Virus record (IMG/VR): IMGVR_UViG_3300017700_000721
Coordinates: 32,001-96,000 of that record
Source of the DNA: a virus
Taxonomy: Duplodnaviria; Caudoviricetes
Length of the DNA stretch: 64,000 nt
Direction: 5' to 3' (one strand)
Part shown: in pieces, positions 1 through 64,000 of the stretch
Layout: each line of letters starts with the position of its first letter
Numbering within the stretch: the stretch's first letter is position 1
The notes under the pieces: generated by a model
Told to the model about the DNA's origin: nothing
Database searches by the model: none
What the model saw: the letters and a program-made list of their open reading frames with translations, nothing else
Program-made: the position numbers and the translations under genes

Positions 1-595
1 CCACTATTTCTTTTGCTCGCCGCTCGCCACGATCCTCAATCAGCTTAGAAGGATCTTTCGAGGGGATCATCAGCCTGTTGATTTCCAACGAGTCTCTCAG
101 CCTCTGGTCCGCAGCGTCAGTAGCTTTCTCGCCGGGACCGTCGTGATCAAAGGCGGTCCAGACTTGGCGAGCGTATCTCTTCAAGAAGACTAGTAGGTGC
201 TTAGCTATACCTTTAGAGAGACGGGCGTAGACCGCATAGTCCGGCACGCATCTCTTGATTGCTGCACGGTCGAACAGCCCCTCGGTCAGGATCACCCGAC
301 CGTTCAAGTAGAGTAGTTCGTGGTCCTGCTCTGATCCGTAAAGGATCGGCAGGTGGCTCGCGTTCGTTCCAACAGCCCATCGGTATTCATGGACGTCAGC
401 TCTGCGTGTCTGAACACCGGCAATCTGCCCTCCCATGCTTCGGCAGGGCCAGGCTATCACAGGGTTGTCGGTTCGTATTGTCACACCCTCGACGTTGTGT
501 ACCCCCTCACCTAAAGACCTGATATCCTCCTGCTCGATCAAAGCAGGGGTATAAGATCTGGTGAGTAGGTACGCTCGATGGGCGTCTGAAAGCAT
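1..595 (-). CDS. DnaG-type primase catalytic (TOPRIM) subunit lacking the zinc-binding domain; runs off the window edge
   Basis: Not in ORF track; manual translation from ATG 595: MLSDAHRAYLLTRSY...VILTEGLFD...WTAFDHDGPGEKA...SKDPSKL, giving the TOPRIM EGxxD, DxD and KDP motifs; no CHC2 finger at the N-terminus. Confidence 0.85.
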   Translation of the reverse strand, partial: MLSDAHRAYLLTRSYTPALIEQEDIRSLGEGVHNVEGVTIRTDNPVIAWPCRSMGGQIAGVQTRRADVHEYRWAVGTNASHLPILYGSEQDHELLYLNGRVILTEGLFDRAAIKRCVPDYAVYARLSKGIAKHLLVFLKRYARQVWTAFDHDGPGEKATDAADQRLRDSLEINRLMIPSKDPSKLIEDRGERRAKEIV

Positions 596-601
596 GGGAC
601 C

Positions 602-757
602 TTAGATACGGCCCAGCAGGAGCAGGATCAGCACGATGACCAGCACGATGCCAATGCCGCCGCTCGGATAAAACCCCCAATTGATAGAGTGCGGCCACTG
701 AGGCCACGCGCCAACCAGCAATAGTATCAGGATGACTAGAAGGATTGTTCCAAGCAT
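602..757 (-). CDS. Small membrane protein, DUF3309-like (51 aa)
   Basis: Manual translation MLGTILLVILILLLVGAWPQWPHSINWGFYPSGGIGIVLVIVLILLLLGRI; two hydrophobic helices around a WPHS..WG..PSGG loop typical of DUF3309. Confidence 0.8.
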   Translation of the reverse strand: MLGTILLVILILLLVGAWPQWPHSINWGFYPSGGIGIVLVIVLILLLLGRI

Positions 758-760
758 GGC

Positions 761-3700
761 TTACTCCGCTGCAACTAGCTCGTGCCCAACGTCGATCGCC
801 TGCAGCTGGCGTGTGAAGAACACGTCCATATCTACAGGATAGTTGATGTCGAGGCCGTTGTCGGCTACAAGCGAGATACCCGACTTCAGCTTCTCGCCTC
901 GGAAGAGGTCCATCTCAAGCGGCCCGCCAGTCACAGAACAGGTCTGCACTTCACCCGCAAGGGCTGCGAAGACGTCGGTTTCGCCCGTCTCCTTCGCCAG
1001 CTGCAGGTAGCCGTCGCAATAAATGGGGTAAGCCTTCCAGCTGAAACCCTTTCGGCCGGTGACTGCCTCCAGCATGGCCATCGGATTGTAGTTACCCGAG
1101 ATCACCATTCGCACAAGGGTGCCGCGCTGGTCAGGCATCCACTGGTAGGTTACCTGGCGGACGTCCTTCGCTCCGAGAGCCTGCTCGATGGTGACGAACA
1201 CACCCTTGCCCTGGGTCTTCTTGATCTTGATCTGACCTAGCTTGCCTTCGTACTTGCGCTCGAAATAACGCTCGATGTCACCTCGAATACGGGCGTGACT
1301 CATACCCGAGTTCGGGATGAACATCGAGTAGATGGCATAGTCCACGTCGTTTCGCAGGACGGTAAGATGAGTGTCCATGCGAATGTCGATGATCTCGCCT
1401 TCCCTGATGTAGGTGTTAGCCTCGGCGATCATCCCGCGGAGCTCGCTCTCTGAGACAGGGCTCGAGAGCGAGAAGTCATAGATGTTGTGCCCGAAGGTCC
1501 AGTCCTTCGCCATGTTGGCACCAGCCGCAATGCGCGCATGCCCAATCGAGCCCACGAAAGCATCGTTGAACTTCTTGGACACGTTCATCAGGGCGCGGGG
1601 GATCTGGTACTGGAAGTAGCCCTTCATGACGAACCTGTAGATCGGGTCCGTTGTCCGGAAAAGCACTCGAAGGTGATAGCTCTTTTCGCGAGACTGGGCG
1701 GCGGCCGAGATCTTCTCGGTCGGGATGGTCGGTGCAACTCGGCGGCCTACAATGGCCTTGATAAGGGCAGTGTTAGGCTTACCATCCTTGTCCGGGTCAC
1801 AGGCGCCGCACTCGTTGACATGGCAAACACCCTTGATCGTCCGGGTGCTGAGGCAATAAGCCACACCCTGGTAAGCAACTGCCTTCACGTAGCCGCGCCA
1901 AAGGATCTCCTTCGAGGTCGAGTAAGCGATGTCTTCCCACGGGAAGATGTACTCGAAGGACTTCTCGCCCCAGGTGATCTCCAAGTCAATATTCGGGTCG
2001 CGCTTGACACGCTCAGCCCACCTGGTCCAAGTTCCCTTCGGGACGTTACCGTAGAAGCGGAAGCCGTCCTTGAAGTGCGACTGGATCAGAAGGCCGGTGA
2101 TGTTGCGACCACCGTGGTTAATGGTGTTCGAGACAAGGGGCTCCTCTCCGGAGACGGAAAGACGACGACCCCAGCCCAGCTCTTTTGCTCTTCCGAAGAG
2201 CTTATCCAGACTGCGGGTGCCATGCATGATCGCAGCATTGCAGGGAGCAAACTGGAGGGCAGTGAAAGCAGAAGGGAAGAGCGGGGTGAATGAAACACGA
2301 AAACGGGTCGAAGCTCCCAGCTTTTGTCGGAGGGCATTGACTTTCTCCATCAAGGAGCAGAACTCCTGGACGTCGTGATCCTGCTCGAGCCCGGTCACGA
2401 TCTGGAAGAACTTGAGCTCACCTGCCCCTTCCTTCATCATCTCGGCCGCACACATCAAGATCTCCCACTCCTGGAGGTTCTTGTTGAGGTAGGCTCGGGT
2501 GCGGCCGCTGATGCCCTCGACGCCGAGGGTAAAGTTGGACTTCTTCAGCCAACGCTGAACCTTGACCTGCTCCGGCGTCTCGGCCAGCATGTCAATACGC
2601 TGGGAGATCAAGCCCACCTTGTAACCGCGCTTAACGCTCTCGGCCACGAGGGGGAAGAAGTCGGAATACTGGTTGAAGTTCAGCGAGAAGAAGCTGACTT
2701 CCTTGGTACCTTGGTTGCGTGTGGCGTTGTCGAGGGCGTCCATCACCTTCCCGAGCGAACGCTCCCGGTAGGGGCCCTCAGACCCTTCTCGGCAGAAAGA
2801 GCAAGCACCCCAACCGGCAGATCCAATGCAGCCAACGGAGCCTGCGATAGCCACATCGACTGACGCACCGTCTCCTGTGTAAGGGAGAATCTTCTGCTCA
2901 AGGGTTCGCACGGTGTCGAGGTTATCGACGTTCGACCGCGTGACGGGAAACTGAGCATAGTCACAGCCTTCCTTCCGACGGATGGAAGTTATCGAGCCCT
3001 TACCGTCGAACTCGTGGACGTAGCAATCCGGCTCGTAAAAGCCCATCACTCGTCCGTGGCAGTTGCGGAGGATCTCCCGCTTGGACCAGCCCTTCTGCTT
3101 GCCCTCACGGACAATACGCATGAACTCCTTACCCGCTTCCTCGCCATCGCCGTAGATCACGGCGTCTACCAAGGTCGAGTATTTTGTCCCATCCGAGGCA
3201 ATAAACTCCCCGGCCAGGGGCGCGGTCGTTCCGGAATTGGCTCCACCGACGAGGATAATCGGAATGTCCTCGCGCTCCATCCGCTGCTCCTTGAAGAGCG
3301 GGATGCCCGAGTCGTGAAGCAACGGCACGAAGTTTAGCTGCTCCATCGACACGGCATGGGTGATTGAAAGAACATCGAAGCGATGAGCCTTCAACTTGGT
3401 TCCAACACCAAACCAGACCGGAAAGTTGTTCTCCAGAAGGAGACGATAGTCGTTCGGCTTGGGAAGGAAGGCCAGGTCGCAGAAGGTGTAATCCTCCTCG
3501 CCGTAGATCTGCGCCATCAGCGAGTGCGACATCGAGAGACTCACACTCTCGTAGGTCGATAGCCGGGCGATCAAGATCCGGACTTCAGCGCTCTGGTAAC
3601 GCTCCATGTCAGGGCTGTTCGCTTCGCCTCCGATGTAGGCGTACGGGCTGTCGAATTTGTGGAGGTTGTTTCGGAAGAAATCGAGGAGGGGCGGACCGTC

Positions 3701-3928
3701 CAGAACCGGCTTCGGGTTCAGGATGAAGTGCTCATCCATTTCCTTCTCGTCCTGCAGCTGCAGGAAGTCACGGGTGTTTCCGCCCGTTAGAAATGTTCCT
3801 TCGATCTGGTTTTCCTCGGAGGTCATCGCCTGTTCGAGCGCTGACATCTCCTCGTACAAATCCTCGTTGACCTCCTCGACCGGGGTGGCGTTCACTTCGA
3901 GGGCGTCCACTGAGGGCTTGTCGGTCAT
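761..3928 (-). CDS. Large radical SAM protein, TIGR03960-like, with a C-terminal DUF2344/TIGR03936-like region
   Basis: IPIILVGG, IYGDGEE, GFYEP, GC-x8-CSFC, YRERS, EVSFFSL, FTLGVEG, LKFFQIVTGLE, late CGAC; ATG 3928 has GGAG 6 nt upstream. Confidence 0.75.
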   Translation of the reverse strand: MTDKPSVDALEVNATPVEEVNEDLYEEMSALEQAMTSEENQIEGTFLTGGNTRDFLQLQDEKEMDEHFILNPKPVLDGPPLLDFFRNNLHKFDSPYAYIGGEANSPDMERYQSAEVRILIARLSTYESVSLSMSHSLMAQIYGEEDYTFCDLAFLPKPNDYRLLLENNFPVWFGVGTKLKAHRFDVLSITHAVSMEQLNFVPLLHDSGIPLFKEQRMEREDIPIILVGGANSGTTAPLAGEFIASDGTKYSTLVDAVIYGDGEEAGKEFMRIVREGKQKGWSKREILRNCHGRVMGFYEPDCYVHEFDGKGSITSIRRKEGCDYAQFPVTRSNVDNLDTVRTLEQKILPYTGDGASVDVAIAGSVGCIGSAGWGACSFCREGSEGPYRERSLGKVMDALDNATRNQGTKEVSFFSLNFNQYSDFFPLVAESVKRGYKVGLISQRIDMLAETPEQVKVQRWLKKSNFTLGVEGISGRTRAYLNKNLQEWEILMCAAEMMKEGAGELKFFQIVTGLEQDHDVQEFCSLMEKVNALRQKLGASTRFRVSFTPLFPSAFTALQFAPCNAAIMHGTRSLDKLFGRAKELGWGRRLSVSGEEPLVSNTINHGGRNITGLLIQSHFKDGFRFYGNVPKGTWTRWAERVKRDPNIDLEITWGEKSFEYIFPWEDIAYSTSKEILWRGYVKAVAYQGVAYCLSTRTIKGVCHVNECGACDPDKDGKPNTALIKAIVGRRVAPTIPTEKISAAAQSREKSYHLRVLFRTTDPIYRFVMKGYFQYQIPRALMNVSKKFNDAFVGSIGHARIAAGANMAKDWTFGHNIYDFSLSSPVSESELRGMIAEANTYIREGEIIDIRMDTHLTVLRNDVDYAIYSMFIPNSGMSHARIRGDIERYFERKYEGKLGQIKIKKTQGKGVFVTIEQALGAKDVRQVTYQWMPDQRGTLVRMVISGNYNPMAMLEAVTGRKGFSWKAYPIYCDGYLQLAKETGETDVFAALAGEVQTCSVTGGPLEMDLFRGEKLKSGISLVADNGLDINYPVDMDVFFTRQLQAIDVGHELVAAE

Positions 3929-4099
3929 ATACAACTCCAGATGAGAGGATTGGGGCTTGCCGCTTCCGCGTTAACCTTGTTTGGTTAACAAGGTGCCCGT
4001 TCCAGCTATCCAATACCAGTGGAGGTGCTCAGTAGCAAGGGCTTAAACCCACCTCCCTTCCACGTGTTCCCAAGTTACATCCCTCGTAATAGAGCTAGA

Positions 4100-4732
4100 T
4101 CAAGGCTTCTTGACTAAGTCAAAGGTCACTCCAGCCTTTGACTCTTTCGCCTCGTAATGGGCAGTGGCATGACGCACGAAGCCTTCCTGATGGGTGATCA
4201 TCAAGATACTAAACCCTAGCTCCCGACAGATCTTCTGGAGAAGGGCAGAGGCGTTCTCGTGGTACTGCACAGAGAGATGGGAAAGAGACTCGTCCAGCAT
4301 AAGGAAGCGCTTCTTCTTCAGGACGATGATCGTCACGACCCTGAGTAGTACGCCGGAGAGCACGAGGACTCCACCACCGAAGCTCTCAAGGAGAGGAGCA
4401 CTCTTTCCGTTGTGGTAGAGCTCGAACTTCATGCTGGTCTTGCCGCGGTATTTGTCCACCACGGTCTTAAATTCCAGCTTCTGGTCGTAAAACACAGCCT
4501 TCAGTCCGGCTGTGACCAGCTTGTCGATGGTGTCTGTAGATTGGTTGAGGGCCTTAGCTGAGACAGCCTGGAGGGTGGCTTCCACCTTCTCCAAAAGGTC
4601 AACTTCTTTCGTCAAGGCTAGGTATTCAGCCTCCAAACGAAGAAGGTCGTCCTTCCGATCAGAGAGTTGCCGCTCCCTTACGGCAACCCCCTGCTCTAGT
4701 TCGACTAGCTTTTTGTCGATCTCCGGTATCAC
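4100..4732 (-). CDS. SbcC/Rad50-like ABC ATPase, C-terminal half
   Basis: Coiled coil, then signature-like SFGGG, Walker B FLMLDES, H-loop MITH; no Walker A. Confidence 0.8.
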   Translation of the reverse strand: MIPEIDKKLVELEQGVAVRERQLSDRKDDLLRLEAEYLALTKEVDLLEKVEATLQAVSAKALNQSTDTIDKLVTAGLKAVFYDQKLEFKTVVDKYRGKTSMKFELYHNGKSAPLLESFGGGVLVLSGVLLRVVTIIVLKKKRFLMLDESLSHLSVQYHENASALLQKICRELGFSILMITHQEGFVRHATAHYEAKESKAGVTFDLVKKP

Positions 4733-5250
4733 TGGGTGACCAGGTCCGCCGTCTCGGTCAGGTCGGGCTCGGCGCCGGGTTCCGTCTTCTTCTTGGACTT
4801 CGACTTCGCGAAGGCCACGAGGAACTGACGGAGGTTCTTATGGTAGGCTCCGTGGCGTTCGAGCACTTCCTCGAACTCCTCGATTGAGTGCGTCTTGATG
4901 TAGGTCTTGGGTCGGCCGGCATCGTCGTACAGGATGTCCTGCTCGTCGTCGGGGTTCACCCGGAGACCGCAATGACCCAGCTCGTGGTCCATCAGGGCTT
5001 CCTTGAACTCGTCCGTCGCCGTCTCCCAGAGATCATAGGCAATCTCGATGATGAAGTCATAGGCGTGGATGGTTCGGTTCCGGTCGTCGACCTTGATGCA
5101 ACGACCGGCTATCACCTTGTCGTCGGAGATCGACGCTTCGGACCGAAACATGTACTGGATCTTGAGGTGACCCAGCATCGGACGGTGCTTGTTGATAATC
5201 TCTTTGCCGAGCTTCTCGAGGTCGGCGTCAATCCGATAGGTGATCGGCAT
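4729..5250 (-). CDS. Putative phage metallopeptidase (HExxH)
   Basis: YDFIIEI...W...ALMDHELGH and HSIEEFEEVLERHG pattern. Confidence 0.7.
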   Translation of the reverse strand: MPITYRIDADLEKLGKEIINKHRPMLGHLKIQYMFRSEASISDDKVIAGRCIKVDDRNRTIHAYDFIIEIAYDLWETATDEFKEALMDHELGHCGLRVNPDDEQDILYDDAGRPKTYIKTHSIEEFEEVLERHGAYHKNLRQFLVAFAKSKSKKKTEPGAEPDLTETADLVTQ

Positions 5251-5259
5251 GGTGTCTCC

Positions 5260-5577
5260 TCAGAGAAGGCCTTCGCGGCTGAGCTTCTTCTCGATTGCGT
5301 TAATCACGTCTTTCCGGGAGGTTGAAAGATCCCACCGGAAACCTTGTGACCTGATACCTTGAAGGGCTGATCTTGTGAAGCCCTCCTCGTAGTCAGTCAG
5401 AACCTCGTCTCCGATCGCCGTCTCCGCTGCCTCGAGCACCCGTTTAGCTTCCGAGTGCTCGAGCGGAAGGATCTGACGAACAGAGCCGAAACCGACCTGT
5501 TCGCCGTTGCTACTCAAGGGAGACGTCTTCCAGGGCGCCTTCGGCCAGCTCGGTTGAGGACTCGGTTCCGTCGACAC
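5260..5577 (-). CDS. Hypothetical protein
   Basis: 105-aa ORF filling the gap in the operon; no motif recognised. Confidence 0.55.
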   Translation of the reverse strand: MSTEPSPQPSWPKAPWKTSPLSSNGEQVGFGSVRQILPLEHSEAKRVLEAAETAIGDEVLTDYEEGFTRSALQGIRSQGFRWDLSTSRKDVINAIEKKLSREGLL

Positions 5578-6799
5578 CTGCGTTGGTGACTGGAGTCTCC
5601 TTCGTGCGAGCCTTCTCGGCTGCCGCAGCGTCGGCCTTCTCCTTCTCGATCTGGGCGTCGGTCCGGAACGGGATCACGGTCACGACCTCACGGTCGTTTG
5701 TATGATCGCGAACCAGAAGCAGGTGCTTCTTCTGGATGATCGACAGGTCGACGACCGAGTCACCCTTGAAAACAGAGAGGGTGTCGTTGAGGTGCTTGAA
5801 GGACACCGGGAATGAGGTCGCGGTCGTTCCGGTGCGGCCGCACGAGCAGCGTTCGTAGGAGCGACGGCCGAGGCTGTTCTTCGAGGAGACCTCGAGGTAC
5901 TGCTCCGGCTTCTGGCCGTCCGCGTCGAAGATCACCTTGACTTCCTGGGAGTCGAGACCCAGGGCGACGCCGGCGATCATGGCCTGCAGGACCTTCTTGT
6001 CGATGGAGATCTCGTCGTCGGGGGTGCCGACAGCGGTGATCATGCCCTCGACCTGTGGGAAGTGGCGCTCAACCTTGCGGATGCCGAAGGTGAAGCCGTT
6101 CAGCTTACCCCGCATGTAGTAGTAGTTTTGGCCGTCGATGAGCTGGACGCTCTCGGCCTCGGTGTTCTTGATGGCCGTGATGACAGCGCTGAGGATCGCG
6201 GCCGGCACTTTGTAGGACAGGCTCTTGTCGAAGCCGTCATGGGAGTAAATCATGATCTTGCTGCCGTCCGACGACAGAACACGGCCGCCACGAAGCTCGA
6301 CATGTGTCACGTCGGGGCGGAGGTTGTTCGCTGTCGTGCAGCTCTTGGCGCAGGTGAGGGCTTCCTCGAAGGAGGAGCGGTCGATCGACGTGCCTTCCAT
6401 CGTAAGATGGTCCGAAACGCCTTGCTCGATCTGCTTGAGCGTCGCCGAGTCATAGAGGACCAGGTTGACAGTGAGAAGACCAGACTGAACTTCGAGACCT
6501 TCCTGGTCGGCCTTGAAATAGACCCGCTCGGCTTCGGTGCTGTTCACGAGGTTGATGAGCTTGGCGCCCATGACGCCGAAGGATCCGTCGACCGGCGTCT
6601 CTTCGGTCCGCGTGATCGGCTGTTCGGTACGGCAGAACATCTCCTTGCCGGAGGTGAACATCGTCAGCTTGTTGCCGGTGACGTTGAAACGAATGAGAAG
6701 GCCGGGAAGATCCGTCTTGAGGGAACCGAGGCCGTTGCGGACGAAGTTGACGCGCTGGCGCAACTCCTTCATCTCGACTGAGAAGTTCACGTCTGCCAC
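5510..6799 (-). CDS. DNA polymerase III beta-type sliding clamp (DnaN-like)
   Basis: About 380-aa three-domain alpha/beta pattern, SSDGSKI (cf. ATDGHRL), FPQV (cf. FPDY), VSFKHLNDTL (cf. FNxxYLLD); AAGGAG RBS. Confidence 0.7.
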   Translation of the reverse strand: MADVNFSVEMKELRQRVNFVRNGLGSLKTDLPGLLIRFNVTGNKLTMFTSGKEMFCRTEQPITRTEETPVDGSFGVMGAKLINLVNSTEAERVYFKADQEGLEVQSGLLTVNLVLYDSATLKQIEQGVSDHLTMEGTSIDRSSFEEALTCAKSCTTANNLRPDVTHVELRGGRVLSSDGSKIMIYSHDGFDKSLSYKVPAAILSAVITAIKNTEAESVQLIDGQNYYYMRGKLNGFTFGIRKVERHFPQVEGMITAVGTPDDEISIDKKVLQAMIAGVALGLDSQEVKVIFDADGQKPEQYLEVSSKNSLGRRSYERCSCGRTGTTATSFPVSFKHLNDTLSVFKGDSVVDLSIIQKKHLLLVRDHTNDREVVTVIPFRTDAQIEKEKADAAAAEKARTKETPVTNAGVDGTESSTELAEGALEDVSLE

Positions 6800-6825
6800 G
6801 AATAGTCTCCTTGCTGCGTCATTGA

Positions 6826-7227
6826 TTAGCCGATGTCGATATCGTCGGCCGGGTTGGTCGGTTTCGGCGGAGGTTCAGCAGCCGGAGCTGGTGAGGTCTC
6901 GACGACGGTTGGTTCGGCCGAGGTCAAGATCTCTCCGATCGAGGTCGCCGTCGTTGGGGGTTCCACAGGGATGGTTCCCTTGAGTTTACCCTCAAACTCA
7001 TCCAGAGACGCGCGGGCCGACGTCATAAAGGACTCGATGTCCCCTTTGAGGCGCTGCATCTCTTCCTGAGGCTTGTCCGGGTCAACCCCGAGTAGGATAA
7101 GGTCGGCGCGGATCTTGTCTTTCCGCTCCAGGGTCGAGCGCTGCTGCTCGGTGAGCACGGCGTGCTGACGGATGAGGTTCTGATGCCTGTCCTGCAGGCC
7201 ACGGAACTCTTCTTCGGGGGTGGGCAT
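6826..7227 (-). CDS. Coiled-coil protein with Pro/Thr-rich tail
   Basis: Heptad-rich first ~80 aa; acidic C-terminus DDIDIG. Confidence 0.65.
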   Translation of the reverse strand: MPTPEEEFRGLQDRHQNLIRQHAVLTEQQRSTLERKDKIRADLILLGVDPDKPQEEMQRLKGDIESFMTSARASLDEFEGKLKGTIPVEPPTTATSIGEILTSAEPTVVETSPAPAAEPPPKPTNPADDIDIG

Positions 7228-7233
7228 TGCTTC

Positions 7234-8076
7234 TCATACCTTCGGGTTGGGATCCCCGAAGCCTACCTGGGTCGGGGTTACGTCGGTTACTTCTTCCTTG
7301 GCTTTGAAGGCGCTGCGGCAGACCTTGTTCCAGTTGCAGTTCCAACAACGGTCACGTTCCGGCCTGGCTTCAAGGTCACCCGGTATCCCCTTCTTCAGTT
7401 CTTCGAACAGGGGCTGGACAGATTTTACCTCGGTGTTGCCAAAATCGTATAGCGACTTGGGGGTCACGTCAACCGGCACGTAATCGTGGTTGAAGTAGAG
7501 TAGGCCACCGCCCGCTATTTTCCGGCCTGAGCTGGCTCGGTTAAGGGCGTAGTATTTGACTTGCCTCTCGTCAGCATTCTTTGCTGCGTGGCCCTTACCG
7601 TCGATGATAAAGTCGCCGGATTTTCCTTCTCTAAGGAAGTCCACCATTGCAAACATACGGAAGCCGTTGAAGACTCCGTTCAACATAACCTCGGACCTAA
7701 GCTCGAGGTTCAGCATGCCCAGGTCTCGCATGATCTTCATGCCGTTGAGTACCTGAAAACGAGTCCTCTTCTCGAGCTCGGCCTGGTCCATTCCGTAAGG
7801 ATAAGACGGCTGGAGCTCGTAGTTAAACCAGTGAGAGGCGAACACCCGGTCCACGATCTTCATCATGACCTCGGGTGTGTCGCACCCTGGCCGGAGGTTC
7901 ACCCTCTGATTAAAGTACTGCTCGAAGGTGTATTGGACGATCTTGCCCAGGGCCTGGTAAAAGTTGGTTCTGACCTTCCCTGTCGGACGCTTCTCGATCG
8001 CGTATTGCAGCGATAGAGGACATTCAAGGGCAAGGACTAGCTTTGACCACGAGACAGAGTGACGCCAATAAGTCAC
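7234..8076 (-). CDS. PD-(D/E)XK nuclease, Cas4/AddB-like
   Basis: SWS...ECP, MVDFL, IIDGK, QVKYY, C-terminal CWNCNWNKVC (1+3 Cys staple). Confidence 0.8.
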   Translation of the reverse strand: MTYWRHSVSWSKLVLALECPLSLQYAIEKRPTGKVRTNFYQALGKIVQYTFEQYFNQRVNLRPGCDTPEVMMKIVDRVFASHWFNYELQPSYPYGMDQAELEKRTRFQVLNGMKIMRDLGMLNLELRSEVMLNGVFNGFRMFAMVDFLREGKSGDFIIDGKGHAAKNADERQVKYYALNRASSGRKIAGGGLLYFNHDYVPVDVTPKSLYDFGNTEVKSVQPLFEELKKGIPGDLEARPERDRCWNCNWNKVCRSAFKAKEEVTDVTPTQVGFGDPNPKV

Positions 8077-9104
8077 TTCTTGTCGCCTTTTAGCTCGGCG
8101 GCCTGGATGTATTCAAGGGCACGCTTGCGAACCTCCTCAGAGGGTGCGACCTCGGATAATATATCGACGGGGTCGGCCGACTTGACTTCCGCCGAGGCCA
8201 GGGTGGTAATGAACTCGTCCATTTCCTTGCGCTCGGCTTTGATTTCGGCATGCTTTTCCAGGTCCAGTAAGTCCTCGATCGGGGGCATCTTGGGGCGGAG
8301 AAGGGTGAACTTCCGCTCGATCTTGCCGTCGACCTTAGATACCTCGATGAGGCATGCAGCGGGACGGCGATTGAGGTCATGACTGTGAGAGCCTGTGATA
8401 GACATTGAGCCTTGCGAGACGTAGTGGCGCCCGGCTACCTCGGCAACACCTTTGTCCTCGTGGTGGTGACCCACGCAGATGATGTCAGACTCTGACTCCT
8501 TGAAGAAGTCGAAGCCGTAAAGGGCCTCGCCGAAGAACTCGCCGGTCTGGGCCCCTAGCCAGAAATGACCCATTGTGATAAGGGTGTCGGCTCCGAGCTT
8601 CTTCTTGTCACGGATGTGTTGAGCCTGGCCGTGATGGTAGGAACCGCCTGCGATACGCACGGTGTGCCCGTCGCATTGATACAGGTAGTCGGCTCGGTCA
8701 AGGAGGTGATAGGCTCCGGCCTCGATGAGGACTTCGATCGGCTGGCCCTTGAGACCCGTCTCGAGGGAGCCGTATTTGATGTCGTGGTTCCCGGCTACGC
8801 CAAGGTTCTTGAGCGCCCCTTGGATTTGAACCTCTTTGAACTCCCGGATGGTCTTTGCGACTAGCCACAGGGGGTTGTTTCGAGGTTCCTTGAGGTGAAA
8901 AAGGTCCCCAGACCAAAGAATAGCGTCGACCTTTAGGCGAATAGCCGCCTGGAATACCTGGGATAGCATGCTGTCCAGGTGCTCAGGGTAAGGCACCTTG
9001 AAGGCTGGCGGTGACGAGGCTGCGATATGCGGATCGTTGATCTCGATCGCCCGGAAGGTGGTCGGATCCTTCGCTTCACATTTAACGGTGATCACCTCAG
9101 ACAT
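8073..9104 (-). CDS. SbcD/Mre11-like metallophosphoesterase nuclease
   Basis: NDPH, SGDLFH, AGNHD, GHHH motifs; adjacent to the SbcC N-half. Confidence 0.85.
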   Translation of the reverse strand: MSEVITVKCEAKDPTTFRAIEINDPHIAASSPPAFKVPYPEHLDSMLSQVFQAAIRLKVDAILWSGDLFHLKEPRNNPLWLVAKTIREFKEVQIQGALKNLGVAGNHDIKYGSLETGLKGQPIEVLIEAGAYHLLDRADYLYQCDGHTVRIAGGSYHHGQAQHIRDKKKLGADTLITMGHFWLGAQTGEFFGEALYGFDFFKESESDIICVGHHHEDKGVAEVAGRHYVSQGSMSITGSHSHDLNRRPAACLIEVSKVDGKIERKFTLLRPKMPPIEDLLDLEKHAEIKAERKEMDEFITTLASAEVKSADPVDILSEVAPSEEVRKRALEYIQAAELKGDKK

Positions 9105-10161
9105 GGACGTGATCACCCTGGAATGCTCTCTGACACGTGGGACAGATACCCAACTTGGCTTCCAGCTCCAATCTCTTGGTGTCTGCGACAGCCATTTCCC
9201 TGAGGGTCAGGTCCAAGCCTTGCTCGATCATTTGTTCCTTGGTGGTGAGCTCGCTGTACTCGATGAGAGCTTTGAGCTCGACAAGGGAGGGGATGGTCTG
9301 GTGGTCAAACTCGACGGCTGCAGGAAGGGGTCGGGTGTGGAGAGTGAACAGCTCAAGGATCAAGGTGATGGCCTGACTGTTCTGCGGGGGAGACGGGAGC
9401 GGAGGAGGCTCGGGGAGAGGTCGAAGGAGGGAGAGGAGACGTTCGTACTCCTCGATCTCCCCCATCCTCTTGTAGGATTGCTCGATCTGGGTCTTGAGCT
9501 CGGCCGTCTCTCGCTGGAGGTCAATCAGCTGGGACCGAAGGGCTGGGACGTGGTCGAGCTCCTTCACTCGGGCTCGTTGGGTCTCGGTGTCCTCCCGACG
9601 GATGGCCTTGCGGTCCGTGTTCTCCTTCAGGTCCTTCTTCGCCTCTTTCTGGGCGTCGGTCACGATATCGGCTCGACCCAGGATCTTGAAGACCTCGGCT
9701 ACAGCCGTCTCGTTGGCTCCTATGAGAAAGATCTGGTCGAACTGACCTGCGACCTGGGGGCGGAACCGAGCGGTTGTGGTCTCAATCTCCGCTATGCCGT
9801 AGGGTGCGACGAGGTCCTTGTGGTCACGGCCGATCTTGGTGTGGACGTGGCCGTTGATCGCCAGGACTGGCTGGAGGTTGGGTGTCCGGGCCTGCGTCTT
9901 GACCTTCCGCCACTGAACTTTGAACTCACCCTGCCCATCCTCAATAACAATCGCTCCGCCTGCCCAAGCTTCTCCGTTCTTTATAAACGACTCGCCGGGG
10001 GCTCCGAAGAGCATGGCCGTTGCTGCCCTGATGAGGGCCGACTTGCCGATATTTGACTTGCCGGTCACGACGGTGAGGCCGCTGACTTCGATCTTCGCGT
10101 CGGCGATGGACTGGTAGTTGCGAACTCGGATCTTGGTTGAGGTCGGAGGAGGAGAGGTCAT
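9097..10161 (-). CDS. SbcC/Rad50-like ATPase, N-terminal half ending at the zinc hook
   Basis: VRNYQS, Walker A GKSNIGKS, Q-loop QFD, coiled coil, terminal CPTC. Confidence 0.85.
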   Translation of the reverse strand: MTSPPPTSTKIRVRNYQSIADAKIEVSGLTVVTGKSNIGKSALIRAATAMLFGAPGESFIKNGEAWAGGAIVIEDGQGEFKVQWRKVKTQARTPNLQPVLAINGHVHTKIGRDHKDLVAPYGIAEIETTTARFRPQVAGQFDQIFLIGANETAVAEVFKILGRADIVTDAQKEAKKDLKENTDRKAIRREDTETQRARVKELDHVPALRSQLIDLQRETAELKTQIEQSYKRMGEIEEYERLLSLLRPLPEPPPLPSPPQNSQAITLILELFTLHTRPLPAAVEFDHQTIPSLVELKALIEYSELTTKEQMIEQGLDLTLREMAVADTKRLELEAKLGICPTCQRAFQGDHVHV

Positions 10162-11234
10162 TGAAGGAGGTCCGAGCTGAGGTCAAGATCGTCGACGTCA
10201 AGGTCTGCGCCGATAAGTGGGTCTTTCGGTCGAGGGGCGGGCTTGGGAACTAGCTTTGGTTTGTCTTCCGTGGCTAGTACTTCCAGGGCGAAGAAGGAGT
10301 TACGAACGTAACGCACTGTACCGTATCGGGTGTAAAGGCCTGAGCCCATCCCGTCGGTGTCAACTCGTACGCTTTTCCCTTGGAGGGAGGAGTTGATGTC
10401 GTGTACGGTGGTCACGTACACGAGGTTTAGAACCCTCTCGATCTTGGTGAAGGGAAACGCTGTGGTTTTCCCGCCCTCCCTCTCGACGGTGACATGGGTG
10501 GATCCGATGTTGGTGAAATCCTCGTATCGACGATGGGTCCGAGCCTTAAGTGCTTCTAGGACCTCTGCGGACTTGCCTGTGGCTTGAAGCCAAGGGTCGA
10601 TGATAGCGTTGAAGCGGTCCACGTCTCGACCACGAAGATCCTCGGCTTCGGTCACGTAAGTAAATCTGAGGTTGCGACCCTTTTCCAAGGCAGGACCAAA
10701 CTTCTGCTGGACCAATTCCCTACCGCGTCGCTCGGTGGACGTTAGGATTAGAACGTCCTCTTCCGCGTTAGGGTCCCAAGAGCCAAGGATCTGTTCCTTG
10801 AAATCCTTGTCCGTCATCTGACGTTTGTCTCGTAGGAACTGAGCGGCGGCTTCAGAGGTCACGGTCTGCATCGGGGTACCTGGGGCCGGCTTCCCTAAGA
10901 CAGCGTGGTCGTGGATGGTCTGGATAATCTTCCGGTAGTCGGCGAATTGACCCGGCTCCAGGTCTTTGACCATGTCGGGTAGGTTCACCATCGGTAGGCT
11001 GGCGAGGTCGAGAATTTTGGGCGGGGGCTCTTGGACAAAATTGGTTGAGCACATCAGCCCCGTCTTGGGGTCGACCTCGAGGGCTGTGGTCTGAGACGGC
11101 TTGGTTGAGAGATCTTGGCCTACGTACATCCACTTGCGCTCGCGGTCCCCGATTGTGGTCACGTCGAGGTAATCGGGCCCTGGCTTTGGGGTCTCGATGA
11201 GAGTCGACGAGGTCTTTGGTCTGCGGGAGGGCAT
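10158..11234 (-). CDS. Hypothetical protein (358 aa)
   Basis: Long ORF coupled to the next gene by an ATGA overlap; acidic C-tail; no family recognised. Confidence 0.6.
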   Translation of the reverse strand: MPSRRPKTSSTLIETPKPGPDYLDVTTIGDRERKWMYVGQDLSTKPSQTTALEVDPKTGLMCSTNFVQEPPPKILDLASLPMVNLPDMVKDLEPGQFADYRKIIQTIHDHAVLGKPAPGTPMQTVTSEAAAQFLRDKRQMTDKDFKEQILGSWDPNAEEDVLILTSTERRGRELVQQKFGPALEKGRNLRFTYVTEAEDLRGRDVDRFNAIIDPWLQATGKSAEVLEALKARTHRRYEDFTNIGSTHVTVEREGGKTTAFPFTKIERVLNLVYVTTVHDINSSLQGKSVRVDTDGMGSGLYTRYGTVRYVRNSFFALEVLATEDKPKLVPKPAPRPKDPLIGADLDVDDLDLSSDLLQ

Positions 11235-11413
11235 TGGAGCTTTGTTGCCTGGCCTTCGATCGGGGTCGGTTGGGTTGTGGTTACTGATACCGTCTTGAAG
11301 CAGTCACGGCAGGTTCCGGTTGCTCTGATGGGTCCGACTGCCCATCTCATCCGGTGGCCACGAGCTTTAACTATGATCGTGGCCCGGTCTTTCAGGGCCT
11401 TGAGGCTGGTCAT
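11159..11413 (-). CDS. Small hypothetical protein, possible zinc ribbon
   Basis: H..CRDC..C pattern; fills the gap after surE. Confidence 0.45.
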   Translation of the reverse strand: MTSLKALKDRATIIVKARGHRMRWAVGPIRATGTCRDCFKTVSVTTTQPTPIEGQATKLQCPPADQRPRRLSSRPQSQGPITST

Positions 11414-11423
11414 CCGATCCCTG

Positions 11424-12146
11424 TTAGAAGGCGTGCGGGGGGTTGACCCGGAGCTGGAGCTGGGAAACGGTGACGTAGCCCTGGGCGAGGTGGGTCACGT
11501 CGGAGGACTCTTGTTCGGCGCGGGGGACCATCGACGTGGGAGGGGTCCGGTAGCGGGAGTAGTGGGCGACCTTGGTGGCCTTGAACCCCATCGAGGCCGT
11601 TACGGGGAAGTTCACGTTGAAGCAATCCCCGTGAGAGGGGTTGGTCCTGCGTAGGATGTCGAGGAGGGCCCTGTCGGCGGAGTTGAAGAGGCGACGGTCC
11701 GCTTGGGCGTCGAAGATCTTGGACGCGTCGGGGAGGTCCTGGGAGAACGCGATGGCCGGGGTGGCGTAGAATGATGCGGCCATCATCGCCATGGATACGG
11801 TCGCGGAGAGGTACACGTCCAGGCCCACGTTGGATCCGTGGTTCACGCCGGTGAGCACGAGGTCCCAGGGCCGGTCCGTGATGGGGTCCGGGATGAGGAA
11901 GGCTCGGGTGAGCACGTCTCCGGGGGTGAGGTCGTAGGTGTAGGTGTCCTTTCCGACGAGGGTGGGCTCGATCGTCTTCCAGCGCTCCCATCCGTCCGAG
12001 CAGGAGAACGATTTCCCGCTCTGCTGTGTCGCGGTCGTGATCTGGATGATGCGCGAGGAGGGGTAAGCCTGCTGTGCGGCGTCTCGAAGCACCTTGAGGC
12101 CGGTCGCGTCGGGGCCGTCGTCGCCTGTGATGAGGATCTGTCTCAT
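11424..12146 (-). CDS. surE: SurE family 5'/3'-nucleotidase
   Basis: ILITGDDG, QSG, TPGD, TGVNHGSNVG..VYLSAT, PAIAFS, NVNFP, GYVTVS. Confidence 0.9.
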   Translation of the reverse strand: MRQILITGDDGPDATGLKVLRDAAQQAYPSSRIIQITTATQQSGKSFSCSDGWERWKTIEPTLVGKDTYTYDLTPGDVLTRAFLIPDPITDRPWDLVLTGVNHGSNVGLDVYLSATVSMAMMAASFYATPAIAFSQDLPDASKIFDAQADRRLFNSADRALLDILRRTNPSHGDCFNVNFPVTASMGFKATKVAHYSRYRTPPTSMVPRAEQESSDVTHLAQGYVTVSQLQLRVNPPHAF

Positions 12147-12305
12147 GGTCTGTTCCTGTCTCTGATCTGTGGGCTGTTCTGTGGTGCGATGTGCGCTTCT
12201 GGACGGGCCGGGAACGGCGATATCCTCGGCGGGATATCTTACCCTTGGATTGGTCCTTGAGCTCTGAACCCATCCCGTCGGTCAGCTTCTGTCTGGTCCG
12301 AAGGG

Positions 12306-13511
12306 TTAACCGTCCGTTACTGCTAGATCCGTACCTGTTCCAAAGGGTGCAACCGGGGCAGAAGGGCTATCCAGAACTAGACCTGGATTATCCTCCAACT
12401 CCTTCGCCTTTCCAATCACTTCAATCTTATCTAGTCCAAGAGACTTGGCATGCTCATCTTTGAGAAGGCTAAGTACTGCGTCTTCGATTTCATTTGCTGT
12501 TGCCGGATGGTCCTTGAGGTGTTGCAGAAACGCGTCGCGGCCCCGGCATGCGACTGACGTTTCCGTTGTTCTCCCCTTGTAGTTGAAGAAGCCTGCGCCG
12601 GCCATAATTCCGAGCTTTGCTTCTGCCAACTCCGCGATGGAGGCAAGGTTGTTGATCCCTTTTCCGTATTCAATCACAAACTCTCCGCGCATAAACGGCG
12701 GGGCAAGCTTGTTCTTTACGGCGGTGATCCTAATCTTGTTGCGAGTATAAACCTGGTCAGTTCCCTTCGTTCCTCGAGCCTCGTCTCCTTCAGATCCAAG
12801 GAACGCAAGCTCGAGACGAAGAGAGGAGTAGAATTTGATGGCGTTGCTTGCTGCCGATTGCTCTTTCGGCGCGTTCTTCTGCGGCCGGCCTCCAATGTTA
12901 ATCACAGCACGCATCTGGTTGATGATCACCACGGCCGGTTTGCGGCCCTTCGAGATCTTCTTCGTCAGACGCTCGAGGAAGCGAGCCATCAAGGCCGCTT
13001 GAGTGCCTTTCTGCGTACCTCCCTCCACGTCCATTATCCCTTCCATGTCGGAGCGAGGGGTCATAGCTGCGGCGGAGTCAATCACAACAAGGTCTACCGC
13101 CCCGCTGTCAACGAAGTCGAGGGCAATGTCGGCCCCCATCTCGAAGTACTCGGGCTGAGACCAGATGAACCGATCTGGGTTCAGATCAATGCCCAACTTC
13201 TTGCCGTATATGGCGTCAAAGGCGTGCTCATAATCGATGAGCAAAGCCGTTCCTCCGGCTGCCTCATGGCACGAGGCGATAACCTCGGTCGCGATAGTTG
13301 TTTTACCCGACGAGAAAGGACCAAAGATCTCGGTCACTCGACCTCTCGGTAGGCCGCCAATGCCACTAACCGCGTTGATGATGGTTGACTTCGTCGGGAT
13401 GACAGGGCATTCGACGGCGGTATTCAGACTCTGGAAAAGCTCGGTACTATCCTTGTACTTCTTCTCCATACGAGCGCGGATTTGCCTGACTACGTCAGCG
13501 TTAGTCGCCAT
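12306..13511 (-). CDS. recA: RecA recombinase
   Basis: GGLPRGRVTEIFGPFSSGKTT, IDYEHA, VVIDSAAA, INQMR, KFYSSLR, VKNKLAPPF. Confidence 0.95.
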   Translation of the reverse strand: MATNADVVRQIRARMEKKYKDSTELFQSLNTAVECPVIPTKSTIINAVSGIGGLPRGRVTEIFGPFSSGKTTIATEVIASCHEAAGGTALLIDYEHAFDAIYGKKLGIDLNPDRFIWSQPEYFEMGADIALDFVDSGAVDLVVIDSAAAMTPRSDMEGIMDVEGGTQKGTQAALMARFLERLTKKISKGRKPAVVIINQMRAVINIGGRPQKNAPKEQSAASNAIKFYSSLRLELAFLGSEGDEARGTKGTDQVYTRNKIRITAVKNKLAPPFMRGEFVIEYGKGINNLASIAELAEAKLGIMAGAGFFNYKGRTTETSVACRGRDAFLQHLKDHPATANEIEDAVLSLLKDEHAKSLGLDKIEVIGKAKELEDNPGLVLDSPSAPVAPFGTGTDLAVTDG

Positions 13512-14034
13512 TTATTGTCCCCCAGGGGTGCAGAGCTTGCTCGGCTGACACTAAGTTGTAGCGCCATTTCTTGTTAACTACATCCTCGCCTAGCCTTGTC
13601 AAGTAATACCCATCGACTTTATGGATGGAGATACGATGAGGCCAATTCATTGTAGCCTGGAAATGCTTCACGTAAGGATCACCGTCAGCCGCAGGGGCGC
13701 CGTGTCTTTTCTTTACGTAGGACTGGAGCTGGATTGGGAGCGGCATCACTATTTGTGTGGCTCCGGTCTCTTTGATCAGCTCAAGCATGTTCATCTGACA
13801 GTGGAACATGAGCGAGGAACTCTTCCCACCAACAGATAACTGCTTCTCGATGCAGAAGATCGCGTTGCTTGCGCCGTGTTTCTTCAGAAAAGCCCGAAAG
13901 TCGGCTCGTATCTGCTTGCAGGAGGTTAGCACGTCCTGCTTCCCGGTCTTTATCTCATCAAAAAGAAACTCTGCCCCCTCTCGAAGGCAGAGTCCCGTGT
14001 GACGTAATGACGGGTCGATCCCGACAAACTTCAT
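13501..14034 (-). CDS. RuvC-like Holliday junction resolvase
   Basis: N-terminal VGIDPSLRHTG, CIE, late VDG acidic residue. Confidence 0.7.
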   Translation of the reverse strand: MKFVGIDPSLRHTGLCLREGAEFLFDEIKTGKQDVLTSCKQIRADFRAFLKKHGASNAIFCIEKQLSVGGKSSSLMFHCQMNMLELIKETGATQIVMPLPIQLQSYVKKRHGAPAADGDPYVKHFQATMNWPHRISIHKVDGYYLTRLGEDVVNKKWRYNLVSAEQALHPWGTINGD

Positions 14035-14760
14035 CTAACCAACGATGTCGCTCAGGTCGATCGCGCCTGCGTTGTCGGTCGATCCCGGAGAGGCCGAAGC
14101 ACCACCGCCGAGGAGAGTCATGATCTCGAGGTCGGTCAGGCGCCGGCCGAAGTACCGCTTCATGGCTTCGGTGACCTTCGGTTCCTTGGCCTTGACGTGA
14201 TCGTACCAGGCCTGCTTCGACTTCCAGTGAGCCGTGGGGGTAGGCGTGAAGGTCCCCTTCTGGTACTGGTCGTCGGTGCACTTGAACATGATGTCAACCT
14301 GCTTCTCGTCGAAGCCGCCGTCGAGGATGGTCCACTGCTTGTGCAGTTCACTCAGCTCGGCGTAACGGTTCTCGGAGATCAGCCAGGGCTTGAACTTGCC
14401 CTGCAGCTTCTCGGTGGTCATCAACTCACCGGTCTCGGAGGTGGTGTAGTGGAAGGTGATCATCCCGAACCGCTGTTCGGGTTCGCCGAGCGTCTTCTTC
14501 ACGAAGGCAAGGGTTTCGGCGTTGGTCGGGGCGATGAAGCGGGTACCCTGCTTCGCCTGGCCCTGGTAGTAGAAGGTGAACATTCGGGTGAGTGAGCTGC
14601 TGATGATCCCGAAACGCTCCGTTCGACCTTTGGCACCCTTGAAGCGGTCGAAGGTCGAGAGTTCAACCTTCTTGTCTCCGAAGGCAACCTGGTCGCCTCC
14701 TTCGGCCGGCGGGGGCTTCTGCTCGGTAACGTCGGCAAGGGCGGCTGATGTGTCCGTCAT
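14035..14760 (-). CDS. Putative single-stranded DNA-binding protein
   Basis: Position among recombination genes, aromatic/beta-rich core, flexible acidic C-tail; function inferred only. Confidence 0.4.
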   Translation of the reverse strand: MTDTSAALADVTEQKPPPAEGGDQVAFGDKKVELSTFDRFKGAKGRTERFGIISSSLTRMFTFYYQGQAKQGTRFIAPTNAETLAFVKKTLGEPEQRFGMITFHYTTSETGELMTTEKLQGKFKPWLISENRYAELSELHKQWTILDGGFDEKQVDIMFKCTDDQYQKGTFTPTPTAHWKSKQAWYDHVKAKEPKVTEAMKRYFGRRLTDLEIMTLLGGGASASPGSTDNAGAIDLSDIVG

Positions 14761-14825
14761 TTTCCGTTCCTGTGTTGTCCTGTCCGGTGTGGACTCAGGC
14801 TAACCTGAGTGGTCAATCATACAGC

Positions 14826-14856
14826 AAAAAGCCCAGCTAGTTAAAGCCGGGCTTTT
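14826..14856 (-). terminator. Intrinsic terminator after the HU-like gene (possibly bidirectional)
   Basis: AAAAAGCCCAGCT...AGCCGGGCTTTT stem with A/T runs on both sides. Confidence 0.75.
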
Positions 14857-14879
14857 CACTCACCTACCGAGGTAGGTCT

Positions 14880-15368
14880 TTAATCGAGCTTGTCGCCGGG
14901 CGCCACGGTGGCGGCAGCCGGGGCCGTCTCGGTGGCCGGCTTGGCCTCCTCGTCCTTGCTGACACGCGAGCCGCGGACCTTGTAGGCCTCCTCGAGGTTG
15001 CCGCCGTTGGCCACCAGGGCCTTCACGACGACGCCTTCCTCGTAACGGAGCTTGTGGCGGACGCCGAACGTGACTTCCTGGCCGGACGGGAGGCGGCGGG
15101 AGCCTTCCGTGTACTCGCGGATGTGGAAGGAGCCGAAGCCGCCGTTCAGGCGGACGGTCTTGTCGCGCGCGCCGAGGGCGAAGATCTCGTCGATCGCCAT
15201 GTCGAACAGGGCACGGCCACCGGCCTTGCCGATGCGCTTGCCGGTCTTGGTGTGGACGAACTCGGCCAGCTTGCTGTAGATAGCTTCCTTGCCGGCGCTC
15301 TCGACTTCGGTGTTTGCTTCGGTAACTGCGGCCGCGACGGCCGGGTCTGCTGCATTGACGTTTTCCAC
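14880..15368 (-). CDS. HU/IHF family DNA-binding protein
   Basis: VRLNGGFGSFHIR...RRLPSGQEV arm motif; strong codon bias. Confidence 0.85.
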   Translation of the reverse strand: MENVNAADPAVAAAVTEANTEVESAGKEAIYSKLAEFVHTKTGKRIGKAGGRALFDMAIDEIFALGARDKTVRLNGGFGSFHIREYTEGSRRLPSGQEVTFGVRHKLRYEEGVVVKALVANGGNLEEAYKVRGSRVSKDEEAKPATETAPAAATVAPGDKLD

Positions 15369-15385
15369 GACATTCTCCTTTGGGT

Positions 15386-15925
15386 TCAGATCTCAATCTC
15401 ACCGACCTTTGCGCCGGTGTAAGAAGCTGGTGAGGTTGCGCCTGCTGCGACTTTCTGCTCGTAAAGCCTGGAATGTAGCCGAATGTCGGAGTCCAGACGC
15501 TTCATCGTGCCAGCACGCTCGTTCACCACTGTCTTGATCTCCGATACTACGAAGACCAAGCCCTGCCAGTTTTCTGATGCCTGGGTAAGGTCTTGGAGTT
15601 GGTTTGCCAACCAGAACCCCTTCTGGTGCACTGGCGTCTCCGCGTACTCGTCGCTAGCCTTGAGCTCCTTCTCTTTCATGGCCAGGAGGGCTTTGTTTGC
15701 CCTCGCCACACGGATGATCTCAAGGGAATGACGGGTCAGCTTCATCTGGATATCGCTGAGACGCTCAAGGTAGGTTGAGACGAGGGCCAGCTTCGCACTG
15801 ATGAAGTTGAGGTCATAGTGACTATCATCCTCGGACATACGCACCTCCATCGCGGTGGCATCGTCGAGGAGACCCATTAGCTGGGCTTCGATGGCCTCAG
15901 GCTTAAGAGGCTTTGCTTCCGTCAT
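15386..15925 (-). CDS. Helical/coiled-coil hypothetical protein
   Basis: Likely start MTEAK after GGAG. Confidence 0.6.
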   Translation of the reverse strand: MTEAKPLKPEAIEAQLMGLLDDATAMEVRMSEDDSHYDLNFISAKLALVSTYLERLSDIQMKLTRHSLEIIRVARANKALLAMKEKELKASDEYAETPVHQKGFWLANQLQDLTQASENWQGLVFVVSEIKTVVNERAGTMKRLDSDIRLHSRLYEQKVAAGATSPASYTGAKVGEIEI

Positions 15926-16235
15926 CTGAGCTACTACTCCGTTTGAGGATCTTGTCAAAGAGTGCGGTCATCCGATTTCGCCAGGCCTCAAAGCGAGAGC
16001 GCTCGAAGGCACCCGAGGCCACTTCCATTACACCGGCAAGACGGTTGAGTATTTCCTTCTCCTCGAGCATCCTCTGCCTGAGCATAGGCCGGTCCATCCC
16101 TTGCGGGACGTCGAAGGTCATGGCTAGAGTGGTTCCGCTGCTCATGCCGTTCTGGAGTTCAAACAGCTTGAGGTTTGACTCAACGGTCACTGAGCGGGGA
16201 ATAAGTTGAAGTTCAGAGGGGCTTGACTCGGTCAT
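15903..16235 (-). CDS. Hypothetical protein
   Basis: ORF track 15903..16250; ATG 16235 lies 5 nt after a TG-G-TATCAT element (possibly leaderless). Confidence 0.55.
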   Translation of the reverse strand: MTESSPSELQLIPRSVTVESNLKLFELQNGMSSGTTLAMTFDVPQGMDRPMLRQRMLEEKEILNRLAGVMEVASGAFERSRFEAWRNRMTALFDKILKRSSSSDDGSKAS

Positions 16236-16262
16236 GGTGTATGATACCATACCCGCTGATAG

Positions 16263-16286
16263 AAACAGGCCCGAGAAGGGCCTGTT
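16263..16286 (-). terminator. Hairpin/terminator after the ligase gene
   Basis: AACAGGCCC-gagaa-GGGCCTGTT perfect 9-bp stem. Confidence 0.65.
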
Positions 16287-16319
16287 CGTCGCTTGACATT
16301 CAACCTAGAATGTGCTAGG

Positions 16320-17525
16320 TTAGCCAACCCAATTGGCTGCCTCTTCCAGATCAGCGTAGGACTGGATGCACTCTTGGCTGGTCTTGGCATCCGGGCCTAC
16401 CTTAGCCCGCCACCGCTCGATGGTGCAGTGAGACAGCCGCAAGCTCCTCGAGCTGACATCCTGGCCGGAGATCTCGGCCACCTTCCCCATGATCGCAGGG
16501 ATCAGGCTGACTTGGTTGGTTGCAGGGTCATACACCGAGATCTTTTTACGGGTCTCAAGTGTAATATTGCTGGCATTGCCCAGCTCGTGGAGCCCCTTCT
16601 CCGTGTGAACGGAGAAGGTGAGGGCACCGACCAGGTTCTCCCAGCCTGATCCCGGCTCCCCACGGACGAACCCGGTGACGAAAGCGTCGAACTCGATACG
16701 CTTCTTGACCTTGACCCAGCCGTTCCGGCTTCGGCTCGAGCTGTCCTCGTAAACAGCGTTGAGGTTCTTGAGGATGCCACCTTCGCCGCCGTTGGCGATG
16801 ATGCCGTCCACGAAGGCCTTCTTTCCTTCGATGACGAGCGGCGGGAAGTGGAAGATGTTGGCCATCGGCAGAAGGGCCATACGATCCTTGAACTTGGCCC
16901 GGTACACCTCTCGGTCGACGAGCCGCTTGCCGCGCAGATCGCTTCCTTCGTAGGACAGGATGTCAAACACATGCACGTTGAGCGGTGCGTCCTGCTCGAT
17001 CTGGAGACGCTTCGAGCTTTCGGGCGCCAGGCTGAGGACAGCCGTTGTCGAGTGGAGGGATGACTTGGTCTTGACCCCTTTCGCCGTGTAAGGCGTGGTG
17101 TCGACAGCCTTCTCAATCATGACCTCGCAGTCGATCGTGGCAGAGAAGTCCGGCACGAAGTTGCCCCAGAGAAGCTGCTCCGTCAGTTCCTCGAACCGGT
17201 AGGTCTTGACCGACACCGTCCTTGAATGAGCGAAGACACCAACGTCCTTTACGAAGTGGATCATGAGACGGCAGCCGTTGAACTTGATCTGGGCTGCCCA
17301 ACTCGGACTGGTCCAGACTTTGGTCAGTTCGTCTGGCTTGAGGTTCCACGAGGCAAAGCAGAGCATGGGTTCACGCTCTTCGAACTTCAGACCACCAGGT
17401 GGCAGGAAATGAGCCCGAAGGACGTCGACATAATCCGACTTGGCCGGTCGCTTCCCTTTCTGGGTGACAGCGAGGCCCAACTTCTGGCAGGTCAAGGCAA
17501 GTTTGTCGAGGTTCGGAAGGCCCAT
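16320..17525 (-). CDS. ATP-dependent DNA ligase
   Basis: Motif I QIKFNGCR, IDCE, VFDIL, EGGILK, WVKVK, C-terminal OB fold. Confidence 0.9.
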   Translation of the reverse strand: MGLPNLDKLALTCQKLGLAVTQKGKRPAKSDYVDVLRAHFLPPGGLKFEEREPMLCFASWNLKPDELTKVWTSPSWAAQIKFNGCRLMIHFVKDVGVFAHSRTVSVKTYRFEELTEQLLWGNFVPDFSATIDCEVMIEKAVDTTPYTAKGVKTKSSLHSTTAVLSLAPESSKRLQIEQDAPLNVHVFDILSYEGSDLRGKRLVDREVYRAKFKDRMALLPMANIFHFPPLVIEGKKAFVDGIIANGGEGGILKNLNAVYEDSSSRSRNGWVKVKKRIEFDAFVTGFVRGEPGSGWENLVGALTFSVHTEKGLHELGNASNITLETRKKISVYDPATNQVSLIPAIMGKVAEISGQDVSSRSLRLSHCTIERWRAKVGPDAKTSQECIQSYADLEEAANWVG

Positions 17526-17550
17526 CTAATTCTCCATACCAACTACGCCT

Positions 17551-17579
17551 ATTATAGCATAGTCGGAGGGTGGTGTCAA
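17551..17579 (-). promoter_or_regulatory. Consensus sigma70 promoter for the ligase gene
   Basis: TTGACA-17 bp-TATAAT with extended TG. Confidence 0.85.
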
Positions 17580-17608
17580 CATCTTATTTCGCGGCCTGTG
17601 GATAACTT

Positions 17609-18391
17609 TCACCACACGGTGTCAACGGGCATGTCCCCAATATAATCTTGCACCGGCAGGCCACCAACCGGGGCAGCATGGGTCCGCTTGGCCAGTCGCA
17701 AGGCCTTGGAGCGACTTTCGTTCTTGTCCGGCCTCGTCTCCAGAACAGCCTTGACCTCGATGGCCATGGTCTTGAGCACGGCCAGCCAATTGTGTATCGT
17801 TGAGGGAGTGACCCCGAGAGCTGCGCCACACTCCTTCGGATCGTTCTGCTCGAGGAGCAGCTTGAGCAACGGATAGAGGCTCTCGTCTCGCTTGTGGCGG
17901 GGGTTCTCGAAGAGCTTGCGAGCGCGACGGGCCAGCTCGGTCACGATCACGATCGCCGTCATGCGTGACTCATGGTCCGGAGACTCGATACCGAAGATCC
18001 GATCCAAGCTGTAGACCCCAGGCTCGAACTCGCCGTCGTCATCCGTCCCGGTCGTTGCGAGCGACCCGCCATGTAGGCCGGTGATCGGGTTGCGGCTCTT
18101 CTTCGACAGGTGATTGACACAGATTGTCCGGGTGGTGAAGAAGATCACTCCCCCGAAGTTGCCCTTCTGGGGGTCGAACTTCTCGATCATCCCCTTTTCG
18201 ATGAGACGCTCGGCGATTGCTTGGCTCAGCTCTTCCGTCTCAGTGGGGGTGGCGTACGGAAGGAACTTCCGCATGATCTGGCGGCACAGGCTGTTGCCGT
18301 GACCGTCACCCAGGATATAGTAGCGATAGAGGTCGTCGTAATCCCGAGGCACATAGTCATTCGGGTTCGGCTTGTCTGAATTGCGCGGCAT
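17609..18391 (-). CDS. Sigma70-like transcription factor
   Basis: Region 2-like KFDPQKGNFGGVIF; C-terminal HTH ECGAALGVTPSTIHNW. Confidence 0.65.
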   Translation of the reverse strand: MPRNSDKPNPNDYVPRDYDDLYRYYILGDGHGNSLCRQIMRKFLPYATPTETEELSQAIAERLIEKGMIEKFDPQKGNFGGVIFFTTRTICVNHLSKKSRNPITGLHGGSLATTGTDDDGEFEPGVYSLDRIFGIESPDHESRMTAIVIVTELARRARKLFENPRHKRDESLYPLLKLLLEQNDPKECGAALGVTPSTIHNWLAVLKTMAIEVKAVLETRPDKNESRSKALRLAKRTHAAPVGGLPVQDYIGDMPVDTVW

Positions 18392-18423
18392 GTCTACCCC
18401 TTTAAGCCTTAATCAACACCCTT

Positions 18424-18452
18424 AATAAACCATAATCAGAAGGGTTTGTCAA
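18424..18452 (-). promoter_or_regulatory. Sigma70-type promoter for the sigma-like gene
   Basis: TTGACA-17 bp-TTTATT with extended TG. Confidence 0.6.
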
Positions 18453-18555
18453 GTCTTCTTTTCAGATCCACGCCCTAGAACCTCCCGCATCGCATTATGC
18501 TTGTGATTTCTTGTGGGTTCCGGGCGGCCCATTGAAGCAAGAAATGCAGCCGTAA

Positions 18556-19503
18556 TCAACGTTTCACCCGTATCGGCGAGTTCAAGATCAGCAGCTGTAG
18601 TCCCACGTCACCAAGTCGTTGAACCAGAGGATCCAGCTTTACTACCCGCTCGGCCATCAGCTTCAAATCCTCGGCGGTGATCATCTTCGCCACTTCCTCT
18701 AGCTCGTTGGCCCTCCAATCTCGGAGATCCATCTCCCTCTTGACCCTAGCCTCGTCGAGGCCCATCAAACGAAGGCTTCTGTAGTGAATGATCTCGGCTA
18801 GGTTCTGGATCAGCTGGTTGTAGATCTGCTGGTAACCCCGTCGCTCGATCATGTCGAAGACGGGCTTGAGATCAGACCTCTTGATCAGAGTCAGTAGGTT
18901 TCCTCGGTCGGCCGTCTCGAGACCCTTTCCGATCTCCTCCTCGGTCCAGCCCATCACCTGGGCTTTGCGGAGGATGGGCTCAAACTCCTCAAACTTGGCC
19001 ACCCCCGACCAGTCCAGTTTCACAAGCTCCCGCAAGGAGTAGTTTAGGCTGACCTTCGCAGGGAGTGCTCCCGCGGTCATCATTCTTGGGGTGTCCACGA
19101 TCACAGACAGGGCCTTGAGCGCGTCCCGCCTTTTACCGTAGGCCCTGCCAAAGCTCTCTGTCTTTAGCAGCCCGTCATCAACCTCGGCTACCACGTATAT
19201 CCCAGGCGGGAGGTCCAGCTTCGATACGAAGGATCCGGCAAAGCCTTCCAGCACAAAGAGCTGGTCGGTGGGTGACATTTCCCGGAACAAGGAGTACTCC
19301 TCGAGTAGTCCTTTCACCCGCTCGACGTAGTTCTTCTTGGCCTCAAAGGCGATGAAGACAGGCTTCACCCGAAGCCTCTTCTTGAGAGCCTGGACCAAGA
19401 GCATGAACTGATACTTCGAGTCGCTCGTCCTCTCTACGGTGAGGATCTGCGGTATCTTCGAGGTTAGGTGCTCTATGTAGTTAAATACGGTTTGGTCAGT
19501 CAC
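18556..19503 (-). CDS. Possible clamp-loader delta (HolA)-like subunit
   Basis: Size, helical collar-like C-terminus, coupled to the delta-prime-like gene; weak. Confidence 0.4.
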   Translation of the reverse strand: MTDQTVFNYIEHLTSKIPQILTVERTSDSKYQFMLLVQALKKRLRVKPVFIAFEAKKNYVERVKGLLEEYSLFREMSPTDQLFVLEGFAGSFVSKLDLPPGIYVVAEVDDGLLKTESFGRAYGKRRDALKALSVIVDTPRMMTAGALPAKVSLNYSLRELVKLDWSGVAKFEEFEPILRKAQVMGWTEEEIGKGLETADRGNLLTLIKRSDLKPVFDMIERRGYQQIYNQLIQNLAEIIHYRSLRLMGLDEARVKREMDLRDWRANELEEVAKMITAEDLKLMAERVVKLDPLVQRLGDVGLQLLILNSPIRVKR

Positions 19504-20228
19504 AGCATCCGACCCATCGCTAGGAAGAGGGCAAGTTTCTTCCGTTCATTGCTGGGGTTCCTTCCGAGGAACCGAAGCTCAGCGGCATTCATCTTCTCTC
19601 GGGTAGCAGACTCGAAGGCCAAAGAGTCCAGCACTTCCGGCGCAAAGACAGAGGCAATCCCTCGGAGACCTTTGCTCATCTCACGCTGGATAAGGATCGT
19701 TGTATCCTTCATCCCCAGAGCCTTGATGGTTCCAGCCAGGGTACCATCGTAAAGGTTCAACTCGTCGGCCGTCCGAGCATCGTGGTTCATCGAACGTAGG
19801 TTAGCTAAGACCACGTTCTTCGGCAGGAAAGGTAGCTTCACTACCGATGACCGTGACTTCAAGGTCAGGATCTTCCTCGGCACTGATTGAGCCTGGAAGA
19901 TAAAGCGGGAGAACTTCGCGTCCTCGACCGCTTTCAAAAGCGGACCCACGCTGTCCTGAGGCAATTTCTGGAGACCATAGATGAAGAAGTGCTGTAGGTC
20001 CGAGCCGCCTCGCCCTGCTGTTCTCGCCTCGGTCTCTATCTGCCGGGCCTTGTCCTTCGTGATGCCCTCAGCGTCGTAAAAGATGATGTCCTCGCTCACG
20101 GCGATACGAGCGAGGGCTCCTTGCAGGAGCATCCCCAGACCCAGGTTGTCCGGAGCTTGGACAAAGTAATTCAACCGCCCTGGTCGGCCAATCAACTTCA
20201 GGAACTCTTGGATCTTTATTGGATGCAC
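19500..20228 (-). CDS. Clamp-loader delta-prime (HolB)-like subunit, degenerate ATPase
   Basis: ITKDKAR, PLLKAVED (cf. ALLKTLEE), KILTLKSRS (cf. LPTIRSRC); no Walker A. Confidence 0.65.
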   Translation of the reverse strand: MHPIKIQEFLKLIGRPGRLNYFVQAPDNLGLGMLLQGALARIAVSEDIIFYDAEGITKDKARQIETEARTAGRGGSDLQHFFIYGLQKLPQDSVGPLLKAVEDAKFSRFIFQAQSVPRKILTLKSRSSVVKLPFLPKNVVLANLRSMNHDARTADELNLYDGTLAGTIKALGMKDTTILIQREMSKGLRGIASVFAPEVLDSLAFESATREKMNAAELRFLGRNPSNERKKLALFLAMGRML

Positions 20229-20260
20229 TCCGCTACAGGAGCGTTGATACCACCTAGACC

Positions 20261-20572
20261 CTAGTCCAGAAGGGTTGCCGCGAATGGCGACGGGTCGCTG
20301 TTTCCTACCAGGAGACCCAAAAGGCTGGCCTGATTGGCGTCGAGCTTCCCGAGGTTAGGGTTCAAGAGCACTTGAAGCTGCTCCGAGGAGCGTACAGCAT
20401 CAGGATACGGAGCATCCGGGAGTTCAGCCACCATCTGGTCGATGGAGTCACCCAAGATGGTGAAACCATCGCTCACGAGCACAGCCTTGCAACGTCGCTG
20501 GGCTGTGCAGTTCTTGCAGGCTGCAAGAGACTCGCCGCCGAAGAAACCAAAGCAGCTTTCCTTGGTCGTCAT
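20261..20572 (-). CDS. Small Cys-rich metal-binding protein
   Basis: CFG-x9-CKNC-x5-C. Confidence 0.55.
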   Translation of the reverse strand: MTTKESCFGFFGGESLAACKNCTAQRRCKAVLVSDGFTILGDSIDQMVAELPDAPYPDAVRSSEQLQVLLNPNLGKLDANQASLLGLLVGNSDPSPFAATLLD

Positions 20573-22293
20573 TTCGCAATTTCCTTCAGCATCTCGAGGA
20601 TGGCGTTTGGCAGTTCATGGACTCCATCCACATACCGATGAGTATCACAGACCTCCTTCGTCCGCCGATGGGAGCCACCAATGTTCATGCTGATGACTTC
20701 GATCTTGTGCCTCTTGCACCGCTTGTAGATGTTCTTCATCAGCAGGAATTCATTGTGCTCCCTGTTCCCGATGGTCAATTCAGGAGCTCCGTCGGTCACA
20801 ATCCAAAGGATCCGGCGAGGCTCTTTACGAACGATAAGGCGATCGAGGCCTTGAGCATAGGCATCCCCGAGTGGGGTCAAGCCCGACGTCTCCATCGACC
20901 CCAGACGTCCGCAAGAGGAGGCATAGCTCTCCCCAAAGTCCTTGAACAGCGGGAAGTAGAGATTACTCATACGACCACCACCGTTGTTCGGATAGGACTC
21001 AGAGCCCGTTGTGAACCCAGCGATCGAGGTCTTGATGGAAGGCACTCCGTTCAAAGCCTCAGCCAGCATGATCCCAGCCAATCGGATAGCTGATGGGGAC
21101 ATGCTCCCGCTCAAGTCGATTAGAACCTGAACCGCTGTGTCTATCATCGTCCGAGTCCGCTTCTCCTTGAAGATGTCGGTGTTCCCAACATGCAAGCGAG
21201 ACAGCTGCTCGGTGTCCAGAGTACCTTCCTGTAGGCCACGCTCCCAGGCTTTTTTGCTCCTGGTCTGGAGATAGATTTGGAGCATACGCTTCACCGAGGT
21301 GACCTCGGTCTGGACAGACGCCCGGATCATCTGGAATTGAGCCAGGTCAGGCTCAATCGGCTCGAAAAGCTTATCCTTATCCATCCCACAGGGAGGAAGG
21401 ACGTGGTTACCATCCCACATATCCTCACCCACGTTATGACCGTCGATCTGGAGGTCGTTATCCGCTGCGATCGCCTGCAGGGTCATCCCTACGGTTTTCG
21501 CTCGGTCATTCTCCTCCAGGAAGATCAAGATGGCATTGTTCAACGCTTCAATCATCTCAGGTGTCATGGGACGGGCTTGACCCATTCCGCCACCGCCCAC
21601 AAAGATGATCAGCGGCAACTCACCGTTGGGACCCAGCGGGAAATCTCCCAGATCGGCGCCGTAGTTGACGTCCTTCGGAAGGAGCTCGTAGATCCGCCGA
21701 GCGAGAACCAAAGAGTGGCGGCTAGAGGTCAGCCCTTTGATCTTCGTCAATTCCTGCCTGAGCTCCTCGAACTCCGGGAAATCAGCCAGGTTTCGCTTCT
21801 CCTCAAAGAGGACGTCAGCGTTACGGTGGACTCCGTAGCACTCCTTATAAAGGAGGTTGAATGCAAGGTTAGCCACAGTCTCGGGCTTCGGGTTCTTCTC
21901 TTCCTCGTCAGCTGCTCGCTTGTCGTATTCAAGCTGCTGGGTGCAGGCATCCAGATAGATCTTGGTTGTCGGGAAATCCCTGATGGACAGGTTCTCGATC
22001 CTGATGTCCTCGACCAGGTTCCACAGCCCACGAATGGCCGGGTTCAAGGTCTTGTCCTTGCTCAGGTCCGGCATCCACTCGGTGTACTTCAGATGGCCAA
22101 TCTCGTGATCGAGGTAGCCGTTGTAAACGTCCACCTGCCAATTAGACAGGACGGTCCCAGGCGGAAGTGCTGGGAGGTTTATGTGACGCCCAGACACGAA
22201 GGCCGTCGTTCCGCCGAAGGTTACGTAGGTCCCCCGCCCGGATCGGGCCCTGGCATATTGCTGGGCAAAGTGAGTGAACGACTGGTGTCTCAT
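20569..22293 (-). CDS. CobT-like vWA domain protein with N-terminal HExxH
   Basis: DHEIGH, NLVEDIRIE, MIDAS DLSGSM, TP, VTDG; start at the ATGA overlap with the AAA+ gene. Confidence 0.85.
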   Translation of the reverse strand: MRHQSFTHFAQQYARARSGRGTYVTFGGTTAFVSGRHINLPALPPGTVLSNWQVDVYNGYLDHEIGHLKYTEWMPDLSKDKTLNPAIRGLWNLVEDIRIENLSIRDFPTTKIYLDACTQQLEYDKRAADEEEKNPKPETVANLAFNLLYKECYGVHRNADVLFEEKRNLADFPEFEELRQELTKIKGLTSSRHSLVLARRIYELLPKDVNYGADLGDFPLGPNGELPLIIFVGGGGMGQARPMTPEMIEALNNAILIFLEENDRAKTVGMTLQAIAADNDLQIDGHNVGEDMWDGNHVLPPCGMDKDKLFEPIEPDLAQFQMIRASVQTEVTSVKRMLQIYLQTRSKKAWERGLQEGTLDTEQLSRLHVGNTDIFKEKRTRTMIDTAVQVLIDLSGSMSPSAIRLAGIMLAEALNGVPSIKTSIAGFTTGSESYPNNGGGRMSNLYFPLFKDFGESYASSCGRLGSMETSGLTPLGDAYAQGLDRLIVRKEPRRILWIVTDGAPELTIGNREHNEFLLMKNIYKRCKRHKIEVISMNIGGSHRRTKEVCDTHRYVDGVHELPNAILEMLKEIAK

Positions 22294-23447
22294 TTGCCCT
22301 TCGCCACCAAACCGTGGTTCTCGAGGATCTTCTTCGCAACGGCGCTGTTGTCGCGACCCATCCAGTTGAGGATGGCGCAACGGATAGCTTCCTCGCGGCC
22401 GAGTACTGGTTCCATGTCAAACACGTCGATCAGCTTGCGCGTCGAGATGGTGACAGGCAAGACACCGTCGCTGAACGACTTGCGGATCTCCATCGCGGCT
22501 TCCACAAACTTCTGGACCACCGCAGGATCACTGTCTGGAAACCGGGCTTTAAGCATGGCGATCTCCTTGTCCTTCGCCAGGTAGCCCACCGTCAGCTTGA
22601 TCGGGAAGCGGTCGAGCAGCGCGGTGTTCATCACCTCGGTGCCGGTGTACATTCCGCTGTCGTCACCTTTGCCACCCGTGTTGCCAGTCCCTACGACGGT
22701 GAACCCAGGCGAGGCTACAATCGTTTCGCCCGTCTCGGGGAGGTAAAGGGTACGCTTCTTCTCCAGAACGGGGTTCAAGACAGCCGCGATGCTGGCCGGG
22801 GTGTAGTCCATCTCGTCAATCAGCAGCGTGATCCCAAGCTTCATGGCAGTCGGAAGGGCGCCGTACATGAAGTAGGTTCCCTTCGACGGATCTGCGCGCA
22901 TCGATCCGATGAAGTTGCCCACGGTCACGTCGCCGTTCATGTTCACCCGCTTGAGCGGTCGGCCCAGCTGAGCATGGATCTGCTCGACACCGTCGGTCTT
23001 ACCGCAGCCAGTCGGACCTTCGATATAGACGTTCGATCCCTTCACGAGGCCGAAGGCAACGGCCTTCACGACGGCCGGCACGAAGACAAACTCGTTGTTG
23101 ATCGTCGGCACCATCCCCGCAATGGACGGGTCGACAGTGACCGGAAACTGCTTCTTCAGGTCAGTGAAGAGATCAGACGCAACTTCGGCTTGGAAGGCCT
23201 TCAGGAACGGCTCGAGGTCGTCGGAAGACTTGCTCTTCCGACCCACCATCCGGAGCAGCTCGGCCGTGATCGGCGACACAAGCGAAGCAGCTTGACCGAA
23301 CTCGTTCTTGTACTGGCCTGCACTCTTGCCGTGCTTATCTTGAAGATGCTTCACGAGCGAATGAGCCTGAAACCCACAGTATTTGCAGGATGGGCACGAG
23401 GCTGCCACTCGATCCCTGAATTCAGCTACTGTCAAAGTCCCGGCCAT
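22290..23447 (-). CDS. CobS/MoxR-like AAA+ ATPase with N-terminal C2H2 finger
   Basis: GPTGCGKT, LLIDEMD, TGNT, ALLDRF, STR; CKYC-x9-H-x4-H at the N-terminus. Confidence 0.9.
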   Translation of the reverse strand: MAGTLTVAEFRDRVAASCPSCKYCGFQAHSLVKHLQDKHGKSAGQYKNEFGQAASLVSPITAELLRMVGRKSKSSDDLEPFLKAFQAEVASDLFTDLKKQFPVTVDPSIAGMVPTINNEFVFVPAVVKAVAFGLVKGSNVYIEGPTGCGKTDGVEQIHAQLGRPLKRVNMNGDVTVGNFIGSMRADPSKGTYFMYGALPTAMKLGITLLIDEMDYTPASIAAVLNPVLEKKRTLYLPETGETIVASPGFTVVGTGNTGGKGDDSGMYTGTEVMNTALLDRFPIKLTVGYLAKDKEIAMLKARFPDSDPAVVQKFVEAAMEIRKSFSDGVLPVTISTRKLIDVFDMEPVLGREEAIRCAILNWMGRDNSAVAKKILENHGLVAKGK

Positions 23448-23471
23448 CAATCACTCCTTGAGAAGTGGTGT

Positions 23472-23500
23472 ATTATACCACGTCCCAATGGCGATGTCAA
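23472..23500 (-). promoter_or_regulatory. Consensus sigma70 promoter for the AAA+/vWA genes
   Basis: TTGACA-17 bp-TATAAT with extended TG. Confidence 0.85.
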
Positions 23501-24339
23501 GCACTCGCTTTTTGCTTCTCCAAGGGCTGTCCTAGCACCTTCCTCACGTAGCTGTTGTCCAGCTGCTGCACCTGTAGGGAGCGCCGCTCGAGGATCATGG
23601 GAAACTCAGCCCAATCCTTGATGAAAGGAGGGTGGTTCATCTCGGGACGTGCCTCGAAAGCCGTGTTGTGGCGATCCAGATGAGAGCCCAGACCCACTTC
23701 CTTGTCCGGGACGTTCAGGTGAATAAGACTGGTTAGGTCCCTATATTCGTCGATGAAGTCCTTACGGATCTTCTCGTCCCAGAGGTCCACGCCACGAGCA
23801 TACATGTGGGTCGTATCTACGCACATCCGCACGGTGACTGACTGAACAGCGCGGGCGACTTCGGCAATGAACTCAGGGCTCCCGATCGCCGATCCGTTCT
23901 TGCTCCCGCTGTCAGTCTCCAGAAGAAAGTCTACGTCCCACTTCTCGTCCCAGACATCGTTCAGGAAATCAACGATGTTCTTGAAGGCTTCCGGCTCGGA
24001 GAGCTCCTTCTTGAAGCCAGGGTGTAGGACCACCCGCCTGGCGCCTAGTGCTTCCGCTGTGGCAATCTGCTCCTTGAAGTGGCGCTTGTAAAAGCCACGG
24101 CGCTGCTTCATTCCTTCGCAAGGGTTGATTACATACGGAAGATGGAGCGTCACGGCCATCTCATACGACATCTTCCGGAAAGTGGCGGCCACTTCGTCGG
24201 TGATCTCCCACGGAGCGTAGTCGCGCCCTTTCCCATTCATCAGCTGGATCTCGTTGTAGCAAAGGCCGCGGGCCGTTGCTATGGCGTAGGACAGCCCTTC
24301 ATCGGCTCCCAGGTGACCGCCTAGTTTGAGGTGGCTCAT
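23497..24339 (-). CDS. Endonuclease IV (AP endonuclease family 2)
   Basis: HLPYVIN, VLHPG, LLET, CVDTTH, IHLN, DRH, ILE metal-ligand motifs. Confidence 0.85.
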   Translation of the reverse strand: MSHLKLGGHLGADEGLSYAIATARGLCYNEIQLMNGKGRDYAPWEITDEVAATFRKMSYEMAVTLHLPYVINPCEGMKQRRGFYKRHFKEQIATAEALGARRVVLHPGFKKELSEPEAFKNIVDFLNDVWDEKWDVDFLLETDSGSKNGSAIGSPEFIAEVARAVQSVTVRMCVDTTHMYARGVDLWDEKIRKDFIDEYRDLTSLIHLNVPDKEVGLGSHLDRHNTAFEARPEMNHPPFIKDWAEFPMILERRSLQVQQLDNSYVRKVLGQPLEKQKASA

Positions 24340-24353
24340 GAATACTCCTTGTC

Positions 24354-26597
24354 TCAGGCTGCCAGCAGCATCTTGTCATACTCGCCCGCTGCGAGCTTGG
24401 CCAGGTCAATCTCCTTTTGGAGGCCCCAGACATCGCCCACCTTCGGGGCGACAGTGAGTTGAACCTGCCAGGTCTTGACCTCGAACTCCATGGCCTTCTT
24501 GATGATCGGAGCTACTTCCTGAACCAGCTCGTTCCGCACGAGGAACGCAAGCTCGTCATGGATCTGCATGGCGAAGGCCACGTCACGCCATTTGTAGCCG
24601 TGAAGCTTGAGAGCCTTGTCCACCTTCACCATCGCAATGCGCGTCACCTCAGCGGCGGTTCCCTGAATAGCGGTGTTCACCGCGGACCGATTGGCGAAAG
24701 CATGGATCTTCGGGTCGGGGTTATCATAGAACGACTTCAGGCTCCGCTTCCGACCGAAGAATGTGGTTGTGTAGCCGTTCTTCCTGGCAAAAACATGGAC
24801 CTTACCCATCCATCCGAATAGAACAGGGTGACCACGGACAAACCCGTCGTAGACCTGCTCGGCCGCGGCTCTGGGAATGTCAGCCTTAATAGCCAGAGTG
24901 TAGGCCGTTGCCCCGTAGAATGTTGCAAAGTTGAGCACCTTGCCCACGTCGCGCTTTCTCTTCTTCTCTTCCTTCGACAAGGCGTGGAATGTGTCAATCG
25001 GAATGCCATAAGCAGCGGCTGCCGTGAGAGAGTGGAGGTCATCTCCCTTGGCCAGAGCTCTGAGCCACCTAGGCTCGCCCGACATATTGGCACCAATGAC
25101 CAATTCCTGGCGGTCGTAGTCGAAGGAGAGTAGTTTGTAGCCCTTCGGAGCACGGAAGGCTTGGCGCACTGATGGGATCATCAGCACGCCCTTCTGTACT
25201 CGTCGCGTGGTGTCAATGTTGACTGACTCACACTGAGCTGGGCAGCCTACACACGTCTCGCGGATGCAAACAATAGGCTCGCGGCCTTCTTCGTCCTCAT
25301 CACCCTCTCTAGGGATGACATAAGGAAGGCTACGAACAACAGTCTGCCAATCAGCAGGAGCTTGAGGCGCTTCGCCAGGCTCTAGCCCTGCTCTCAGATC
25401 GATGAGGATGTCCGAGTCGTCAACCTGCGATATGTAATCGGCAGAGTCAGGCGTACCCTTCAAATCTACGGCCATCACTTCGCGAGCTTCGCCGTTAGAG
25501 ACGGCCTGAATGTTCACTCCTGTGGCGCCGTCGACGTCCGGATCACCGCCTGGGGCAGAGAACCTGAAAGTCGGAGCTGCAAAGGTGTTGAAGTTGAACC
25601 TAGGTTTGATCTCTCGATCGGAGAGTGCCTGTAGCTTATTGAAGTAGGAACTACGGGCCTTCACAATCTTCTTGTAAGCGATGATCGTCTCTACGATCGG
25701 ATTGGCTCGGGCGAGCTTCTCCAGCGCCTCTTCCTTGGTAACGTGGATTGGGTTCTTGCCCTTGGTCTTGCCTGGCGAAGGCAAGCCGCCCCGCTCGAAC
25801 AGAGCGTCGCCGAGCTGCTTAGGGCTGTTGATCTCGAAGGTGTAGCCGATCACCCGGAATATCTGCTCCCGCATGGTAGCAGCCCGGGTCTCAAGCATCG
25901 CCATCTGATTATCGATGTACTCCCGGTTGAGTTCCATCCCGCCGTTGTGTTCCATCCGGCGGACAATGTCGATGAGCAGGGTGTCAATCTGCACAGCCAT
26001 CGGGTTCTCAGTCGCAACGTAGGCGTAGTGATCCCACATCTGCATGCCTACGTCGGCGTCAGCACAGGCGTAGTCGGTGCATCGCTCCGGTGATTTGGTG
26101 GTAATATCCAGGCGACCTGCTTTGATCTCCTCGGGGGTGAAGAGGTCCTCGAACTTGGTCATGTCGATGCCCAAGTCTTCATGGGCCACCGTCTTCAGAC
26201 CAATCTTCTTCCGATCAGGGTCAGCTAGGTAGACAAGCTCAAGCGCATCGTTGAACTTGAAGTCAGGTTTCCACTTCAACCCCTTCTTGACCACCTGCAC
26301 CTGCAGGATGTTCAAGTCATACTTGGCGTTGTAGAAGATGGGGGTGTGAGACTCCATCTTCTCTTCCATGAGCTCCCAGACAGGCTCAAACGGTAGGTTC
26401 GCCTCGGGGTTCACTCGATGGTTAAATGGGACATAAAGGGCTGAGCCCTTCGCAAGAGACACTGACATTCCGGCAATGCCTGCGCGGCGAGTGTCAAGAC
26501 TCTTTGCCTCAGTATCCATCCCCATCTGGTTCTTGGGGTGGACTGTGGACAGATATTGCTTCACGTGGTCGAGTGACCTAGCTAACTCGTACGCCAT
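24354..26597 (-). CDS. polA: Family A DNA polymerase with 3'-5' exonuclease (likely replicative)
   Basis: ExoI DTE, ExoII YNAKYD, ExoIII YACAD; motif A FDYDRQE, motif B RDVGKVLNFATFYG, motif C QIHDE. Confidence 0.95.
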   Translation of the reverse strand: MAYELARSLDHVKQYLSTVHPKNQMGMDTEAKSLDTRRAGIAGMSVSLAKGSALYVPFNHRVNPEANLPFEPVWELMEEKMESHTPIFYNAKYDLNILQVQVVKKGLKWKPDFKFNDALELVYLADPDRKKIGLKTVAHEDLGIDMTKFEDLFTPEEIKAGRLDITTKSPERCTDYACADADVGMQMWDHYAYVATENPMAVQIDTLLIDIVRRMEHNGGMELNREYIDNQMAMLETRAATMREQIFRVIGYTFEINSPKQLGDALFERGGLPSPGKTKGKNPIHVTKEEALEKLARANPIVETIIAYKKIVKARSSYFNKLQALSDREIKPRFNFNTFAAPTFRFSAPGGDPDVDGATGVNIQAVSNGEAREVMAVDLKGTPDSADYISQVDDSDILIDLRAGLEPGEAPQAPADWQTVVRSLPYVIPREGDEDEEGREPIVCIRETCVGCPAQCESVNIDTTRRVQKGVLMIPSVRQAFRAPKGYKLLSFDYDRQELVIGANMSGEPRWLRALAKGDDLHSLTAAAAYGIPIDTFHALSKEEKKRKRDVGKVLNFATFYGATAYTLAIKADIPRAAAEQVYDGFVRGHPVLFGWMGKVHVFARKNGYTTTFFGRKRSLKSFYDNPDPKIHAFANRSAVNTAIQGTAAEVTRIAMVKVDKALKLHGYKWRDVAFAMQIHDELAFLVRNELVQEVAPIIKKAMEFEVKTWQVQLTVAPKVGDVWGLQKEIDLAKLAAGEYDKMLLAA

Positions 26598-26625
26598 CCA
26601 TCCGCCTTTGCTTTGACGAACGCTC

Positions 26626-27453
26626 CTAAGCTAGGGTCTGCAGAAGGCCCAGGGAGAGGTGTGCGCTCGGGTCGGAGAGGTGCTTCTTCTTCAAGGTGAT
26701 GCTCGACGTCTGCCAAACACCGGCCTTCAAGAAGCTGATCCCCACTAGGTTCTCCATACCCTTATCATAGCACATGGCCACGATGGTGTCACAGTTGGCA
26801 GCCTTGCCACTGATCTTCCAGAAGAGGGGATCATCCTTCCTCGTCTGGGCCCGATAGCGGTACTGACGCGAGGACTTCACGTTAACCCGACCCAGCACAG
26901 AGTCGTCAAAGTCATAGTCAGCCTGGGAACCCTGCGTCAGGTTCTTGTCCTCGGTGACAAGCGAACCACGAAGCCGAGCGAAGTCGAGCTCAGCGCGGCG
27001 GCCCTTGTTCACGCTGTTGGCTCCCACCGTATAGTCAATGAGATCGGCAATCTCGAGCTCGTACTTCTCCACACACTTCCGAATGAGGGAGTCATTCACG
27101 TCGTGAATGTGAGCGACGAGACGGACTGAACGGTACTTCTCAAACTGCTCGAGCAAGAACTCCTCGGTCCAATCCAGCTCACGGACAGGCTCACCCATGA
27201 AGATGGGTCGAAGAGCAGAGTCGCTACAGCCAATGCTCTCGGCCAGTTTGGCCAGCGAGCCCTTCTTGGCAAGCATCTCCAGCTGTTCTTCCCGAGTCTT
27301 CGACTTAATCCAAGTCAACGGACTCATCAGGCTCTTCGAACGCCAGAGCTCGTCTGTTTGCTTGGGGTCCAGACCCAGGTAGGTTCCCAGCGCCTTCTTT
27401 GATCCCAGCATCAGGACCAGTTTCTGGTATTCGTTGTCCGTCAATGAAAGCAT
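26626..27453 (-). CDS. HTH-containing putative PD-(D/E)XK-type endonuclease
   Basis: HTH SLAKLAESIGCSDSAL; GRRAE...DYD...VNVKSS nuclease-like core. Confidence 0.55.
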   Translation of the reverse strand: MLSLTDNEYQKLVLMLGSKKALGTYLGLDPKQTDELWRSKSLMSPLTWIKSKTREEQLEMLAKKGSLAKLAESIGCSDSALRPIFMGEPVRELDWTEEFLLEQFEKYRSVRLVAHIHDVNDSLIRKCVEKYELEIADLIDYTVGANSVNKGRRAELDFARLRGSLVTEDKNLTQGSQADYDFDDSVLGRVNVKSSRQYRYRAQTRKDDPLFWKISGKAANCDTIVAMCYDKGMENLVGISFLKAGVWQTSSITLKKKHLSDPSAHLSLGLLQTLA

Positions 27454-27955
27454 TCTTCGCCTCTCTAACTCTATTATAACATATTTCGAGTGCTTTGTCA
27501 AGCTTTGATTTATCAGCCTGGCCGCGTTCGTAGGCCAGGAGCACCCGGTCAAAAGTCTCAGCTAGAGTGGCGTGCTCTCTCCTTGGGAGGTGGCGGGCTG
27601 TCTTTAGTACAGCCTCCACCTGGTTGCGCAACTTGGCGACTGTGTGGCGATCTGTTCGGTCATGCTCCTCCCCGAGGTCCACACCAAAGATCTTCTCCAG
27701 ATCCTTGAGTGAGTCCCTCCAAGGGACTCCATCGTTTACGTTCTTCACCTTCGCGTAGAACAGGTGAGGCGGTAGGGTGTAATCACACGAGAAGCAGTGC
27801 GCTAGGCTTGTCGTATGGTAAAAACCCGCAGAGGGGTCTCGGTCATCGTGAATTGGGCAGCAGAATGCAAACCGACCTGACTTCTCCAGGTAACTGATGC
27901 CCAGCAGCTTCAGTATCTGCTCAGGACTTATGAGCGGTTTCTGTTCGTGGTCCAC
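27305..27955 (-). CDS. Stand-alone primase CHC2 zinc-finger protein
   Basis: CPIHDDRDPS...AHCFSC; no TOPRIM domain follows. Confidence 0.85.
   Translation of the reverse strand: MDHEQKPLISPEQILKLLGISYLEKSGRFAFCCPIHDDRDPSAGFYHTTSLAHCFSCDYTLPPHLFYAKVKNVNDGVPWRDSLKDLEKIFGVDLGEEHDRTDRHTVAKLRNQVEAVLKTARHLPRREHATLAETFDRVLLAYERGQADKSKLDKALEICYNRVREAKNAFIDGQRIPETGPDAGIKEGAGNLPGSGPQANRRALAFEEPDESVDLD
27473..27501 (-). promoter_or_regulatory. Consensus sigma70 promoter inside the zinc-finger gene, serving the endonuclease gene and possibly polA
   Basis: TTGACA-17 bp-TATAAT with extended TG, about 20 nt before ATG 27453. Confidence 0.8.
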
Positions 27956-28212
27956 GATCTCACGTTGCTTGGTCTATTCTCGTCAAAGACCCGGTAAGGC
28001 TCACCTTCGGTGATATTCAAATCCGCCTGGGTCTGATTGCCTATTGACTGACCCGACGTGGTGAAACACACCAAATGGCCGGGCGTCGTCTTGTAGGTCC
28101 AGCCGGAGATCTCCTTTGATCGGCGGTTGGCTACCTTCTGTATCTCTGCCAGCAGCTCCTCCCTCGACCCTCGAAAGTAGTTCACTGCAAAGGCCTGGGT
28201 TATCAAACTCAC
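27928..28212 (-). CDS. Hypothetical protein
   Basis: 94-aa ORF coupled to the helicase stop (GTGA overlap). Confidence 0.55.
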   Translation of the reverse strand: MSLITQAFAVNYFRGSREELLAEIQKVANRRSKEISGWTYKTTPGHLVCFTTSGQSIGNQTQADLNITEGEPYRVFDENRPSNVRSWTTNRNRS

Positions 28213-29648
28213 AGCGTCACCTGGTCCGCTCCACCGCTCGTCGGGGCGTATCCAGTCTGAGGGTTCATTCCTCCAGACATATCAATGATACGACGACTGT
28301 CCGGCTCAATAAAGAGACTCACGGGTTTCGAGGGCACCTGACCCCAACGGGATTTCATGATTCCGGCCTTTGGCTCACTGGTCGCCATCTCCTCGGTATC
28401 ATAGAAGATGTAGGTGATGACATCGGCTTCCTTCTCGGCTGCGTTATAATCCGCCAGGGCCGTCTTGTCCATTACCCCTTCGTTAGCCTGGGCGGCTTTA
28501 TAGCCTGTCCGGTTGATCTGAAATGGAGAGCAGACAGGCAGCCCGATGCCCTTGTTGAAGCCCATCGCAAACCGCTTCGCGTCGGCCAAGGTCTCGTTGC
28601 GTGCTGCACGCACGTCCATCCGTAGGTATTTAGCGTCGATCGGGAGGCGGGTGATGTAATCACACCAAAGAACGTCGACCTCTTCCTCTGAATGCTCTCT
28701 GACCGTCCGCTGCATCACTGAACCCCACGTGGAGAACTCGGATGAGTCAATCACCCGAATGTTCCCGTGCTGGGTGTTGTTCAGCAGGTCGTCTTTCACC
28801 GTCTGGTAAAAATCTTCCTCCTCAGGACGAAGGGCCCCCAAGAGGAGTCGGAAGGAGTTGATTGGCCGACCCACCGACTGGAACTTGGGGTCCGCACTGT
28901 GCATCGCTATCAGCTTTTGCTGCACGTCCTCGGCCGGCTCCTCAGAGGTGAAGAGCAAGGGGTTCCAACCCGAAACCACTGCGTTGAGCATATGGTTGTG
29001 CATTAGCGTTGACTTGAGATGACCACCAAAGCCAGCAACCAGATAAAACTGTTTCTTTCTGATGCCTGCGGTTGACTGGTCGAAAATACCGTATCCGGTC
29101 ATCACGCCGTAGGTGTGGAGCGGGTTGGTCTTCCTCTGCTGGTACAGCTCGTCCAACTTCACAGAGTTCTGACGCATTGAGGCCTTCAGTCGTCCGCTGT
29201 CCTCTTTCGGCGTTCCTTGAAGAGCGGAGAAGGCGTGGGCAACAGCAGCGTCGGTTCCCTTGATCAGGGTCCCGTTCATTGTCACGCCAACCGTCGCTAT
29301 CTTGATCCCCTCCTTCAAAACGCTTACGGCGCTCTGGCTCGCCTGCTCTTCCACAATCCCTTCGAACAGGACCTTGAAGCTGGCGCTCTCGTAGAATTGC
29401 TCGGCTTGAGCCTCCGTCAGAAACGAGACTTCCTCGCTCCTTGAGAGGTTGTCGAAATGGTCGAAGACCAGCTTGAAGCTCGGAGCTTCACCCGAGGCTG
29501 TAAAGAAATCCACGATATGCTCAAGGACTTCCTTCTCAGTCTTGGTGAGGTTGAGGAGTCGCTCGATCTTGGAGAAGCCGAGATTTATCTTCGCCTCAAG
29601 CTTCTCTCGCGGGTCCATGTAGGTTAGCGAGCGGATTACTCTACGCAT
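28209..29648 (-). CDS. DnaB-like (SF4) replicative helicase
   Basis: GVMTGY..FD.., variant Walker A GFGGHLKST, FTSE, WCDY, FQINR, EKEAD, KSRWG. Confidence 0.85.
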   Translation of the reverse strand: MRRVIRSLTYMDPREKLEAKINLGFSKIERLLNLTKTEKEVLEHIVDFFTASGEAPSFKLVFDHFDNLSRSEEVSFLTEAQAEQFYESASFKVLFEGIVEEQASQSAVSVLKEGIKIATVGVTMNGTLIKGTDAAVAHAFSALQGTPKEDSGRLKASMRQNSVKLDELYQQRKTNPLHTYGVMTGYGIFDQSTAGIRKKQFYLVAGFGGHLKSTLMHNHMLNAVVSGWNPLLFTSEEPAEDVQQKLIAMHSADPKFQSVGRPINSFRLLLGALRPEEEDFYQTVKDDLLNNTQHGNIRVIDSSEFSTWGSVMQRTVREHSEEEVDVLWCDYITRLPIDAKYLRMDVRAARNETLADAKRFAMGFNKGIGLPVCSPFQINRTGYKAAQANEGVMDKTALADYNAAEKEADVITYIFYDTEEMATSEPKAGIMKSRWGQVPSKPVSLFIEPDSRRIIDMSGGMNPQTGYAPTSGGADQVTL

Positions 29649-30205
29649 TACCTGGATCCCGCCTTCTCAAAGCCAGCTAAGACAGTCTGCAGCTCGGTGT
29701 TATACTTGGTGGAGACCATCGCAAGGTCTACGCCCATCAACACCCAGGTCGGCTTGTCGTCTAGAGCCCTACGCGACAGAGCCTGGATCAGCAACTCAGG
29801 AAGGTAACGGTTCCTAGGATCTCCGAACCCTAAGAGGATAATCAAAAGGTCCGTTTCGATGGCTGGCCGAGACGAGGCGAACTCTTCGTCCTTCTCCAAG
29901 AAGATCTCAATCAGCCTGTAGGCGTCCATCACCACGAAGCTCTCGTTCCGCTCGATCATTGAGAGGAGTGCGCCAGCTATGTGAGGGCGTAGTGTGTCTA
30001 GTGGACCCTCAAGCCTCAGGTTTGTGCTTGTCTTGCCTCGCAGGGGGCTGTCCTTCTTCGGGTTCTTGCAGAACATCTTCCCGAGCTTGAGCCGGTGAAT
30101 ATCCAAGATCAGGCAGGGGCATCGGACCCACTTACCGTTTTCTTGGTAGTGACCTGTCGCTCCGCAGCGATCGCGGTGGTCACACTGTTCCCGTAGCTTG
30201 CTCAT
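29648..30205 (-). CDS. DnaC/DnaI-like helicase loader, degenerate ATPase
   Basis: N-terminal C...C...CPC zinc motif, DLLII, RR...KPTW; Walker A/B residues missing; adjacent to the helicase. Confidence 0.55.
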   Translation of the reverse strand: MSKLREQCDHRDRCGATGHYQENGKWVRCPCLILDIHRLKLGKMFCKNPKKDSPLRGKTSTNLRLEGPLDTLRPHIAGALLSMIERNESFVVMDAYRLIEIFLEKDEEFASSRPAIETDLLIILLGFGDPRNRYLPELLIQALSRRALDDKPTWVLMGVDLAMVSTKYNTELQTVLAGFEKAGSR

Positions 30206-31755
30206 GCCGCCATCCTATAAGAGTCTTTGATGGCCTCGTAGATTTCCTTCAACTCACCGTCGCCGGTCTGGATGGTGTTAGCCTGTGACTCGCCGGTCAC
30301 AGCCTTGAAGAGCTCATACTTCTTCATCAAGATGTTCAAGGTGTGGTGATCCACGGTCTTGTCCGTGCCTATGTTAGCGGCAAGGTCAGGGTGAAGTTGG
30401 GCTAGGAACCTATATACCCCAATGATCTTGAAGGTGCTGCCGGTCCTCTTGAGGCGACCAATAAGCTGACGATAATCATCGTAAGCCCACGGAAGGTCAA
30501 AGAAGATGAAGTGGCCGCCTTTCTGGAGGTTGATTGCCCGCTTTCCTGCGTTGGTCAGAAGGAGGATAGAGTTCTCGGCGGCTTCCTCGTCTGACATGAA
30601 GAAGTCTTTGGCCGCTTCTTTCTCTTCCCAGGACTCCTTCCCAGTTATACGTAGGACTGGGTAGTTGGTCGACTTACGTATTTGCTGCTCCAGCAGGTCA
30701 ACTACGGACCTAAACTTGGAGAAGATCACAATCCGCTGACCGTTCAGACTTCCGTTCACCATCTCGAGAAGGGCTTGAGTCTTCTCCCCTGGTATGTCGA
30801 AACCCTTTAAGCGAGGGTCGTCAACCATTTGCTGGGCCATCGTCAAGCCTGGCAAGAGGCCCAATGCCTTGACCTCTCCGTCAGGCATCTTGATAAGGCG
30901 ATCCATCGCCTCGACCACTTTCCGACTCTGGTCCTTAGACATGGTTATCTCCACGTCCTTGGTTATCACCTCGGGTAGGTCCTGCTTGACCTCGGGGTCG
31001 TCCTGCATTCTCCCGAAGAAAACAGGCTCAATTAGCTTCCGGAACTCGTCAAGGTTCTTGTAGCCCTTGATCACCTTTCGGTTGTTCACGTAAGCTACGA
31101 TGCAGAAGTTGTCCTCAAAGAACTTCCAGGACTCGATGGCACCTGGACATACGATGCGGAGGATACCGAAGGCCTCGGTCAGTCGATTACCCACAATGGT
31201 GGCGGTCAGACCGTAGACTCTAGCTGGACCACCCTCGGTGTTCACCATGTCAAAGGCTATCTGATGGGCAGCAGACTCCGTGTTCTTAAAAAGATCCGGC
31301 TCATCGAAGATGCAGATCCACCTCGTACCCATCCCCTCCTTCAGGTACTTGGAGAAGTTGTAAAGCATTGAGTAGGATGTAAACACCACGTCCGCTTCAG
31401 GGTTCCTCATCACCCGGATGCGTTGCTGCGTGTCCGGGTAAAGCTCGGCGGTGATGATGCGGGTTGTGAAGGAAGGGCAGAGGTTCTGCGACTCCTTCCG
31501 CCACTGCTTCAGAGCCGTCTTCTCAGTGAAGACCAGGAACCTAGTCTTCTGGTTCTGAGCCTTCATGTAGGATGTGGCAAGGAGAGTCTCGAGGGTCTTT
31601 CCTAAGCCTACGTCGTCTCCGAGCACCATTCTCGGTGTGACCAGCATCACAAGGCTGCCCTTGCGTTGGTACTGGTAAGGCATGTCTGTGTTTGCGAACA
31701 CCCCGTTGGACTTCAGGGTCAGGTTCTTGGCGGCCTTGATGCTTGCTAGGTCCAT
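30202..31755 (-). CDS. SNF2-family helicase/translocase
   Basis: GDDVGLGKT, IFDE, LTAT..GN, IFS, AINLQ, QLIGRLKR. Confidence 0.9.
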   Translation of the reverse strand: MDLASIKAAKNLTLKSNGVFANTDMPYQYQRKGSLVMLVTPRMVLGDDVGLGKTLETLLATSYMKAQNQKTRFLVFTEKTALKQWRKESQNLCPSFTTRIITAELYPDTQQRIRVMRNPEADVVFTSYSMLYNFSKYLKEGMGTRWICIFDEPDLFKNTESAAHQIAFDMVNTEGGPARVYGLTATIVGNRLTEAFGILRIVCPGAIESWKFFEDNFCIVAYVNNRKVIKGYKNLDEFRKLIEPVFFGRMQDDPEVKQDLPEVITKDVEITMSKDQSRKVVEAMDRLIKMPDGEVKALGLLPGLTMAQQMVDDPRLKGFDIPGEKTQALLEMVNGSLNGQRIVIFSKFRSVVDLLEQQIRKSTNYPVLRITGKESWEEKEAAKDFFMSDEEAAENSILLLTNAGKRAINLQKGGHFIFFDLPWAYDDYRQLIGRLKRTGSTFKIIGVYRFLAQLHPDLAANIGTDKTVDHHTLNILMKKYELFKAVTGESQANTIQTGDGELKEIYEAIKDSYRMAA

Positions 31756-31823
31756 TTACTCACTCTAAGGCTATGCGTACATACCCTGAATGAGTAGCCG
31801 CTTAAACAGACGCGGATGGGAGG

Positions 31824-32087
31824 TTAGTCTTTTTCGATGGCGTCGATTAGACGCTCCATCTTTGCCTTACACATCACAAAGGCGGTCGCCACGTTGATCC
31901 CGGCCTCGGAGTTATAACTTATGCTCCTCGTAGGATCCGGCACCGTCTCAGGGTCTTCGCACCGACGAAGGAGCTCAGCGCCTGGTTTGACCTTGATTAC
32001 GTTGGGCGGGGGTTCCGGCCTTGGCTCCAGGATTGAGCACGCTGGCAGCGCCAGCGATGCCAGTAAGATAAGCAGGATCTTTGTCAC
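31824..32087 (-). CDS. o-spanin (Rz1-like lipoprotein)
   Basis: Signal peptide with lipobox LPAC, Pro-rich, overlaps the i-spanin. Confidence 0.8.
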   Translation of the reverse strand: MTKILLILLASLALPACSILEPRPEPPPNVIKVKPGAELLRRCEDPETVPDPTRSISYNSEAGINVATAFVMCKAKMERLIDAIEKD

Positions 32088-32403
32088 AGGGACCCCCGTT
32101 TGACTGAACGAGGCGGACTTCTGTCTTCGCCTGTGAAGCTACAATACCAATCTGCTTCACCTCGTCTAGAAGCTTCTTGGTCTCTTCGTCAGAACGAGTC
32201 TTCGCCTGGATCATTACATCAAGGCTCTTCTGGGCCGCCTCAAGCTTGTAATCACTCAGAGCTTTCTCGGCCTTGGCCTGAGCGGTCTCAGCCCAGCCCA
32301 CTCGCAAAGTCTGCAACCCTAGAAGTAGGCCCAGAACCACGCAGAGGGCCCCCAAGCCCGTTGCAAGGGGGTTACGTAGGATCCAGGCTCCGACGACTGC
32401 CAT
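31975..32403 (-). CDS. i-spanin (Rz-like)
   Basis: Single N-terminal TM helix, coiled coil, C-terminal Cys; follows the endolysin. Confidence 0.75.
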   Translation of the reverse strand: MAVVGAWILRNPLATGLGALCVVLGLLLGLQTLRVGWAETAQAKAEKALSDYKLEAAQKSLDVMIQAKTRSDEETKKLLDEVKQIGIVASQAKTEVRLVQSNGGPCDKDPAYLTGIAGAASVLNPGAKAGTPAQRNQGQTRR

Positions 32404-32859
32404 CTAGAAGAGCACGCCCATGTGCGTTCCGTTGTTGTCGATCGTCAGGATCTCACGCTTGGGGTTCGGAGCCCAAGAAACATGTACCCAGCCACCGTAT
32501 TCATGGATGAGCTGGTTGAAGGGCAAGTTTGATCCCTGGATCAGCTTCGCGATCTCCAAAGGAGTCCCGTAAGACCAGCACTGAATGTCCGCGGCGCGGC
32601 CGAGAACGTGCTCGCTGGTTGCAGAGCCTCTCACTGCCGGGTGCGTGTTCACGGCGAAGGAGCGATAGCCGCTGCTCACGAAGATGGGCTTCCCCAGCAT
32701 CGTTCGAAGTGGCTCCAGGATGTTCTGGCACAAGGCTTTCAGGTTCCCGAGCTCGTTCGGTCCTGGGGTGTTGTCCAGGCCGTATCGAGCCGCGGTCTGA
32801 GAGGCGGTCATCTCCGCCAAAGAGAAGTGCGGAGACAGCTGGATTTCCTGAGCAGGCAT
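32404..32859 (-). CDS. Endolysin, peptidase M15 family
   Basis: LSPHFSLAE, SSGYRS, SEH..GRAAD, WVHVS. Confidence 0.9.
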   Translation of the reverse strand: MPAQEIQLSPHFSLAEMTASQTAARYGLDNTPGPNELGNLKALCQNILEPLRTMLGKPIFVSSGYRSFAVNTHPAVRGSATSEHVLGRAADIQCWSYGTPLEIAKLIQGSNLPFNQLIHEYGGWVHVSWAPNPKREILTIDNNGTHMGVLF

Positions 32860-32871
32860 CTTGGCTTCCTT

Positions 32872-33312
32872 CTAAAGGGTGGCTACGAACCCTGCGAGAA
32901 CAGTGCAGAGCATCATCCCCTTCCAGCACATCACTCCGCGGGTGTAGCCGAACACTCGTACGTAGGCCCACCAAAGAGCTCCCGATGCAAACAGAACTCC
33001 CAAGGGGAGAGCAATCATGTCCTGGAGCTCAAGGCCCGTGATGCGCCAGAGCTCGTGCCACCAAGCGAAGGCGGCTCTTACCATTCGCCAGAGGAAGATG
33101 ACGGAAAGCCCTGAGAGGCTCACCATCAACACCAACACCGGACGGCGGTCTAGGCTCACGTAAAGCTGCCCTTGCGCATCGCGTGCGAACCAGCGTAGGT
33201 ATTCCCAGCGACACTGCCAGACGCGAGCCCAGCAAAGAGCGGCAAGGATCCAAAGCTGGAAGGCAAATGCTACTGAAAGTCCTGCGAGGATGTTGTCCGT
33301 AAGTCCGCTCAA
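32872..33312 (-). CDS. Membrane protein (holin/antiholin candidate)
   Basis: About 4 hydrophobic segments; directly upstream of the endolysin. Confidence 0.55.
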   Translation of the reverse strand: MSGLTDNILAGLSVAFAFQLWILAALCWARVWQCRWEYLRWFARDAQGQLYVSLDRRPVLVLMVSLSGLSVIFLWRMVRAAFAWWHELWRITGLELQDMIALPLGVLFASGALWWAYVRVFGYTRGVMCWKGMMLCTVLAGFVATL

Positions 33313-33315
33313 GGT

Positions 33316-33789
33316 CTACTCTCTTGAAAAGGCCTTGGCCAGCTCGTTCTCGTGCTGCACCCCGGCGGCGATGTTGGCTACACCCTTAGCGCCTAGAATG
33401 TGAAAGGCTACCTTCTCGATAAACGTCCGATCAACCGCCGCTTCCTTCACGGCTGCCTTAACCTGGCTCGTGGAGGGCGAGGTATCGGCTGGTTGGGGTT
33501 TCGCTGGGCAACGAGCCAGCTGGTCGATCATCATGAAAAGGCCTACCAGGATCACGTAATAGGCGTAAGGACCAAGCCCGCTGTTCCAGGGGCTGATAGA
33601 CATGAGCGCGGTCCCTACCCATAGAACGAGGCGAGTGCATCTCCCGTAGATTGTCGATAGGTTCAGGCCGAAGAGCCTGAGCCAAATAGCGAATGCGAAG
33701 AGGGCTTGCCCCCACCACCACCAGGTCCCGCTCATGTTCACGAGAGACCAAAGGACGGCGGTTGATGTGTGCAGATAATCGCTAATCAT
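33316..33789 (-). CDS. Membrane protein (lysis cassette)
   Basis: About 3 TM segments followed by a soluble tail. Confidence 0.55.
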   Translation of the reverse strand: MISDYLHTSTAVLWSLVNMSGTWWWWGQALFAFAIWLRLFGLNLSTIYGRCTRLVLWVGTALMSISPWNSGLGPYAYYVILVGLFMMIDQLARCPAKPQPADTSPSTSQVKAAVKEAAVDRTFIEKVAFHILGAKGVANIAAGVQHENELAKAFSRE

Positions 33790-34157
33790 TATCCCTCTCC
33801 CTTCACAGCGGGGGGAGTTTCAACCCCCGCACGTTTCAGGATCTGAGCTGCGATGTCAGGGTTACGCTTGAACACGCCTTCTGCAACAGCGACGACGGTA
33901 AGGATGATTAGCGAAGAGGTCAAACCTACGACGGCACCGGCAACAGCCCAATGCTCCCACCCCCAACCTAGTAGTTTATACGTTACAGGTATCAGGATTG
34001 CTTCGATGGCCGCCGCTGACACCATGCCGTAGGCTATGGCTCGGGCGCCGGCCTTCTTCACCAAACCACCCAGGGCGGAGAAGACTGTTGAGGCTGCGAG
34101 CCCGAAAGCTACGCCGTCGAGATTAGCCGCGTAGAACGCGAAGGGGCCGTCAGCCAT
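33789..34157 (-). CDS. Putative holin
   Basis: Three TM segments, charged C-terminus, AAAGGAG RBS. Confidence 0.6.
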   Translation of the reverse strand: MADGPFAFYAANLDGVAFGLAASTVFSALGGLVKKAGARAIAYGMVSAAAIEAILIPVTYKLLGWGWEHWAVAGAVVGLTSSLIILTVVAVAEGVFKRNPDIAAQILKRAGVETPPAVKGEG

Positions 34158-34174
34158 TGCGGCGGTCTCCTTTG

Positions 34175-35794
34175 TTAGGCACGTCGGCTGATCTCAAACT
34201 TCGCAACTGAAATCCTCACGTTCCCTGACGGGGGGTTCGCGGTGGATTCACCTGCGACTTGACCACTAGCGTCGGTTCGTACCTGCTGGGTCATGACTGT
34301 CGACCAGTTCACTGAATTGACCACCTGAGCACCTCCTGAAAGCGAGGCGCCGACCATCATGCCCATCGAAACCCAAGCAGGCCCTGTTGCTGATACGGTC
34401 CCGTCAGCCTGGGCCGGATTAGATATATTTATGTTTGTGACAGTACCGACCCCCACTCCCTCCAACCAGACAGCTATCGTCGCCAAAACAGAGGCAGGGG
34501 GTGTCCGCACAAGACTAAACGTCTGACGTGAATTCGTAAAGGCTATGCTTACGTCTTCGAGGGGAGTAGTCCACTCCAACTCAATGTCGCCGTTGCGCTC
34601 GTAGGTCTTGAACGGGACTAGCGTCGCCGAGGCACGATAAACCCATCCCAGAAGTCTCTTGTAGCTATAATTGGCCGGCATGGTCGGAGCTGTACCGCTC
34701 GTCGACAGTAGGATGTCTCCAGCGTTGGTGCTCTGGTCGGTTCTTCCGATTGCCCAGATAGCCCACCATCCGTTCGCGATGGCGCCCGTGTCTCTACCAC
34801 CTTGGTTCGTGCCTGCTGCCCATGCAGCGTCAAGCTGCTTGGTCAAGGCCGGGACCACAATCAGCACCGCGCCAGTGTCGTCTGCTACGGTAACCGCGGC
34901 GACATCGATGTCGTTTACGGCGTCTGTTACGTTGTTGGCGTAGGTTGCTCCCGGTGAGATGTAGCCCTTGATCGGAGCTCGGGCAGTCCAATCGTAGTTT
35001 GTCCTCCAGCGAAGGGCTGCGCCATCCCACATCACCCTGACCAGGACCTTGGGTGGGATGGTTACGTTCGCCCCGGCTGGGAAGTTGTCAATAACCTCGG
35101 ACCCAGCAGGATCCAAGATCACTCCGTTGACGTTGCTCCCGTAGCCCAGGACGAAGAAGGAAAATCCATGCTTCAGACCTGCTGTGTCACCTGCGAGAAG
35201 CGCTACGGTACGGGCACCTGCGGTGCAGTCAAACGTAAAGGTTCGGCCAATGTCCGCCGCGGTCTGCGTATGACCGGCCGCGCCCTTGTCAATCCAATAG
35301 CTGCGAGGGCTAGTTACGTAGATGTCAGCCGCAGCTTCATAGCGGCCCTTCTCAATGTCCGCTACACCGTCATACACGTAGTCGATGACGGATCCAGTCG
35401 TCCAGGACGCGGCGTCCACGTACTTCTGCCAGGTTCCGCCTTGCTCAAGCCACGCGGGGCGGGCGACGGCTGCATTTCCTCCTGCCAGAAACGACAGAAC
35501 GAAGGCAACCGGCACCGACATCAGATAGTACGGTGTGATTGACCAATTGATCAATGTCGAGGTGGACGAGGCCACCAGGGTCCGAGAGATCGTGTCCGAC
35601 GGAATACCCTGTGTGAAGGTCCCGAACCCAATCTCCCAGATCGAGCCGGTCTGGTTTGTCGCCAGATAAGGCACCACCTTGCCGGACGGGAACACAGTCC
35701 GCCAGGTTCGGAACGTACCAAACGCTCCGCCCAAGGTGTAGGCTCCCACACCCAAGGTTGAGCAAGTCTCGCCGATCTTTTCTCCGAACAGCAT
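34175..35794 (-). CDS. Tail fibre / receptor-binding protein
   Basis: Last gene of the tail module; Gly/Thr/Ala-rich modular sequence; ETCSTLGVGAYTLGGA N-terminal anchor; TKQLDAAWAAGTNQGG module. Confidence 0.75.
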   Translation of the reverse strand: MLFGEKIGETCSTLGVGAYTLGGAFGTFRTWRTVFPSGKVVPYLATNQTGSIWEIGFGTFTQGIPSDTISRTLVASSTSTLINWSITPYYLMSVPVAFVLSFLAGGNAAVARPAWLEQGGTWQKYVDAASWTTGSVIDYVYDGVADIEKGRYEAAADIYVTSPRSYWIDKGAAGHTQTAADIGRTFTFDCTAGARTVALLAGDTAGLKHGFSFFVLGYGSNVNGVILDPAGSEVIDNFPAGANVTIPPKVLVRVMWDGAALRWRTNYDWTARAPIKGYISPGATYANNVTDAVNDIDVAAVTVADDTGAVLIVVPALTKQLDAAWAAGTNQGGRDTGAIANGWWAIWAIGRTDQSTNAGDILLSTSGTAPTMPANYSYKRLLGWVYRASATLVPFKTYERNGDIELEWTTPLEDVSIAFTNSRQTFSLVRTPPASVLATIAVWLEGVGVGTVTNINISNPAQADGTVSATGPAWVSMGMMVGASLSGGAQVVNSVNWSTVMTQQVRTDASGQVAGESTANPPSGNVRISVAKFEISRRA

Positions 35795-35802
35795 CGGCTA
35801 CC

Positions 35803-36702
35803 TCAAAGGAATTCACGCAGTTTAATCGCAGCACCATATCTAAAGCCATCTTTGTCAACCGCAAGAGGTGCCGTGTAAGCACCTCCCGCGGTAAAATGAC
35901 CTTGCATGCTCAAACGATGGAAATCACTAGTCGCTCCAGGGTCTATAACGCAGACAACGTCACCATGCATGCCAATCAGGCGCTGGATCTCATAAATCCC
36001 GTCAAAGGCTTCGCGACGATTTAGGGACAACGCCGTCAGTTCAAAGATCCTAGGGGGAGTTTGGTTACGCTGGCTGGTAAAGGTTCGTCCGTAGGGAGTG
36101 TGGATCTGCAAGTCTGTGGGTGCAAAGCTGAGAGGCGTTCCAGCCACGTCAAAGTTTGTAGTTGGCTGCCAACGCCGTCCTAACATCACTCGGCCAAATT
36201 GCAGGAAAGGCGCACCTGCATCAGCAACTTCCACCCTATAGTGAAATCCCAGGTCGTCATTCTCCCAAGCAAGCCAATTTAAATATTGACTCCATCTTTG
36301 GGTTATTGGCTTTCCGCCGTACCACCAGGCAGACTTCCAGCCCGTGTCAAATGTTCGCACAACCCCAAGGTCAGCCTGAGAGGCAGCAGAAGAGCAACGA
36401 AGTAGGCCGCCCGAAGACAAAGACCCGCCTATCAGGGCGAGTGTGTTCACGGCTACAGGATATGGAAATGTAAAGTCCATGTAGGCGTAAGTTGCCAACG
36501 TACGCCACTTATTCGCTGGCTGCTTCTCCTGGAGAGCAGAAATCGGTAATCCTGCTACTTCGGAGCTTGCAGTTAGCGCAGCTAAATCAGAGTCTACCCC
36601 TGTAAGCAGGGTTAGCTTCTTGCTCCCGGTATAGGTATCCCCATAGGTGTACGGCACCGAGGATATCGGCATCGTTCCATAGGTTGGAGGAGCTGTCAGC
36701 AC
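35803..36702 (-). CDS. Tail tip/baseplate protein
   Basis: Position; LQFGRVMLGRRWQP pattern of siphophage tail-tip proteins. Confidence 0.6.
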   Translation of the reverse strand: MLTAPPTYGTMPISSVPYTYGDTYTGSKKLTLLTGVDSDLAALTASSEVAGLPISALQEKQPANKWRTLATYAYMDFTFPYPVAVNTLALIGGSLSSGGLLRCSSAASQADLGVVRTFDTGWKSAWWYGGKPITQRWSQYLNWLAWENDDLGFHYRVEVADAGAPFLQFGRVMLGRRWQPTTNFDVAGTPLSFAPTDLQIHTPYGRTFTSQRNQTPPRIFELTALSLNRREAFDGIYEIQRLIGMHGDVVCVIDPGATSDFHRLSMQGHFTAGGAYTAPLAVDKDGFRYGAAIKLREFL

Positions 36703-36708
36703 CTTAAT

Positions 36709-37152
36709 TTACCCTAGACGATCTTCCGCAGAGAAAATCAGGGTGACGTCGTCCACCGTCGCAAAGGTCGGTGCGGAGCGAGCCACTATAACCGCCCATA
36801 CGTCAGCCTGAGGCAAGAAGAGAGGGATCTTCAAGCCCGACACGAAGAACATTCCTGAACCTGTCCCTCGGAGATTGATGGTCCCCAGGTTGAACACTCC
36901 TAGGGAAGCGTCGTCATCCGCAGGGAGTTGGTTAAAAGCGGCCTTGTCATTTACCGTCGCCGTCAGGTCCCGGTTGTAAAGGAACATGTCGTAGGACTTC
37001 GCCTGATTGGCTCTGTCCAGCATGACCACGCTGGACAGATATCCTCCAACTGTGGGAGACCTGAGCAACCCTGAAATCTTCAGCTTGCCGCCGACTGAAT
37101 CGCCAATAGTGTAAGCAGCAGCTTGAACTTTTAAGGGGAAACTGACCCGCAT
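36709..37152 (-). CDS. Beta-rich putative virion protein
   Basis: 147-aa ORF within the tail module. Confidence 0.5.
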   Translation of the reverse strand: MRVSFPLKVQAAAYTIGDSVGGKLKISGLLRSPTVGGYLSSVVMLDRANQAKSYDMFLYNRDLTATVNDKAAFNQLPADDDASLGVFNLGTINLRGTGSGMFFVSGLKIPLFLPQADVWAVIVARSAPTFATVDDVTLIFSAEDRLG

Positions 37153-37211
37153 GACTCATCCTCTTCTATCTCTGACTAAGAGATTTACTCTTCGTCGGTC
37201 TAATGAGACTC

Positions 37212-38969
37212 TCAGCCCCAGAAGTGGAGGTCTACGGAGCTGTCATTGGTTGCGTCAATGCCGCAGCAGAACAGACGCTTCTGAGCGCCAAAGTTCTGCC
37301 TGTAGTAATTGTCGATCCTGGCTCTCTGCCCTATTACATTCACAAGGGGATCAATAGCCGCCTGTACGGCGTACCTATTCCTCGGCTTGCTGAATAGGTC
37401 ACCTTGACGTTGACACTCCAAAGCGGCATCTTCCTCGTACCAGTAACCTGAGTCTTCTACGAAAACGTCGGGGGACGAAGGATAATTATTAATAATCCAT
37501 TGGTTCTGGATAGATGCGTATCTTCCCGCAGCCCCGTAAATCTGCACGTCAGCCATAGCCACGCTTCCAGCTATGGAACTGGGCTGCTGTATGGTGTTGT
37601 TCGTTCGCCAAGCTATGTAAGTTGCTCGGCGAGGAGGCAGCTGGTCTGTCTGCCGTAGCTCCCCAAGACGGCTTGAGGCAGTTTCACCTTCAAACGGAAA
37701 GCTCAGAACTAGGGTCGGAGATCCAGTCTCAGGATCTTCCGTCAATCCCATAATCAGAACCCCCGTCACAGTCATGACCCACCAACCCAGGCAGCCTTTC
37801 AAGACTCGGTTAATGGCTTGGTCCTTGGTCACTGGATCTGTCCAGTAAAAACCCACCGGAGCAGGTTGACGTTGATCTAGATAGGTTAATGCGTTGAAAT
37901 CTATCTGAGAAGCTTCGTCGAGACGATAAGTTCCCATCCTTGTGGCGATGCGACGGACAATCTGAGCCCTGGTCAAAGGAGGAGCTTGATCACTGATCGT
38001 GTCGTTATCTCCTATAACATCGCAGGTCACGTCCGACGTCGGAGTGCTCCCGAGCTTGAAAGCTCCCCTAGCAAGGCATGTGATATAAGAGGCAGGCGGA
38101 GGGATCGCAGCTTCTAACTCTTCAAAGGTAGCAACATCTCCGGCGTTGTCCCAAGGGACCGCAGCGTGCCTTAACTCCAAGATAGAGTTGATGCTCGTGA
38201 AACTACAGAGATAGGTCAGCTGTATCGAGTCCAACAGGACTGGTGTTATGTTGAAGTTATAACCCACCGCGTAGGGCTTTACCTTCCCTACTAATGTTGA
38301 GTTCCCCTCTAACCCTCCGGTACCCAGGAACAACTGCCCGTGGAGTTGGACTTGCGAGAGCTTCCACGAGTTATCTCTCAGCCGTATCTCTTTGGTGTAG
38401 CCATCACCTAGGATGCCAGCCCCTGACAGCTTCGCTATGCTTGCATAGGACGAAATCAAACCATCGATCGGACCGCGCCGAATCTCGATATCAGCGCCAT
38501 CCCAAGACATTGTCTCAAGATAATCCAGATCTCCGTTCGGGTCGTCCAAGGTTATAACCCCAACACTAGACTCACTCGGCTGAGTCGGATCCGCTCCTTT
38601 AAAGACCGACGATCCAATATTAGGTGTCTTAGAGAAGGCTCCTTGTAGGTACTTGTTGGGTGGAGTGTCCTCGGGAAGGGTCGTCAGTCCATGAGTATGG
38701 GCAATGTACTGAAGATCCCTCGTACCACCTACGGAGAACTGAAAGGGTCCGTTTATGTCAGCTTCGCCGAACGGAAAGGGAGGAGCCAGAAACTCACGCA
38801 TCGCGTTAGGATCAAATGGCGATGCCAGAAGTACCATTGCCCGGTCTTCGTGACCAGACAACACTTGAGGGTCCAACCCCGAGTAAAGAGGGAAAGAGAA
38901 AGGATCGTCAAACCCCGTCGCCCCAAAGGGGAAAGGCGGGGCGCCAGTAAGGAAGACAATCTCTGCCAT
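37212..38969 (-). CDS. Tail tip/hub protein
   Basis: Directly after the tape measure; GTGGLEG...GKVKPYAVG..FNITPV and CLARGAFKLG motifs. Confidence 0.7.
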   Translation of the reverse strand: MAEIVFLTGAPPFPFGATGFDDPFSFPLYSGLDPQVLSGHEDRAMVLLASPFDPNAMREFLAPPFPFGEADINGPFQFSVGGTRDLQYIAHTHGLTTLPEDTPPNKYLQGAFSKTPNIGSSVFKGADPTQPSESSVGVITLDDPNGDLDYLETMSWDGADIEIRRGPIDGLISSYASIAKLSGAGILGDGYTKEIRLRDNSWKLSQVQLHGQLFLGTGGLEGNSTLVGKVKPYAVGYNFNITPVLLDSIQLTYLCSFTSINSILELRHAAVPWDNAGDVATFEELEAAIPPPASYITCLARGAFKLGSTPTSDVTCDVIGDNDTISDQAPPLTRAQIVRRIATRMGTYRLDEASQIDFNALTYLDQRQPAPVGFYWTDPVTKDQAINRVLKGCLGWWVMTVTGVLIMGLTEDPETGSPTLVLSFPFEGETASSRLGELRQTDQLPPRRATYIAWRTNNTIQQPSSIAGSVAMADVQIYGAAGRYASIQNQWIINNYPSSPDVFVEDSGYWYEEDAALECQRQGDLFSKPRNRYAVQAAIDPLVNVIGQRARIDNYYRQNFGAQKRLFCCGIDATNDSSVDLHFWG

Positions 38970-41900
38970 TACATGTACTTGTTGGCGTTGGAGCGCTTAA
39001 TCTGGTCTGTCAAAAGAGCCAGCTGCTCCTTCAACTCGTCAATGCTCCTTGCCTGAGCTTCAATTAACTGACGATTTCGCGTGTCCGTCTCGGCGTTTAT
39101 AATGCCCATCTGGTCGACTACGTCAACAACGCCTGAATCCTTCAGGATCGAAGCGGCAAGGCCCGCCAGCTGACCTCGAACCTGGTCTTTGATCTCCTGG
39201 GATTGCTTGTTGCCACCAAAGTAGGTCTTCGCAAAAGCCACGTAATCCAGACCTTCCTGAGCTACCCTGTTCTGGGCGTCGGTGTCACCAGACTGAGCAT
39301 CAGCCAAGGTCTGGTTGTAAGTCCCCTCCAAACCCTGCAGCATGGTCAGCGGCGACGTACCCGACAGCGAGCCGTAGGTTAGTTGGTCGAGCGCATCCTG
39401 GATGGATCCTACGCTCTGCTCATAGAACTCCTTGGTCATCTGGAGCTGCATCTTGGTATAGTAAGCAGTGATCTTGTCAATGTCTACGTAAACACCTTCG
39501 ACGTTATCTCGGATATACTCAGCTGAGTTGAGCGCAGCTTCCCTCTGGTCAGCAAGCGCCCTAAGCTGAACCTGGAAAGGCGAGACCATCGAATCTATGA
39601 AGTCTTGCGCGAAGCGGGTCCTGGCTTTAGTCTCTGCTTCGTTGATGGGATCAAGCGATAGATTTAGCTTCTTCGCTTTGTCCGTCATCTCCCCGAAGGT
39701 TGTGGCGATAGTATCCAAGGCCTCCTGGGCCGGACCCATGATCTTACCCAGGTTCTCGTACTGCTTGGTAACAAACTGGATGTTGGCTGCAGCCTCTTCC
39801 AAAGAGGGGGCATAGCTCTCCATCGCATGAAGGGCCGTCGTCAGAGCGTCTGTAATCGGACCTACAGCACCTGACAACAAAGACTTGATGACAAGCTGAG
39901 CAGAGCCCGTGTCCATCATGTTGTCTTCGTTCATACGCCAAGCCTGACGCTGACCCGTCTCAGGATTGGTCAGATGGGTTGACTGAGAGGTGTAGCTCCA
40001 GTCTTTCCCTTGAGCTGTCCAGCTATCTAGCGCCAACTGCCATACTTTGGATCCGTCCTTCACCCCGCCCAAGAGCTTAAAGACTTCCGTGATGCCCTGA
40101 CCTGCATCTTTCAGATTACCCTCAGAGGCCAGTGAATTGGCGCCTTCACCATAAGCCCCACCTGTGGTGTAGAAACCATCTGACCCATAAATGAGGTTGG
40201 CGTTGGTTGAGCTGTGGGTTCTTTTGTCTCCACCCCCAAGTAGGCTGGGCAGGACCGCTGAGGCAAGGCTGATCACCGCACCAGCTGCCATTGTCCAGGG
40301 CGTCGGGATCATCATCAAGGCACCGCCAACCGCCTGGCCAATACCCCCAATCATGTCTTCGGTGTTCTTCGCGGTGATTGCCTTGAAGCCTCCCATCAGG
40401 GCACTTACTCCGCCCATGACGTTACCCATACCGAAGTCACCCATGGCAAGGCCTGACTCAGAGTTCAGGAAGCCCGGCTGCTGGGGGCCATAAGACCCAT
40501 CAGATGGCACGGATCCCTGGAACGGGTTACGGCTAAATAACCCACTCAGCATTCCAGTGCTGCCCGTGGATGGCAAGCCCACTCCGCCAGAAGCTACGCT
40601 GGATTTACCTGCAGCAGAGCCTGCCGGTGATCCTCCAACCCCTGATGCGCTTTTGAACACGCTTGTCAGCGAGTCCATTACTGCGTTCAAGCCCTCGTCC
40701 AAAGCCATAGAGATAAGCTTGTCCATGACCTTGTTCAAGGCTTTGGTGGCAGCCATAGCGAAGGCGTCCCAGGCACTCATTCCCTGGCGAATGCCTCCAA
40801 TCATCTCAGTGAAGAAGTCCTGGAAAGTTGTCTTCGCGAAGTCCACGGCATCTTTGAGAGCCGTTGTCTCATTCTCTGCAATGGCTGTGGCCCTGGCGTA
40901 GGCTCGCAGCTTCTCCTCGGCTTCAGGTAGCAGAACCGTTCCGTCGGCTGTAGCCTTGTTCAAGGCTTCGCGCTCTTTCCGCAGGATGTTCGCCTGCTTT
41001 GCGCTCATGAACATGGCTTCGCGCTCGGACTGCTGATCCCTTATAAAGCGATCCGCGTCACGCCCGGCGTTAAATACGATGGTCGCTTGCTTGGTCTTCT
41101 CGGCTGCCTCAGCCATCGCCGCTGCTTTAGCCTTCAACTCGGCTGTCTGAGCGGGAGACAGCTTCAGGTCAGCTTCGTTGGCCTTGTTGAGTAGGTCCTG
41201 CTCGTTACGTAGGGTTGCGGCCGCGAGGGCCGTCATCCCGAGAGCTTGCTCCTCTAGCTTCTGCTTGGCAATGTACTGGTCGGCCGCGTCGATAATCTTC
41301 TTGTAGGCCTCAGCTGCTTTGCTCTTGTCGTCGGATGGGTCAAACTCCGGAGAGGCAACCGGCTGGTTGGGGCCGTGCTGAGCCCCTTTCTTGTCGCCGG
41401 TGCTGTTCCACCAATTGCTAAGGTCGCCCAAAGGGTCCTGAGCAAGACGATCTTTCTGCCTTGCGGAATGGAGGGCGTTGTTCTGAGCGAGGCGGTCCGC
41501 GTAGGGGTTAGCGATGGGGCCTTTGCCACCTTCAAACCCAATCTTCGGGATCTGAGCCCAAGAAGGGGCAACGCTGTTCGCCTTCTCAATCAGCCAGTCC
41601 AGCTTCTCGGAGACGTAAGAGATCATCTTGTTGACCCCTTCCGTCATGGCATTCACGGCTCCGATTACCGCGGCCCCGATGATGTCCGGGAAGTTAGACC
41701 ACAGGAATTTGATGTCCTCGTAAACCGCAGTGAACGAGTTGATGATGAAGTTGACACCCTTCTTGCCAGCTTCAACAATGTCAAAGCCTAGGATGTCGCT
41801 GATCTCGTCCCTGAATGCGTAGGCTGCCACCAAGACGGCCGAGATCGCCAGAACCAAAGCGCCAAACGGATTGGCCATTGCCGCTACAGTGATGGATCGG

Positions 41901-42997
41901 ATCGCCGCTACACCGGCAGCGCCAAGCGCTCCAAATGCATAAGCTATCCCCGACAACATCGCGGGGCCAAAGTACCGGATAAGGGCCACGCCTGCCGCGA
42001 TAATATATGGGGTGAGCTTCTCCATGTTGCCGCTGAGATAGATCACCGCGTCAGCTAGAGCGGTGGCTCCTTTCACGGCAGCCTGCATCACCCCGAACAA
42101 CACGTCGCCGATGACATGAATAAAGGCGATGAAAGCCGGGTTCTTGAGAGCCGTGATAAGGTCTTCGATCGCTAAGCGCAGGGGCTCAGACGACTCCTTA
42201 CCCATCTCGAAGGCGTCACCAAAGTACCCACCCAGAGCCTTCAAGGCGCCGCCGAGGGTCTCACGGGCAGCCTTAGCTGATCCAGCGTATCGAGTCTCGA
42301 GGATCTCAAGCAACATCGCTTGAGCTTCCATCCCCTTACCAGAGTCCACCAGGCTCTTGATAGTCGTCTTCTGGGAGTCAGACAGATTGACGCCAGACCT
42401 CCGCAGCATATTCATGCCTTGGATGGGGTTCTCAAGGGCCCGACCCAAGGTCCAGGCCGCGCTTGAGAGGTCAACCTTCATCGCCTGGGCGAAGTCGACG
42501 GCTACTTTCGTAGCCTTCTCGAAGTTCTCCCCGCGCAGTCGCGTGAATGTGAGTAGGAGCGCCTGGGCTGAGTTAACCGCCTCGTCTCCGTAAACTGAGA
42601 CTTGCTTCAGCTCCTCGGCCACGTCGTTCAAGGCGTCCTGTGTCTGCCCCGCAACCTGCTGGGTGGACTGTAGGGTTGCTGCAAGCTGAGCTTGCACGGA
42701 GTCAGCTTCTGAGGTGCTCTCGATGAAGGTGTGCAGGCTGAATGCAGCGAGGACACCCGCGGCGAGTGTCGTGACCGTCCCAATCAGCTTCCTATAGATT
42801 GAGTCAAGAGCACTTACCGAGGCAGTGAGAGCCGTATTCTCGTTGGCAACCTTCTTCGCTGCATCAGTGGCTGCGCTGGCCCAGCGGATGATCTGCCTTT
42901 CGGCAGCACTACCAACGCGGACGTTCTCCTCAAGGGCCTCGTTGACCTTCTCGATCGGCTTTGCGTCAGCCTGGTATGAGAGGGTTGCTACGTCCAT
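38969..42997 (-). CDS. Tail tape measure protein (1342 aa)
   Basis: Ala-rich helical, LGRALENPIQG tape-measure motif, hydrophobic central segments, follows the chaperone genes. Confidence 0.92.
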   Translation of the reverse strand: MDVATLSYQADAKPIEKVNEALEENVRVGSAAERQIIRWASAATDAAKKVANENTALTASVSALDSIYRKLIGTVTTLAAGVLAAFSLHTFIESTSEADSVQAQLAATLQSTQQVAGQTQDALNDVAEELKQVSVYGDEAVNSAQALLLTFTRLRGENFEKATKVAVDFAQAMKVDLSSAAWTLGRALENPIQGMNMLRRSGVNLSDSQKTTIKSLVDSGKGMEAQAMLLEILETRYAGSAKAARETLGGALKALGGYFGDAFEMGKESSEPLRLAIEDLITALKNPAFIAFIHVIGDVLFGVMQAAVKGATALADAVIYLSGNMEKLTPYIIAAGVALIRYFGPAMLSGIAYAFGALGAAGVAAIRSITVAAMANPFGALVLAISAVLVAAYAFRDEISDILGFDIVEAGKKGVNFIINSFTAVYEDIKFLWSNFPDIIGAAVIGAVNAMTEGVNKMISYVSEKLDWLIEKANSVAPSWAQIPKIGFEGGKGPIANPYADRLAQNNALHSARQKDRLAQDPLGDLSNWWNSTGDKKGAQHGPNQPVASPEFDPSDDKSKAAEAYKKIIDAADQYIAKQKLEEQALGMTALAAATLRNEQDLLNKANEADLKLSPAQTAELKAKAAAMAEAAEKTKQATIVFNAGRDADRFIRDQQSEREAMFMSAKQANILRKEREALNKATADGTVLLPEAEEKLRAYARATAIAENETTALKDAVDFAKTTFQDFFTEMIGGIRQGMSAWDAFAMAATKALNKVMDKLISMALDEGLNAVMDSLTSVFKSASGVGGSPAGSAAGKSSVASGGVGLPSTGSTGMLSGLFSRNPFQGSVPSDGSYGPQQPGFLNSESGLAMGDFGMGNVMGGVSALMGGFKAITAKNTEDMIGGIGQAVGGALMMIPTPWTMAAGAVISLASAVLPSLLGGGDKRTHSSTNANLIYGSDGFYTTGGAYGEGANSLASEGNLKDAGQGITEVFKLLGGVKDGSKVWQLALDSWTAQGKDWSYTSQSTHLTNPETGQRQAWRMNEDNMMDTGSAQLVIKSLLSGAVGPITDALTTALHAMESYAPSLEEAAANIQFVTKQYENLGKIMGPAQEALDTIATTFGEMTDKAKKLNLSLDPINEAETKARTRFAQDFIDSMVSPFQVQLRALADQREAALNSAEYIRDNVEGVYVDIDKITAYYTKMQLQMTKEFYEQSVGSIQDALDQLTYGSLSGTSPLTMLQGLEGTYNQTLADAQSGDTDAQNRVAQEGLDYVAFAKTYFGGNKQSQEIKDQVRGQLAGLAASILKDSGVVDVVDQMGIINAETDTRNRQLIEAQARSIDELKEQLALLTDQIKRSNANKYM

Positions 42998-43431
42998 TAC
43001 TCAGGGGTCCCTTTAGAGTATCCGGTGCGGCCTTCTTCGTTCTCTTTGGCCTTCCTCTTCTGTTCAGCCTCGGCTTTATCTCTAGCCTCTTTCTGTTCTC
43101 CGTTGTAGGCTGTAAGGAACGCCTGATCGAGACGGACGATAATCCGGACCTCATCCTGGGTCATGGGGTTAGCCATCAGCTCCATCCAATCCCGGATCAT
43201 CCCAGGTTGAAGGGGCTCAGGACCTCCCATCCCACTTAAGCGCCTAGTTGATATATCCCAGAACCACCGGAGGATGTACTCGCCGTCCTCGCACTCAGGA
43301 GTTTCGGGGCTGGGTATCCCGAACCTCTCATTCCTCTGACGGCGGGTTTCACCGTCAGAGTCCGGTGTGTCGTATTTTACTAGTAGGCCTACTCGTTCGA
43401 CTAGCTGGTCGAGGAGGCCGGCGTAAAATTC
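42997..43431 (-). CDS. Tail assembly chaperone extension (G-T-like, reached by -1 frameshift)
   Basis: Open -1 frame overlapping the chaperone 3' end; WFWDISTRR..GMGGPEPL motif; no RBS of its own seen. Confidence 0.7.
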   Translation of the reverse strand, partial: EFYAGLLDQLVERVGLLVKYDTPDSDGETRRQRNERFGIPSPETPECEDGEYILRWFWDISTRRLSGMGGPEPLQPGMIRDWMELMANPMTQDEVRIIVRLDQAFLTAYNGEQKEARDKAEAEQKRKAKENEEGRTGYSKGTPE

Positions 43432-43799
43432 TCGATCTTGTTGGCTGCGGCCGTGACCTGGGTGTAAATCCAGTCGATCCCGAGCACCTCGATCGCCTTC
43501 TTCATCGAGAACTCGGTGCCGATCTTCTCGCCCTTGAACTCGTTGGTGCCCCAATCCCAGCTGGCGATACAGGCCGCGGCCGACTCGAGGGTTTCCTTCT
43601 CGAGCGAGACACTCTGAACCAGCTTGTTCTTAGCGCGGCGCTCGATGTTCTTGTCGAGGTGATGGCGGGCGACCTGCTTGGCGGCTTCGGAGCCCGAGGA
43701 GCGGATCTGGAACTTGATGCCAGTGGGCTGCTCGGTAGCAGGGTGAAGTAGCTCCAGCTCGAAAAGCTGGTCGTAGTTAACAATATTCGCGATGTCCAA
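43401..43799 (-). CDS. Tail assembly chaperone
   Basis: Between tube and tape measure; ELLHPAT..PTGI, ends NF; TTG start with GGGGAAG RBS. Confidence 0.8.
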   Translation of the reverse strand: MDIANIVNYDQLFELELLHPATEQPTGIKFQIRSSGSEAAKQVARHHLDKNIERRAKNKLVQSVSLEKETLESAAACIASWDWGTNEFKGEKIGTEFSMKKAIEVLGIDWIYTQVTAAANKIENFTPASSTS

Positions 43800-43813
43800 T
43801 TGACTTCCCCTGA

Positions 43814-43845
43814 ATGAGTGCTAGGGACTCTGCCCTAGCACTCAT
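43814..43845. promoter_or_regulatory. 13-bp perfect hairpin between the tail tube and chaperone genes
   Basis: ATGAGTGCTAGGG-actctg-CCCTAGCACTCAT; no long U-tract. Confidence 0.6.
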
Positions 43846-43861
43846 ACACAATCGTCCCGGT

Positions 43862-44626
43862 TTACGCGAGAATGGAGCCGAGTGAGTTCGCCGCGGACGA
43901 AGAGCCGGCACCGTTGATCGCGGTCACCTGCACTCGGATGTTGTCGGCGACGTCGCCCACGACCGGCACGTAGGTCTTGCCGGTGCCGCCGACCGAGACA
44001 TTGGAGTAGGTTCCGTTGCCCGAGACGTCGTGCTGCCACTGGTACGAGAAACTCGTCGGCTGGTTGGTCCACACGCCTTCGATCGCCGTGAGGGTGGTGC
44101 CGACCGTCATTGCGGCAGCCGAGATCGACGGCGGGCTGACATTCACGGGCACCGAGCCGGCGACCGGGTTGACCACGATTTCCTTCTGGACCAGGCCGAG
44201 CGTGAATACCTCGAGGATGAAGTCTTCGTTGCGACCGTTCGGACGGGTCGGGCCGGTGACCAGGCCTCGATTGTAGTAGATCGAGTTGGTGAAGTCAGCC
44301 TGAGGCTTGTCGGCGTCTTCGACCTTGAAGGCGTAGTAGAACTTGGTCTGACCCATCGAGCGGAGCAGGATCTGCCCGGCATCGGTCGGGTTACGGGCCA
44401 CTTCGACAGCCGGATCGCCCGCGTTGCTGATGCCCTTCTGCTTCTGGGCAACTTCGGTCGCAAGCTCGGGGTACGTGAGGATGTTCTCGGAGGTGCCGGC
44501 TTCGCCGACCGATCCGACGTTCTTCACTTCGACCCAGGTCAGGCCTTCATAGGCCGCCTGGTTGATGTCGATCGGCTGCGGGGTAGCGCAAACATAAAGC
44601 TTGCGGCCCTTGTTAGTGTTCGCCAT
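43862..44626 (-). CDS. Major tail tube protein with C-terminal Ig-like domain
   Basis: WVEVKNVGSVGEAG, KQKGISNAG, DAGQ; C-terminal TVGTTLTA..G.W....SYQW; strong codon bias. Confidence 0.85.
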   Translation of the reverse strand: MANTNKGRKLYVCATPQPIDINQAAYEGLTWVEVKNVGSVGEAGTSENILTYPELATEVAQKQKGISNAGDPAVEVARNPTDAGQILLRSMGQTKFYYAFKVEDADKPQADFTNSIYYNRGLVTGPTRPNGRNEDFILEVFTLGLVQKEIVVNPVAGSVPVNVSPPSISAAAMTVGTTLTAIEGVWTNQPTSFSYQWQHDVSGNGTYSNVSVGGTGKTYVPVVGDVADNIRVQVTAINGAGSSSAANSLGSILA

Positions 44627-44667
44627 CAGATCACTCCTCTATCAACGGTGACCCGAGAGCGGGCCGA

Positions 44668-45081
44668 CTACGCAAATGCCTCATAAGGCACACTCACAGG
44701 AACTTCCCATGAGACCTTGGTAGGAACTCCATCGCCGATGGAAGGTCTCTCCGTGATCGTGACCTTGATGCCGTTGATCCAATAAGGATCGTCTACCCGG
44801 AAGTGACTCACTATCTCCCCTGCTATGTCAATGGCCGGAAGTTCATCCTGGTTCAGAGGCCACTTCAGCAGGACCTGCATTATCCCTTTGTGGCGGTCGG
44901 GACCTCCACTCAAGAAGAGGCGGTCAATCTTGTTGTTGAAGACGCTCACTTCCAGGTACGCAGTTCCGTCAGGAGGTGGGGCAGTTGTCTGGTTCGGCCA
45001 CACAACCGGAAGAGGAGGGGTCAAGTTTAGCGCCACCACCATGTCCAGAAGTGCTTTGTAAATTGATCCTTCTTTAGTCAT
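44668..45081 (-). CDS. Tail terminator/completion protein
   Basis: Position; VVWPN...PP....YLEV, GIMQV, VPVSVPY. Confidence 0.7.
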   Translation of the reverse strand: MTKEGSIYKALLDMVVALNLTPPLPVVWPNQTTAPPPDGTAYLEVSVFNNKIDRLFLSGGPDRHKGIMQVLLKWPLNQDELPAIDIAGEIVSHFRVDDPYWINGIKVTITERPSIGDGVPTKVSWEVPVSVPYEAFA

Positions 45082-45493
45082 AGTCCGTGGCCGCCTTCCC
45101 GGATGCGTTCTTGACAGCCTCCTTCACAATCGAAGGCCACTGCTGGACAGCTAGTCTTGTGAACCCGCATCGTAACTCTTGAATGGGCGCGTAAGGAGCG
45201 CGGAACCCTAGGTAAACTGTGTCCTTGAACTGTAGGTTTGCAATCGTTGCTGCAATGTAGGATGACGGGTCGGCAAACTTTGCTCTGTCCGTCACAATCG
45301 TTACCCGGGCCTTCACGGTCACCATCCTGGAGTTGTAAAGGTTGCCCGTCAGGTACGGAAGATTTCCACCTTGCTGCCTGGGCAAGGACATCACACGCTC
45401 GACGCCTGCGACAGCGGCTCTATGAATAGCCAGGCTCTTCGCTTGCGTCTTGTTGGCTATTCGCCTTAGCTGAACTGCGAAGCTGGGAGGCAT
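45074..45493 (-). CDS. Neck protein (HK97 gp10-like)
   Basis: PYLTGNL, APYA..QE, GFTRLA. Confidence 0.65.
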   Translation of the reverse strand: MPPSFAVQLRRIANKTQAKSLAIHRAAVAGVERVMSLPRQQGGNLPYLTGNLYNSRMVTVKARVTIVTDRAKFADPSSYIAATIANLQFKDTVYLGFRAPYAPIQELRCGFTRLAVQQWPSIVKEAVKNASGKAATDYD

Positions 45494-45494
45494 G

Positions 45495-45896
45495 TTAACC
45501 CGCTATAAACCATCCGATATTGACCACTTCTCCCAAAGGGGGAGTTCGTTGGGTCTTCTTTATCTGCCTCACCTTCCCGTCAACCTTGATTAGGTCTTCC
45601 ATCGAAGGAAGGAGAGCGGTAACTACGCCGTTGACCTTGCCGAAAGGAGGGCTGGTGACAATCTGATCTGTCACCAGGATCAGTGACCCATCCGCTAGGT
45701 CCTCATCGACACCCGAGACCAAGGCGTCAAGTACGTATTCGACAATCGTCTTTGCCCCCTGCAGATAAGGGGTGGCCGGGTCGGAGGGTCCGTAGGATAG
45801 CTTCTGAACGATTACTGAGTGAGCTCCCGAAGAGTGCTTCCACTTCTTGGTTTCCCGTGTCAGATCTCTCTGTATCTTGGTGTATATGCTGGTCAT
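45495..45896 (-). CDS. Head closure/stopper protein
   Basis: Position; DGSLILVTD motif; beta-rich. Confidence 0.6.
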   Translation of the reverse strand: MTSIYTKIQRDLTRETKKWKHSSGAHSVIVQKLSYGPSDPATPYLQGAKTIVEYVLDALVSGVDEDLADGSLILVTDQIVTSPPFGKVNGVVTALLPSMEDLIKVDGKVRQIKKTQRTPPLGEVVNIGWFIAG

Positions 45897-46442
45897 TTAT
45901 CTGACCACGGTCTGCAGGTTCGGACCAAGCCAGTCAATAGGCTTGAGCTGGGCTATCGACCGCATCATCACCTCGACGTCGGGCAGTCTGGCGTCGAAGA
46001 GGTTCGACATCACCTGTTCGTTCTTCTTGTACGTGACTGATGTGCCGTTCTGAGACCATGAGGAAAGGTCGCCCTGAGAACTGGCTAGATACGGATCCAA
46101 CAGGCTTGGCTCGAGTGTGGCCTGGTACACGAACATGACCACGGATTTCTTCAGCTGGATGGGTATGGTTCCGGCCGGGATCACCCGGCCTTGCTCGTCG
46201 TAGTTCCGGGTCCTGGGATACTGCAGGTTCTGGGTCGTCGTCTTGGTGTTACCGTAGTATCTCCAACGACGGTCCAGGTACTGGGTTGCACTCACGATCA
46301 GGATCTTTATTGCTTCGTCCGAAGTTCCGGCCGGAAGAGCATAGCCCATGTTCTCAAGGAGTTGCTTGAACTCCGTAAGTTCCATGTAGGTCGTTGCGTC
46401 CGCTACGCCGGTCCCGTTCTCTACGCTCCAGGTGAGGGCCAT
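45897..46442 (-). CDS. Head-tail adaptor (DnaT-like family)
   Basis: VENGTGVADATTY, ATQYLD, QNLQYPR, IPIQLK. Confidence 0.7.
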   Translation of the reverse strand: MALTWSVENGTGVADATTYMELTEFKQLLENMGYALPAGTSDEAIKILIVSATQYLDRRWRYYGNTKTTTQNLQYPRTRNYDEQGRVIPAGTIPIQLKKSVVMFVYQATLEPSLLDPYLASSQGDLSSWSQNGTSVTYKKNEQVMSNLFDARLPDVEVMMRSIAQLKPIDWLGPNLQTVVR

Positions 46443-47110
46443 TAGATCATGTCCTTCTTGGTGAAGGGCTTCAGGTCCTGTCGGTAAGCCTCGCTGAGGT
46501 CTTCCTTGGTCACCTTCTCCAGGTTCCCGCGCAAGTATTTGTACTGGCTGGCAACCTGCTGAGCCACCACAAGCTTGAGACCCTCGTCCACCTGAACAAC
46601 CCCGTAGTCATCCAGTGGATCCGGATCTCCTTCCGGCGCAACTGAGACCGGATAACCTCCAGTGTAGGTCACTCGGAAGCCGCGAGGGGAGTACGTAAAC
46701 ATCCGCCCGTTGATCGGCACGTAGCTTGTGTAAACGTAGTCGGTGGCACCTCTCACCACGATCTTTCCCTTGTCCGGCTCCACCGTGTAATCCTGGCTGG
46801 TGAAGTTCAAGACAAGGATTGAACCTTGAGGTCGCCACTCGTAAGGAGAATACTCCACCTTCAAGGGCTGGGCCATGTCAATAGGATAGGCGTCCATCAG
46901 AAGCCATTGAGGCTCCGGGTCCGCAACAGCCTGGTCGTAGGATTGCCTGAACTCGACACGCTCCATCTTCCCAAAGGAACGGCGGGTCAGTCGGACTGCC
47001 TCGTCCGAGGCCGACTGGATAAGCCCGTTCAAGATCCCGTCCGGCATGGTGTCGGCCCGCGGGAGCATAAGCAAATCTTTTACCAATGCTCGCTCTACCA
47101 GCTTAACCAT
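46442..47110 (-). CDS. Head-tail connector (gp6-like)
   Basis: VKDLL...LIQSAS....TRRSF, VTYTGGY. Confidence 0.6.
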   Translation of the reverse strand: MVKLVERALVKDLLMLPRADTMPDGILNGLIQSASDEAVRLTRRSFGKMERVEFRQSYDQAVADPEPQWLLMDAYPIDMAQPLKVEYSPYEWRPQGSILVLNFTSQDYTVEPDKGKIVVRGATDYVYTSYVPINGRMFTYSPRGFRVTYTGGYPVSVAPEGDPDPLDDYGVVQVDEGLKLVVAQQVASQYKYLRGNLEKVTKEDLSEAYRQDLKPFTKKDMI

Positions 47111-47570
47111 TCTCTCGTTCCTTCACCTTTTCCAGGTGGTGTACCCTCAACACCTGTATTTCATATAGAGCCGAGGCCTTGGCTTCTTTGTCCTCAATCA
47201 GGCGGTACCGCACCAAGTTCTGGACTGCGGATACGATGATCATTGGAAAAGCGGTCGCCTCGTATCCGACCGTGTAAGTGATCTTGTAGTTGGATTGAGG
47301 TAGCGTAGGGTACATCAACCCGAGGTGGGAGATTAAGTCTTGCTTTTGCCCTTCCACCAAGGCATCCCGGGCAGGGAAGAACTCCAGTTTGATCATCTCA
47401 AAGCCCAGCAGCTTTTGCTCTTCCACTTCTCTCTTGATCACAGGGGACTGAGTCAGCGCCTCAATCACGAGCTGAGCTCGACGGATAGCCTCAGCTATCT
47501 CCTCCAAAGAGAAAAGGGCTCCCGGTTTATCCAGAAGCCCTTTCATTTCTGATGGTGTCGGAAGTCGCAC
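47103..47570 (-). CDS. Second gp6-like connector protein
   Basis: AQLVIEALT, ITYTVGY...P..I..A. Confidence 0.5.
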   Translation of the reverse strand: MRLPTPSEMKGLLDKPGALFSLEEIAEAIRRAQLVIEALTQSPVIKREVEEQKLLGFEMIKLEFFPARDALVEGQKQDLISHLGLMYPTLPQSNYKITYTVGYEATAFPMIIVSAVQNLVRYRLIEDKEAKASALYEIQVLRVHHLEKVKERENG

Positions 47571-48070
47571 TAGCCGCTCGCGTTGGCGCCGACTTGACCG
47601 GTGCTCTTGCGGGCCAGGTCAGTAATCTCGCGCACCTTGCCGCCTGCGATCGGAGGCATATCCTTCTGGCGCAGAAGGGCCAGTAGCGTCGGGGTGTCAG
47701 CGTACCCTGCGCCGTTCTTCTTGATCGCTTCGGCCTCGAGGATCACCTTGTAGTAGGCTTCATCATCGTAGGTCGGGCGAGAAGGCTCCGAAGGGCGCGA
47801 CGGTGAACTGAGCACCGTCGACGTACCCAAAACTTCGAGCTTCGGTTCCGTCGGCTGAGCTGCGGCAGCCTGGGCTCGCTTCACCACGTCCTCGGGTGCG
47901 GGAAAGGCCTCGCCGTCGATCAGGTTCGGGATCGACAGAAGCTGCTCCTTGTCGGCCGTGATGTCGTCGAGGTTGGTGGCATATCCCAGATCGTCGAACT
48001 TGATGTTGCCGTAGGGCGTGATCAGCTCTTCGTTCCGAAGACGGTTGTGGCGGATGATGGGGGTTTTCAA
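47570..48070 (-). CDS. Hypothetical protein after the capsid gene
   Basis: TTG start with AAGGAG RBS. Confidence 0.6.
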   Translation of the reverse strand: MKTPIIRHNRLRNEELITPYGNIKFDDLGYATNLDDITADKEQLLSIPNLIDGEAFPAPEDVVKRAQAAAAQPTEPKLEVLGTSTVLSSPSRPSEPSRPTYDDEAYYKVILEAEAIKKNGAGYADTPTLLALLRQKDMPPIAGGKVREITDLARKSTGQVGANASG

Positions 48071-48088
48071 GCTTCAATCTCCTTGCCC

Positions 48089-48121
48089 AAAAGAAAAGGG
48101 CGGCCTGGTTAAGACCGCCCT
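48089..48121 (-). terminator. Intrinsic terminator after the major capsid gene
   Basis: Minus strand AGGGCGGTCT-taacc-AGGCCGCCCT followed by TTTCTTTT. Confidence 0.8.
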
Positions 48122-48144
48122 CCTCAATTTCAACGTGGGGCTTG

Positions 48145-49515
48145 TTAGCCGCTAGCCTTGCCGATGTTGCGGAAGACCACGTTCTTCTTCGGAGCGAAGA
48201 CGATCGGGGTTCCATACAGCAGCTGCATCCAGCGGATAGACGGGCTCACGATGGCGAGCTGCATCTTGATCATGGGCGACAGCTGCTTGAAAGTCAGCGA
48301 CTGCTGGGTGAGGTCGAGCATCAGGCCGATGAAGGTGTTCGGACGATACACGTTCTGATCGTTCCAGACCGTGCTGTTCACGTACACGCCACCGGACTTC
48401 GCGCGCGGGACGACGTAGCCGATGAAGTAGGCCACCGCTCCGTTCTTCTCGGTACGATAGACCTTGTAGGCCGTCGCCGGGAAGGTACCGCCCTGGTCCG
48501 CGATCGTCAGCGGAACCATCTGGGTCGTGGCAACCGTGACGGCCGAGCTGAGGGCCGTGGCCGCCGACTCGCCGTACTGGTTGACCGCGCTCACCGCGTA
48601 CTTGTAGTCGCCGGCGTCCGTGGTCTTGAACTTCGGCGAGGCCGTTCCGGTCGCCGCAGCCGGCGTGACGGTCGGGGTGTTCGGCGCCTTGGTCGAGTTG
48701 GCCGACAGGGGCGGGGTCGTGCCGGTCTTCACGAACGTGTCCGGCTCGAAGCCAACCAGGCCCGAAGAGGTCTGGACGCTCGTGACGGGCGTGCCCACCG
48801 GGCCAACCTGACCAGCGGAGAAGCGCTGATACTGGTTGTAGTAGTTCGAGAAGTCCGAGAAGACCTTGTTGTTCGAGAAGAGCTTCATCGGCACGCCGAA
48901 GTTCTCGGCGACGAGGTAGGCTCCGAGCTCAACCTGCTCCTTGGTGAGCGGGGCGCCTTCGCAGTCGATGACGTGGCCTGCGCCACCTTCGATCTGCTTG
49001 GTGAGGCTGTTCCACTCGACCGGGACAGCATCGGCGTCGCCGTAGTAGAGGCCGTTGTTCGCCTTGCCCATCAGCCAGAGGGCGCCATTCGACGTCTCCT
49101 GGGCGATGATGTCGGCCGGCACGGTGCGCACGAGGGTCGCGGGGTGGTTGACGGCTCGGGTCGTGCCGAGGTACTTCACGAGCTGGTTCGTGCGCTCGTA
49201 AGTGCTGTCCTCTTCCTGCGGAAGCTCGCCGGACTGGGTGAAGCCGCCGCCCTGGCCGCCGTACTCGAGCAGGCGGTTGTATTCCTCGACGGTGGAATAG
49301 GCGTCCGTCTTCGGGATCATGTTCCACAGCTTGATGTTGGTCGCGCTGTAGGTGAGCAGCTTGAGCGTGGCTTCCAGGCTCTCGACTCGCAGGGCATCGA
49401 AGCCGGTGCCGGTCGCAGGCATCTGATAGCCGATGTCGAGCGCCTTACGCAGCTCGCCGAGGTCAGCAAGCGAGGAAACCCCGAAGCCTTCCTGCAGATT
49501 GATCTGACCTTCCAT
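48145..49515 (-). CDS. Major capsid protein, SPO1/Twort (Herelleviridae)-like type
   Basis: ALRVESLEATLKLLT, AYSTVEEY, VKYLG, YYGDA, QLSPMIKMQLA, LLYG..IVFAPKK; strongest codon bias; followed by a terminator. Confidence 0.9.
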   Translation of the reverse strand: MEGQINLQEGFGVSSLADLGELRKALDIGYQMPATGTGFDALRVESLEATLKLLTYSATNIKLWNMIPKTDAYSTVEEYNRLLEYGGQGGGFTQSGELPQEEDSTYERTNQLVKYLGTTRAVNHPATLVRTVPADIIAQETSNGALWLMGKANNGLYYGDADAVPVEWNSLTKQIEGGAGHVIDCEGAPLTKEQVELGAYLVAENFGVPMKLFSNNKVFSDFSNYYNQYQRFSAGQVGPVGTPVTSVQTSSGLVGFEPDTFVKTGTTPPLSANSTKAPNTPTVTPAAATGTASPKFKTTDAGDYKYAVSAVNQYGESAATALSSAVTVATTQMVPLTIADQGGTFPATAYKVYRTEKNGAVAYFIGYVVPRAKSGGVYVNSTVWNDQNVYRPNTFIGLMLDLTQQSLTFKQLSPMIKMQLAIVSPSIRWMQLLYGTPIVFAPKKNVVFRNIGKASG

Positions 49516-49563
49516 CTCTAGTCTCCGTAGATTGGCTTCGGGGTTTCTATCTGGTTGACCGGC

Positions 49564-50208
49564 TTACTGACCGGCCACCTTCTTCTGCGCGGCCGCCAGG
49601 TCTGCATCGCTGATCTGGCCGGTGGACTCGAACTTGATGGCTGCGGTGAGCCACTGGTTGCTCTCGGGCGTGTTCGGCCCGAAGGACTTCGCGAGCTGCT
49701 CGAGGCCGAACGAGATCTGGCGGCGGGCGGCGGCCTTCTGCTCCGGCGTCATCTCAGCGGCGGTCAGGGCCTTGGCCGGGGTAAGCGACTTGTTGAGCAC
49801 CTCGGCCGGCTGGGCCGTGATGGTCTTCGGGGCGGCGACGGTGCCGTCACCCATCTTCTCGATGGCCGCGGTGTTCGCGTCGATCGACTTCTTCAGGTCC
49901 GTGAGCACCCGGATGTTCGCCAGGTTGAACTCGCGACCGTTGGTGATCGACTTCGCCATCGCTTCGAGCGAGCTGTCGATGTGGGCGCCGAACAAGGAGA
50001 CGACCTCGTTCAGGAGGTCCGAAACCTCGAGGCCCTTCAGGAGCGGAGCCGAGGCCTTGCCCTTGAGTGCGTCGATCGACTTGTTCAGCACCTGGACCTC
50101 GACGGTCGGCTCGGCAACGACCGCAACGGCGGCCGGCTTCGCGGTGAGATCATTGATCGACTTGAGGAGATCTTCCTCGGTCACAACGGCGGGGGTGGCG
50201 GTGGACAT
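49564..50208 (-). CDS. Scaffold-like head protein
   Basis: Between protease and capsid; Ala/Lys-rich; about 7 repeats of [LM]xK[SG]. Confidence 0.65.
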   Translation of the reverse strand: MSTATPAVVTEEDLLKSINDLTAKPAAVAVVAEPTVEVQVLNKSIDALKGKASAPLLKGLEVSDLLNEVVSLFGAHIDSSLEAMAKSITNGREFNLANIRVLTDLKKSIDANTAAIEKMGDGTVAAPKTITAQPAEVLNKSLTPAKALTAAEMTPEQKAAARRQISFGLEQLAKSFGPNTPESNQWLTAAIKFESTGQISDADLAAAQKKVAGQ

Positions 50209-50212
50209 TGAG

Positions 50213-51016
50213 TTAGCTCCTCGAGTTCGACTTGTAAAGGGTATATTTCACGACCTTACTCGCAAGGTCATAAGACCAGGCAGGCTTCTGCTTCAAGACG
50301 AAGAGAATGGCTTCGTCGTTGGTAAGCGGCCGGGACGCGGTGTCGCTCTTGGCCAGGATCTCTTGCTGAGCCTTGACCACTTCCTCTGCCACGTGCTTGG
50401 CAAAGTCTGCCGGCAAGCCCTCCGTCCCAGCCAGAGCATTGTAGGCTGCGAGGCTCTTGCACATCTTGACGAGGGTAAGCGGGTGCACCGGAGCGGCTGT
50501 CACGGCGACCCCGTGGACGAAGGCCTTCACGATGTTGCCGTTGCGCGTGTCGCGGGCGATCTTGCCGTCGAGTGACAGGCCCAGGCTTCCCTGGTCACCG
50601 TTGACCGACTTCATGATGTTACGGATCTCTACCGCCTTCGGGACGTGCTTGTAAAATTCCCCTTCCACGAAGACGGAGGCAGAGTCCGGCGCGTTTGGAA
50701 AGTCCGACTTGCGGAGGGCTTCCAGCTTGGCGGGGGTGATGATCGAAATTCCCGTCAGGAAACCCACCTGGTCGGCAGGCTGACGGGAATGGTCCCAATT
50801 GACGAAGCCACGCTGGGCGGCGTACGACAGGTCGAGGGACTTGCGCAGGATTGTGTCACCCTGCTGATCGCGGTTCTCGTCGGAAGCAATCCCCTGAAAC
50901 CGCCACGGACCTTCATCGCCTTCAGGCGCGATGGCCTTGAAGAGATCGGCCTTAAAGAGGGCTTCCGAGGGACCTTCACCTAGGCTCGGGTCGGTCGAGA
51001 TTTCCGATGTGAACAT
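50213..51016 (-). CDS. Prohead protease
   Basis: FQGIAS...DQQGD, GFVNWDH, LGLSLDG, VAVTAAPVHP. Confidence 0.85.
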   Translation of the reverse strand: MFTSEISTDPSLGEGPSEALFKADLFKAIAPEGDEGPWRFQGIASDENRDQQGDTILRKSLDLSYAAQRGFVNWDHSRQPADQVGFLTGISIITPAKLEALRKSDFPNAPDSASVFVEGEFYKHVPKAVEIRNIMKSVNGDQGSLGLSLDGKIARDTRNGNIVKAFVHGVAVTAAPVHPLTLVKMCKSLAAYNALAGTEGLPADFAKHVAEEVVKAQQEILAKSDTASRPLTNDEAILFVLKQKPAWSYDLASKVVKYTLYKSNSRS

Positions 51017-51068
51017 TCAAAAGTCTCGCGAGGAGAGAAAGCTATCTCTTCACCCCGCGAGGCTTGTG

Positions 51069-52052
51069 TTAACATGGCGAGTCTGGACCGTAGATCTTCC
51101 GGATGGCGGATATTATCAGGAGCTCGTGGGCCGGTATTTCCTCGCCGTGACCATGACTTTTCAGCATGTCGGCAGAGGTTGTCAGCGGCGTGATTGAGGA
51201 TTGCCTCTTGAGGGACTTCTCCATCCTCTCTTCCATCGCTGAGGCCAGAGCTCTGTCAACCCGCGGTTCGTTCTGGCTCGCCATGTACAGGATACAATAG
51301 CAATGAGGGTGCACGGGCCCAATCGTGAATTGCCATGCGTAGGCCGGGACTCCCCAATTGCTGTTTCCGATCACGTCGGAAAGGCGGTACATCTTCGGTG
51401 AGCCGTCTGAGTTCGTGTGGAGGTCCAGGCAATAGTCACACGCGGCTGGCCTGGGCACCTTGTACACTAGCTCGTCTTCGTCCTTGTCTACGATTTGTCC
51501 TTGCTGGAAGTAGCTGTGAAGCTCGGTCTGCAAAAGACGGTCGATCTGGCTCGTAAAGGACTCTGTTTCGCCTGTAAGGGCGGACACTAGCTCGGTCAGC
51601 GCAGAGTTGCGGGCAACAGATCGGGCAGCAGCGTCTACAAATGTCCCTTTGACTAACACTGAACGCCAATCACGGTCAGCGTTTGCTATAGCCAGTCTGT
51701 ATTTGGATTGAACAGCGTCCGTGCGGCTTTCCAGCCAACGCTCGGTGTCGTTGCGCATCTGCGCAAGATGAGCCTTCTCTCGATCGTTCAGCTGGACGTT
51801 GTTATTGTAAACCCACTGGGCGATCTGATCCTTGCTCATGGTCTTCAGGGCGTTAGGGCCCAGAAGAGAGGCTACCTTTCCCGCCATGTAACTCTGCTCG
51901 AGCACTGTCATCCGAGACGTTGAGACTGCTGACGAGATGGCGGTCGGGATTGTCTGACCAAGGCCACGGCCAATTGTGTAGGCCGAGAAGGCGCTTCCTA
52001 GCGCCCTCAAGACCGACATGATGCGACCCTCGGTTTCCCGGCCGAGCAGCAT
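51069..52052 (-). CDS. MuF/SPP1 gp7-like minor head protein
   Basis: QTEL, ACDYC, GPVHPHCYC. Confidence 0.7.
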   Translation of the reverse strand: MLLGRETEGRIMSVLRALGSAFSAYTIGRGLGQTIPTAISSAVSTSRMTVLEQSYMAGKVASLLGPNALKTMSKDQIAQWVYNNNVQLNDREKAHLAQMRNDTERWLESRTDAVQSKYRLAIANADRDWRSVLVKGTFVDAAARSVARNSALTELVSALTGETESFTSQIDRLLQTELHSYFQQGQIVDKDEDELVYKVPRPAACDYCLDLHTNSDGSPKMYRLSDVIGNSNWGVPAYAWQFTIGPVHPHCYCILYMASQNEPRVDRALASAMEERMEKSLKRQSSITPLTTSADMLKSHGHGEEIPAHELLIISAIRKIYGPDSPC

Positions 52053-52388
52053 TTAGGCTGCCATCATCTGGTGGCGTCGACGATCGTTCACCAATGACAG
52101 GATGGCTTCGGCCTCTCCCACACCGGCGCCCAGGTCTCCGGACTTTGTGGTTGCGATGATTGTCCCACGACAGTTCTCCAGCTTCAGGTCCGGGAAGTGC
52201 ACCCGTATTCCCTTCGCGGTCGGGATCCAGAGCACGTGCTCTCGCTGGTGCGGCTTGACCTGGTGTCCGCGCGCGATCCTGCGGGTGAACGGGTTCAAGA
52301 ACCTGTCCATCGGACTGTATCGCTCGGGTACGAGACCGCGGTCCTTCATGTAGGACAGCAACTCGATAAACTTCTGTTCAACACTCAT
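52053..52388 (-). CDS. Hypothetical protein
   Basis: 111-aa ORF tightly coupled to its neighbours. Confidence 0.55.
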   Translation of the reverse strand: MSVEQKFIELLSYMKDRGLVPERYSPMDRFLNPFTRRIARGHQVKPHQREHVLWIPTAKGIRVHFPDLKLENCRGTIIATTKSGDLGAGVGEAEAILSLVNDRRRHQMMAA

Positions 52389-52555
52389 GTGTCGGACTCC
52401 AGCTCAGGATCTTCAATAACTTCTTCCAGTCTTCCGCCCATAGCAAGATAGAGCTCTTTCGCCTTCCTCCAAAAGGCATCCGTCCACTTCGGACGTTCTA
52501 AACCCGCCTTCTTCAAGGCTAAGTTCCACAGTTGAGGGCTTCTAATCCAGCTCAC
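52385..52555 (-). CDS. Small hypothetical protein (56 aa)
   Basis: Not in track; manual translation MSWIRSPQLWNLALKKAG...FWRKAKELYLAMGG...; GTGA and ATGA overlaps at both ends. Confidence 0.65.
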   Translation of the reverse strand: MSWIRSPQLWNLALKKAGLERPKWTDAFWRKAKELYLAMGGRLEEVIEDPELESDT

Positions 52556-53028
52556 GTCTTCTTCGTCAGCCTCACACGCTGCTCGCGAGTCACCGAGCCA
52601 CGCTTCAGGATCTTGCTGAGGACCTGCTCGTATTTGTTGTCGGTGTTGGCCACGATGCCCAGGTCGATGCAGCTGATCATAACCTCCTCGCCATCTCCTG
52701 GAGGAGAGTCAGGGGTGTCAACCTTGACCGCCCGGCAATAGACCTGCGGCGCTCGAACAACCGGCATATTGGTCACGTGCCAGATACCTTCGAACCCAGA
52801 GGCTTGGGTCTCGAAGACGGTGCCCACTCGACCCAGCCAATCGAGGTCAAGGTCGTTACCTTCGATCTTCTCGTTGTAAGCTGAGTTGTACTGCCGGACG
52901 TCGCCGAACTGCTGCTCTTCCCCACGTAGGTTCCGGGCGTAGTCATTGGGATTGATGGTGTCGGGGTCGATTGAACGATAATCGTGCTTGTTGAACCCCA
53001 TCGTAGCGGGATCCCAGTTCTTTGACAT
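52552..53028 (-). CDS. Hypothetical protein
   Basis: GGAGG RBS; TATTAT element upstream. Confidence 0.6.
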   Translation of the reverse strand: MSKNWDPATMGFNKHDYRSIDPDTINPNDYARNLRGEEQQFGDVRQYNSAYNEKIEGNDLDLDWLGRVGTVFETQASGFEGIWHVTNMPVVRAPQVYCRAVKVDTPDSPPGDGEEVMISCIDLGIVANTDNKYEQVLSKILKRGSVTREQRVRLTKKT

Positions 53029-53102
53029 CAAACGACCTCCATGATCTTCCTATAATACCCTCAGTCTAACCTTGTTAGATGCTCGAGAGGGCGGAGAGGA
53101 GG

Positions 53103-55721
53103 TTACTTGGAAATGGCTTTCCAGTTAAGACCGGCTCTGGTGTCCACCTTGAAGGGCAGAAAACCCGGAAGCGGCTGATGGAACTTCTCCAAGCTGATCT
53201 CTCGGACCTTCTCCACGAGTTCGTTCTTCACCACAAAGATGAGCTCGTCATGCATCTGCAGACCCAGGCGAACGTCATCAAAGGAATAATCCTTCCTGAG
53301 GGTGTTGAAGATCTGTGCCTGCCTAATCTTCAGGATCTCGGCGGCGGTGCCAGCGTTGTGATGGTGCCAGGCAGTCTTCCGGAAACCGTGAAGAGCAGGA
53401 CCGCGAGCCGTCTTGATCCCCGGTAGGTACCTGGTCCGGCCGAAGCGGGTTGAGACAGATCCCGTCTTGGCGGCTGCTGAGAGAATGTTCTCACGATACT
53501 GGTCAGCCAGAGAGGCACGGGCCTTGTATCCAGCAATGATCTTCGCGGCCTCTGGCATGGCGATGCCGAGACGTTTAGCCAGGATAAACTCCTGCATGAG
53601 GTACAACAAGGCGAAGTTGATCGTCTTGCCAGCCTGGCGCTTGTCTGGGTTATGAAGGTCAACGCCGGGCGCGGCAGCCATTACCTCGTCGTACATCTGG
53701 ATGTGAAAGTCTACCCCGTTGACGAAAGAGGCTGACAGCACTGGGTCACCTGACAGGCTGGCCCAGGTGACGTACTCGGCCTGGCCCAGGTCGTTAGACA
53801 GAAGGGTGTAACCCGAGGGGGCTTCGATCGTCTCCCGAATAGGGACAACCCGGTTCTGTAGGTTGGGGCTGTCCGCAGTGTACCGACCATGAGGTTGACC
53901 GTACTGGTTCCAGTTCGTCTGGACGGAGCCGGCGTTGGCGTAAGGCTCCCATTCCTTGAGCTGAGATAGAGTCGACTGGGATCCGCGAGCCTCCATGATC
54001 GCACCCGCGATCGGATAGCCCATCGCGTCCAGCGCCTGGAGGGTGTCGTCGTCCGTCGAGGCCTTCCCTCCCTTGCTGATGCGCTGGGTTGGGAGGTTCA
54101 TCACCTCGAACAGGATGCGAACGCAGTCGCCGGGCGCGTGGGGACGGAACTCCTCTCCGGCAAGCTCGTGACAACGAGCTACCAGCCGATCCGTCTCTTT
54201 CTGCTGAGCCTCCAGGTTCCGCTGCCAGGTCTCCTTGTTGACGACAAGGGCCGTTCGGTTCATCTCCTCCGTCATCGGCTCGAGGTTGTGCTCGATCTTC
54301 GACGAGTTCGACCCGGCTGGCAAGATGACGTCGAACTTCTCGATGCGGATTTCCTGCATGGTCTCATTATACTCTGTTTTGGACTCGGTGTCAAGTCCTA
54401 ATTTACCTTCACCCGCCCTGCGGATCTGGGTCGGATCTTCCACTGTCCTGTAGGATCCGTCCTCGCGGACTACCTTCACGATGCCGTTCTCAGTCCGCTT
54501 GACTTTCGCCGGATGCCACTGACCCTTCGAGTCACAAATCTCGACTTCAGAGTCGTCCGGGTACGCACCGGTTACAGTTCCAACTGTCAACAACGTATCC
54601 TCTCGAGGCGGGCGGCCCTTGAAAGCCTGAGCGTAGAGTTCCTCGAAGCTAGGCAGCTTGACCTTTGCTCCGTCTTCCTGTATATACTGAATAGTAAGCT
54701 TGAGGGCCTCGCGAGCTTCGTCGCGCATCCCTTCCCAACGAGCCTCAACCATTGCAGCTAACTCAAAAGATGCCTCCGCAATCGCTTCCATTCGTTGCCA
54801 TTTCGCGTTGTCGCGAATGGCTCTGTTGGCTGCGTCCGGAGACAGGTCTGAGACCTCGACGTACATCTCGCCCCAGAGGGCTGTGCGCTCCTCGTCTTTC
54901 ACCTTAGCCCTGTGACGGGCCTCAATCTCTTCAGTGCTCTTGTCTCCGGAGACAAGCGTCTGTAGGGCCTCCGGTGTGTACTTCCGGGCCTTCTCGGCGA
55001 TGGGCTCAAACCTTGAGGGGAGGGCATAAACCTGGGTTTGCAGGACCAGGCTAGCTAACGTCTCAGCTTCTTTCAGATCCTGAAAGGGCGAGGGGTCACT
55101 GTCTAGTGGGAACACCTCGTCAACCCAGAAGACCTTGCAAAGAAGGGCTGGGACTTGCATAGCCATTGCCGCGAAGCAGGTTGCATTGCCCGAAAGAGCC
55201 CAGAATGTCTGGGTCCCCTTCACCGCAATAAGTGACGGTACTCGCATTTTCCCGCTGAGGGCGTCGCTAAGCTCAGCAGCGTCAAACCCACCGTAGGTGA
55301 TAGCGTGCGTAGGTACAGTCGCTTCGTCGTAATCCTGACCAATGTCACCTTTTCGCATTAGTGACGGGTCTTGGTTCAGACGGCCGTGATCCCACGTGAT
55401 CTGGGCTATCACGCCCTTCACGTACTGATCAGAGATCTGCTTCAGGTTGTTGGGAGCGTCGTGTTCTTCCCGGCGAGCGTAATCCCTCAGAGCCTGCTCG
55501 TAAGCCCCTTCGATCCTCTCTTCGTGTAATGACTTCCTCATGAGGGACCCTTCGATGGCTCCCTCGTCCGGATCTGGAGGAGCTTCGTGGATGTCCCTCT
55601 TGATCAACTCCAGAACCATCGCCACCGTAGCTTTAAGGTCAAGCCTGGCTTGCTTTTCGAGCTCGTCTAGCGACTTGTAAGGAAGCTTACGACGCTTCAC
55701 CTTTAGCTTGTTGCGGGCCAA
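53103..55721 (-). CDS. Second family A DNA polymerase: 454-aa non-exonuclease N-terminal extension plus a 418-aa polymerase domain
   Basis: HGRYTADSPNLQN, motif A NDLGQAE, motif B RQAGKTINFALLY, motif C QMHDE; TTG start 12 nt after the portal stop with AGGAGAAG RBS. Confidence 0.9.
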   Translation of the reverse strand: MARNKLKVKRRKLPYKSLDELEKQARLDLKATVAMVLELIKRDIHEAPPDPDEGAIEGSLMRKSLHEERIEGAYEQALRDYARREEHDAPNNLKQISDQYVKGVIAQITWDHGRLNQDPSLMRKGDIGQDYDEATVPTHAITYGGFDAAELSDALSGKMRVPSLIAVKGTQTFWALSGNATCFAAMAMQVPALLCKVFWVDEVFPLDSDPSPFQDLKEAETLASLVLQTQVYALPSRFEPIAEKARKYTPEALQTLVSGDKSTEEIEARHRAKVKDEERTALWGEMYVEVSDLSPDAANRAIRDNAKWQRMEAIAEASFELAAMVEARWEGMRDEAREALKLTIQYIQEDGAKVKLPSFEELYAQAFKGRPPREDTLLTVGTVTGAYPDDSEVEICDSKGQWHPAKVKRTENGIVKVVREDGSYRTVEDPTQIRRAGEGKLGLDTESKTEYNETMQEIRIEKFDVILPAGSNSSKIEHNLEPMTEEMNRTALVVNKETWQRNLEAQQKETDRLVARCHELAGEEFRPHAPGDCVRILFEVMNLPTQRISKGGKASTDDDTLQALDAMGYPIAGAIMEARGSQSTLSQLKEWEPYANAGSVQTNWNQYGQPHGRYTADSPNLQNRVVPIRETIEAPSGYTLLSNDLGQAEYVTWASLSGDPVLSASFVNGVDFHIQMYDEVMAAAPGVDLHNPDKRQAGKTINFALLYLMQEFILAKRLGIAMPEAAKIIAGYKARASLADQYRENILSAAAKTGSVSTRFGRTRYLPGIKTARGPALHGFRKTAWHHHNAGTAAEILKIRQAQIFNTLRKDYSFDDVRLGLQMHDELIFVVKNELVEKVREISLEKFHQPLPGFLPFKVDTRAGLNWKAISK
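54366..54394 (-). promoter_or_regulatory. Perfect sigma70 promoter internal to the second polymerase gene
   Basis: TTGACA-CCGAGTCCAAAACAGAG-TATAAT-GAGACC-ATG (in-frame Met455 at 54359). Confidence 0.85.
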
Positions 55722-55733
55722 GTGCTTCTCCTG

Positions 55734-57212
55734 TTAGGAGTCCAGCTCCTGGGTGATGTCTACGTCGCGACCGTCTGGATCGTCGGTGGCCTCGGTCGGC
55801 TCTTCAAGGTTCTGGTCCTGCTTCGCCTGGAGCTCTTCCGCTTCCATCTTGTCCAACCTAGCAGTATACAACGGATCAAGGATGATGTCTCCCGCCTTCA
55901 GCGGCGGCTCGTTGCGGTCTGCGCGAATGTCATTCACTGTCCGGAACGATTTGACCTCGGAGTTGATGATCTCCGAGTCAATCTTCCGATCCTCGTCAAG
56001 ACCCAGGAATTCCAGACGATATCGAGGATCGATCTTCTGGATCAGATTGGTGTTGAGGTTGTTCGCCAGAAATGTCAGCAACGGGCGTAGGCCACGCTGC
56101 TTTGAGACGGCCTGCTTCTGAGGCCCTGAGCTGTCGAAGGTGACGGCTGCGCCAGACTGGCCAATCTGCCAGTTGATCTCCGTAGGGTCAATCTGATAAA
56201 CCCCGCAGGCCTGTTTGACCAGGAAATCAAACATCATGGAGTATTCCATGTCACGGTTTGAGCGGTCAAGCTCCTTCCAATCAACCTCACCATCCTTGCC
56301 AATCTTCAGCACCGGAGGGTTCCAGGCGTGAGCTGCGTTGCGGATAGCCTGCCGGAAATCACGCTTGAAGACTTGGAACTGGGTGTCATCAACGTCACCC
56401 TTCACGATCATTACACCTTTGGCAGTTCCGCCCTGGGTCAGCTGACCGGCGTTGAACTTGTCGGCGTTCAGCATTGTCGTGATGGTTCGAACCAGGATCT
56501 CAAGTTCAGAGTACCCGTAGCCCATCATCTGGATGTTGGTCTGCGGGTTACGCACACCAAAGATCATCTCCTTGCGGGAATACTCTGCTACAATACGCTC
56601 GTGGAGCACCTGCACGTACCAAGGGTCATCAGACAGAGGATCCGACGCCTTCGAGAGCGATGCCTTCAGCTTACGAATGGTACCAGCATCTACGGCCACA
56701 ACGTAGGAAGGCAGACCGTTGCGGCGACTCACAATCTCGGCGTTGGCCTGGTCAAGCTCCAAACTGTCTCGCATGAACTGTCGGGTAAAGTCCTCCAGCG
56801 AGGCTTCACCGTAGCCCACGGTTCCCATCGTGTAGATCCAATCACGGAGGGCAAGGGTCTTGGCGTTGTCCTTCTTGGCGGCGTTGTCATCGCTGACGAT
56901 CTCGTACCCCAGAGTGTAGCGCTGGGTCCGGGGGGTGCAGAAAGCAGCCACCTGGTTCAGCCGGGTCTGGATGATGGACCCAATGATGGGGTTCTTGGCC
57001 ATCGCGCGCAGGTCGTAGGTCGACAGTGCAGACTGGGGGCGCTGCATCCACTCCGGACCCATGAACATGGTCAGCGGATCGTAGAACGTTGTCTGAGGTT
57101 CATGTGCCCGATCACGGATCTGCTCGATCGCCTTCTCGATCCGTTCCTCTACGATGGCGGCACCGAAGGAGTCCCCGATGATCGTCCTTACGCGCTGACC
57201 TAGCGAGGGCAT
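55734..57212 (-). CDS. Portal protein
   Basis: Follows TerL; IIQTRLNQV, RDSLELDQ, GVRNP, GYGYSELE, NRDMEY, CGVYQIDPTEI, GLRPLL, RTVNDIR. Confidence 0.9.
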   Translation of the reverse strand: MPSLGQRVRTIIGDSFGAAIVEERIEKAIEQIRDRAHEPQTTFYDPLTMFMGPEWMQRPQSALSTYDLRAMAKNPIIGSIIQTRLNQVAAFCTPRTQRYTLGYEIVSDDNAAKKDNAKTLALRDWIYTMGTVGYGEASLEDFTRQFMRDSLELDQANAEIVSRRNGLPSYVVAVDAGTIRKLKASLSKASDPLSDDPWYVQVLHERIVAEYSRKEMIFGVRNPQTNIQMMGYGYSELEILVRTITTMLNADKFNAGQLTQGGTAKGVMIVKGDVDDTQFQVFKRDFRQAIRNAAHAWNPPVLKIGKDGEVDWKELDRSNRDMEYSMMFDFLVKQACGVYQIDPTEINWQIGQSGAAVTFDSSGPQKQAVSKQRGLRPLLTFLANNLNTNLIQKIDPRYRLEFLGLDEDRKIDSEIINSEVKSFRTVNDIRADRNEPPLKAGDIILDPLYTARLDKMEAEELQAKQDQNLEEPTEATDDPDGRDVDITQELDS

Positions 57213-57249
57213 TTATCTCTCCATCCTGATGCTCAACGCTCGTACTTGC

Positions 57250-58740
57250 TTAGCCAAAGTCAGCGGAGAAGGTTGTGGCACGCGAAGCTACGAGCGCATG
57301 CCAGATGGCCATAACCACGTCGTCGTGGGTGGTCTCGTTGCCAATCCTACCGTGTCGCTGCTGAATACCGTTGAACTCCGTAACGATGTAGTCAGTCATG
57401 ATACGGTCTTGGTCGGTCTTGTACGGGAACCTGAACTGTAGGTTCTCAAACAGCGGGCGGATCGAGAGAAGACCTGTCTCCATCGACCTCTTGTTCTGAC
57501 CCGTCACGGTGTGGCCTCGAACAGGCATCCGACTCTTGTTCTTGAAGTGCTCCCGGTAAAGGCCTTGGAACATGTTGTCTTCAAGAAAGCCCAGGGTTAC
57601 TTGGTACATTTGGCAGTAGTATTCAATCTGGTTGATCTGCTCCTGCATGAACTGAGGGCGGGCTCGCCAATAGTTCAGAAGTGTGTAAAGGTTCGCGCTC
57701 TTGTCGTACTCCAAAGCTACGATAGCGGTCCAGTCGCCGTCGTTAGATCCCGGTACTGAAAAGTCCACCCCCAGGAAGACAGGGTTTCCACCTGTATAGT
57801 TCCTGGAGTAGGATAGCTGGCGGTCAAACAGTGGCTCGAGAAGGCTCGTCGGGAAGATCGTGGTCTCGTCCGAGAGCGGCTTGTTCATATACTCCTTGGA
57901 GAAGGAGAGACTGCCGACCTTCCGTCGGATAGCCATCAGATCTTCTGCAGAGTAACGATCGGCCCACAGTGGAATGGTCATCGCCTCGTCGACGAAAGCG
58001 GCGAGCTTTGCTCCCGTGTACTCACCTCCCTGGAGCTGCTCGTGATACATATCGTCGGTATCTTGGGCGGTGCCCACCGTAACAATCTGCGACTTGAACC
58101 CTTGAAGGCGGACCTTGGCGGTGCCCTTGTCCTTCATGGGGAAGACCACTTCGTTGAAGCGAGTCTTCATCATCTTCCGCACGTCAGCTGACCAGCTGTT
58201 CTTTTCGTTCAGCACGTCGTCCAGTAGGATCAGCTGCGGATGGCGGCCACGCAAAGGCGACATGAAACCCTTCGCCTTGATGACCTTCTGGTTCCCCAGC
58301 TGCATCTCGGTTCGGGAGTCAGGGCCGTGCGATCGTCCTTTCGGGAGAAGGGGCCAAAGAGACTCCCGATTGTTCATCAGGATCTTCATCTTGTCCAGGT
58401 TCTCGACGGCGGTCGGCTGGTCAGGACCAAGGATCAAGATGTCTTGTACCCAAGGATCGTACTTCGCCTTCCAGAGGGCATAGGCTCTGATCAGCGAGTG
58501 ACTCTTCCCGTGATCTCGAGGGGCCATCTCTATCACGTCATCGCCCGTCTTCAGGTGATCCCACCAGATCTTATGCTGAGGACCAATCTCAAAGCCCAGC
58601 TCCACCTTCTGGAAGACTAGGAAGTTGGTCCTACACAGCTGCCGGACAGCGTGTTTAATCCCTGCGGCGTTACCGCCCAGGAAGGCTCCGGCTGCTTTCG
58701 ACTGGCTAGTGCCGGGCCGAGGGAGGTGGTAAAAGGTCAT
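57250..58740 (-). CDS. Terminase large subunit
   Basis: Walker A APRDHGKS, RGRHP, Walker B ILLDD, VGT, nuclease LGVDF, HDDVVMA. Confidence 0.93.
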   Translation of the reverse strand: MTFYHLPRPGTSQSKAAGAFLGGNAAGIKHAVRQLCRTNFLVFQKVELGFEIGPQHKIWWDHLKTGDDVIEMAPRDHGKSHSLIRAYALWKAKYDPWVQDILILGPDQPTAVENLDKMKILMNNRESLWPLLPKGRSHGPDSRTEMQLGNQKVIKAKGFMSPLRGRHPQLILLDDVLNEKNSWSADVRKMMKTRFNEVVFPMKDKGTAKVRLQGFKSQIVTVGTAQDTDDMYHEQLQGGEYTGAKLAAFVDEAMTIPLWADRYSAEDLMAIRRKVGSLSFSKEYMNKPLSDETTIFPTSLLEPLFDRQLSYSRNYTGGNPVFLGVDFSVPGSNDGDWTAIVALEYDKSANLYTLLNYWRARPQFMQEQINQIEYYCQMYQVTLGFLEDNMFQGLYREHFKNKSRMPVRGHTVTGQNKRSMETGLLSIRPLFENLQFRFPYKTDQDRIMTDYIVTEFNGIQQRHGRIGNETTHDDVVMAIWHALVASRATTFSADFG

Positions 58741-59344
58741 TGACCCCGATCACAATGTCACCGTTAATGATGAGGTCCGTGAGGACATCCGAAGCGTCTT
58801 GGGTGAGGCCGATCCCGTTCTGTTCCAGCTTCTTGATGTCCTCTTCCATCTTGTCCACTGCGCTGCCTGGGACCTTCGCCAGCATCGCGTGCAGCTTCGT
58901 CAACATGTCGTTCTGCACAACCATCTCTTGACGAACGCGCTTGTCCGAGTAGGCCGGGTTGACCTTCTGCTTCTCTTTCTCGTTCCTCACGAGGGTGTCA
59001 ACCCTCTGCTTCTGCGTGTATATGTTCTGTGACATCTCTCGGATGATGTCGATGGTGACCGTACCGCCCATCTTCTCGATCATCTCCTCGGCCCAGGAGA
59101 GATTGACCTGAACCTTGGTCTCCTTTAGGTTCCGGAAGATGGTTGGGGCTGAGATCCGGTATTCCTGACCCTGCTCAATCAGCCACTTCTCAATGTCTCG
59201 GTAAGGAATTGCCTGCAGACGCATGCTAATGATAACGTCGCAGAATGGGGACTGACGGATGGCACAGGCTTTGTTAAGCCTCGACCGAACCCTACCAATC
59301 AACCCGTGAGGATCCGGGAGAACTTGACGCTTTACGGTTGCCAT
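58706..59344 (-). CDS. Putative terminase small subunit
   Basis: Upstream of TerL; HTH-like N-terminus then coiled coil; start at TAATG overlap. Confidence 0.55.
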   Translation of the reverse strand: MATVKRQVLPDPHGLIGRVRSRLNKACAIRQSPFCDVIISMRLQAIPYRDIEKWLIEQGQEYRISAPTIFRNLKETKVQVNLSWAEEMIEKMGGTVTIDIIREMSQNIYTQKQRVDTLVRNEKEKQKVNPAYSDKRVRQEMVVQNDMLTKLHAMLAKVPGSAVDKMEEDIKKLEQNGIGLTQDASDVLTDLIINGDIVIGVNDLLPPPSARH

Positions 59345-59967
59345 TAGGCAGCCATCCTTCGCGGCTGAGCAGCGAGGGCTTCGAGCCTTTCCTGCTTCTT
59401 GGTTTGGAGGGTAAGGTGCTTGTTCATATGTGCGAGTGAGACCGAGGAAACACGCACGTAATAAACGAACGGCGACTTTGACCAATCAGCCTTCAATTCG
59501 TAGGGTCGAGCTGTCGCCTTGAGTCCTAGCTCTGTCATGAGGGCGTAAACCTCGCCTGCCAGTTCTCGGTGGACTGTGGCGTAGTAAACCAGGGTTGACT
59601 TGTTCTCCTTCGGCTTGGAGACAGACCCGTCCGAGTCCATCAATCCTTCGAGGAGCTTCCACTGGAACTCGGGAGCCCAATCCAGCCAGCCGACAGGTAG
59701 GCGCTTGTTCGTGGCGTTGGTGTGGATGTCCAGGCCTGCCGATATGCAATCAGCCGTCATCTCTCGGGTCGAGGTATAAACTAGATGTCCAGACTTCTGA
59801 GGATTAAACTTCCGGAAGGTTCCGTACTCTTCCAGAGCGGCAGCCACCTTCGGGTAGTCATCAGCGTTACAAATCCACCTGAGCTGCTCGAGACCGTGGT
59901 TGTTAACGTACCAACCATCTCCAATCCAGTAACCCAACAGGTAAGCGAGAGGCAAGGATCCAATCAT
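59344..59967 (-). CDS. Free-standing LAGLIDADG (intein DOD-type) homing endonuclease
   Basis: Two motifs, YLLGYWIGDG and LLEGLMDSDG; KRLP..W; no Hint domain. Confidence 0.85.
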   Translation of the reverse strand: MIGSLPLAYLLGYWIGDGWYVNNHGLEQLRWICNADDYPKVAAALEEYGTFRKFNPQKSGHLVYTSTREMTADCISAGLDIHTNATNKRLPVGWLDWAPEFQWKLLEGLMDSDGSVSKPKENKSTLVYYATVHRELAGEVYALMTELGLKATARPYELKADWSKSPFVYYVRVSSVSLAHMNKHLTLQTKKQERLEALAAQPRRMAA

Positions 59968-59969
59968 AG

Positions 59970-60578
59970 TCAGTGTACGACTCTAATGTTGAAATTGTGA
60001 TCCAGCAACAGTATCAACCCCAATTGCTTGTACCATTTGTCAGGGTCTTTAGGCTCAAGATCGGCCAGCTTGTTCTTGGTCTTCGTAAATATCCACTTCA
60101 CTGTTGACTGGCGGACGTCATGCTTCTTTCCCACCATCTCTTGGTTCAGCCAATAGAACAGGTCGAAGAGGATGTCCTTTTCCTTCTCTTTCAAGAAGTA
60201 GAGCTCGCCTAGGACGGCACGGAGAGGGATGTCCGCAATCGTCATCAGGTAGCGTAGCTTGATAATGGTTCGGCGGTAGCGATACGAGACGGTTGGCTGA
60301 GAGATCCCAAGGAGGACCGCAATGTCCTTCTGGTGCTTCTTCTTCTCGTAGATCAGCCAGAAGATCTCTGCCTCTAGCTCTGGCAGGAACTTCATCAGCG
60401 GCTTGACTTCCATGTCCAGATAGAACCCAGACGGATGGGCGTCCGCGATGTCCTGAGCGTCAAGGTAATCGAGTGTCGCCGGGTCTACGGGAAAGAATAT
60501 CTCCCGTTGGTAAACTGTGTCTAGGTTCTCTGATGCGACGATGCCTTGGCCCGCCGCGTGTTGCTTACGCACTACCAT
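59970..60578 (-). CDS. Regulator with tandem sigma70 region 4-like HTH domains
   Basis: QKDIAVLLGISQPTVS and QEMVGKKHDVRQSTV. Confidence 0.7.
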   Translation of the reverse strand: MVVRKQHAAGQGIVASENLDTVYQREIFFPVDPATLDYLDAQDIADAHPSGFYLDMEVKPLMKFLPELEAEIFWLIYEKKKHQKDIAVLLGISQPTVSYRYRRTIIKLRYLMTIADIPLRAVLGELYFLKEKEKDILFDLFYWLNQEMVGKKHDVRQSTVKWIFTKTKNKLADLEPKDPDKWYKQLGLILLLDHNFNIRVVH

Positions 60579-60602
60579 TAGTTACCCCCGGCAGGGGCGT
60601 AA

Positions 60603-60956
60603 TCACCTAGCGTTTAGGTAGGTCTCCTCGAACTCCGCCACCGTTTGCGGCGGACCCCAGGACCCATCCCTGGCGCCCTGTACTCTCACGGATCCACTCT
60701 GCTCGCTTTGCTCCATCCACTGACTCTCCTCGGGATCGAAGAACCGGACCGTGAGGCCCACCTTCGAGAGGAGGTCGATAAGAGGAGCCTTTTCCGTAAC
60801 CTTCCAAGGCGTCACGTGAGCTTGAATGTCGAGGAAAGGCTCTCCTTCTTTCCCATTCTCGACTTCCGTCTTTCTGCACATGAAGTAAGCGCCCAGCTGA
60901 TTACCGGATGTCAGAACGACAGCGTAAACCCGTGATTTCCGTACTTGCTTTGTCAT
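60603..60956 (-). CDS. Hypothetical protein
   Basis: 117-aa ORF with GAGG RBS. Confidence 0.55.
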   Translation of the reverse strand: MTKQVRKSRVYAVVLTSGNQLGAYFMCRKTEVENGKEGEPFLDIQAHVTPWKVTEKAPLIDLLSKVGLTVRFFDPEESQWMEQSEQSGSVRVQGARDGSWGPPQTVAEFEETYLNAR

Positions 60957-61056
60957 TGCCTCTGCCTTTCAAGCATACTCAGCGGACCTAGGCGTTCGCT
61001 CAGACAAGCGGGTTGCCCTCCTAGGTTCGGAGGGCTGCTGTCGCCTGCTTCTAAGT

Positions 61057-61617
61057 CTATACTTGGACGATAAGGAGAGGCTGGTCTCCGGACTGACCGT
61101 AGTTGTCCACTACCTTCTCGGTAGGGTCCGGTGTGGGCTCTGGAGGAGGTGCAAAGAGCTTCTTCTCTTTCTCGTTCTTAACCCACGAGAGCGAGGCCAG
61201 GTCCGATATGTCTCGGACGGTCGTCTCCATGAAGGCTCCGGTTCGATAAGAGCCGTACTGGAGGTTGAAGAAGTCGGCGGCAGTCTTCAGATCCTTGAAC
61301 CCGAGTAGGATCTTATGCTCGTCGAAGGTGCCGTCGTCCTTGAGGAGTTCTACCTGGAAGACGCACTCGCTTTCGCGATCATCTCCAACGTAGCAATCCA
61401 TCTCGTCGCCCTCTTCCGGGGAGACTGTGTCCTTGATGAACCCGTAGTCGGCATAAAGCATCCAGCCGTCGTAAGGGTCGCCATCAGGCTTGGTCTTGAT
61501 CTCGCCTTTCTTGTACTCGATGACGAGCCCAAGGCCCTGAAAGTCCAAGTCAAAAGGCTTCGACTTGGCTTTGCGGTCCTCAATGGAGGAGGCCGTGGTA
61601 GGCACTATTGAGCCCAT
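61057..61617 (-). CDS. Inorganic pyrophosphatase-like protein (phage InPase type)
   Basis: VIEY.KG, ADYGFI, EGDEMDCYVG, FDEHKILLGF; GAGGAGG RBS before ATG 61617. Confidence 0.8.
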   Translation of the reverse strand: MGSIVPTTASSIEDRKAKSKPFDLDFQGLGLVIEYKKGEIKTKPDGDPYDGWMLYADYGFIKDTVSPEEGDEMDCYVGDDRESECVFQVELLKDDGTFDEHKILLGFKDLKTAADFFNLQYGSYRTGAFMETTVRDISDLASLSWVKNEKEKKLFAPPPEPTPDPTEKVVDNYGQSGDQPLLIVQV

Positions 61618-61639
61618 CAGGGCCTCCTCTTGAGAGGTT

Positions 61640-62071
61640 TTAGCCGATCGGCTCGATCTCGATCCAAACGATGCCGGCACCTGCCGTAGCGAAGGCGGCG
61701 CCCGGGATGATCTCGATCTTGTCGCCGATCTCAACGCGGGCCGTCAGCGTGCCGACGGTCGGCGTGTCCGTGAGCGGGACGTTGACCGGGGCAGCATCCG
61801 GCACCACGATGGCAAGACCGGCGACTGCAACGTCGTTCACCTCGAACGTGATGCTGGCGCCGGTGGTGACAGCGGTGTACGGTGTGAAGCCGGCGCGAAC
61901 GATCTTGCCCTTGGTGGGCGAGATCACGTAGTGAACCGTCGGTGCCAGGAGATCGGTCTGATTGTAGTCGTTCTGGATGATGCGGTTCTGGATGATCTCC
62001 AGAGCGCGGCGTGTGCCACCGGCATCAGCATACGGCTTCGAGATATCCTTCTGGATCATAGAAAGGTCCAT
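61640..62071 (-). CDS. Beta-rich protein, possible virion/decoration protein
   Basis: Val/Thr/Ala-rich, codon bias like the capsid gene, AAGGAG RBS. Confidence 0.45.
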   Translation of the reverse strand: MDLSMIQKDISKPYADAGGTRRALEIIQNRIIQNDYNQTDLLAPTVHYVISPTKGKIVRAGFTPYTAVTTGASITFEVNDVAVAGLAIVVPDAAPVNVPLTDTPTVGTLTARVEIGDKIEIIPGAAFATAGAGIVWIEIEPIG

Positions 62072-62143
62072 GACGAGCTCCTTGACAGGCTGGGTTGCTT
62101 TACGGGTGACCGAGCCCAGAAAAGGGCTACTTGAACTGACTAC

Positions 62144-62695
62144 TTAAGAGGTCACTGGCTGAGCAACTCGTGACAGGTTGCCCAGGACAAGCAACAGCTC
62201 CTGGGAGGTGAGATCTTCAAGGCCTGTCTTCTCTGCTACGGCTAGTCGTAGGTCCTCGGCCTCTTTCGGCAGGGGTGAGATCTGCCTGAGCGCTTGGTCG
62301 ATCTTCGATGTGCGTTCCTGGCGGTACTCCTGGACTTGCTTCCCGAACTCGGTCAGCCCTCCCTCAGCCAGGAGCTCGATCACACCGTCACTGTCCTCCT
62401 TCTCGTTCTGTTCCACTAAGGCGCCGCGCTTGGTGTACTCAGCCACGCTCATGGCTGCGGGCTTGGTTGCCAACCAATAGAACAGCTTCTGATAAGCCTC
62501 GGCTGTGTCCACGCCGGCGAACTTTACGCCACCAAGGCGCAAGGTCACCTTTCCGCCCTGAATGCCAGCACCCAGCTTTGTGGTTCCTGCGGCAATGATC
62601 ACCTGTTCAAGCAAGCCGGCCGTAAAGTTCGACAACGACAAAGCCTCGTCGGTCTCAGCCTTGATCGCCTCGTTCAGCCCTTTAAATCCTGGCAT
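62144..62695 (-). CDS. Hypothetical protein
   Basis: 183-aa ORF with GAGG RBS. Confidence 0.6.
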   Translation of the reverse strand: MPGFKGLNEAIKAETDEALSLSNFTAGLLEQVIIAAGTTKLGAGIQGGKVTLRLGGVKFAGVDTAEAYQKLFYWLATKPAAMSVAEYTKRGALVEQNEKEDSDGVIELLAEGGLTEFGKQVQEYRQERTSKIDQALRQISPLPKEAEDLRLAVAEKTGLEDLTSQELLLVLGNLSRVAQPVTS

Positions 62696-62898
62696 TGCCT
62701 CAATTCCTCGATGCGATCCACGATCGCGAAGGCCAGGTCTATATCTCCGGCCTCCAGTTCTCGCGTGATCAGGGTGTAGGTTCGGATAACTTCGATCGGA
62801 GGTCGGTGTCCAGCCAGCACTTCACGGTAAAGGGTCTCCGCCTCGTCAAGCAAAGCTTGGGTAGAGAGTACCTCGGTCTTGGGAAACTCCTTGGCCAT
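62674..62898 (-). CDS. Hypothetical protein
   Basis: 74-aa helical ORF in the operon. Confidence 0.5.
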   Translation of the reverse strand: MAKEFPKTEVLSTQALLDEAETLYREVLAGHRPPIEVIRTYTLITRELEAGDIDLAFAIVDRIEELRQCQDLKG

Positions 62899-62910
62899 GG
62901 CTGAACCGCT

Positions 62911-63167
62911 TCAGTGGTACCAAGAAGATTGCTCCGCTTGGCTGTCCTCGACAAATAAACCTGTTGTACGATACAGCTGCAAAGCTCTGGCCACATATCC
63001 CTCGGTCAAGACGTAACCTGTCCGGTATTGCAAGATCTTCACGATCTCGATCGCCAGGTAGCCGCGCTGCCCCGTAGGGCTCGCTGAGGCTTCCATCGAA
63101 AGCCTCATCAAAGCCTGGGTCACCTTTCCCTGGCGTTCGAAGTCGGCCATCATCCTCTCTTTGCTCA
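62911..63167 (-). CDS. Hypothetical protein, possible winged-helix
   Basis: GYVARALQLY..TGL; start uncertain. Confidence 0.45.
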
Positions 63168-63184
63168 TGTGTAACGCCACTAGC

Positions 63185-63213
63185 AAAAGAAGCCCGGATG
63201 AGCCGGGCTTCTT
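63185..63213 (-). terminator. Intrinsic terminator
   Basis: AAGAAGCCCGG-atgag-CCGGGCTTCTT followed by T run on the minus strand. Confidence 0.75.
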
Positions 63214-63232
63214 GGTTCAGGTTGATGTGACC

Positions 63233-63640
63233 TCAGGCGGCGATCGCCTCGGGGGCGACAGCCAGGACAGCGTCGACCGGGACGTCGGTCGCCATCTGGA
63301 GCTCTGCGGTGCCGGCCAGGATCGCGGCGGCCTGCTTGACGTAGATCTGGGCGTTCTCGAGCTCGTTCGCGGCGATCACGATGTGATGGATCTTCATCAC
63401 GACCGAGGCCGCATCGGCGAACCGGGCGTAGCGCTTGCCGCGCACTTCGAAGCAGTACTGCTCGACCGGCTTGTGGCTGGCGCCGTGGCGGAACTGGGTG
63501 CCCCAGGAAATCTTGGTGATGACCGTCGAGAGAACCTTCTCCGAGCGGTTCTTGCCTTCGCCCCAAACGGCGATCAGCTGACGGTTGGCGGAGGTGGCGG
63601 AGCCGGTACGGCGGAGAGCGTCGATCTGCATGTTGGCCAT
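63233..63640 (-). CDS. Hypothetical early protein (own promoter and terminator)
   Basis: AAAGGA RBS before ATG 63640 (leaderless ATG 63685 also possible); strong codon bias. Confidence 0.65.
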   Translation of the reverse strand: MANMQIDALRRTGSATSANRQLIAVWGEGKNRSEKVLSTVITKISWGTQFRHGASHKPVEQYCFEVRGKRYARFADAASVVMKIHHIVIAANELENAQIYVKQAAAILAGTAELQMATDVPVDAVLAVAPEAIAA

Positions 63641-63691
63641 TTGACTGTTCCTTTTGTCCGTGAGCCGCGTTGTGCGCCTCATCATGTATGT

Positions 63692-63720
63692 ATTATAGCA
63701 CGTCTCAAGGGAACAGTCAA
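63692..63720 (-). promoter_or_regulatory. Sigma70 promoter
   Basis: TTGACT-17 bp-TATAAT with extended TG. Confidence 0.8.
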
Positions 63721-63760
63721 CTATCTAATTCGTCCTGGCTATGCGTTGGAGGAATATCCT

Positions 63761-64000
63761 CTATGCACCGGGTGCAGTCAACGAAGGCTCACGTTGCTTG
63801 ACAAGGAGCAGGTCGAGCTCATAATCAAGGGCGAGGGCCATTGCCTCGACCTCGTTGATCTTCGGTATCGAGAAGCCCAGGTTCCAGTACTTCAGTGTCC
63901 CTGTAGGAATCTTCAGGCCGGCCTTCTCCTCGATCAGCTTGGAGAAAGGTTCCCAGCCAGGGCTGTGCAGGCCCCGCTCCGTGGCGTCGCCGAACAGATC
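63761..64000 (-). CDS. XRE/Cro-like HTH regulator, 5' end outside the window
   Basis: Manual translation ...EKAGLKIPTGTLKYWNLGFSIPKINEVEAMALALDYELDL... Confidence 0.6.
   Translation of the reverse strand, partial: DLFGDATERGLHSPGWEPFSKLIEEKAGLKIPTGTLKYWNLGFSIPKINEVEAMALALDYELDLLLVKQREPSLTAPGA

Follow-up and report, generated by a model that had tools for sequence, protein, structure and literature searches.

A fused head-module and polymerase gene behind the portal

The window analysed here is the whole 64,000-nt stretch (positions 32,001 to 96,000 of IMGVR_UViG_3300017700_000721), taken from the 118-kb genome of an uncultured phage. Directly behind the portal gene it carries one long open reading frame whose product joins a 454-aa N-terminal extension to a family A DNA polymerase. 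A second, proofreading-less DNA polymerase holds this conserved place in the present phage and in at least 20 relatives, usually fused to a head-type protein. The head module comprises the following features:

57250-58740: large terminase (Pfam/PHROG annotation of neighbours)
55734..57212, minus strand: portal gene (Pfam Phage_portal and phrog_12), closely coupled to the gene of the N-terminal domain
55728..55732, minus strand: Shine-Dalgarno sequence AGGAG, 6 nt 5' of the TTG start and 1 nt past the portal stop (sequence read)
53103..55721, minus strand: fused head-module/polymerase gene, 872 aa (single ORF and translation)
51069-52052: 327-aa gene labelled 'MuF'
50213-51016, minus strand: prohead protease (phrog_1028), rich in [LMIVF]-x-K-[SAG]
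49564-50208, minus strand: scaffold-like protein, rich in [LMIVF]-x-K-[SAG]
48145-49515: major capsid protein, a neighbour of the fused gene

The portal gene ends with TAA at 55736-55734, and the 872-aa frame opens 12 nt further on with a TTG codon at 55721; this agrees with the sequence-only reading, which had the polymerase gene begin 12 nt past the portal stop. Among the relatives, the portal stop and the start of the N-domain gene overlap by 1-17 nt in six, and the gap between them is 12 nt in L001 and 300 nt in L002. The same reading had called for a search for portal-adjacent PolA genes in related genomes, and these are indeed found: in 11 viral contigs, most covering part of the block, the order TerL-portal-[N+Pol]-g159-g327-protease-scaffold-MCP recurs, with the polymerase between the portal and the protease-scaffold-capsid genes. 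By position the gene thus belongs to the virion module, mostly abutting or overlapping the portal gene. It is also a real single ORF, as had been proposed, and is conserved at the same position across the clade; P0002, a full-length homologue, is 73% identical and shares the synteny. Of the neighbours named earlier, portal and protease are confirmed on their respective sides, but the 'MuF' label of the 327-aa gene—based on a Cys/His motif only—is not, as Pfam and PHROGs gave no match for it and Pfam none for seven orthologues either.

The head module is of the SPO1 type (Herelleviridae), its portal and major capsid protein being 34-40% identical to those of SPO1-like phages. However, portal, protease, scaffold and capsid genes are uninterrupted in SPO1, whereas here a block of ~4.6 kb that includes the fused gene is inserted, and the present phage also differs in its tail, which is of the long non-contractile type.

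A complete polymerase domain lacking the exonuclease

The genome encodes only two PolA genes, whose relevant parts are:

53103..54359, minus strand: polymerase domain of the fused gene (thumb, palm, fingers), without exonuclease, aa 455-872 (Pfam and PDB sequence searches)
24354..26597, minus strand: second, proofreading family A polymerase, 747 aa (Pfam DNA_pol_A and DNA_pol_A_exo1)

Pfam DNA_pol_A (PF00476) matched aa 502-868 of the fused protein with 200.7 bits (cut-off 34.3) over profile positions 7-380 of 381, and the alignment with Klenow spans aa 475-868; the family A polymerase domain is complete. The counterparts of Klenow D705, E710, R754, K758, F762, Y766, D882 and E883 are kept, and motifs A, B and C read D-L-G-Q-A-E, R-Q-A-G-K-T-I-N-F-A-L-L-Y and H-D-E in this alignment. 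Across the 17 sequences of the family alignment (A2), the catalytic residues are invariant or nearly so, with D644, R695, K699, Y707, D825 and E826 strictly invariant; pLDDT in the AF2 model is mostly 80-95 over this domain. As far as its residues can tell, the polymerase looks active.

The best solved relatives are Klenow and the Taq and Bst large fragments (E 7e-39 over aa 475-868), which share all three catalytic motifs together with R668, R754, K758, F762 and Y766 at an identity of ~30%. Helix Q differs from Klenow in that the positions of N845 and Q849 are H and A, within the invariant family motif W-H-H-H-N-A-G-T. Unlike E. coli Pol I, the head-module polymerase has neither a 3'-5' exonuclease nor a 5' nuclease domain: Pfam gave no match to PF01612 in the 872-aa protein, and unrelated folds stand where the exonuclease would be, bearing out the earlier statement that a 454-aa extension takes its place. 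The complete proofreading PolA that had been noted elsewhere lies at 24354-26597, with its 3'-5' exonuclease domain. In the tree, the head-module polymerases form a clade of their own, which includes neither bacterial Pol I nor the other PolA of the phage; this separation, together with an identity to the latter of ~30% over part of the domain, rules out a recent duplicate.

The position of the gene between terminase/portal and the other head genes, its coupling to the portal gene, and a non-proofreading Pol I-type domain of a kind that would fit short repair synthesis could be taken to mark a packaging or maturation enzyme. The 872-aa protein would then dock at the portal or prohead and carry out fill-in or strand-displacement synthesis at genome ends—for instance, to regenerate terminal repeats or repair terminase cuts—and would not be an injected effector, whether or not it stayed in the particle. 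Genomes with T7-type terminal repeats do need DNA synthesis at concatemer junctions. However, the 123-bp repeat at the ends of the present genome may merely reflect a circular assembly and not physical genome ends, nothing indicates binding to portal or terminase, and lineages with a separate polymerase gene (see below) would need non-covalent recruitment. We consider this explanation improbable.

The N-terminal extension belongs to an unnamed head-module family

AlphaFold predicts the extension (pLDDT 84.8) as a helical hairpin, a degenerate ParB/sulfiredoxin-like domain, a helical core and a Tudor/SH3-like barrel; in the full-length AF2 model the extension and the polymerase are not confidently docked (pTM 0.50). 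Its parts are:

55533..55721, minus strand: conserved basic N-terminus V-K/R-R-x-K/R-L-P-F/Y and helix 16-46, aa 1-63 (alignments A2 and A3, AF2 model)
55107..55364, minus strand: degenerate ParB/sulfiredoxin-like domain, aa ~120-205 (Foldseek)
54624..55076, minus strand: helical core, aa 216-366, with the signature Y-x-L-P-S-x-x-E-P-x-A-E-x-A-R
54417..54554, minus strand: five-stranded Tudor/SH3-like beta-barrel, aa 390-435 (Foldseek, VIA)

The ParB-like segment and the Tudor/SH3-like segment at aa 390-435 had both been proposed from the sequence, and model and fold searches support them, the former tentatively. For the former, Foldseek retrieved a ParB/Srx protein from BFVD (TM 0.69 over 98 aa, E 7.6e-4), Noc/ParB structures from the PDB (E 1e-3 to 1e-2) and sulfiredoxin (TM 0.5), and atlas matches fell into ParB/Srx clusters at 0.83-0.84; Pfam gave no match to PF02195. 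The segment lacks the arginine of the nucleotide-binding GxxR motif, reading G-N-A-T here and G-x-x-x without arginine family-wide (A2). The barrel superposes on the Tudor domains of PHF1, PHF19 and PHF20 (TM 0.77-0.82, rmsd 1.2-1.7; Foldseek) and scores Z 8.1-8.4 in VIA, with Pfam Agenet at E 0.07; a Tudor/SH3-like fold by itself is uninformative on the ligand. In the helical core, Y232, E239, P240 and R246 are invariant (A2).

The family has no name, and its members also occur without a polymerase. Minimal forms of 190 aa have neither the ParB-like nor the Tudor-like fold and retain the N-terminal helix, a loop with an L-x-K↓S motif (the arrow marking the candidate cleavage point) and the helical core. 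Profile and fold searches detected no similarity of the N-terminal domain to known head proteins: on this domain, Pfam at E <= 10 returned nothing beyond Agenet and noise (Myosin_N, Bestrophin), the wide VIA fold search returned Tudor-type matches and generic helical hairpins only, and PHROG at E <= 0.1 had no match for the 872-aa protein or for nine stand-alone N-domain relatives. An identity with MuF/SPP1 gp7 (PF04233) is ruled out, there being no Pfam or PHROG minor-head match. All members are metagenomic, with no relative among isolate phage genomes; the stand-alone proteins come mostly from Logan assemblies, and related loci were found neither for P0074 and P0086 (viral contigs) nor for P0069 (metagenome contigs). 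The 454-aa extension is a member of this family of portal-coupled head-module proteins.

A candidate prohead-protease site in the N-terminal loop

The extension contains the pentapeptide SLMRK twice:

55530..55544, minus strand: L-M-R-K↓S, candidate prohead-protease site, aa 60-64 (disordered loop, conserved motif)
55350..55364, minus strand: second SLMRK, aa 120-124 (structured region of the model)

The two copies, at aa 59-63 (TCC CTC ATG AGG AAG) and aa 120-124 (TCA CTA ATG CGA AAA), are encoded by differing codons, and the sequence-only reading had taken them for a repeat kept at the protein level. The copies and their codons are as described, but a repeated 5-mer arises in 27% of shuffles of the 872-aa protein and P0002, the relative with 73% identity, has ARLRT in place of the second copy. 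A protein-level duplication is therefore rejected, the repeat being within chance and its second copy not conserved.

The proposed likeness to a head-protein cleavage motif fared better, at least for the first copy. Among 146 ORFs, the protease and the scaffold rank as the top two for [LMIVF]xK[SAG], with a 9- to 11-fold enrichment (41 and 33 per 1000 aa, respectively, versus 3.6 genome-wide). The scaffolds of SPO1 and of every relative contain the motif as well, the SPO1 scaffold being likewise rich in L-x-K-S and the SPO1 capsid N-terminus alike, and the motif also occurs at the capsid propeptide (ELRK↓A). L-x-K↓S/A is thus the probable cleavage motif of SPO1-type prohead proteases and could serve to annotate their sites. 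The first copy matches it, lies in a loop predicted to be disordered (pLDDT < 50 over aa 54-65) and is shared by 12/17 and 21/27 family members and by three minimal forms. These properties fit incorporation of the protein into the prohead and trimming there, with aa 1-63 as a candidate targeting propeptide. The second copy is probably no protease site.

A perfect promoter inside the gene predicts a free polymerase

The disordered linker between the two halves harbors two further features:

54366..54394, minus strand: perfect sigma-70 promoter TTGACA-17-TATAAT, 12/12 positions matching
54357..54359, minus strand: in-frame ATG (Met455), 6 nt past the -10 hexamer, where a leaderless mRNA encoding a 418-aa polymerase-only form is predicted to begin (+1)

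The chance expectation for a perfect 12/12 promoter is 0. The genome contains 17 perfect promoters, of which the linker promoter is the sole one inside the structural block of ~28 kb; replication genes use the same promoter class. TTGACA-N16/17-TATAAT marks the start of the polymerase domain in 13/13 relatives that cover the site, and its -10 hexamer is encoded as Y-N, G-I-I or D-I-I. As the promoter is kept across different codon phases, selection acts on the DNA. An ATG or GTG follows the -10 hexamer by 5-7 nt in the eight fused loci L001-L007 and in the split locus L009, and fused L008 has in-frame GTG and ATG codons 10 and 13 nt 3' of it. Stand-alone polymerase genes begin at the residue homologous to Met455. 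A downstream Shine-Dalgarno start of the short form at Met483 or Met487 is unlikely, the GGAG spacing being too short. Given that every lineage has its own early-type sigma-70 promoter, the free cytoplasmic form would be the universal product. We conclude that the locus is likely one gene with two products.

The constant presence of an early-type promoter could also be read as the signature of a purely cytoplasmic enzyme. The N-terminal domain would then act as an accessory, binding DNA or protein so as to target or tether the polymerase at phage DNA (e.g., ends, nicks, replication or repair sites), the portal-side position would be historical—an early cassette in a late operon—and nothing would be packaged. 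Such an enzyme agrees with the existence of split lineages, with binding modules being the recognizable folds and with the lack of similarity to known virion proteins, and an enzyme and its accessory factor would likewise show gene fusion or adjacency. However, the N-domain gene overlaps or closely trails the portal gene in most of the family, within a late operon and without a sigma-70 promoter of its own; the 190-aa minimal form dispenses with both binding folds yet keeps helix, L-x-K↓S loop and helical core; and a conserved protease-type site in a disordered loop is given no role. On balance we regard a purely cytoplasmic role as less likely.

Fused and separate genes across the clade

The two halves are fused in frame in 22/28 sampled lineages, across a disordered linker of variable length, and lineages with the open frame reach down to ~25% N-domain identity. 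Five relatives (L009, L015, L016, L017 and L019) have a separate polymerase gene, which in all but L009 stands alone with a Shine-Dalgarno leader. The sequence-only reading had named two separate genes in relatives as evidence against it; such relatives exist, though most lineages are fused. The clade can therefore do without covalent delivery. The best tree requires three changes between the fused and split states, more than one switch being possible, and leaves open which of them is ancestral.

That both states occur, perhaps switched repeatedly, and that the L009 split resembles a 1-nt frame change in the promoter spacer, might suggest a functionless fusion: a head-module gene and an early polymerase gene would have lost the intervening stop, the short polymerase and the N-terminal part alone being of use and the full-length protein a tolerated by-product. 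Yet the 22 fused lineages keep the frame open through an indel-rich linker, in which a neutral fusion could take up a stop without harm, and we therefore consider this very unlikely.

Discussion

Taken together, the enzyme is probably made in a free form early and in a head-bound form late, as judged from the early promoter and the usual fusion to a head-type protein. Late in infection, read-through transcription from the portal gene and translation from the TTG past the portal stop would give the 872-aa protein, whose N-terminal 454 aa would carry it into the prohead. Cleavage at L-M-R-K↓S by the protease acting there would strip off ~63 N-terminal residues, and the exonuclease-less Pol I-type DNA polymerase would travel in the capsid and exit together with the DNA. 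In the early or middle phase, the host sigma-70 RNA polymerase would start at the linker promoter, and a leaderless mRNA from Met455 would yield the free 418-aa polymerase, to act in the cytoplasm beside the replication genes that share its promoter class. Its role on DNA may be gap filling, end repair or synthesis on a damaged or modified template.

We put the probability of this whole explanation—a late, prohead-borne and trimmed 872-aa form plus an early free 418-aa polymerase—at roughly 0.4; packaging of the long form in the virion is, by itself, plausible but tentative. Five relatives with a separate polymerase gene speak against the explanation, as do an N-terminal domain without detectable likeness to known head proteins and ParB-like and Tudor/SH3-like folds that occur more typically in modules binding nucleic acid or protein than in capsid proteins. 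So do the background density of the protease motif over the whole protein (3 in 872 aa), a GTG instead of an ATG after the promoter in four loci—GTG being a weak leaderless start in E. coli—and a tree that leaves fused versus split ancestry undecided. A somewhat more doubtful step is the extension to a whole clade of tailed phages that would package an active DNA polymerase by fusion to a portal-coupled head protein, trim it with the prohead protease and deliver it with the genome, and would also use an embedded early promoter to make the enzyme in free form.

Packaging of the long form would bring a capacity for DNA synthesis into the cell ahead of any gene expression, which would suggest that the incoming DNA is gapped, nicked, damaged or modified, or that the enzyme serves a new counter-defence; within reach of the literature searched, tailed phages would then have their first known DNA polymerase borne by the virion. 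Without packaging, too, the locus offers a clean natural case of a promoter conserved at the DNA level inside a coding sequence. At the linker promoter, a single gene would divide into a fusion protein made late and a free enzyme made early, and the same boundary between the domains is seen in relatives whose genes are separate. The analysis also defines a family of portal-coupled head-module proteins that has no name yet.

Known cargoes of tailed-phage heads include RNA polymerases, anti-restriction proteins and toxins. The virion RNA polymerase gp50 of coliphage N4 is packaged and injected, its packaging having been shown experimentally. In the reading proposed here, the present protein would resemble it as a polymerase encoded among virion genes and borne by the capsid for use at entry; it differs in being a DNA rather than an RNA polymerase, in that its packaging is a prediction and in that an early promoter would also make the enzyme. 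MuF/SPP1 gp7 minor head proteins with C-terminal effector domains constitute the MuF polymorphic toxins, and like these the fused protein combines a portal-adjacent N-terminal carrier from the head module with an enzymatic C-terminal domain. However, it uses a carrier other than MuF and has a DNA polymerase as cargo; downstream, 51069-52052 may be a MuF-like gene in its own right. In phage T4, the internal proteins and Alt bear N-terminal capsid-targeting sequences that are removed by gp21, and ejection proteins of phiKZ and SPN3US have propeptides. The present protein likewise has, behind an N-terminal segment, a candidate site in line with the putative prohead-protease motif of its own phage, although the putative motif is L-x-K↓S/A of the SPO1-type head module and not the T4-type L/I-x-E.

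In the literature searched, no virion-borne or encapsidated phage DNA polymerase is described, and a study on polymerase swapping (PMC11348598) does not mention head-module polymerases. For the two-product arrangement, a close parallel is Shigella virF, where, as reported (PMC5101355), a single gene gives two proteins by means of a leaderless mRNA. Here as there, an internal transcription start would provide a leaderless mRNA for an N-terminally shortened protein; in contrast to virF, the promoter predicted to do so in the phage is a perfect consensus, is conserved at the DNA level across a phage clade and separates two autonomous domains.

The polymerase gene and its neighbours

The feature is a real gene on the minus strand, an 872-aa ORF in a complete uncultured virus record of 118,081 bp (the window covers positions 32001-96000). 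As the sequence-only reading had proposed, it lies directly behind the portal gene: the portal stop codon TAA (55736-55734) is followed by AGGAG (55732-55728) and a TTG start codon at 55721. The minus-strand order is large terminase, portal, polymerase, ORFs of 159, 56, 111 and 327 aa, protease-like protein, scaffold-like protein, major capsid protein and tail genes.

55734-57212, minus strand: portal gene (Pfam Phage_portal, phrog_12)
53103-55721, minus strand: head-module polymerase gene
52552-53031, minus strand: 159-aa protein
51069-52052, minus strand: 327-aa protein
49564-51016, minus strand: protease-like (phrog_1028) and 214-aa scaffold-like proteins
48145-49515, minus strand: major capsid protein (phrog_752)

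The 159-aa protein belongs to no known family; most relatives also encode it beside the polymerase, at 44-87% identity, and it might be the enzyme's partner. At the C-terminus of the 327-aa protein, a conserved C-x-x-C ... H-P-x-C-Y-C motif recalls MuF/gp7; the protein itself has no match in Pfam or PHROG, and Pfam gave none for seven orthologues. In the non-structural part of the genome we noted a 1057-aa radical-SAM protein (761-3934) and a pair of MoxR-type AAA and CobT-like VWA proteins (20569-23450).

DNA_pol_A is the sole Pfam match in the 872-aa protein (aa 502-868; 200.7 bits against a cut-off of 34.3), and the Klenow fragment aligns over aa 475-868, that is, the entire polymerase domain. 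Exactly one further PolA exists in the whole genome (24354-26597), and it carries a 3'-5' exonuclease domain, bearing out the claim of a proofreading PolA elsewhere in the phage. A maximum-likelihood tree of polymerase domains places all head-module polymerases in one group (SH-aLRT 95) that includes neither bacterial Pol I nor the phage's proofreading PolA. Every catalytic and dNTP-binding residue is retained and invariant across the family; Klenow N845 and Q849 are replaced by H and A, which form part of an invariant W-H-H-H-N-A-G-T motif, and K stands in place of R841. In Pol I, it is these positions that touch the minor groove and the template base. With the catalytic residues kept and these contact positions changed, the enzyme is likely active but probably less discriminating.

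Relatives and synteny

Among 5.8 billion clustered proteins, the only full-length near relative (872 aa, 73% identity) has the same synteny. When the N-terminal 470 aa were used for a full HMMER scan, 36 representative clusters came back, about half of them polymerase fusions of 800-917 aa and the others proteins of 190-520 aa without a polymerase. The relatives compared are metagenomic throughout, and no relative of the N-domain was found in any isolate phage genome. The sequence-only reading had suggested looking for portal-adjacent PolA in related genomes; scanning viral contigs with family-specific polymerase motifs yielded 11 loci, and in all of them the polymerase lies between the portal gene and the 159-aa/327-aa/protease/scaffold/capsid genes, as far as each contig reaches. 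Across these loci, identity to the window is 52-59% for the portal and 52-57% for the polymerase domain of fused forms, but only 26-29% for the N-domain. In six relatives the end of the portal gene and the beginning of the N-domain gene overlap by 1-17 nt; the two are 12 nt apart in L001 and 300 nt apart in L002. Such coupling to the portal gene would also suit a less likely rival explanation, a polymerase working at the portal during packaging. The contig L007 has the polymerase end first and the N-domain last; it looks like a circularly permuted assembly from part of a related genome.

The N-terminal extension

A confident AlphaFold model built from 27 family members (pLDDT 84.8, pTM 0.67) divides the extension as follows.

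N-terminus: conserved and basic, with a helix at aa 16-46
aa 54-65: disordered loop
aa 61-86: helix
about aa 120-205: alpha/beta domain with a ParB/sulfiredoxin-fold match (BFVD TM 0.69; Noc/ParB E about 1e-3)
aa 216-366: helical core with invariant family residues Y232, E239, P240 and R246 (model and alignment)
aa 390-435: Tudor/SH3-like barrel (TM about 0.8, rmsd 1.2-1.7; VIA Z 8.1-8.4)
aa 440-454: disordered linker

The model and fold searches thus support both fold guesses, ParB-like and Tudor/SH3-like; the GxxR arginine is missing from the ParB/sulfiredoxin-like domain in the entire family. Neither Pfam nor PHROGs recognises the N-domain, and its assignment as MuF was rejected. In the full-length model each half is confident alone and the halves are not docked (pTM 0.50).

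A predicted internal promoter at the domain boundary

The linker contains a perfect promoter sequence, TTGACA-17-TATAAT, with an in-frame ATG (Met455) 6 nt further on. In total, the genome has 17 perfect TTGACA-N17-TATAAT promoters; the coding strand carries every one of them, and a TGn extended -10 is present in 15. They match the sigma-70 consensus. They flank the ~28-kb structural block on either side, the linker promoter being the only one inside.

17551-17579, 23472-23500 and 27473-27501: perfect promoters
54394-54366, minus strand: linker promoter
59970-60578: phage sigma-like gene, head of the structural block

This arrangement, with the sigma-like gene at the block head, suggests that early and middle genes use host sigma-70 and late genes a phage factor.

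A perfect promoter marks the domain boundary in all 13 related loci that cover it. Of the 17 spacer positions, 8 differ between the window and the 73% relative, the codon phase differs in L002 (-10 encoding G-I-I, not Y-N) and L008 (both hexamers shifted in phase and position), and L006 exchanges leucine for phenylalanine with TTGACA retained; these sequence comparisons show selection preserving the promoter DNA. An ATG or GTG lies 5-7 nt past the -10, the expected +1, in L001-L007 and the split L009; in the fused L008 the in-frame codons come later, GTG after 10 nt and ATG after 13 nt. L010 has identical perfect promoters at 5156 and 5842, 686 nt apart and each followed by an ATG after 6 nt, which could reflect a direct repeat carrying leaderless genes. 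Outside the window, at genome positions 97126-97154 (L001 1377), 6 nt separate another perfect promoter from ATG AGC AAT; in this genome the ORF beginning there has only 5 codons, and its first codons are shared with the 73% relative.

Split and fused forms

Whether relatives have two separate genes was a point on which the single-gene claim could fail. In the window there is one ORF, and in 22 of the 28 lineages sampled the frame runs open through the disordered linker; five loci are split. Four of these (L015, L016, L017, L019) encode the polymerase separately, in a gene of about 420 aa that starts at the residue homologous to Met455; the perfect promoter is present here too, followed by a normal Shine-Dalgarno leader. 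L016 and L017 add a 190-aa mini N-domain gene overlapping the portal stop, which keeps the N-terminal helix, L-S-K-S loop and helical core and is missing the ParB-like and Tudor parts. In the fifth, L009, a truncated N-part is out of frame with the polymerase by one base in the promoter spacer; in L010 the polymerase has only about 84 extra residues. In the split lineage, the polymerase is followed by an RmlD-like reductase/epimerase fused to a SAM methyltransferase, which takes the place of the 159-aa gene (L015 1701-3281; L016 5267-6811; L017 2682-3566). Fused and split forms are interspersed in the polymerase tree, the best tree implying three changes and one change also being compatible. 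Such a pattern would suit a neutral fusion, a less likely rival against which stands the frame kept in most lineages.

A candidate prohead-protease site

Over the genome's 146 ORFs, [LMIVF]-x-K-[SAG] has a density of 3.6 per 1000 aa; it peaks in the protease (41) and scaffold-like protein (33), the two top values and a 9-11-fold enrichment. The motif is repeated 5-8 times in the scaffolds of nine relatives, and each capsid protein shows E-L-R-K↓A-L-E-I-G close to residue 24. In SPO1 (L013, region 7287-9460), gp3.3 has 11 copies and the capsid lysine is residue 23. Herelleviridae capsid proteins reportedly lose about 23 residues. This enrichment, together with the capsid N-termini, makes L-x-K↓S/A the likely cleavage motif of the SPO1-type prohead protease lineage.

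Of the two SLMRK sites proposed earlier, the first (SLMRK-S, aa 59-64) lies inside the disordered loop, and 12 of the 17 fusion proteins, 21 of the 27 N-domain relatives and the three mini N-proteins have the motif at this position, within an otherwise variable, indel-rich stretch. The second (aa 120-124) is in a structured region, and the nearest relative has ARLRT in its place. A repeated 5-mer also arises in 27% of shuffles of the protein. With the second copy not conserved and the repeat not significant, the idea of a repeat kept at protein level fell away, and only the first site is a credible candidate.

Two probable products and the SPO1 comparison

Best supported is that the gene would give two products: a free polymerase, from the sigma-70 promoter class shared with replication genes, and a late fusion protein produced together with portal. 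The late form would enter the prohead, be trimmed after K63 and be carried along with the DNA. This is consistent with what was observed: the N-domain gene is coupled to portal, a protease-type site is conserved within a disordered loop, the N-domain also occurs as its own gene behind portal, and the reading frame stays open in most lineages. Split lineages and the binding-type folds of the N-domain count against packaging and would fit a rival in which the enzyme stays in the cytoplasm and the N-domain is a DNA-binding accessory, a reading that leaves the protease-type site aside. From sequences and predicted models, we put packaging at roughly 0.4.

The head module is of the SPO1 type, its portal and capsid being 34-40% identical to those of Herelleviridae. 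In SPO1, protease, scaffold and capsid follow directly after portal, whereas here the polymerase-gene block lies in between; by this comparison of gene order, the block is an insertion specific to the window phage's clade.

Follow-up and report, generated by a model that had tools for sequence, protein, structure and literature searches.

A phage head-module gene with a conserved internal promoter probably provides both a fused and a free DNA polymerase

A promoter in frame within a polymerase gene

We analysed an uncultivated metagenomic phage genome of 118,081 bp (118 kb), 64,000 nt of which make up the window, the stretch to which all positions refer. Directly behind the portal gene lies an 872-aa open reading frame (ORF) that starts with TTG at 55721, 12 nt after the portal stop, and is led by an AGGAG Shine–Dalgarno (SD) sequence at 55732–55728. 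The order large terminase, portal, polymerase gene was kept in all relatives examined. The features of the locus are as follows.

55734..57212, minus strand: portal gene, directly upstream; order kept in relatives
53103..55721, minus strand: full-length ORF, 872 aa; N-terminal extension plus exonuclease-less family A DNA polymerase
55533..55721, minus strand: residues 1–63; candidate propeptide or capsid-targeting segment
55002..55349, minus strand: residues about 125–240; ParB/sulfiredoxin (Srx)-like domain (weak Foldseek matches, Atlas leads)
54405..54566, minus strand: residues about 386–439; Tudor/Agenet-like small β-barrel (structural matches)
54360..54404, minus strand: codons 440–454; promoter-bearing linker, predicted to be disordered
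54389..54394, minus strand: −35 hexamer TTGACA; codons 443–445, cTT GAC Acc (Leu-Asp-Thr)
54366..54371, minus strand: −10 hexamer TATAAT; codons 451–452, TAT AAT (Tyr-Asn)
54357..54359, minus strand: ATG of Met455; its A, 7 nt past the −10, is the predicted transcription start, and the ATG the predicted start codon of a leaderless short form
53103..54359, minus strand: predicted short product, 418 aa, polymerase domain only (Klenow alignment; stand-alone genes in relatives)
48071..48144, minus strand: intrinsic terminator just past the major capsid gene, the first convincing one after the internal promoter

At the boundary between extension and polymerase, the original prediction had read TTGACA-17-TATAAT-GAGACC-ATG on the minus strand, and all of these elements were found in place: the two hexamers, the 17-nt spacer between them (54388–54372) and the 6 nt GAGACC (54365–54360) that separate TATAAT from the ATG (54359–54357). 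This ATG is, as had been claimed, in frame; it is codon 455 of the open frame 53103–55721, and 418 codons remain before the stop. The internal promoter scored 12/12 in a consensus scan, the consensus being of the sigma-70 type. Read from the sequence, no SD-like run lies 4–14 nt before ATG455.

The exact pattern TTGACA-N16–18-TATAAT occurs four times in the window, always on the minus strand, against a chance expectation of 0.00 in 100 dinucleotide-preserving shuffles, and the whole genome holds 17 perfect copies, every one with a 17-nt spacer and all on the same strand. With 17 one-strand copies of this spacing against zero expected, the promoter class is a genuine one. Of the remaining three copies in the window, one lies before a DNA ligase gene, one before a MoxR/CobS-like ATPase gene and one before the gene just upstream of a canonical, exonuclease-bearing PolA, each with an SD-led start; replication genes of this genome are preceded by the same class. 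The TGn extended −10 is present in most intergenic copies and absent from the junction promoters. Two other promoters of the genome carry ATG at +7 without a clear leaderless gene, and the promoter at 63720–63692, considered as the source of a second clear leaderless gene, was set aside as ambiguous, with an in-frame, SD-led ATG 45 nt further on. Inspection of the intergenic list by eye gave no convincing late-promoter motif for the structural genes.

The promoter is conserved at the DNA level

Whether homologues keep both the open frame and the promoter had been put forward as a check on the original prediction. The frame stays open in at least 24 full-length homologues (33–73% identity), and of 20 related loci, 16 have the promoter at this junction, two 11/12 matches included. 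It is a 12/12 match in the window and in L001, L002, L004–L009, L077, L081, L082 and L083, as well as in L010, where it is shifted by about 60 nt; L079 and L080 score 11/12 and L003 scores 10/12. Homologues carrying it share 36–73% protein identity.

In the homologue alignment, the mean major-allele frequency was 0.99 for the hexamers and 0.66 for the spacer, with the −35 TTGACA invariant or altered by a single mismatch across 14 aligned homologues. In the linker, the promoter leaves the residue pattern (L/V/F)-D-x6-Y-N-x-x-M, the Tyr-Asn of which is written TAT AAT at 14 of 16 sites. Elsewhere in the gene, AAT accounts for 4% of Asn codons and TAT for 20% of Tyr codons, and conserved Tyr and Asn at other positions use TAC/AAC in 76–94% of cases; the joint p of the TAT AAT choice is about 10^−14.7 (eight lineages, at most 52% identity). 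In L004 the −10 falls in another frame (GGT ATA ATA), which alters the protein and not the promoter. Because the hexamers are fixed while spacer and protein vary, the codons run against bias and the frame is shifted in L004, the comparison argues that selection on DNA, not on protein, keeps the promoter. A nucleotide search of a phage collection with positions 52000–58000 returned no matches.

Fused and split polymerase genes

Pfam assigned a family A DNA polymerase (PF00476) to residues 502–868, at 200.7 bits against a cut-off of 34.3, and gave no match to the 3′–5′ exonuclease domain PF01612 at E up to 0.1–1; the structural model of the N-terminal part shows other folds. The earlier description of an exonuclease-less PolA is borne out by these searches, and the same phage has a second, canonical PolA with an exonuclease domain. 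This polymerase matched Klenow in phmmer (E 1.7e-39), residues 21–414 of the short product aligning with the Klenow polymerase domain (chain residues 205–602). Motifs A, B and C (Asp; RxxxKxxxFxxxY; HDE) are present, with D644, R695, K699, F703, Y707, D825 and E826 invariant in 24 homologues. Judged by this alignment, the 418-aa product is a complete Klenow-type polymerase domain.

Both halves also occur apart. A profile of the N-extension found about 17 fused representatives among 1.84 billion proteins together with stand-alone N-extension proteins of 330–520 aa, although a single-sequence search had found no shorter N-extension homologues. Stand-alone polymerase genes of 419–422 aa are present in L011, L013, L014, L018 and L085, and in the split relatives this polymerase (~420 aa) starts at the junction point behind the same promoter. 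Its ATG lies 4–5 nt past the −10, with the SD absent, in L011 and L014; L013 and L018 have a leader with an SD. When the phage collection was searched with the polymerase protein, all matches were to distant polymerase domains. One of them, covering residues 340–870, came from Microcystis phage Me-ZS1, where the gene belongs to a replication context and does not follow a portal gene.

The N-terminal extension

Residues 1–454 have no Pfam or PHROG match. The extension runs, in order, through a helix, the ParB/Srx-like domain, a helical hairpin and the Tudor-like barrel. Its first 63 residues comprise a conserved basic N-terminus (KVKRxKLP), a long helix and a disordered stretch in which a conserved [L/M]-x-K|S motif closes the segment; this putative prohead-protease motif is also found in the capsid propeptide and the scaffold. 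Foldseek matches of residues ~125–240 to Noc, ParB, Srx and phage ParB/Srx proteins were weak (E 1e-3 to 1e-2), as was the match to a phage ParB/Srx protein at TM 0.67 over 98 columns; the domain is without the arginine-rich ParB box, in place of which stands the family consensus GxAxxLAA.

The barrel matched the PHF20 Tudor domain in Foldseek (TM 0.8, rmsd 1.4 over 50 columns, E 3e-3). Solved Tudor domains gave TM 0.76–0.81 and rmsd 1.2–1.6 over 50–52 columns, with VIA Z of 7.5–7.7, and a Pfam Agenet match (E 0.062) fell below threshold. The model therefore indicates that the extension contains a Tudor/Agenet-like fold, as had been proposed, an assignment that concerns fold only and not function. 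A wide VIA-align search with the N-terminal model returned mostly long-helix matches, the Tudor-like barrel being its sole addition. The Mu F/SPP1 gp7 minor head protein (PF04233) was considered for the extension but drew no support: it had no Pfam or PHROG match, was not among the structural matches listed and shares only the post-portal position. Between barrel and polymerase domain lies the linker, with pLDDT below 50 at residues 440–454 in the full-length model and 442–454 in the N-terminal model.

Probable reach of the transcript

The first convincing terminator behind the internal promoter, a hairpin (GGGCGGTC...GGCCGCCC) with a T tract behind it in the intergenic listing, comes after the major capsid gene (48145–49515), and none was found between the promoter and that point. 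A hairpin at 52495–52481, considered as the end of a short early operon, was discarded; it lies inside a 55-aa ORF conserved in L001. Since nothing terminator-like precedes the capsid-gene terminator, a transcript from the internal promoter probably runs on into the downstream head genes, and feeding them may be a main role of the promoter. No promoter of the same kind was found upstream of the long form after a terminator.

The promoter could, then, be real and serve the genes behind it (a 159-aa gene, small ORFs, a 327-aa gene, protease, scaffold and major capsid protein), the 5′-terminal AUG being little used and no meaningful polymerase-only protein being made. In keeping with this, the roughly 22 kb of structural genes contain no other strong sigma-70-type promoter, and relatives carry the same promoter type within their head modules. 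L001 and L076 have one right after the polymerase gene; in L076 the junction promoter has been lost and a perfect promoter stands 5 nt past the polymerase stop. C-A-T at +1 is, moreover, common among the promoters of this phage. Yet the promoter always sits at the boundary of N-extension and polymerase, 1.3 kb before the next gene, even in relatives with room after the gene, L001 has both the junction and the post-gene promoter, and the stand-alone polymerases of L011 and L014 have no other start signal. With a start codon at +1 in every comparable copy, described below, these points make an exclusive service to downstream genes rather unlikely in our judgement.

The start codon at the predicted +1

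In 14/14 in-frame junction copies with a 17-nt spacer, a start codon stands exactly 7 nt past the −10, ATG in 10 of them and GTG in 4, compared with 2/19 other promoters of the genome. Because C-A-T stands at +1 in many promoters of the phage, the ATG is partly a promoter feature, and GTG is a poor leaderless start in Escherichia coli. The sequence geometry nevertheless fits a leaderless message, with 6 nt from the −10 to ATG455 and no SD, taking the transcription start as predicted. In 7/8 homologues, the predicted transcripts are less well folded over their first 50 nt than shuffled sequences.

Met455 is kept among homologues although it lies inside the low-confidence linker, and it is also kept in the promoter-less relatives L076 and L111, so its importance could have another cause. 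A short form might be initiated internally, at Met455 of the long mRNA, or be released from the long protein by proteolysis of the linker; L078 has GAGG 8 nt before the aligned internal ATG, and a disordered linker would be accessible to proteases. We regard either route as improbable, since the window offers no SD before ATG455 and both leave unexplained why a perfect promoter is kept there against codon bias. That the motif arose by chance or is driven by the protein, or that two genes were joined into the long ORF only recently or through a sequence error, as the original prediction had allowed, is hardly credible in spite of the split gene versions in relatives: no copy is expected by chance, the codon choice opposes the bias, and the fusion recurs in the profile search and in at least 24 proteins from independent samples. 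Because so many homologues keep it, down to 33% identity, the comparison argues that the fusion is old, neither a recent event nor an error.

One gene, probably two products

We therefore favour a working phage promoter kept by selection, through which the gene probably yields a bare polymerase from a short messenger of its own in addition to the long fusion protein. RNA polymerase would start at the A of ATG455; the short transcript would open with AUG and be translated leaderless into the 418-aa polymerase domain alone. The 872-aa form would come only from longer transcripts arriving from upstream, translated from the SD-led TTG. This core reading is strongly supported because the promoter is conserved at the DNA level, ATG or GTG stands at +1, short genes occur on their own and the linker is predicted to be disordered.

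Comparative evidence upholds that part of the original prediction which combined an internal promoter with an in-frame +1 start to give one gene two products; its timing and head targeting we infer. The two forms may appear at different times, the short one early and the long one late: the promoter class precedes replication genes, yet relatives have it inside head modules. The conserved post-portal position and the conserved putative prohead-protease motif suggest that the long form could be head-targeted. We raise tentatively, as a possibility of low confidence, that it is a virion protein, its 63-residue propeptide cut at the [L/M]-x-K|S motif by the prohead protease and its body carried in the head, with free polymerase supplied from the embedded promoter. 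The ParB-like/Tudor/polymerase body would then sit in the head near the portal and the DNA end, and might be delivered with the genome or act in packaging, for example in gap filling or in regenerating genome ends.

Discussion

In phages, a single frame commonly yields two proteins, one full-length and one shortened at the N-terminus, as in T7 gene 4A/4B, T4 gene 49 and phiX174 A/A*. Most such genes differ from the one described here in using an internal, SD-led start on the same mRNA; in T4 gene 49, the product is chosen by which transcript is made. We know of no two-product phage gene with a perfect consensus promoter placed in frame in a linker. In Tn5, an internal promoter yields an in-frame short form (PMC4265352). 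Like the gene studied here, Tn5/IS50 encodes two N-terminally different proteins in one frame, transposase and inhibitor, each from its own transcript (P1, P2), the shorter from a promoter placed further downstream (PMC4265352). The two Tn5 promoters, however, overlap near the 5′ end of the gene, whereas that of the phage is found 1.36 kb into the ORF, at the border between domains; it leaves out a multi-domain extension of 454 aa, and the short mRNA from it is predicted to be leaderless. The Tn5 inhibitor is without a short N-terminal piece only, of about 55 residues.

Lambda cI is expressed leaderless from P_RM, the −10 of which immediately precedes the start codon. In Deinococcus–Thermus, −10 motifs directly before ATG/GTG drive leaderless expression, one of them inside an annotated ORF with a GTG next (PMC12340547); as in the phage, the −10 is a few nucleotides before ATG/GTG and the mRNA begins at the start codon (PMC12340547; review PMC9031893). 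The starts in these leaderless systems are ordinary or re-annotated, whereas here the upstream frame is open, conserved and read as a longer protein. A sigma-70-like promoter inside Caulobacter ftsW gives a shorter in-frame product, FtsWs, as confirmed with a reporter fusion (PMC4117421); the fragment so made has 35 aa and belongs to a cellular gene, and no deep conservation of the embedded promoter is known to us.

The 418-aa product resembles Klenow and the isolated polymerase domain of E. coli Pol I, aligning over the whole domain, but differs from Klenow in that the 3′–5′ exonuclease domain is absent, the enzyme is a second polymerase beside an exonuclease-bearing PolA, and its gene belongs to a head module. 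A literature search found nothing on a second polymerase in a head module. Capsid-targeted cargo, such as the T4 internal proteins and Alt, with their cleaved targeting sequence, and the N4 virion RNA polymerase, offers a working analogy only: those proteins are packaged, whereas here packaging is a candidate suggested by a head-module gene whose N-terminal segment ends at a motif common to capsid propeptide and scaffold. To our knowledge, no tailed phage packages a DNA polymerase; if the long form does prove to be a virion protein, this would be such a case, with one gene serving two compartments.

In this locus a regulatory element is overprinted on coding sequence, and the natural case it makes is unusually clean. 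Five residues of the linker are dictated by a consensus promoter that has persisted in phages with protein identity down to about 36%, and it can be read from synonymous sites alone. The locus offers a directly testable phage example of isoform control through transcript choice. It further suggests how other embedded promoters could be sought, namely as perfect promoters that lie in frame in a disordered linker and have a start codon at +1. A conserved module is marked out as well (large terminase, portal, N-extension, exonuclease-less PolA), in which a second polymerase would be made both in free form and as a fusion with a head-module protein. The only cellular lead towards a host was one copy in an Acidobacteriota MAG.

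A consensus promoter within the polymerase gene

Direct reading of the minus strand confirmed the original prediction of TTGACA-17-TATAAT-GAGACC-ATG at Met455 of an open 872-amino-acid (aa) frame, at the junction of an N-terminal extension (residues 1–454) and a polymerase domain:

54394–54389, minus strand: −35 hexamer, TTGACA
54371–54366, minus strand: −10 hexamer, TATAAT, 17 nt after the −35 and followed by GAGACC
54359–54357, minus strand: ATG, codon 455 of the 872-aa ORF, directly after GAGACC

RNA polymerase at this embedded promoter would produce a transcript beginning at the start of codon 455 and hence a polymerase-only product of 418 aa, spanning the entire Klenow polymerase domain. 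With relatives compared, the observation stands far more firmly than a single sequence allows, and we consider it likely that one gene gives two products, the shorter one made from a leaderless start behind the conserved embedded promoter. Such a mechanism has precedents: internal promoters yield in-frame short forms in PMC4117421, and Tn5 makes such a form in this way (PMC4265352). What is new is the deep conservation of a consensus promoter superimposed on the codons of a linker, in a second polymerase located in the head module.

The exact pattern occurs four times in the window (0.00 expected) and 17 times in the genome, always on the same strand and with a 17-nt spacer. The three other window copies (17551–17579, 23472–23500 and 27473–27501) each lie directly upstream of a Shine–Dalgarno (SD)-led gene start, those of a DNA ligase, a MoxR/CobS-like ATPase and the gene preceding the canonical PolA. 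This uniformity and placement mark the pattern, a sigma-70-type consensus, as probably the standard strong phage promoter for the housekeeping holoenzyme of the host. Only the copy at 54366–54394 sits midway in a long ORF.

In most intergenic copies the −10 is extended by T(A/G)TGn and +1 falls in C-A-T; several of the 17 reach back into the 3′ end of the gene before them. A near-perfect promoter at 63692–63720 (TTGACT-17-TATAAT with TGn) has an ATG exactly 7 nt past its −10 that opens a 150-aa ORF (63233–63685), with an in-frame SD-led ATG 45 nt further on; the promoter and first codons are conserved in the relative L001 (2795–2823). Another perfect copy, at genome positions 97126–97154 (about 1.1 kb past the window end; L001 counterpart 1377–1405), has at its +1 a five-codon mini-ORF, ATG AGC AAT CCG CTC stop (MSNPL), letter-identical in L001, a 73%-identity relative, except for the stop (TGA here, TAA in L001).

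Conservation of the promoter at the junction

The same junction was inspected in relatives, scoring matches to the two hexamers:

Junction promoter in the window and related loci
12/12: window, L001, L002, L004–L009, L077, L081, L082, L083
12/12, displaced about 60 nt upstream: L010
11/12: L079, L080
10/12: L003
Absent: L076, L078, L111

Read in frame, the hexamers give cTT GAC Axx ... TAT AAT, which accounts for the linker consensus (L/V/F)-D-x6-Y-N-x-x-M; the residue after Asp nearly always has an A-initial codon because the −35 hexamer ends in that A. Major-allele frequency across 14 aligned copies is 0.99 in the hexamers versus 0.66 in the spacer, so this is no block transferred recently. 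At the gene's other conserved Tyr and Asn positions, 76–94% of sequences have TAC and AAC; sites 451–452 read TAT AAT in 14 of 16 homologues, and among the remaining codons of the window's gene AAT makes up 4% of Asn and TAT 20% of Tyr. Given each gene's own codon usage, GAC, TAT and AAT would occur together with a probability of 10^-14.7 over eight lineages with at most 52% protein identity between them. L004 has a 16-nt spacer and its −10 in a different frame (GGT ATA ATA, encoding Gly-Ile-Ile); the protein was altered while the promoter remained.

The base preceding TATAAT (54372, −13) is G in 87.5% of 16 codon-aligned homologues and in 14/14 aligned promoter copies; residue 450 is conserved as an amino acid at only 25%. 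The codon with the −13 G encodes E, V, R, G, W, L or M, depending on the homologue, and intergenic promoters carry C, T or A at this base. With a canonical TGn extended −10, only Cys, Trp or a stop could be encoded there; the sole junction copy with TGn is that of L079 (TGG), which has a weaker −35, TTGACG.

A start codon at +1

With an in-frame −10, a codon always begins 7 nt further down: 10 of the 14 junction copies have ATG there, the other 4 GTG; ATG stands there in 2 of 19 other promoters and near-promoters of the genome. It is partly a promoter trait, given the CAT at +1 of many of this phage's promoters. Met455 is conserved despite its low-confidence position in both structure models (pLDDT <50 for residues 440–454, with the beta-barrel ending at 435 and the polymerase module starting at 458), and is also retained in the promoter-less L076 and L111. 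No SD sequence precedes it; leaderless expression from −10 motifs immediately ahead of ATG or GTG, one within an annotated ORF, has been described (PMC12340547). Over their first 50 nt, the transcripts predicted for 7/8 homologues fold more weakly than shuffles (z +0.4 to +1.75), lending slight support to start-codon use.

Some relatives have other architectures:

L083: 569-aa form, helical hairpin alone before the polymerase
L011, L013, L014, L018: split forms, stand-alone polymerase of 419–422 aa
L111: split before the Tudor-like domain

The sole start of the stand-alone polymerase gene lies 4–5 nt past the −10 in L011 and L014, just after an in-frame stop in L011; L013 and L018 have the same promoter, then an ordinary SD-bearing leader. 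What is conserved as a module is thus the promoter together with the polymerase, in loci with an open upstream frame and in those with a closed one.

Transcript extent and timing

The fusion gene lies in a series of head genes:

57250–58740, minus strand: large terminase, first in order
55734–57212, minus strand: portal
53103–55721, minus strand: fusion gene, 872 aa, N-terminal extension and family A DNA polymerase
50213–51016, minus strand: prohead protease, following genes of 159, 55, 111 and 327 aa
49564–50208, minus strand: scaffold-like gene
48145–49515, minus strand: major capsid gene, last of the series
48071–48144: terminator hairpin after the capsid gene

The fusion ORF starts at a TTG (55721) preceded by an AGGAG SD sequence, 12 nt past the portal stop. 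Within about 22 kb of structural genes, no other strong sigma-70-type site accompanies its embedded promoter, and the hairpin at 48071–48144 is the first terminator-like element downstream, so the transcript probably also includes the head genes. The main rival reading, which we regard as unlikely beside the start codon at +1 and the polymerase module of the split loci, is that the promoter chiefly serves those genes.

The favoured two-product reading had come with a schedule, an early short form and a late 872-aa form. A further promoter directly follows the polymerase gene in L001 and L076, and other relatives have such promoters deeper in the head module, which weakens a strict 'early' label. 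Separate control of the long form is favoured by a good intrinsic terminator at about 63191–63216, after the 150-aa ORF, beyond which a consensus scan found no promoter-like site above 9/12 before the internal promoter.

A candidate terminator at 52481–52495, the terminator-like hairpin of the consensus scan, was rejected because it lies within the 55-aa ORF. This otherwise unlisted ORF (52386–52553; 56-aa counterpart in L001) overlaps both its neighbours, the 159-aa gene at its stop (GTGA) and the 111-aa gene at its start (ATGA).

Age of the fusion and possible head targeting

At least 24 proteins from independent metagenomes (817–917 aa, 33–73% identity) match the fusion over 99% of its length, which excludes the proposed alternative of two genes joined recently or by a sequence or assembly error. 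Homologues keep the open frame, and most junctions examined also keep the 12/12 promoter. In every locus fetched the fusion gene follows the portal gene. Stand-alone N-extension proteins (330–520 aa) are also numerous, two of which (P0073 and P0079) end just past the Tudor-like domain.

Pfam and PHROGs limit the family A polymerase match to residues ~475–868, detect no exonuclease domain in the 872-aa protein and give no match for residues 1–454. The extension was modelled at pLDDT 81.5, in this order:

First element: long helix
Residues 53–65: disordered stretch
Residues ~125–240: alpha/beta domain
Residues 250–350: long helical hairpin
Residues 392–435: small barrel

Foldseek matched the barrel well to Tudor domains and the alpha/beta domain weakly yet consistently to ParB, Noc and sulfiredoxin; the protein atlas agrees as a lead. 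The alpha/beta domain has no ParB arginine box, and the extension gave no MuF match in Pfam, in PHROGs or among the structural matches listed.

The motif EL(R/K)K|A was seen at residues 20–27 in every capsid protein examined, those of eight phages (in the window, 49441–49455, residues 21–25). Copies of [L/M]-x-K-[S/A] occur in scaffold-like proteins, 6–7 in the window (49564–50208) and 6–9 in nine relatives, and at aligned residue ~61, in the disordered stretch after the first helix, in all fusion proteins except that of L010 and in the split 220-aa protein of L111. In this phage group, such sequences are probably where the prohead protease cleaves. The fusion-protein motif may be tied to those of capsid and scaffold, bearing on head targeting; if it is a protease site, residues 1–63 would be a propeptide.

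Genome and relatives

Positions 1–123 and 117959–118081 of the 118,081-bp contig are identical, and this exact 123-bp overlap indicates a closed circular assembly, a complete metagenomic phage genome. SPO1-like Herelleviridae have capsid proteins about 40% identical to the one encoded here, and the other polymerase gene of this genome is a canonical exo+ PolA (24354–26597). A free-standing LAGLIDADG endonuclease ORF (59344–59967) lies immediately upstream of the large terminase gene; LAGLIDADG/Hom_end matches in terminase genes of 822–858 aa in L003 (5898–8474), L078 (2028–4496) and L083 (3896–6418) look like inteins. The second gene upstream of the large terminase, kept in all relatives, encodes a 202-aa protein (59970–60578) with an above-cut-off sigma-70 region 4 match (36 bits). 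Its product may serve as small terminase subunit or, alternatively, as a sigma-like factor of the phage for structural genes.

A 1.7-Mb contig of an Acidobacteriota MAG (L085, region 3980–5248 and 5426–6646) holds a chromosomal, stand-alone copy of the short polymerase (44% identity), beside an ATP-dependent DNA ligase, an IS1595-type transposase and a Gp49-like gene. This polymerase copy is preceded by TTGACA-17-TTTTAA-N6-GTG, and offers a weak lead to host range and a gap-filling role.
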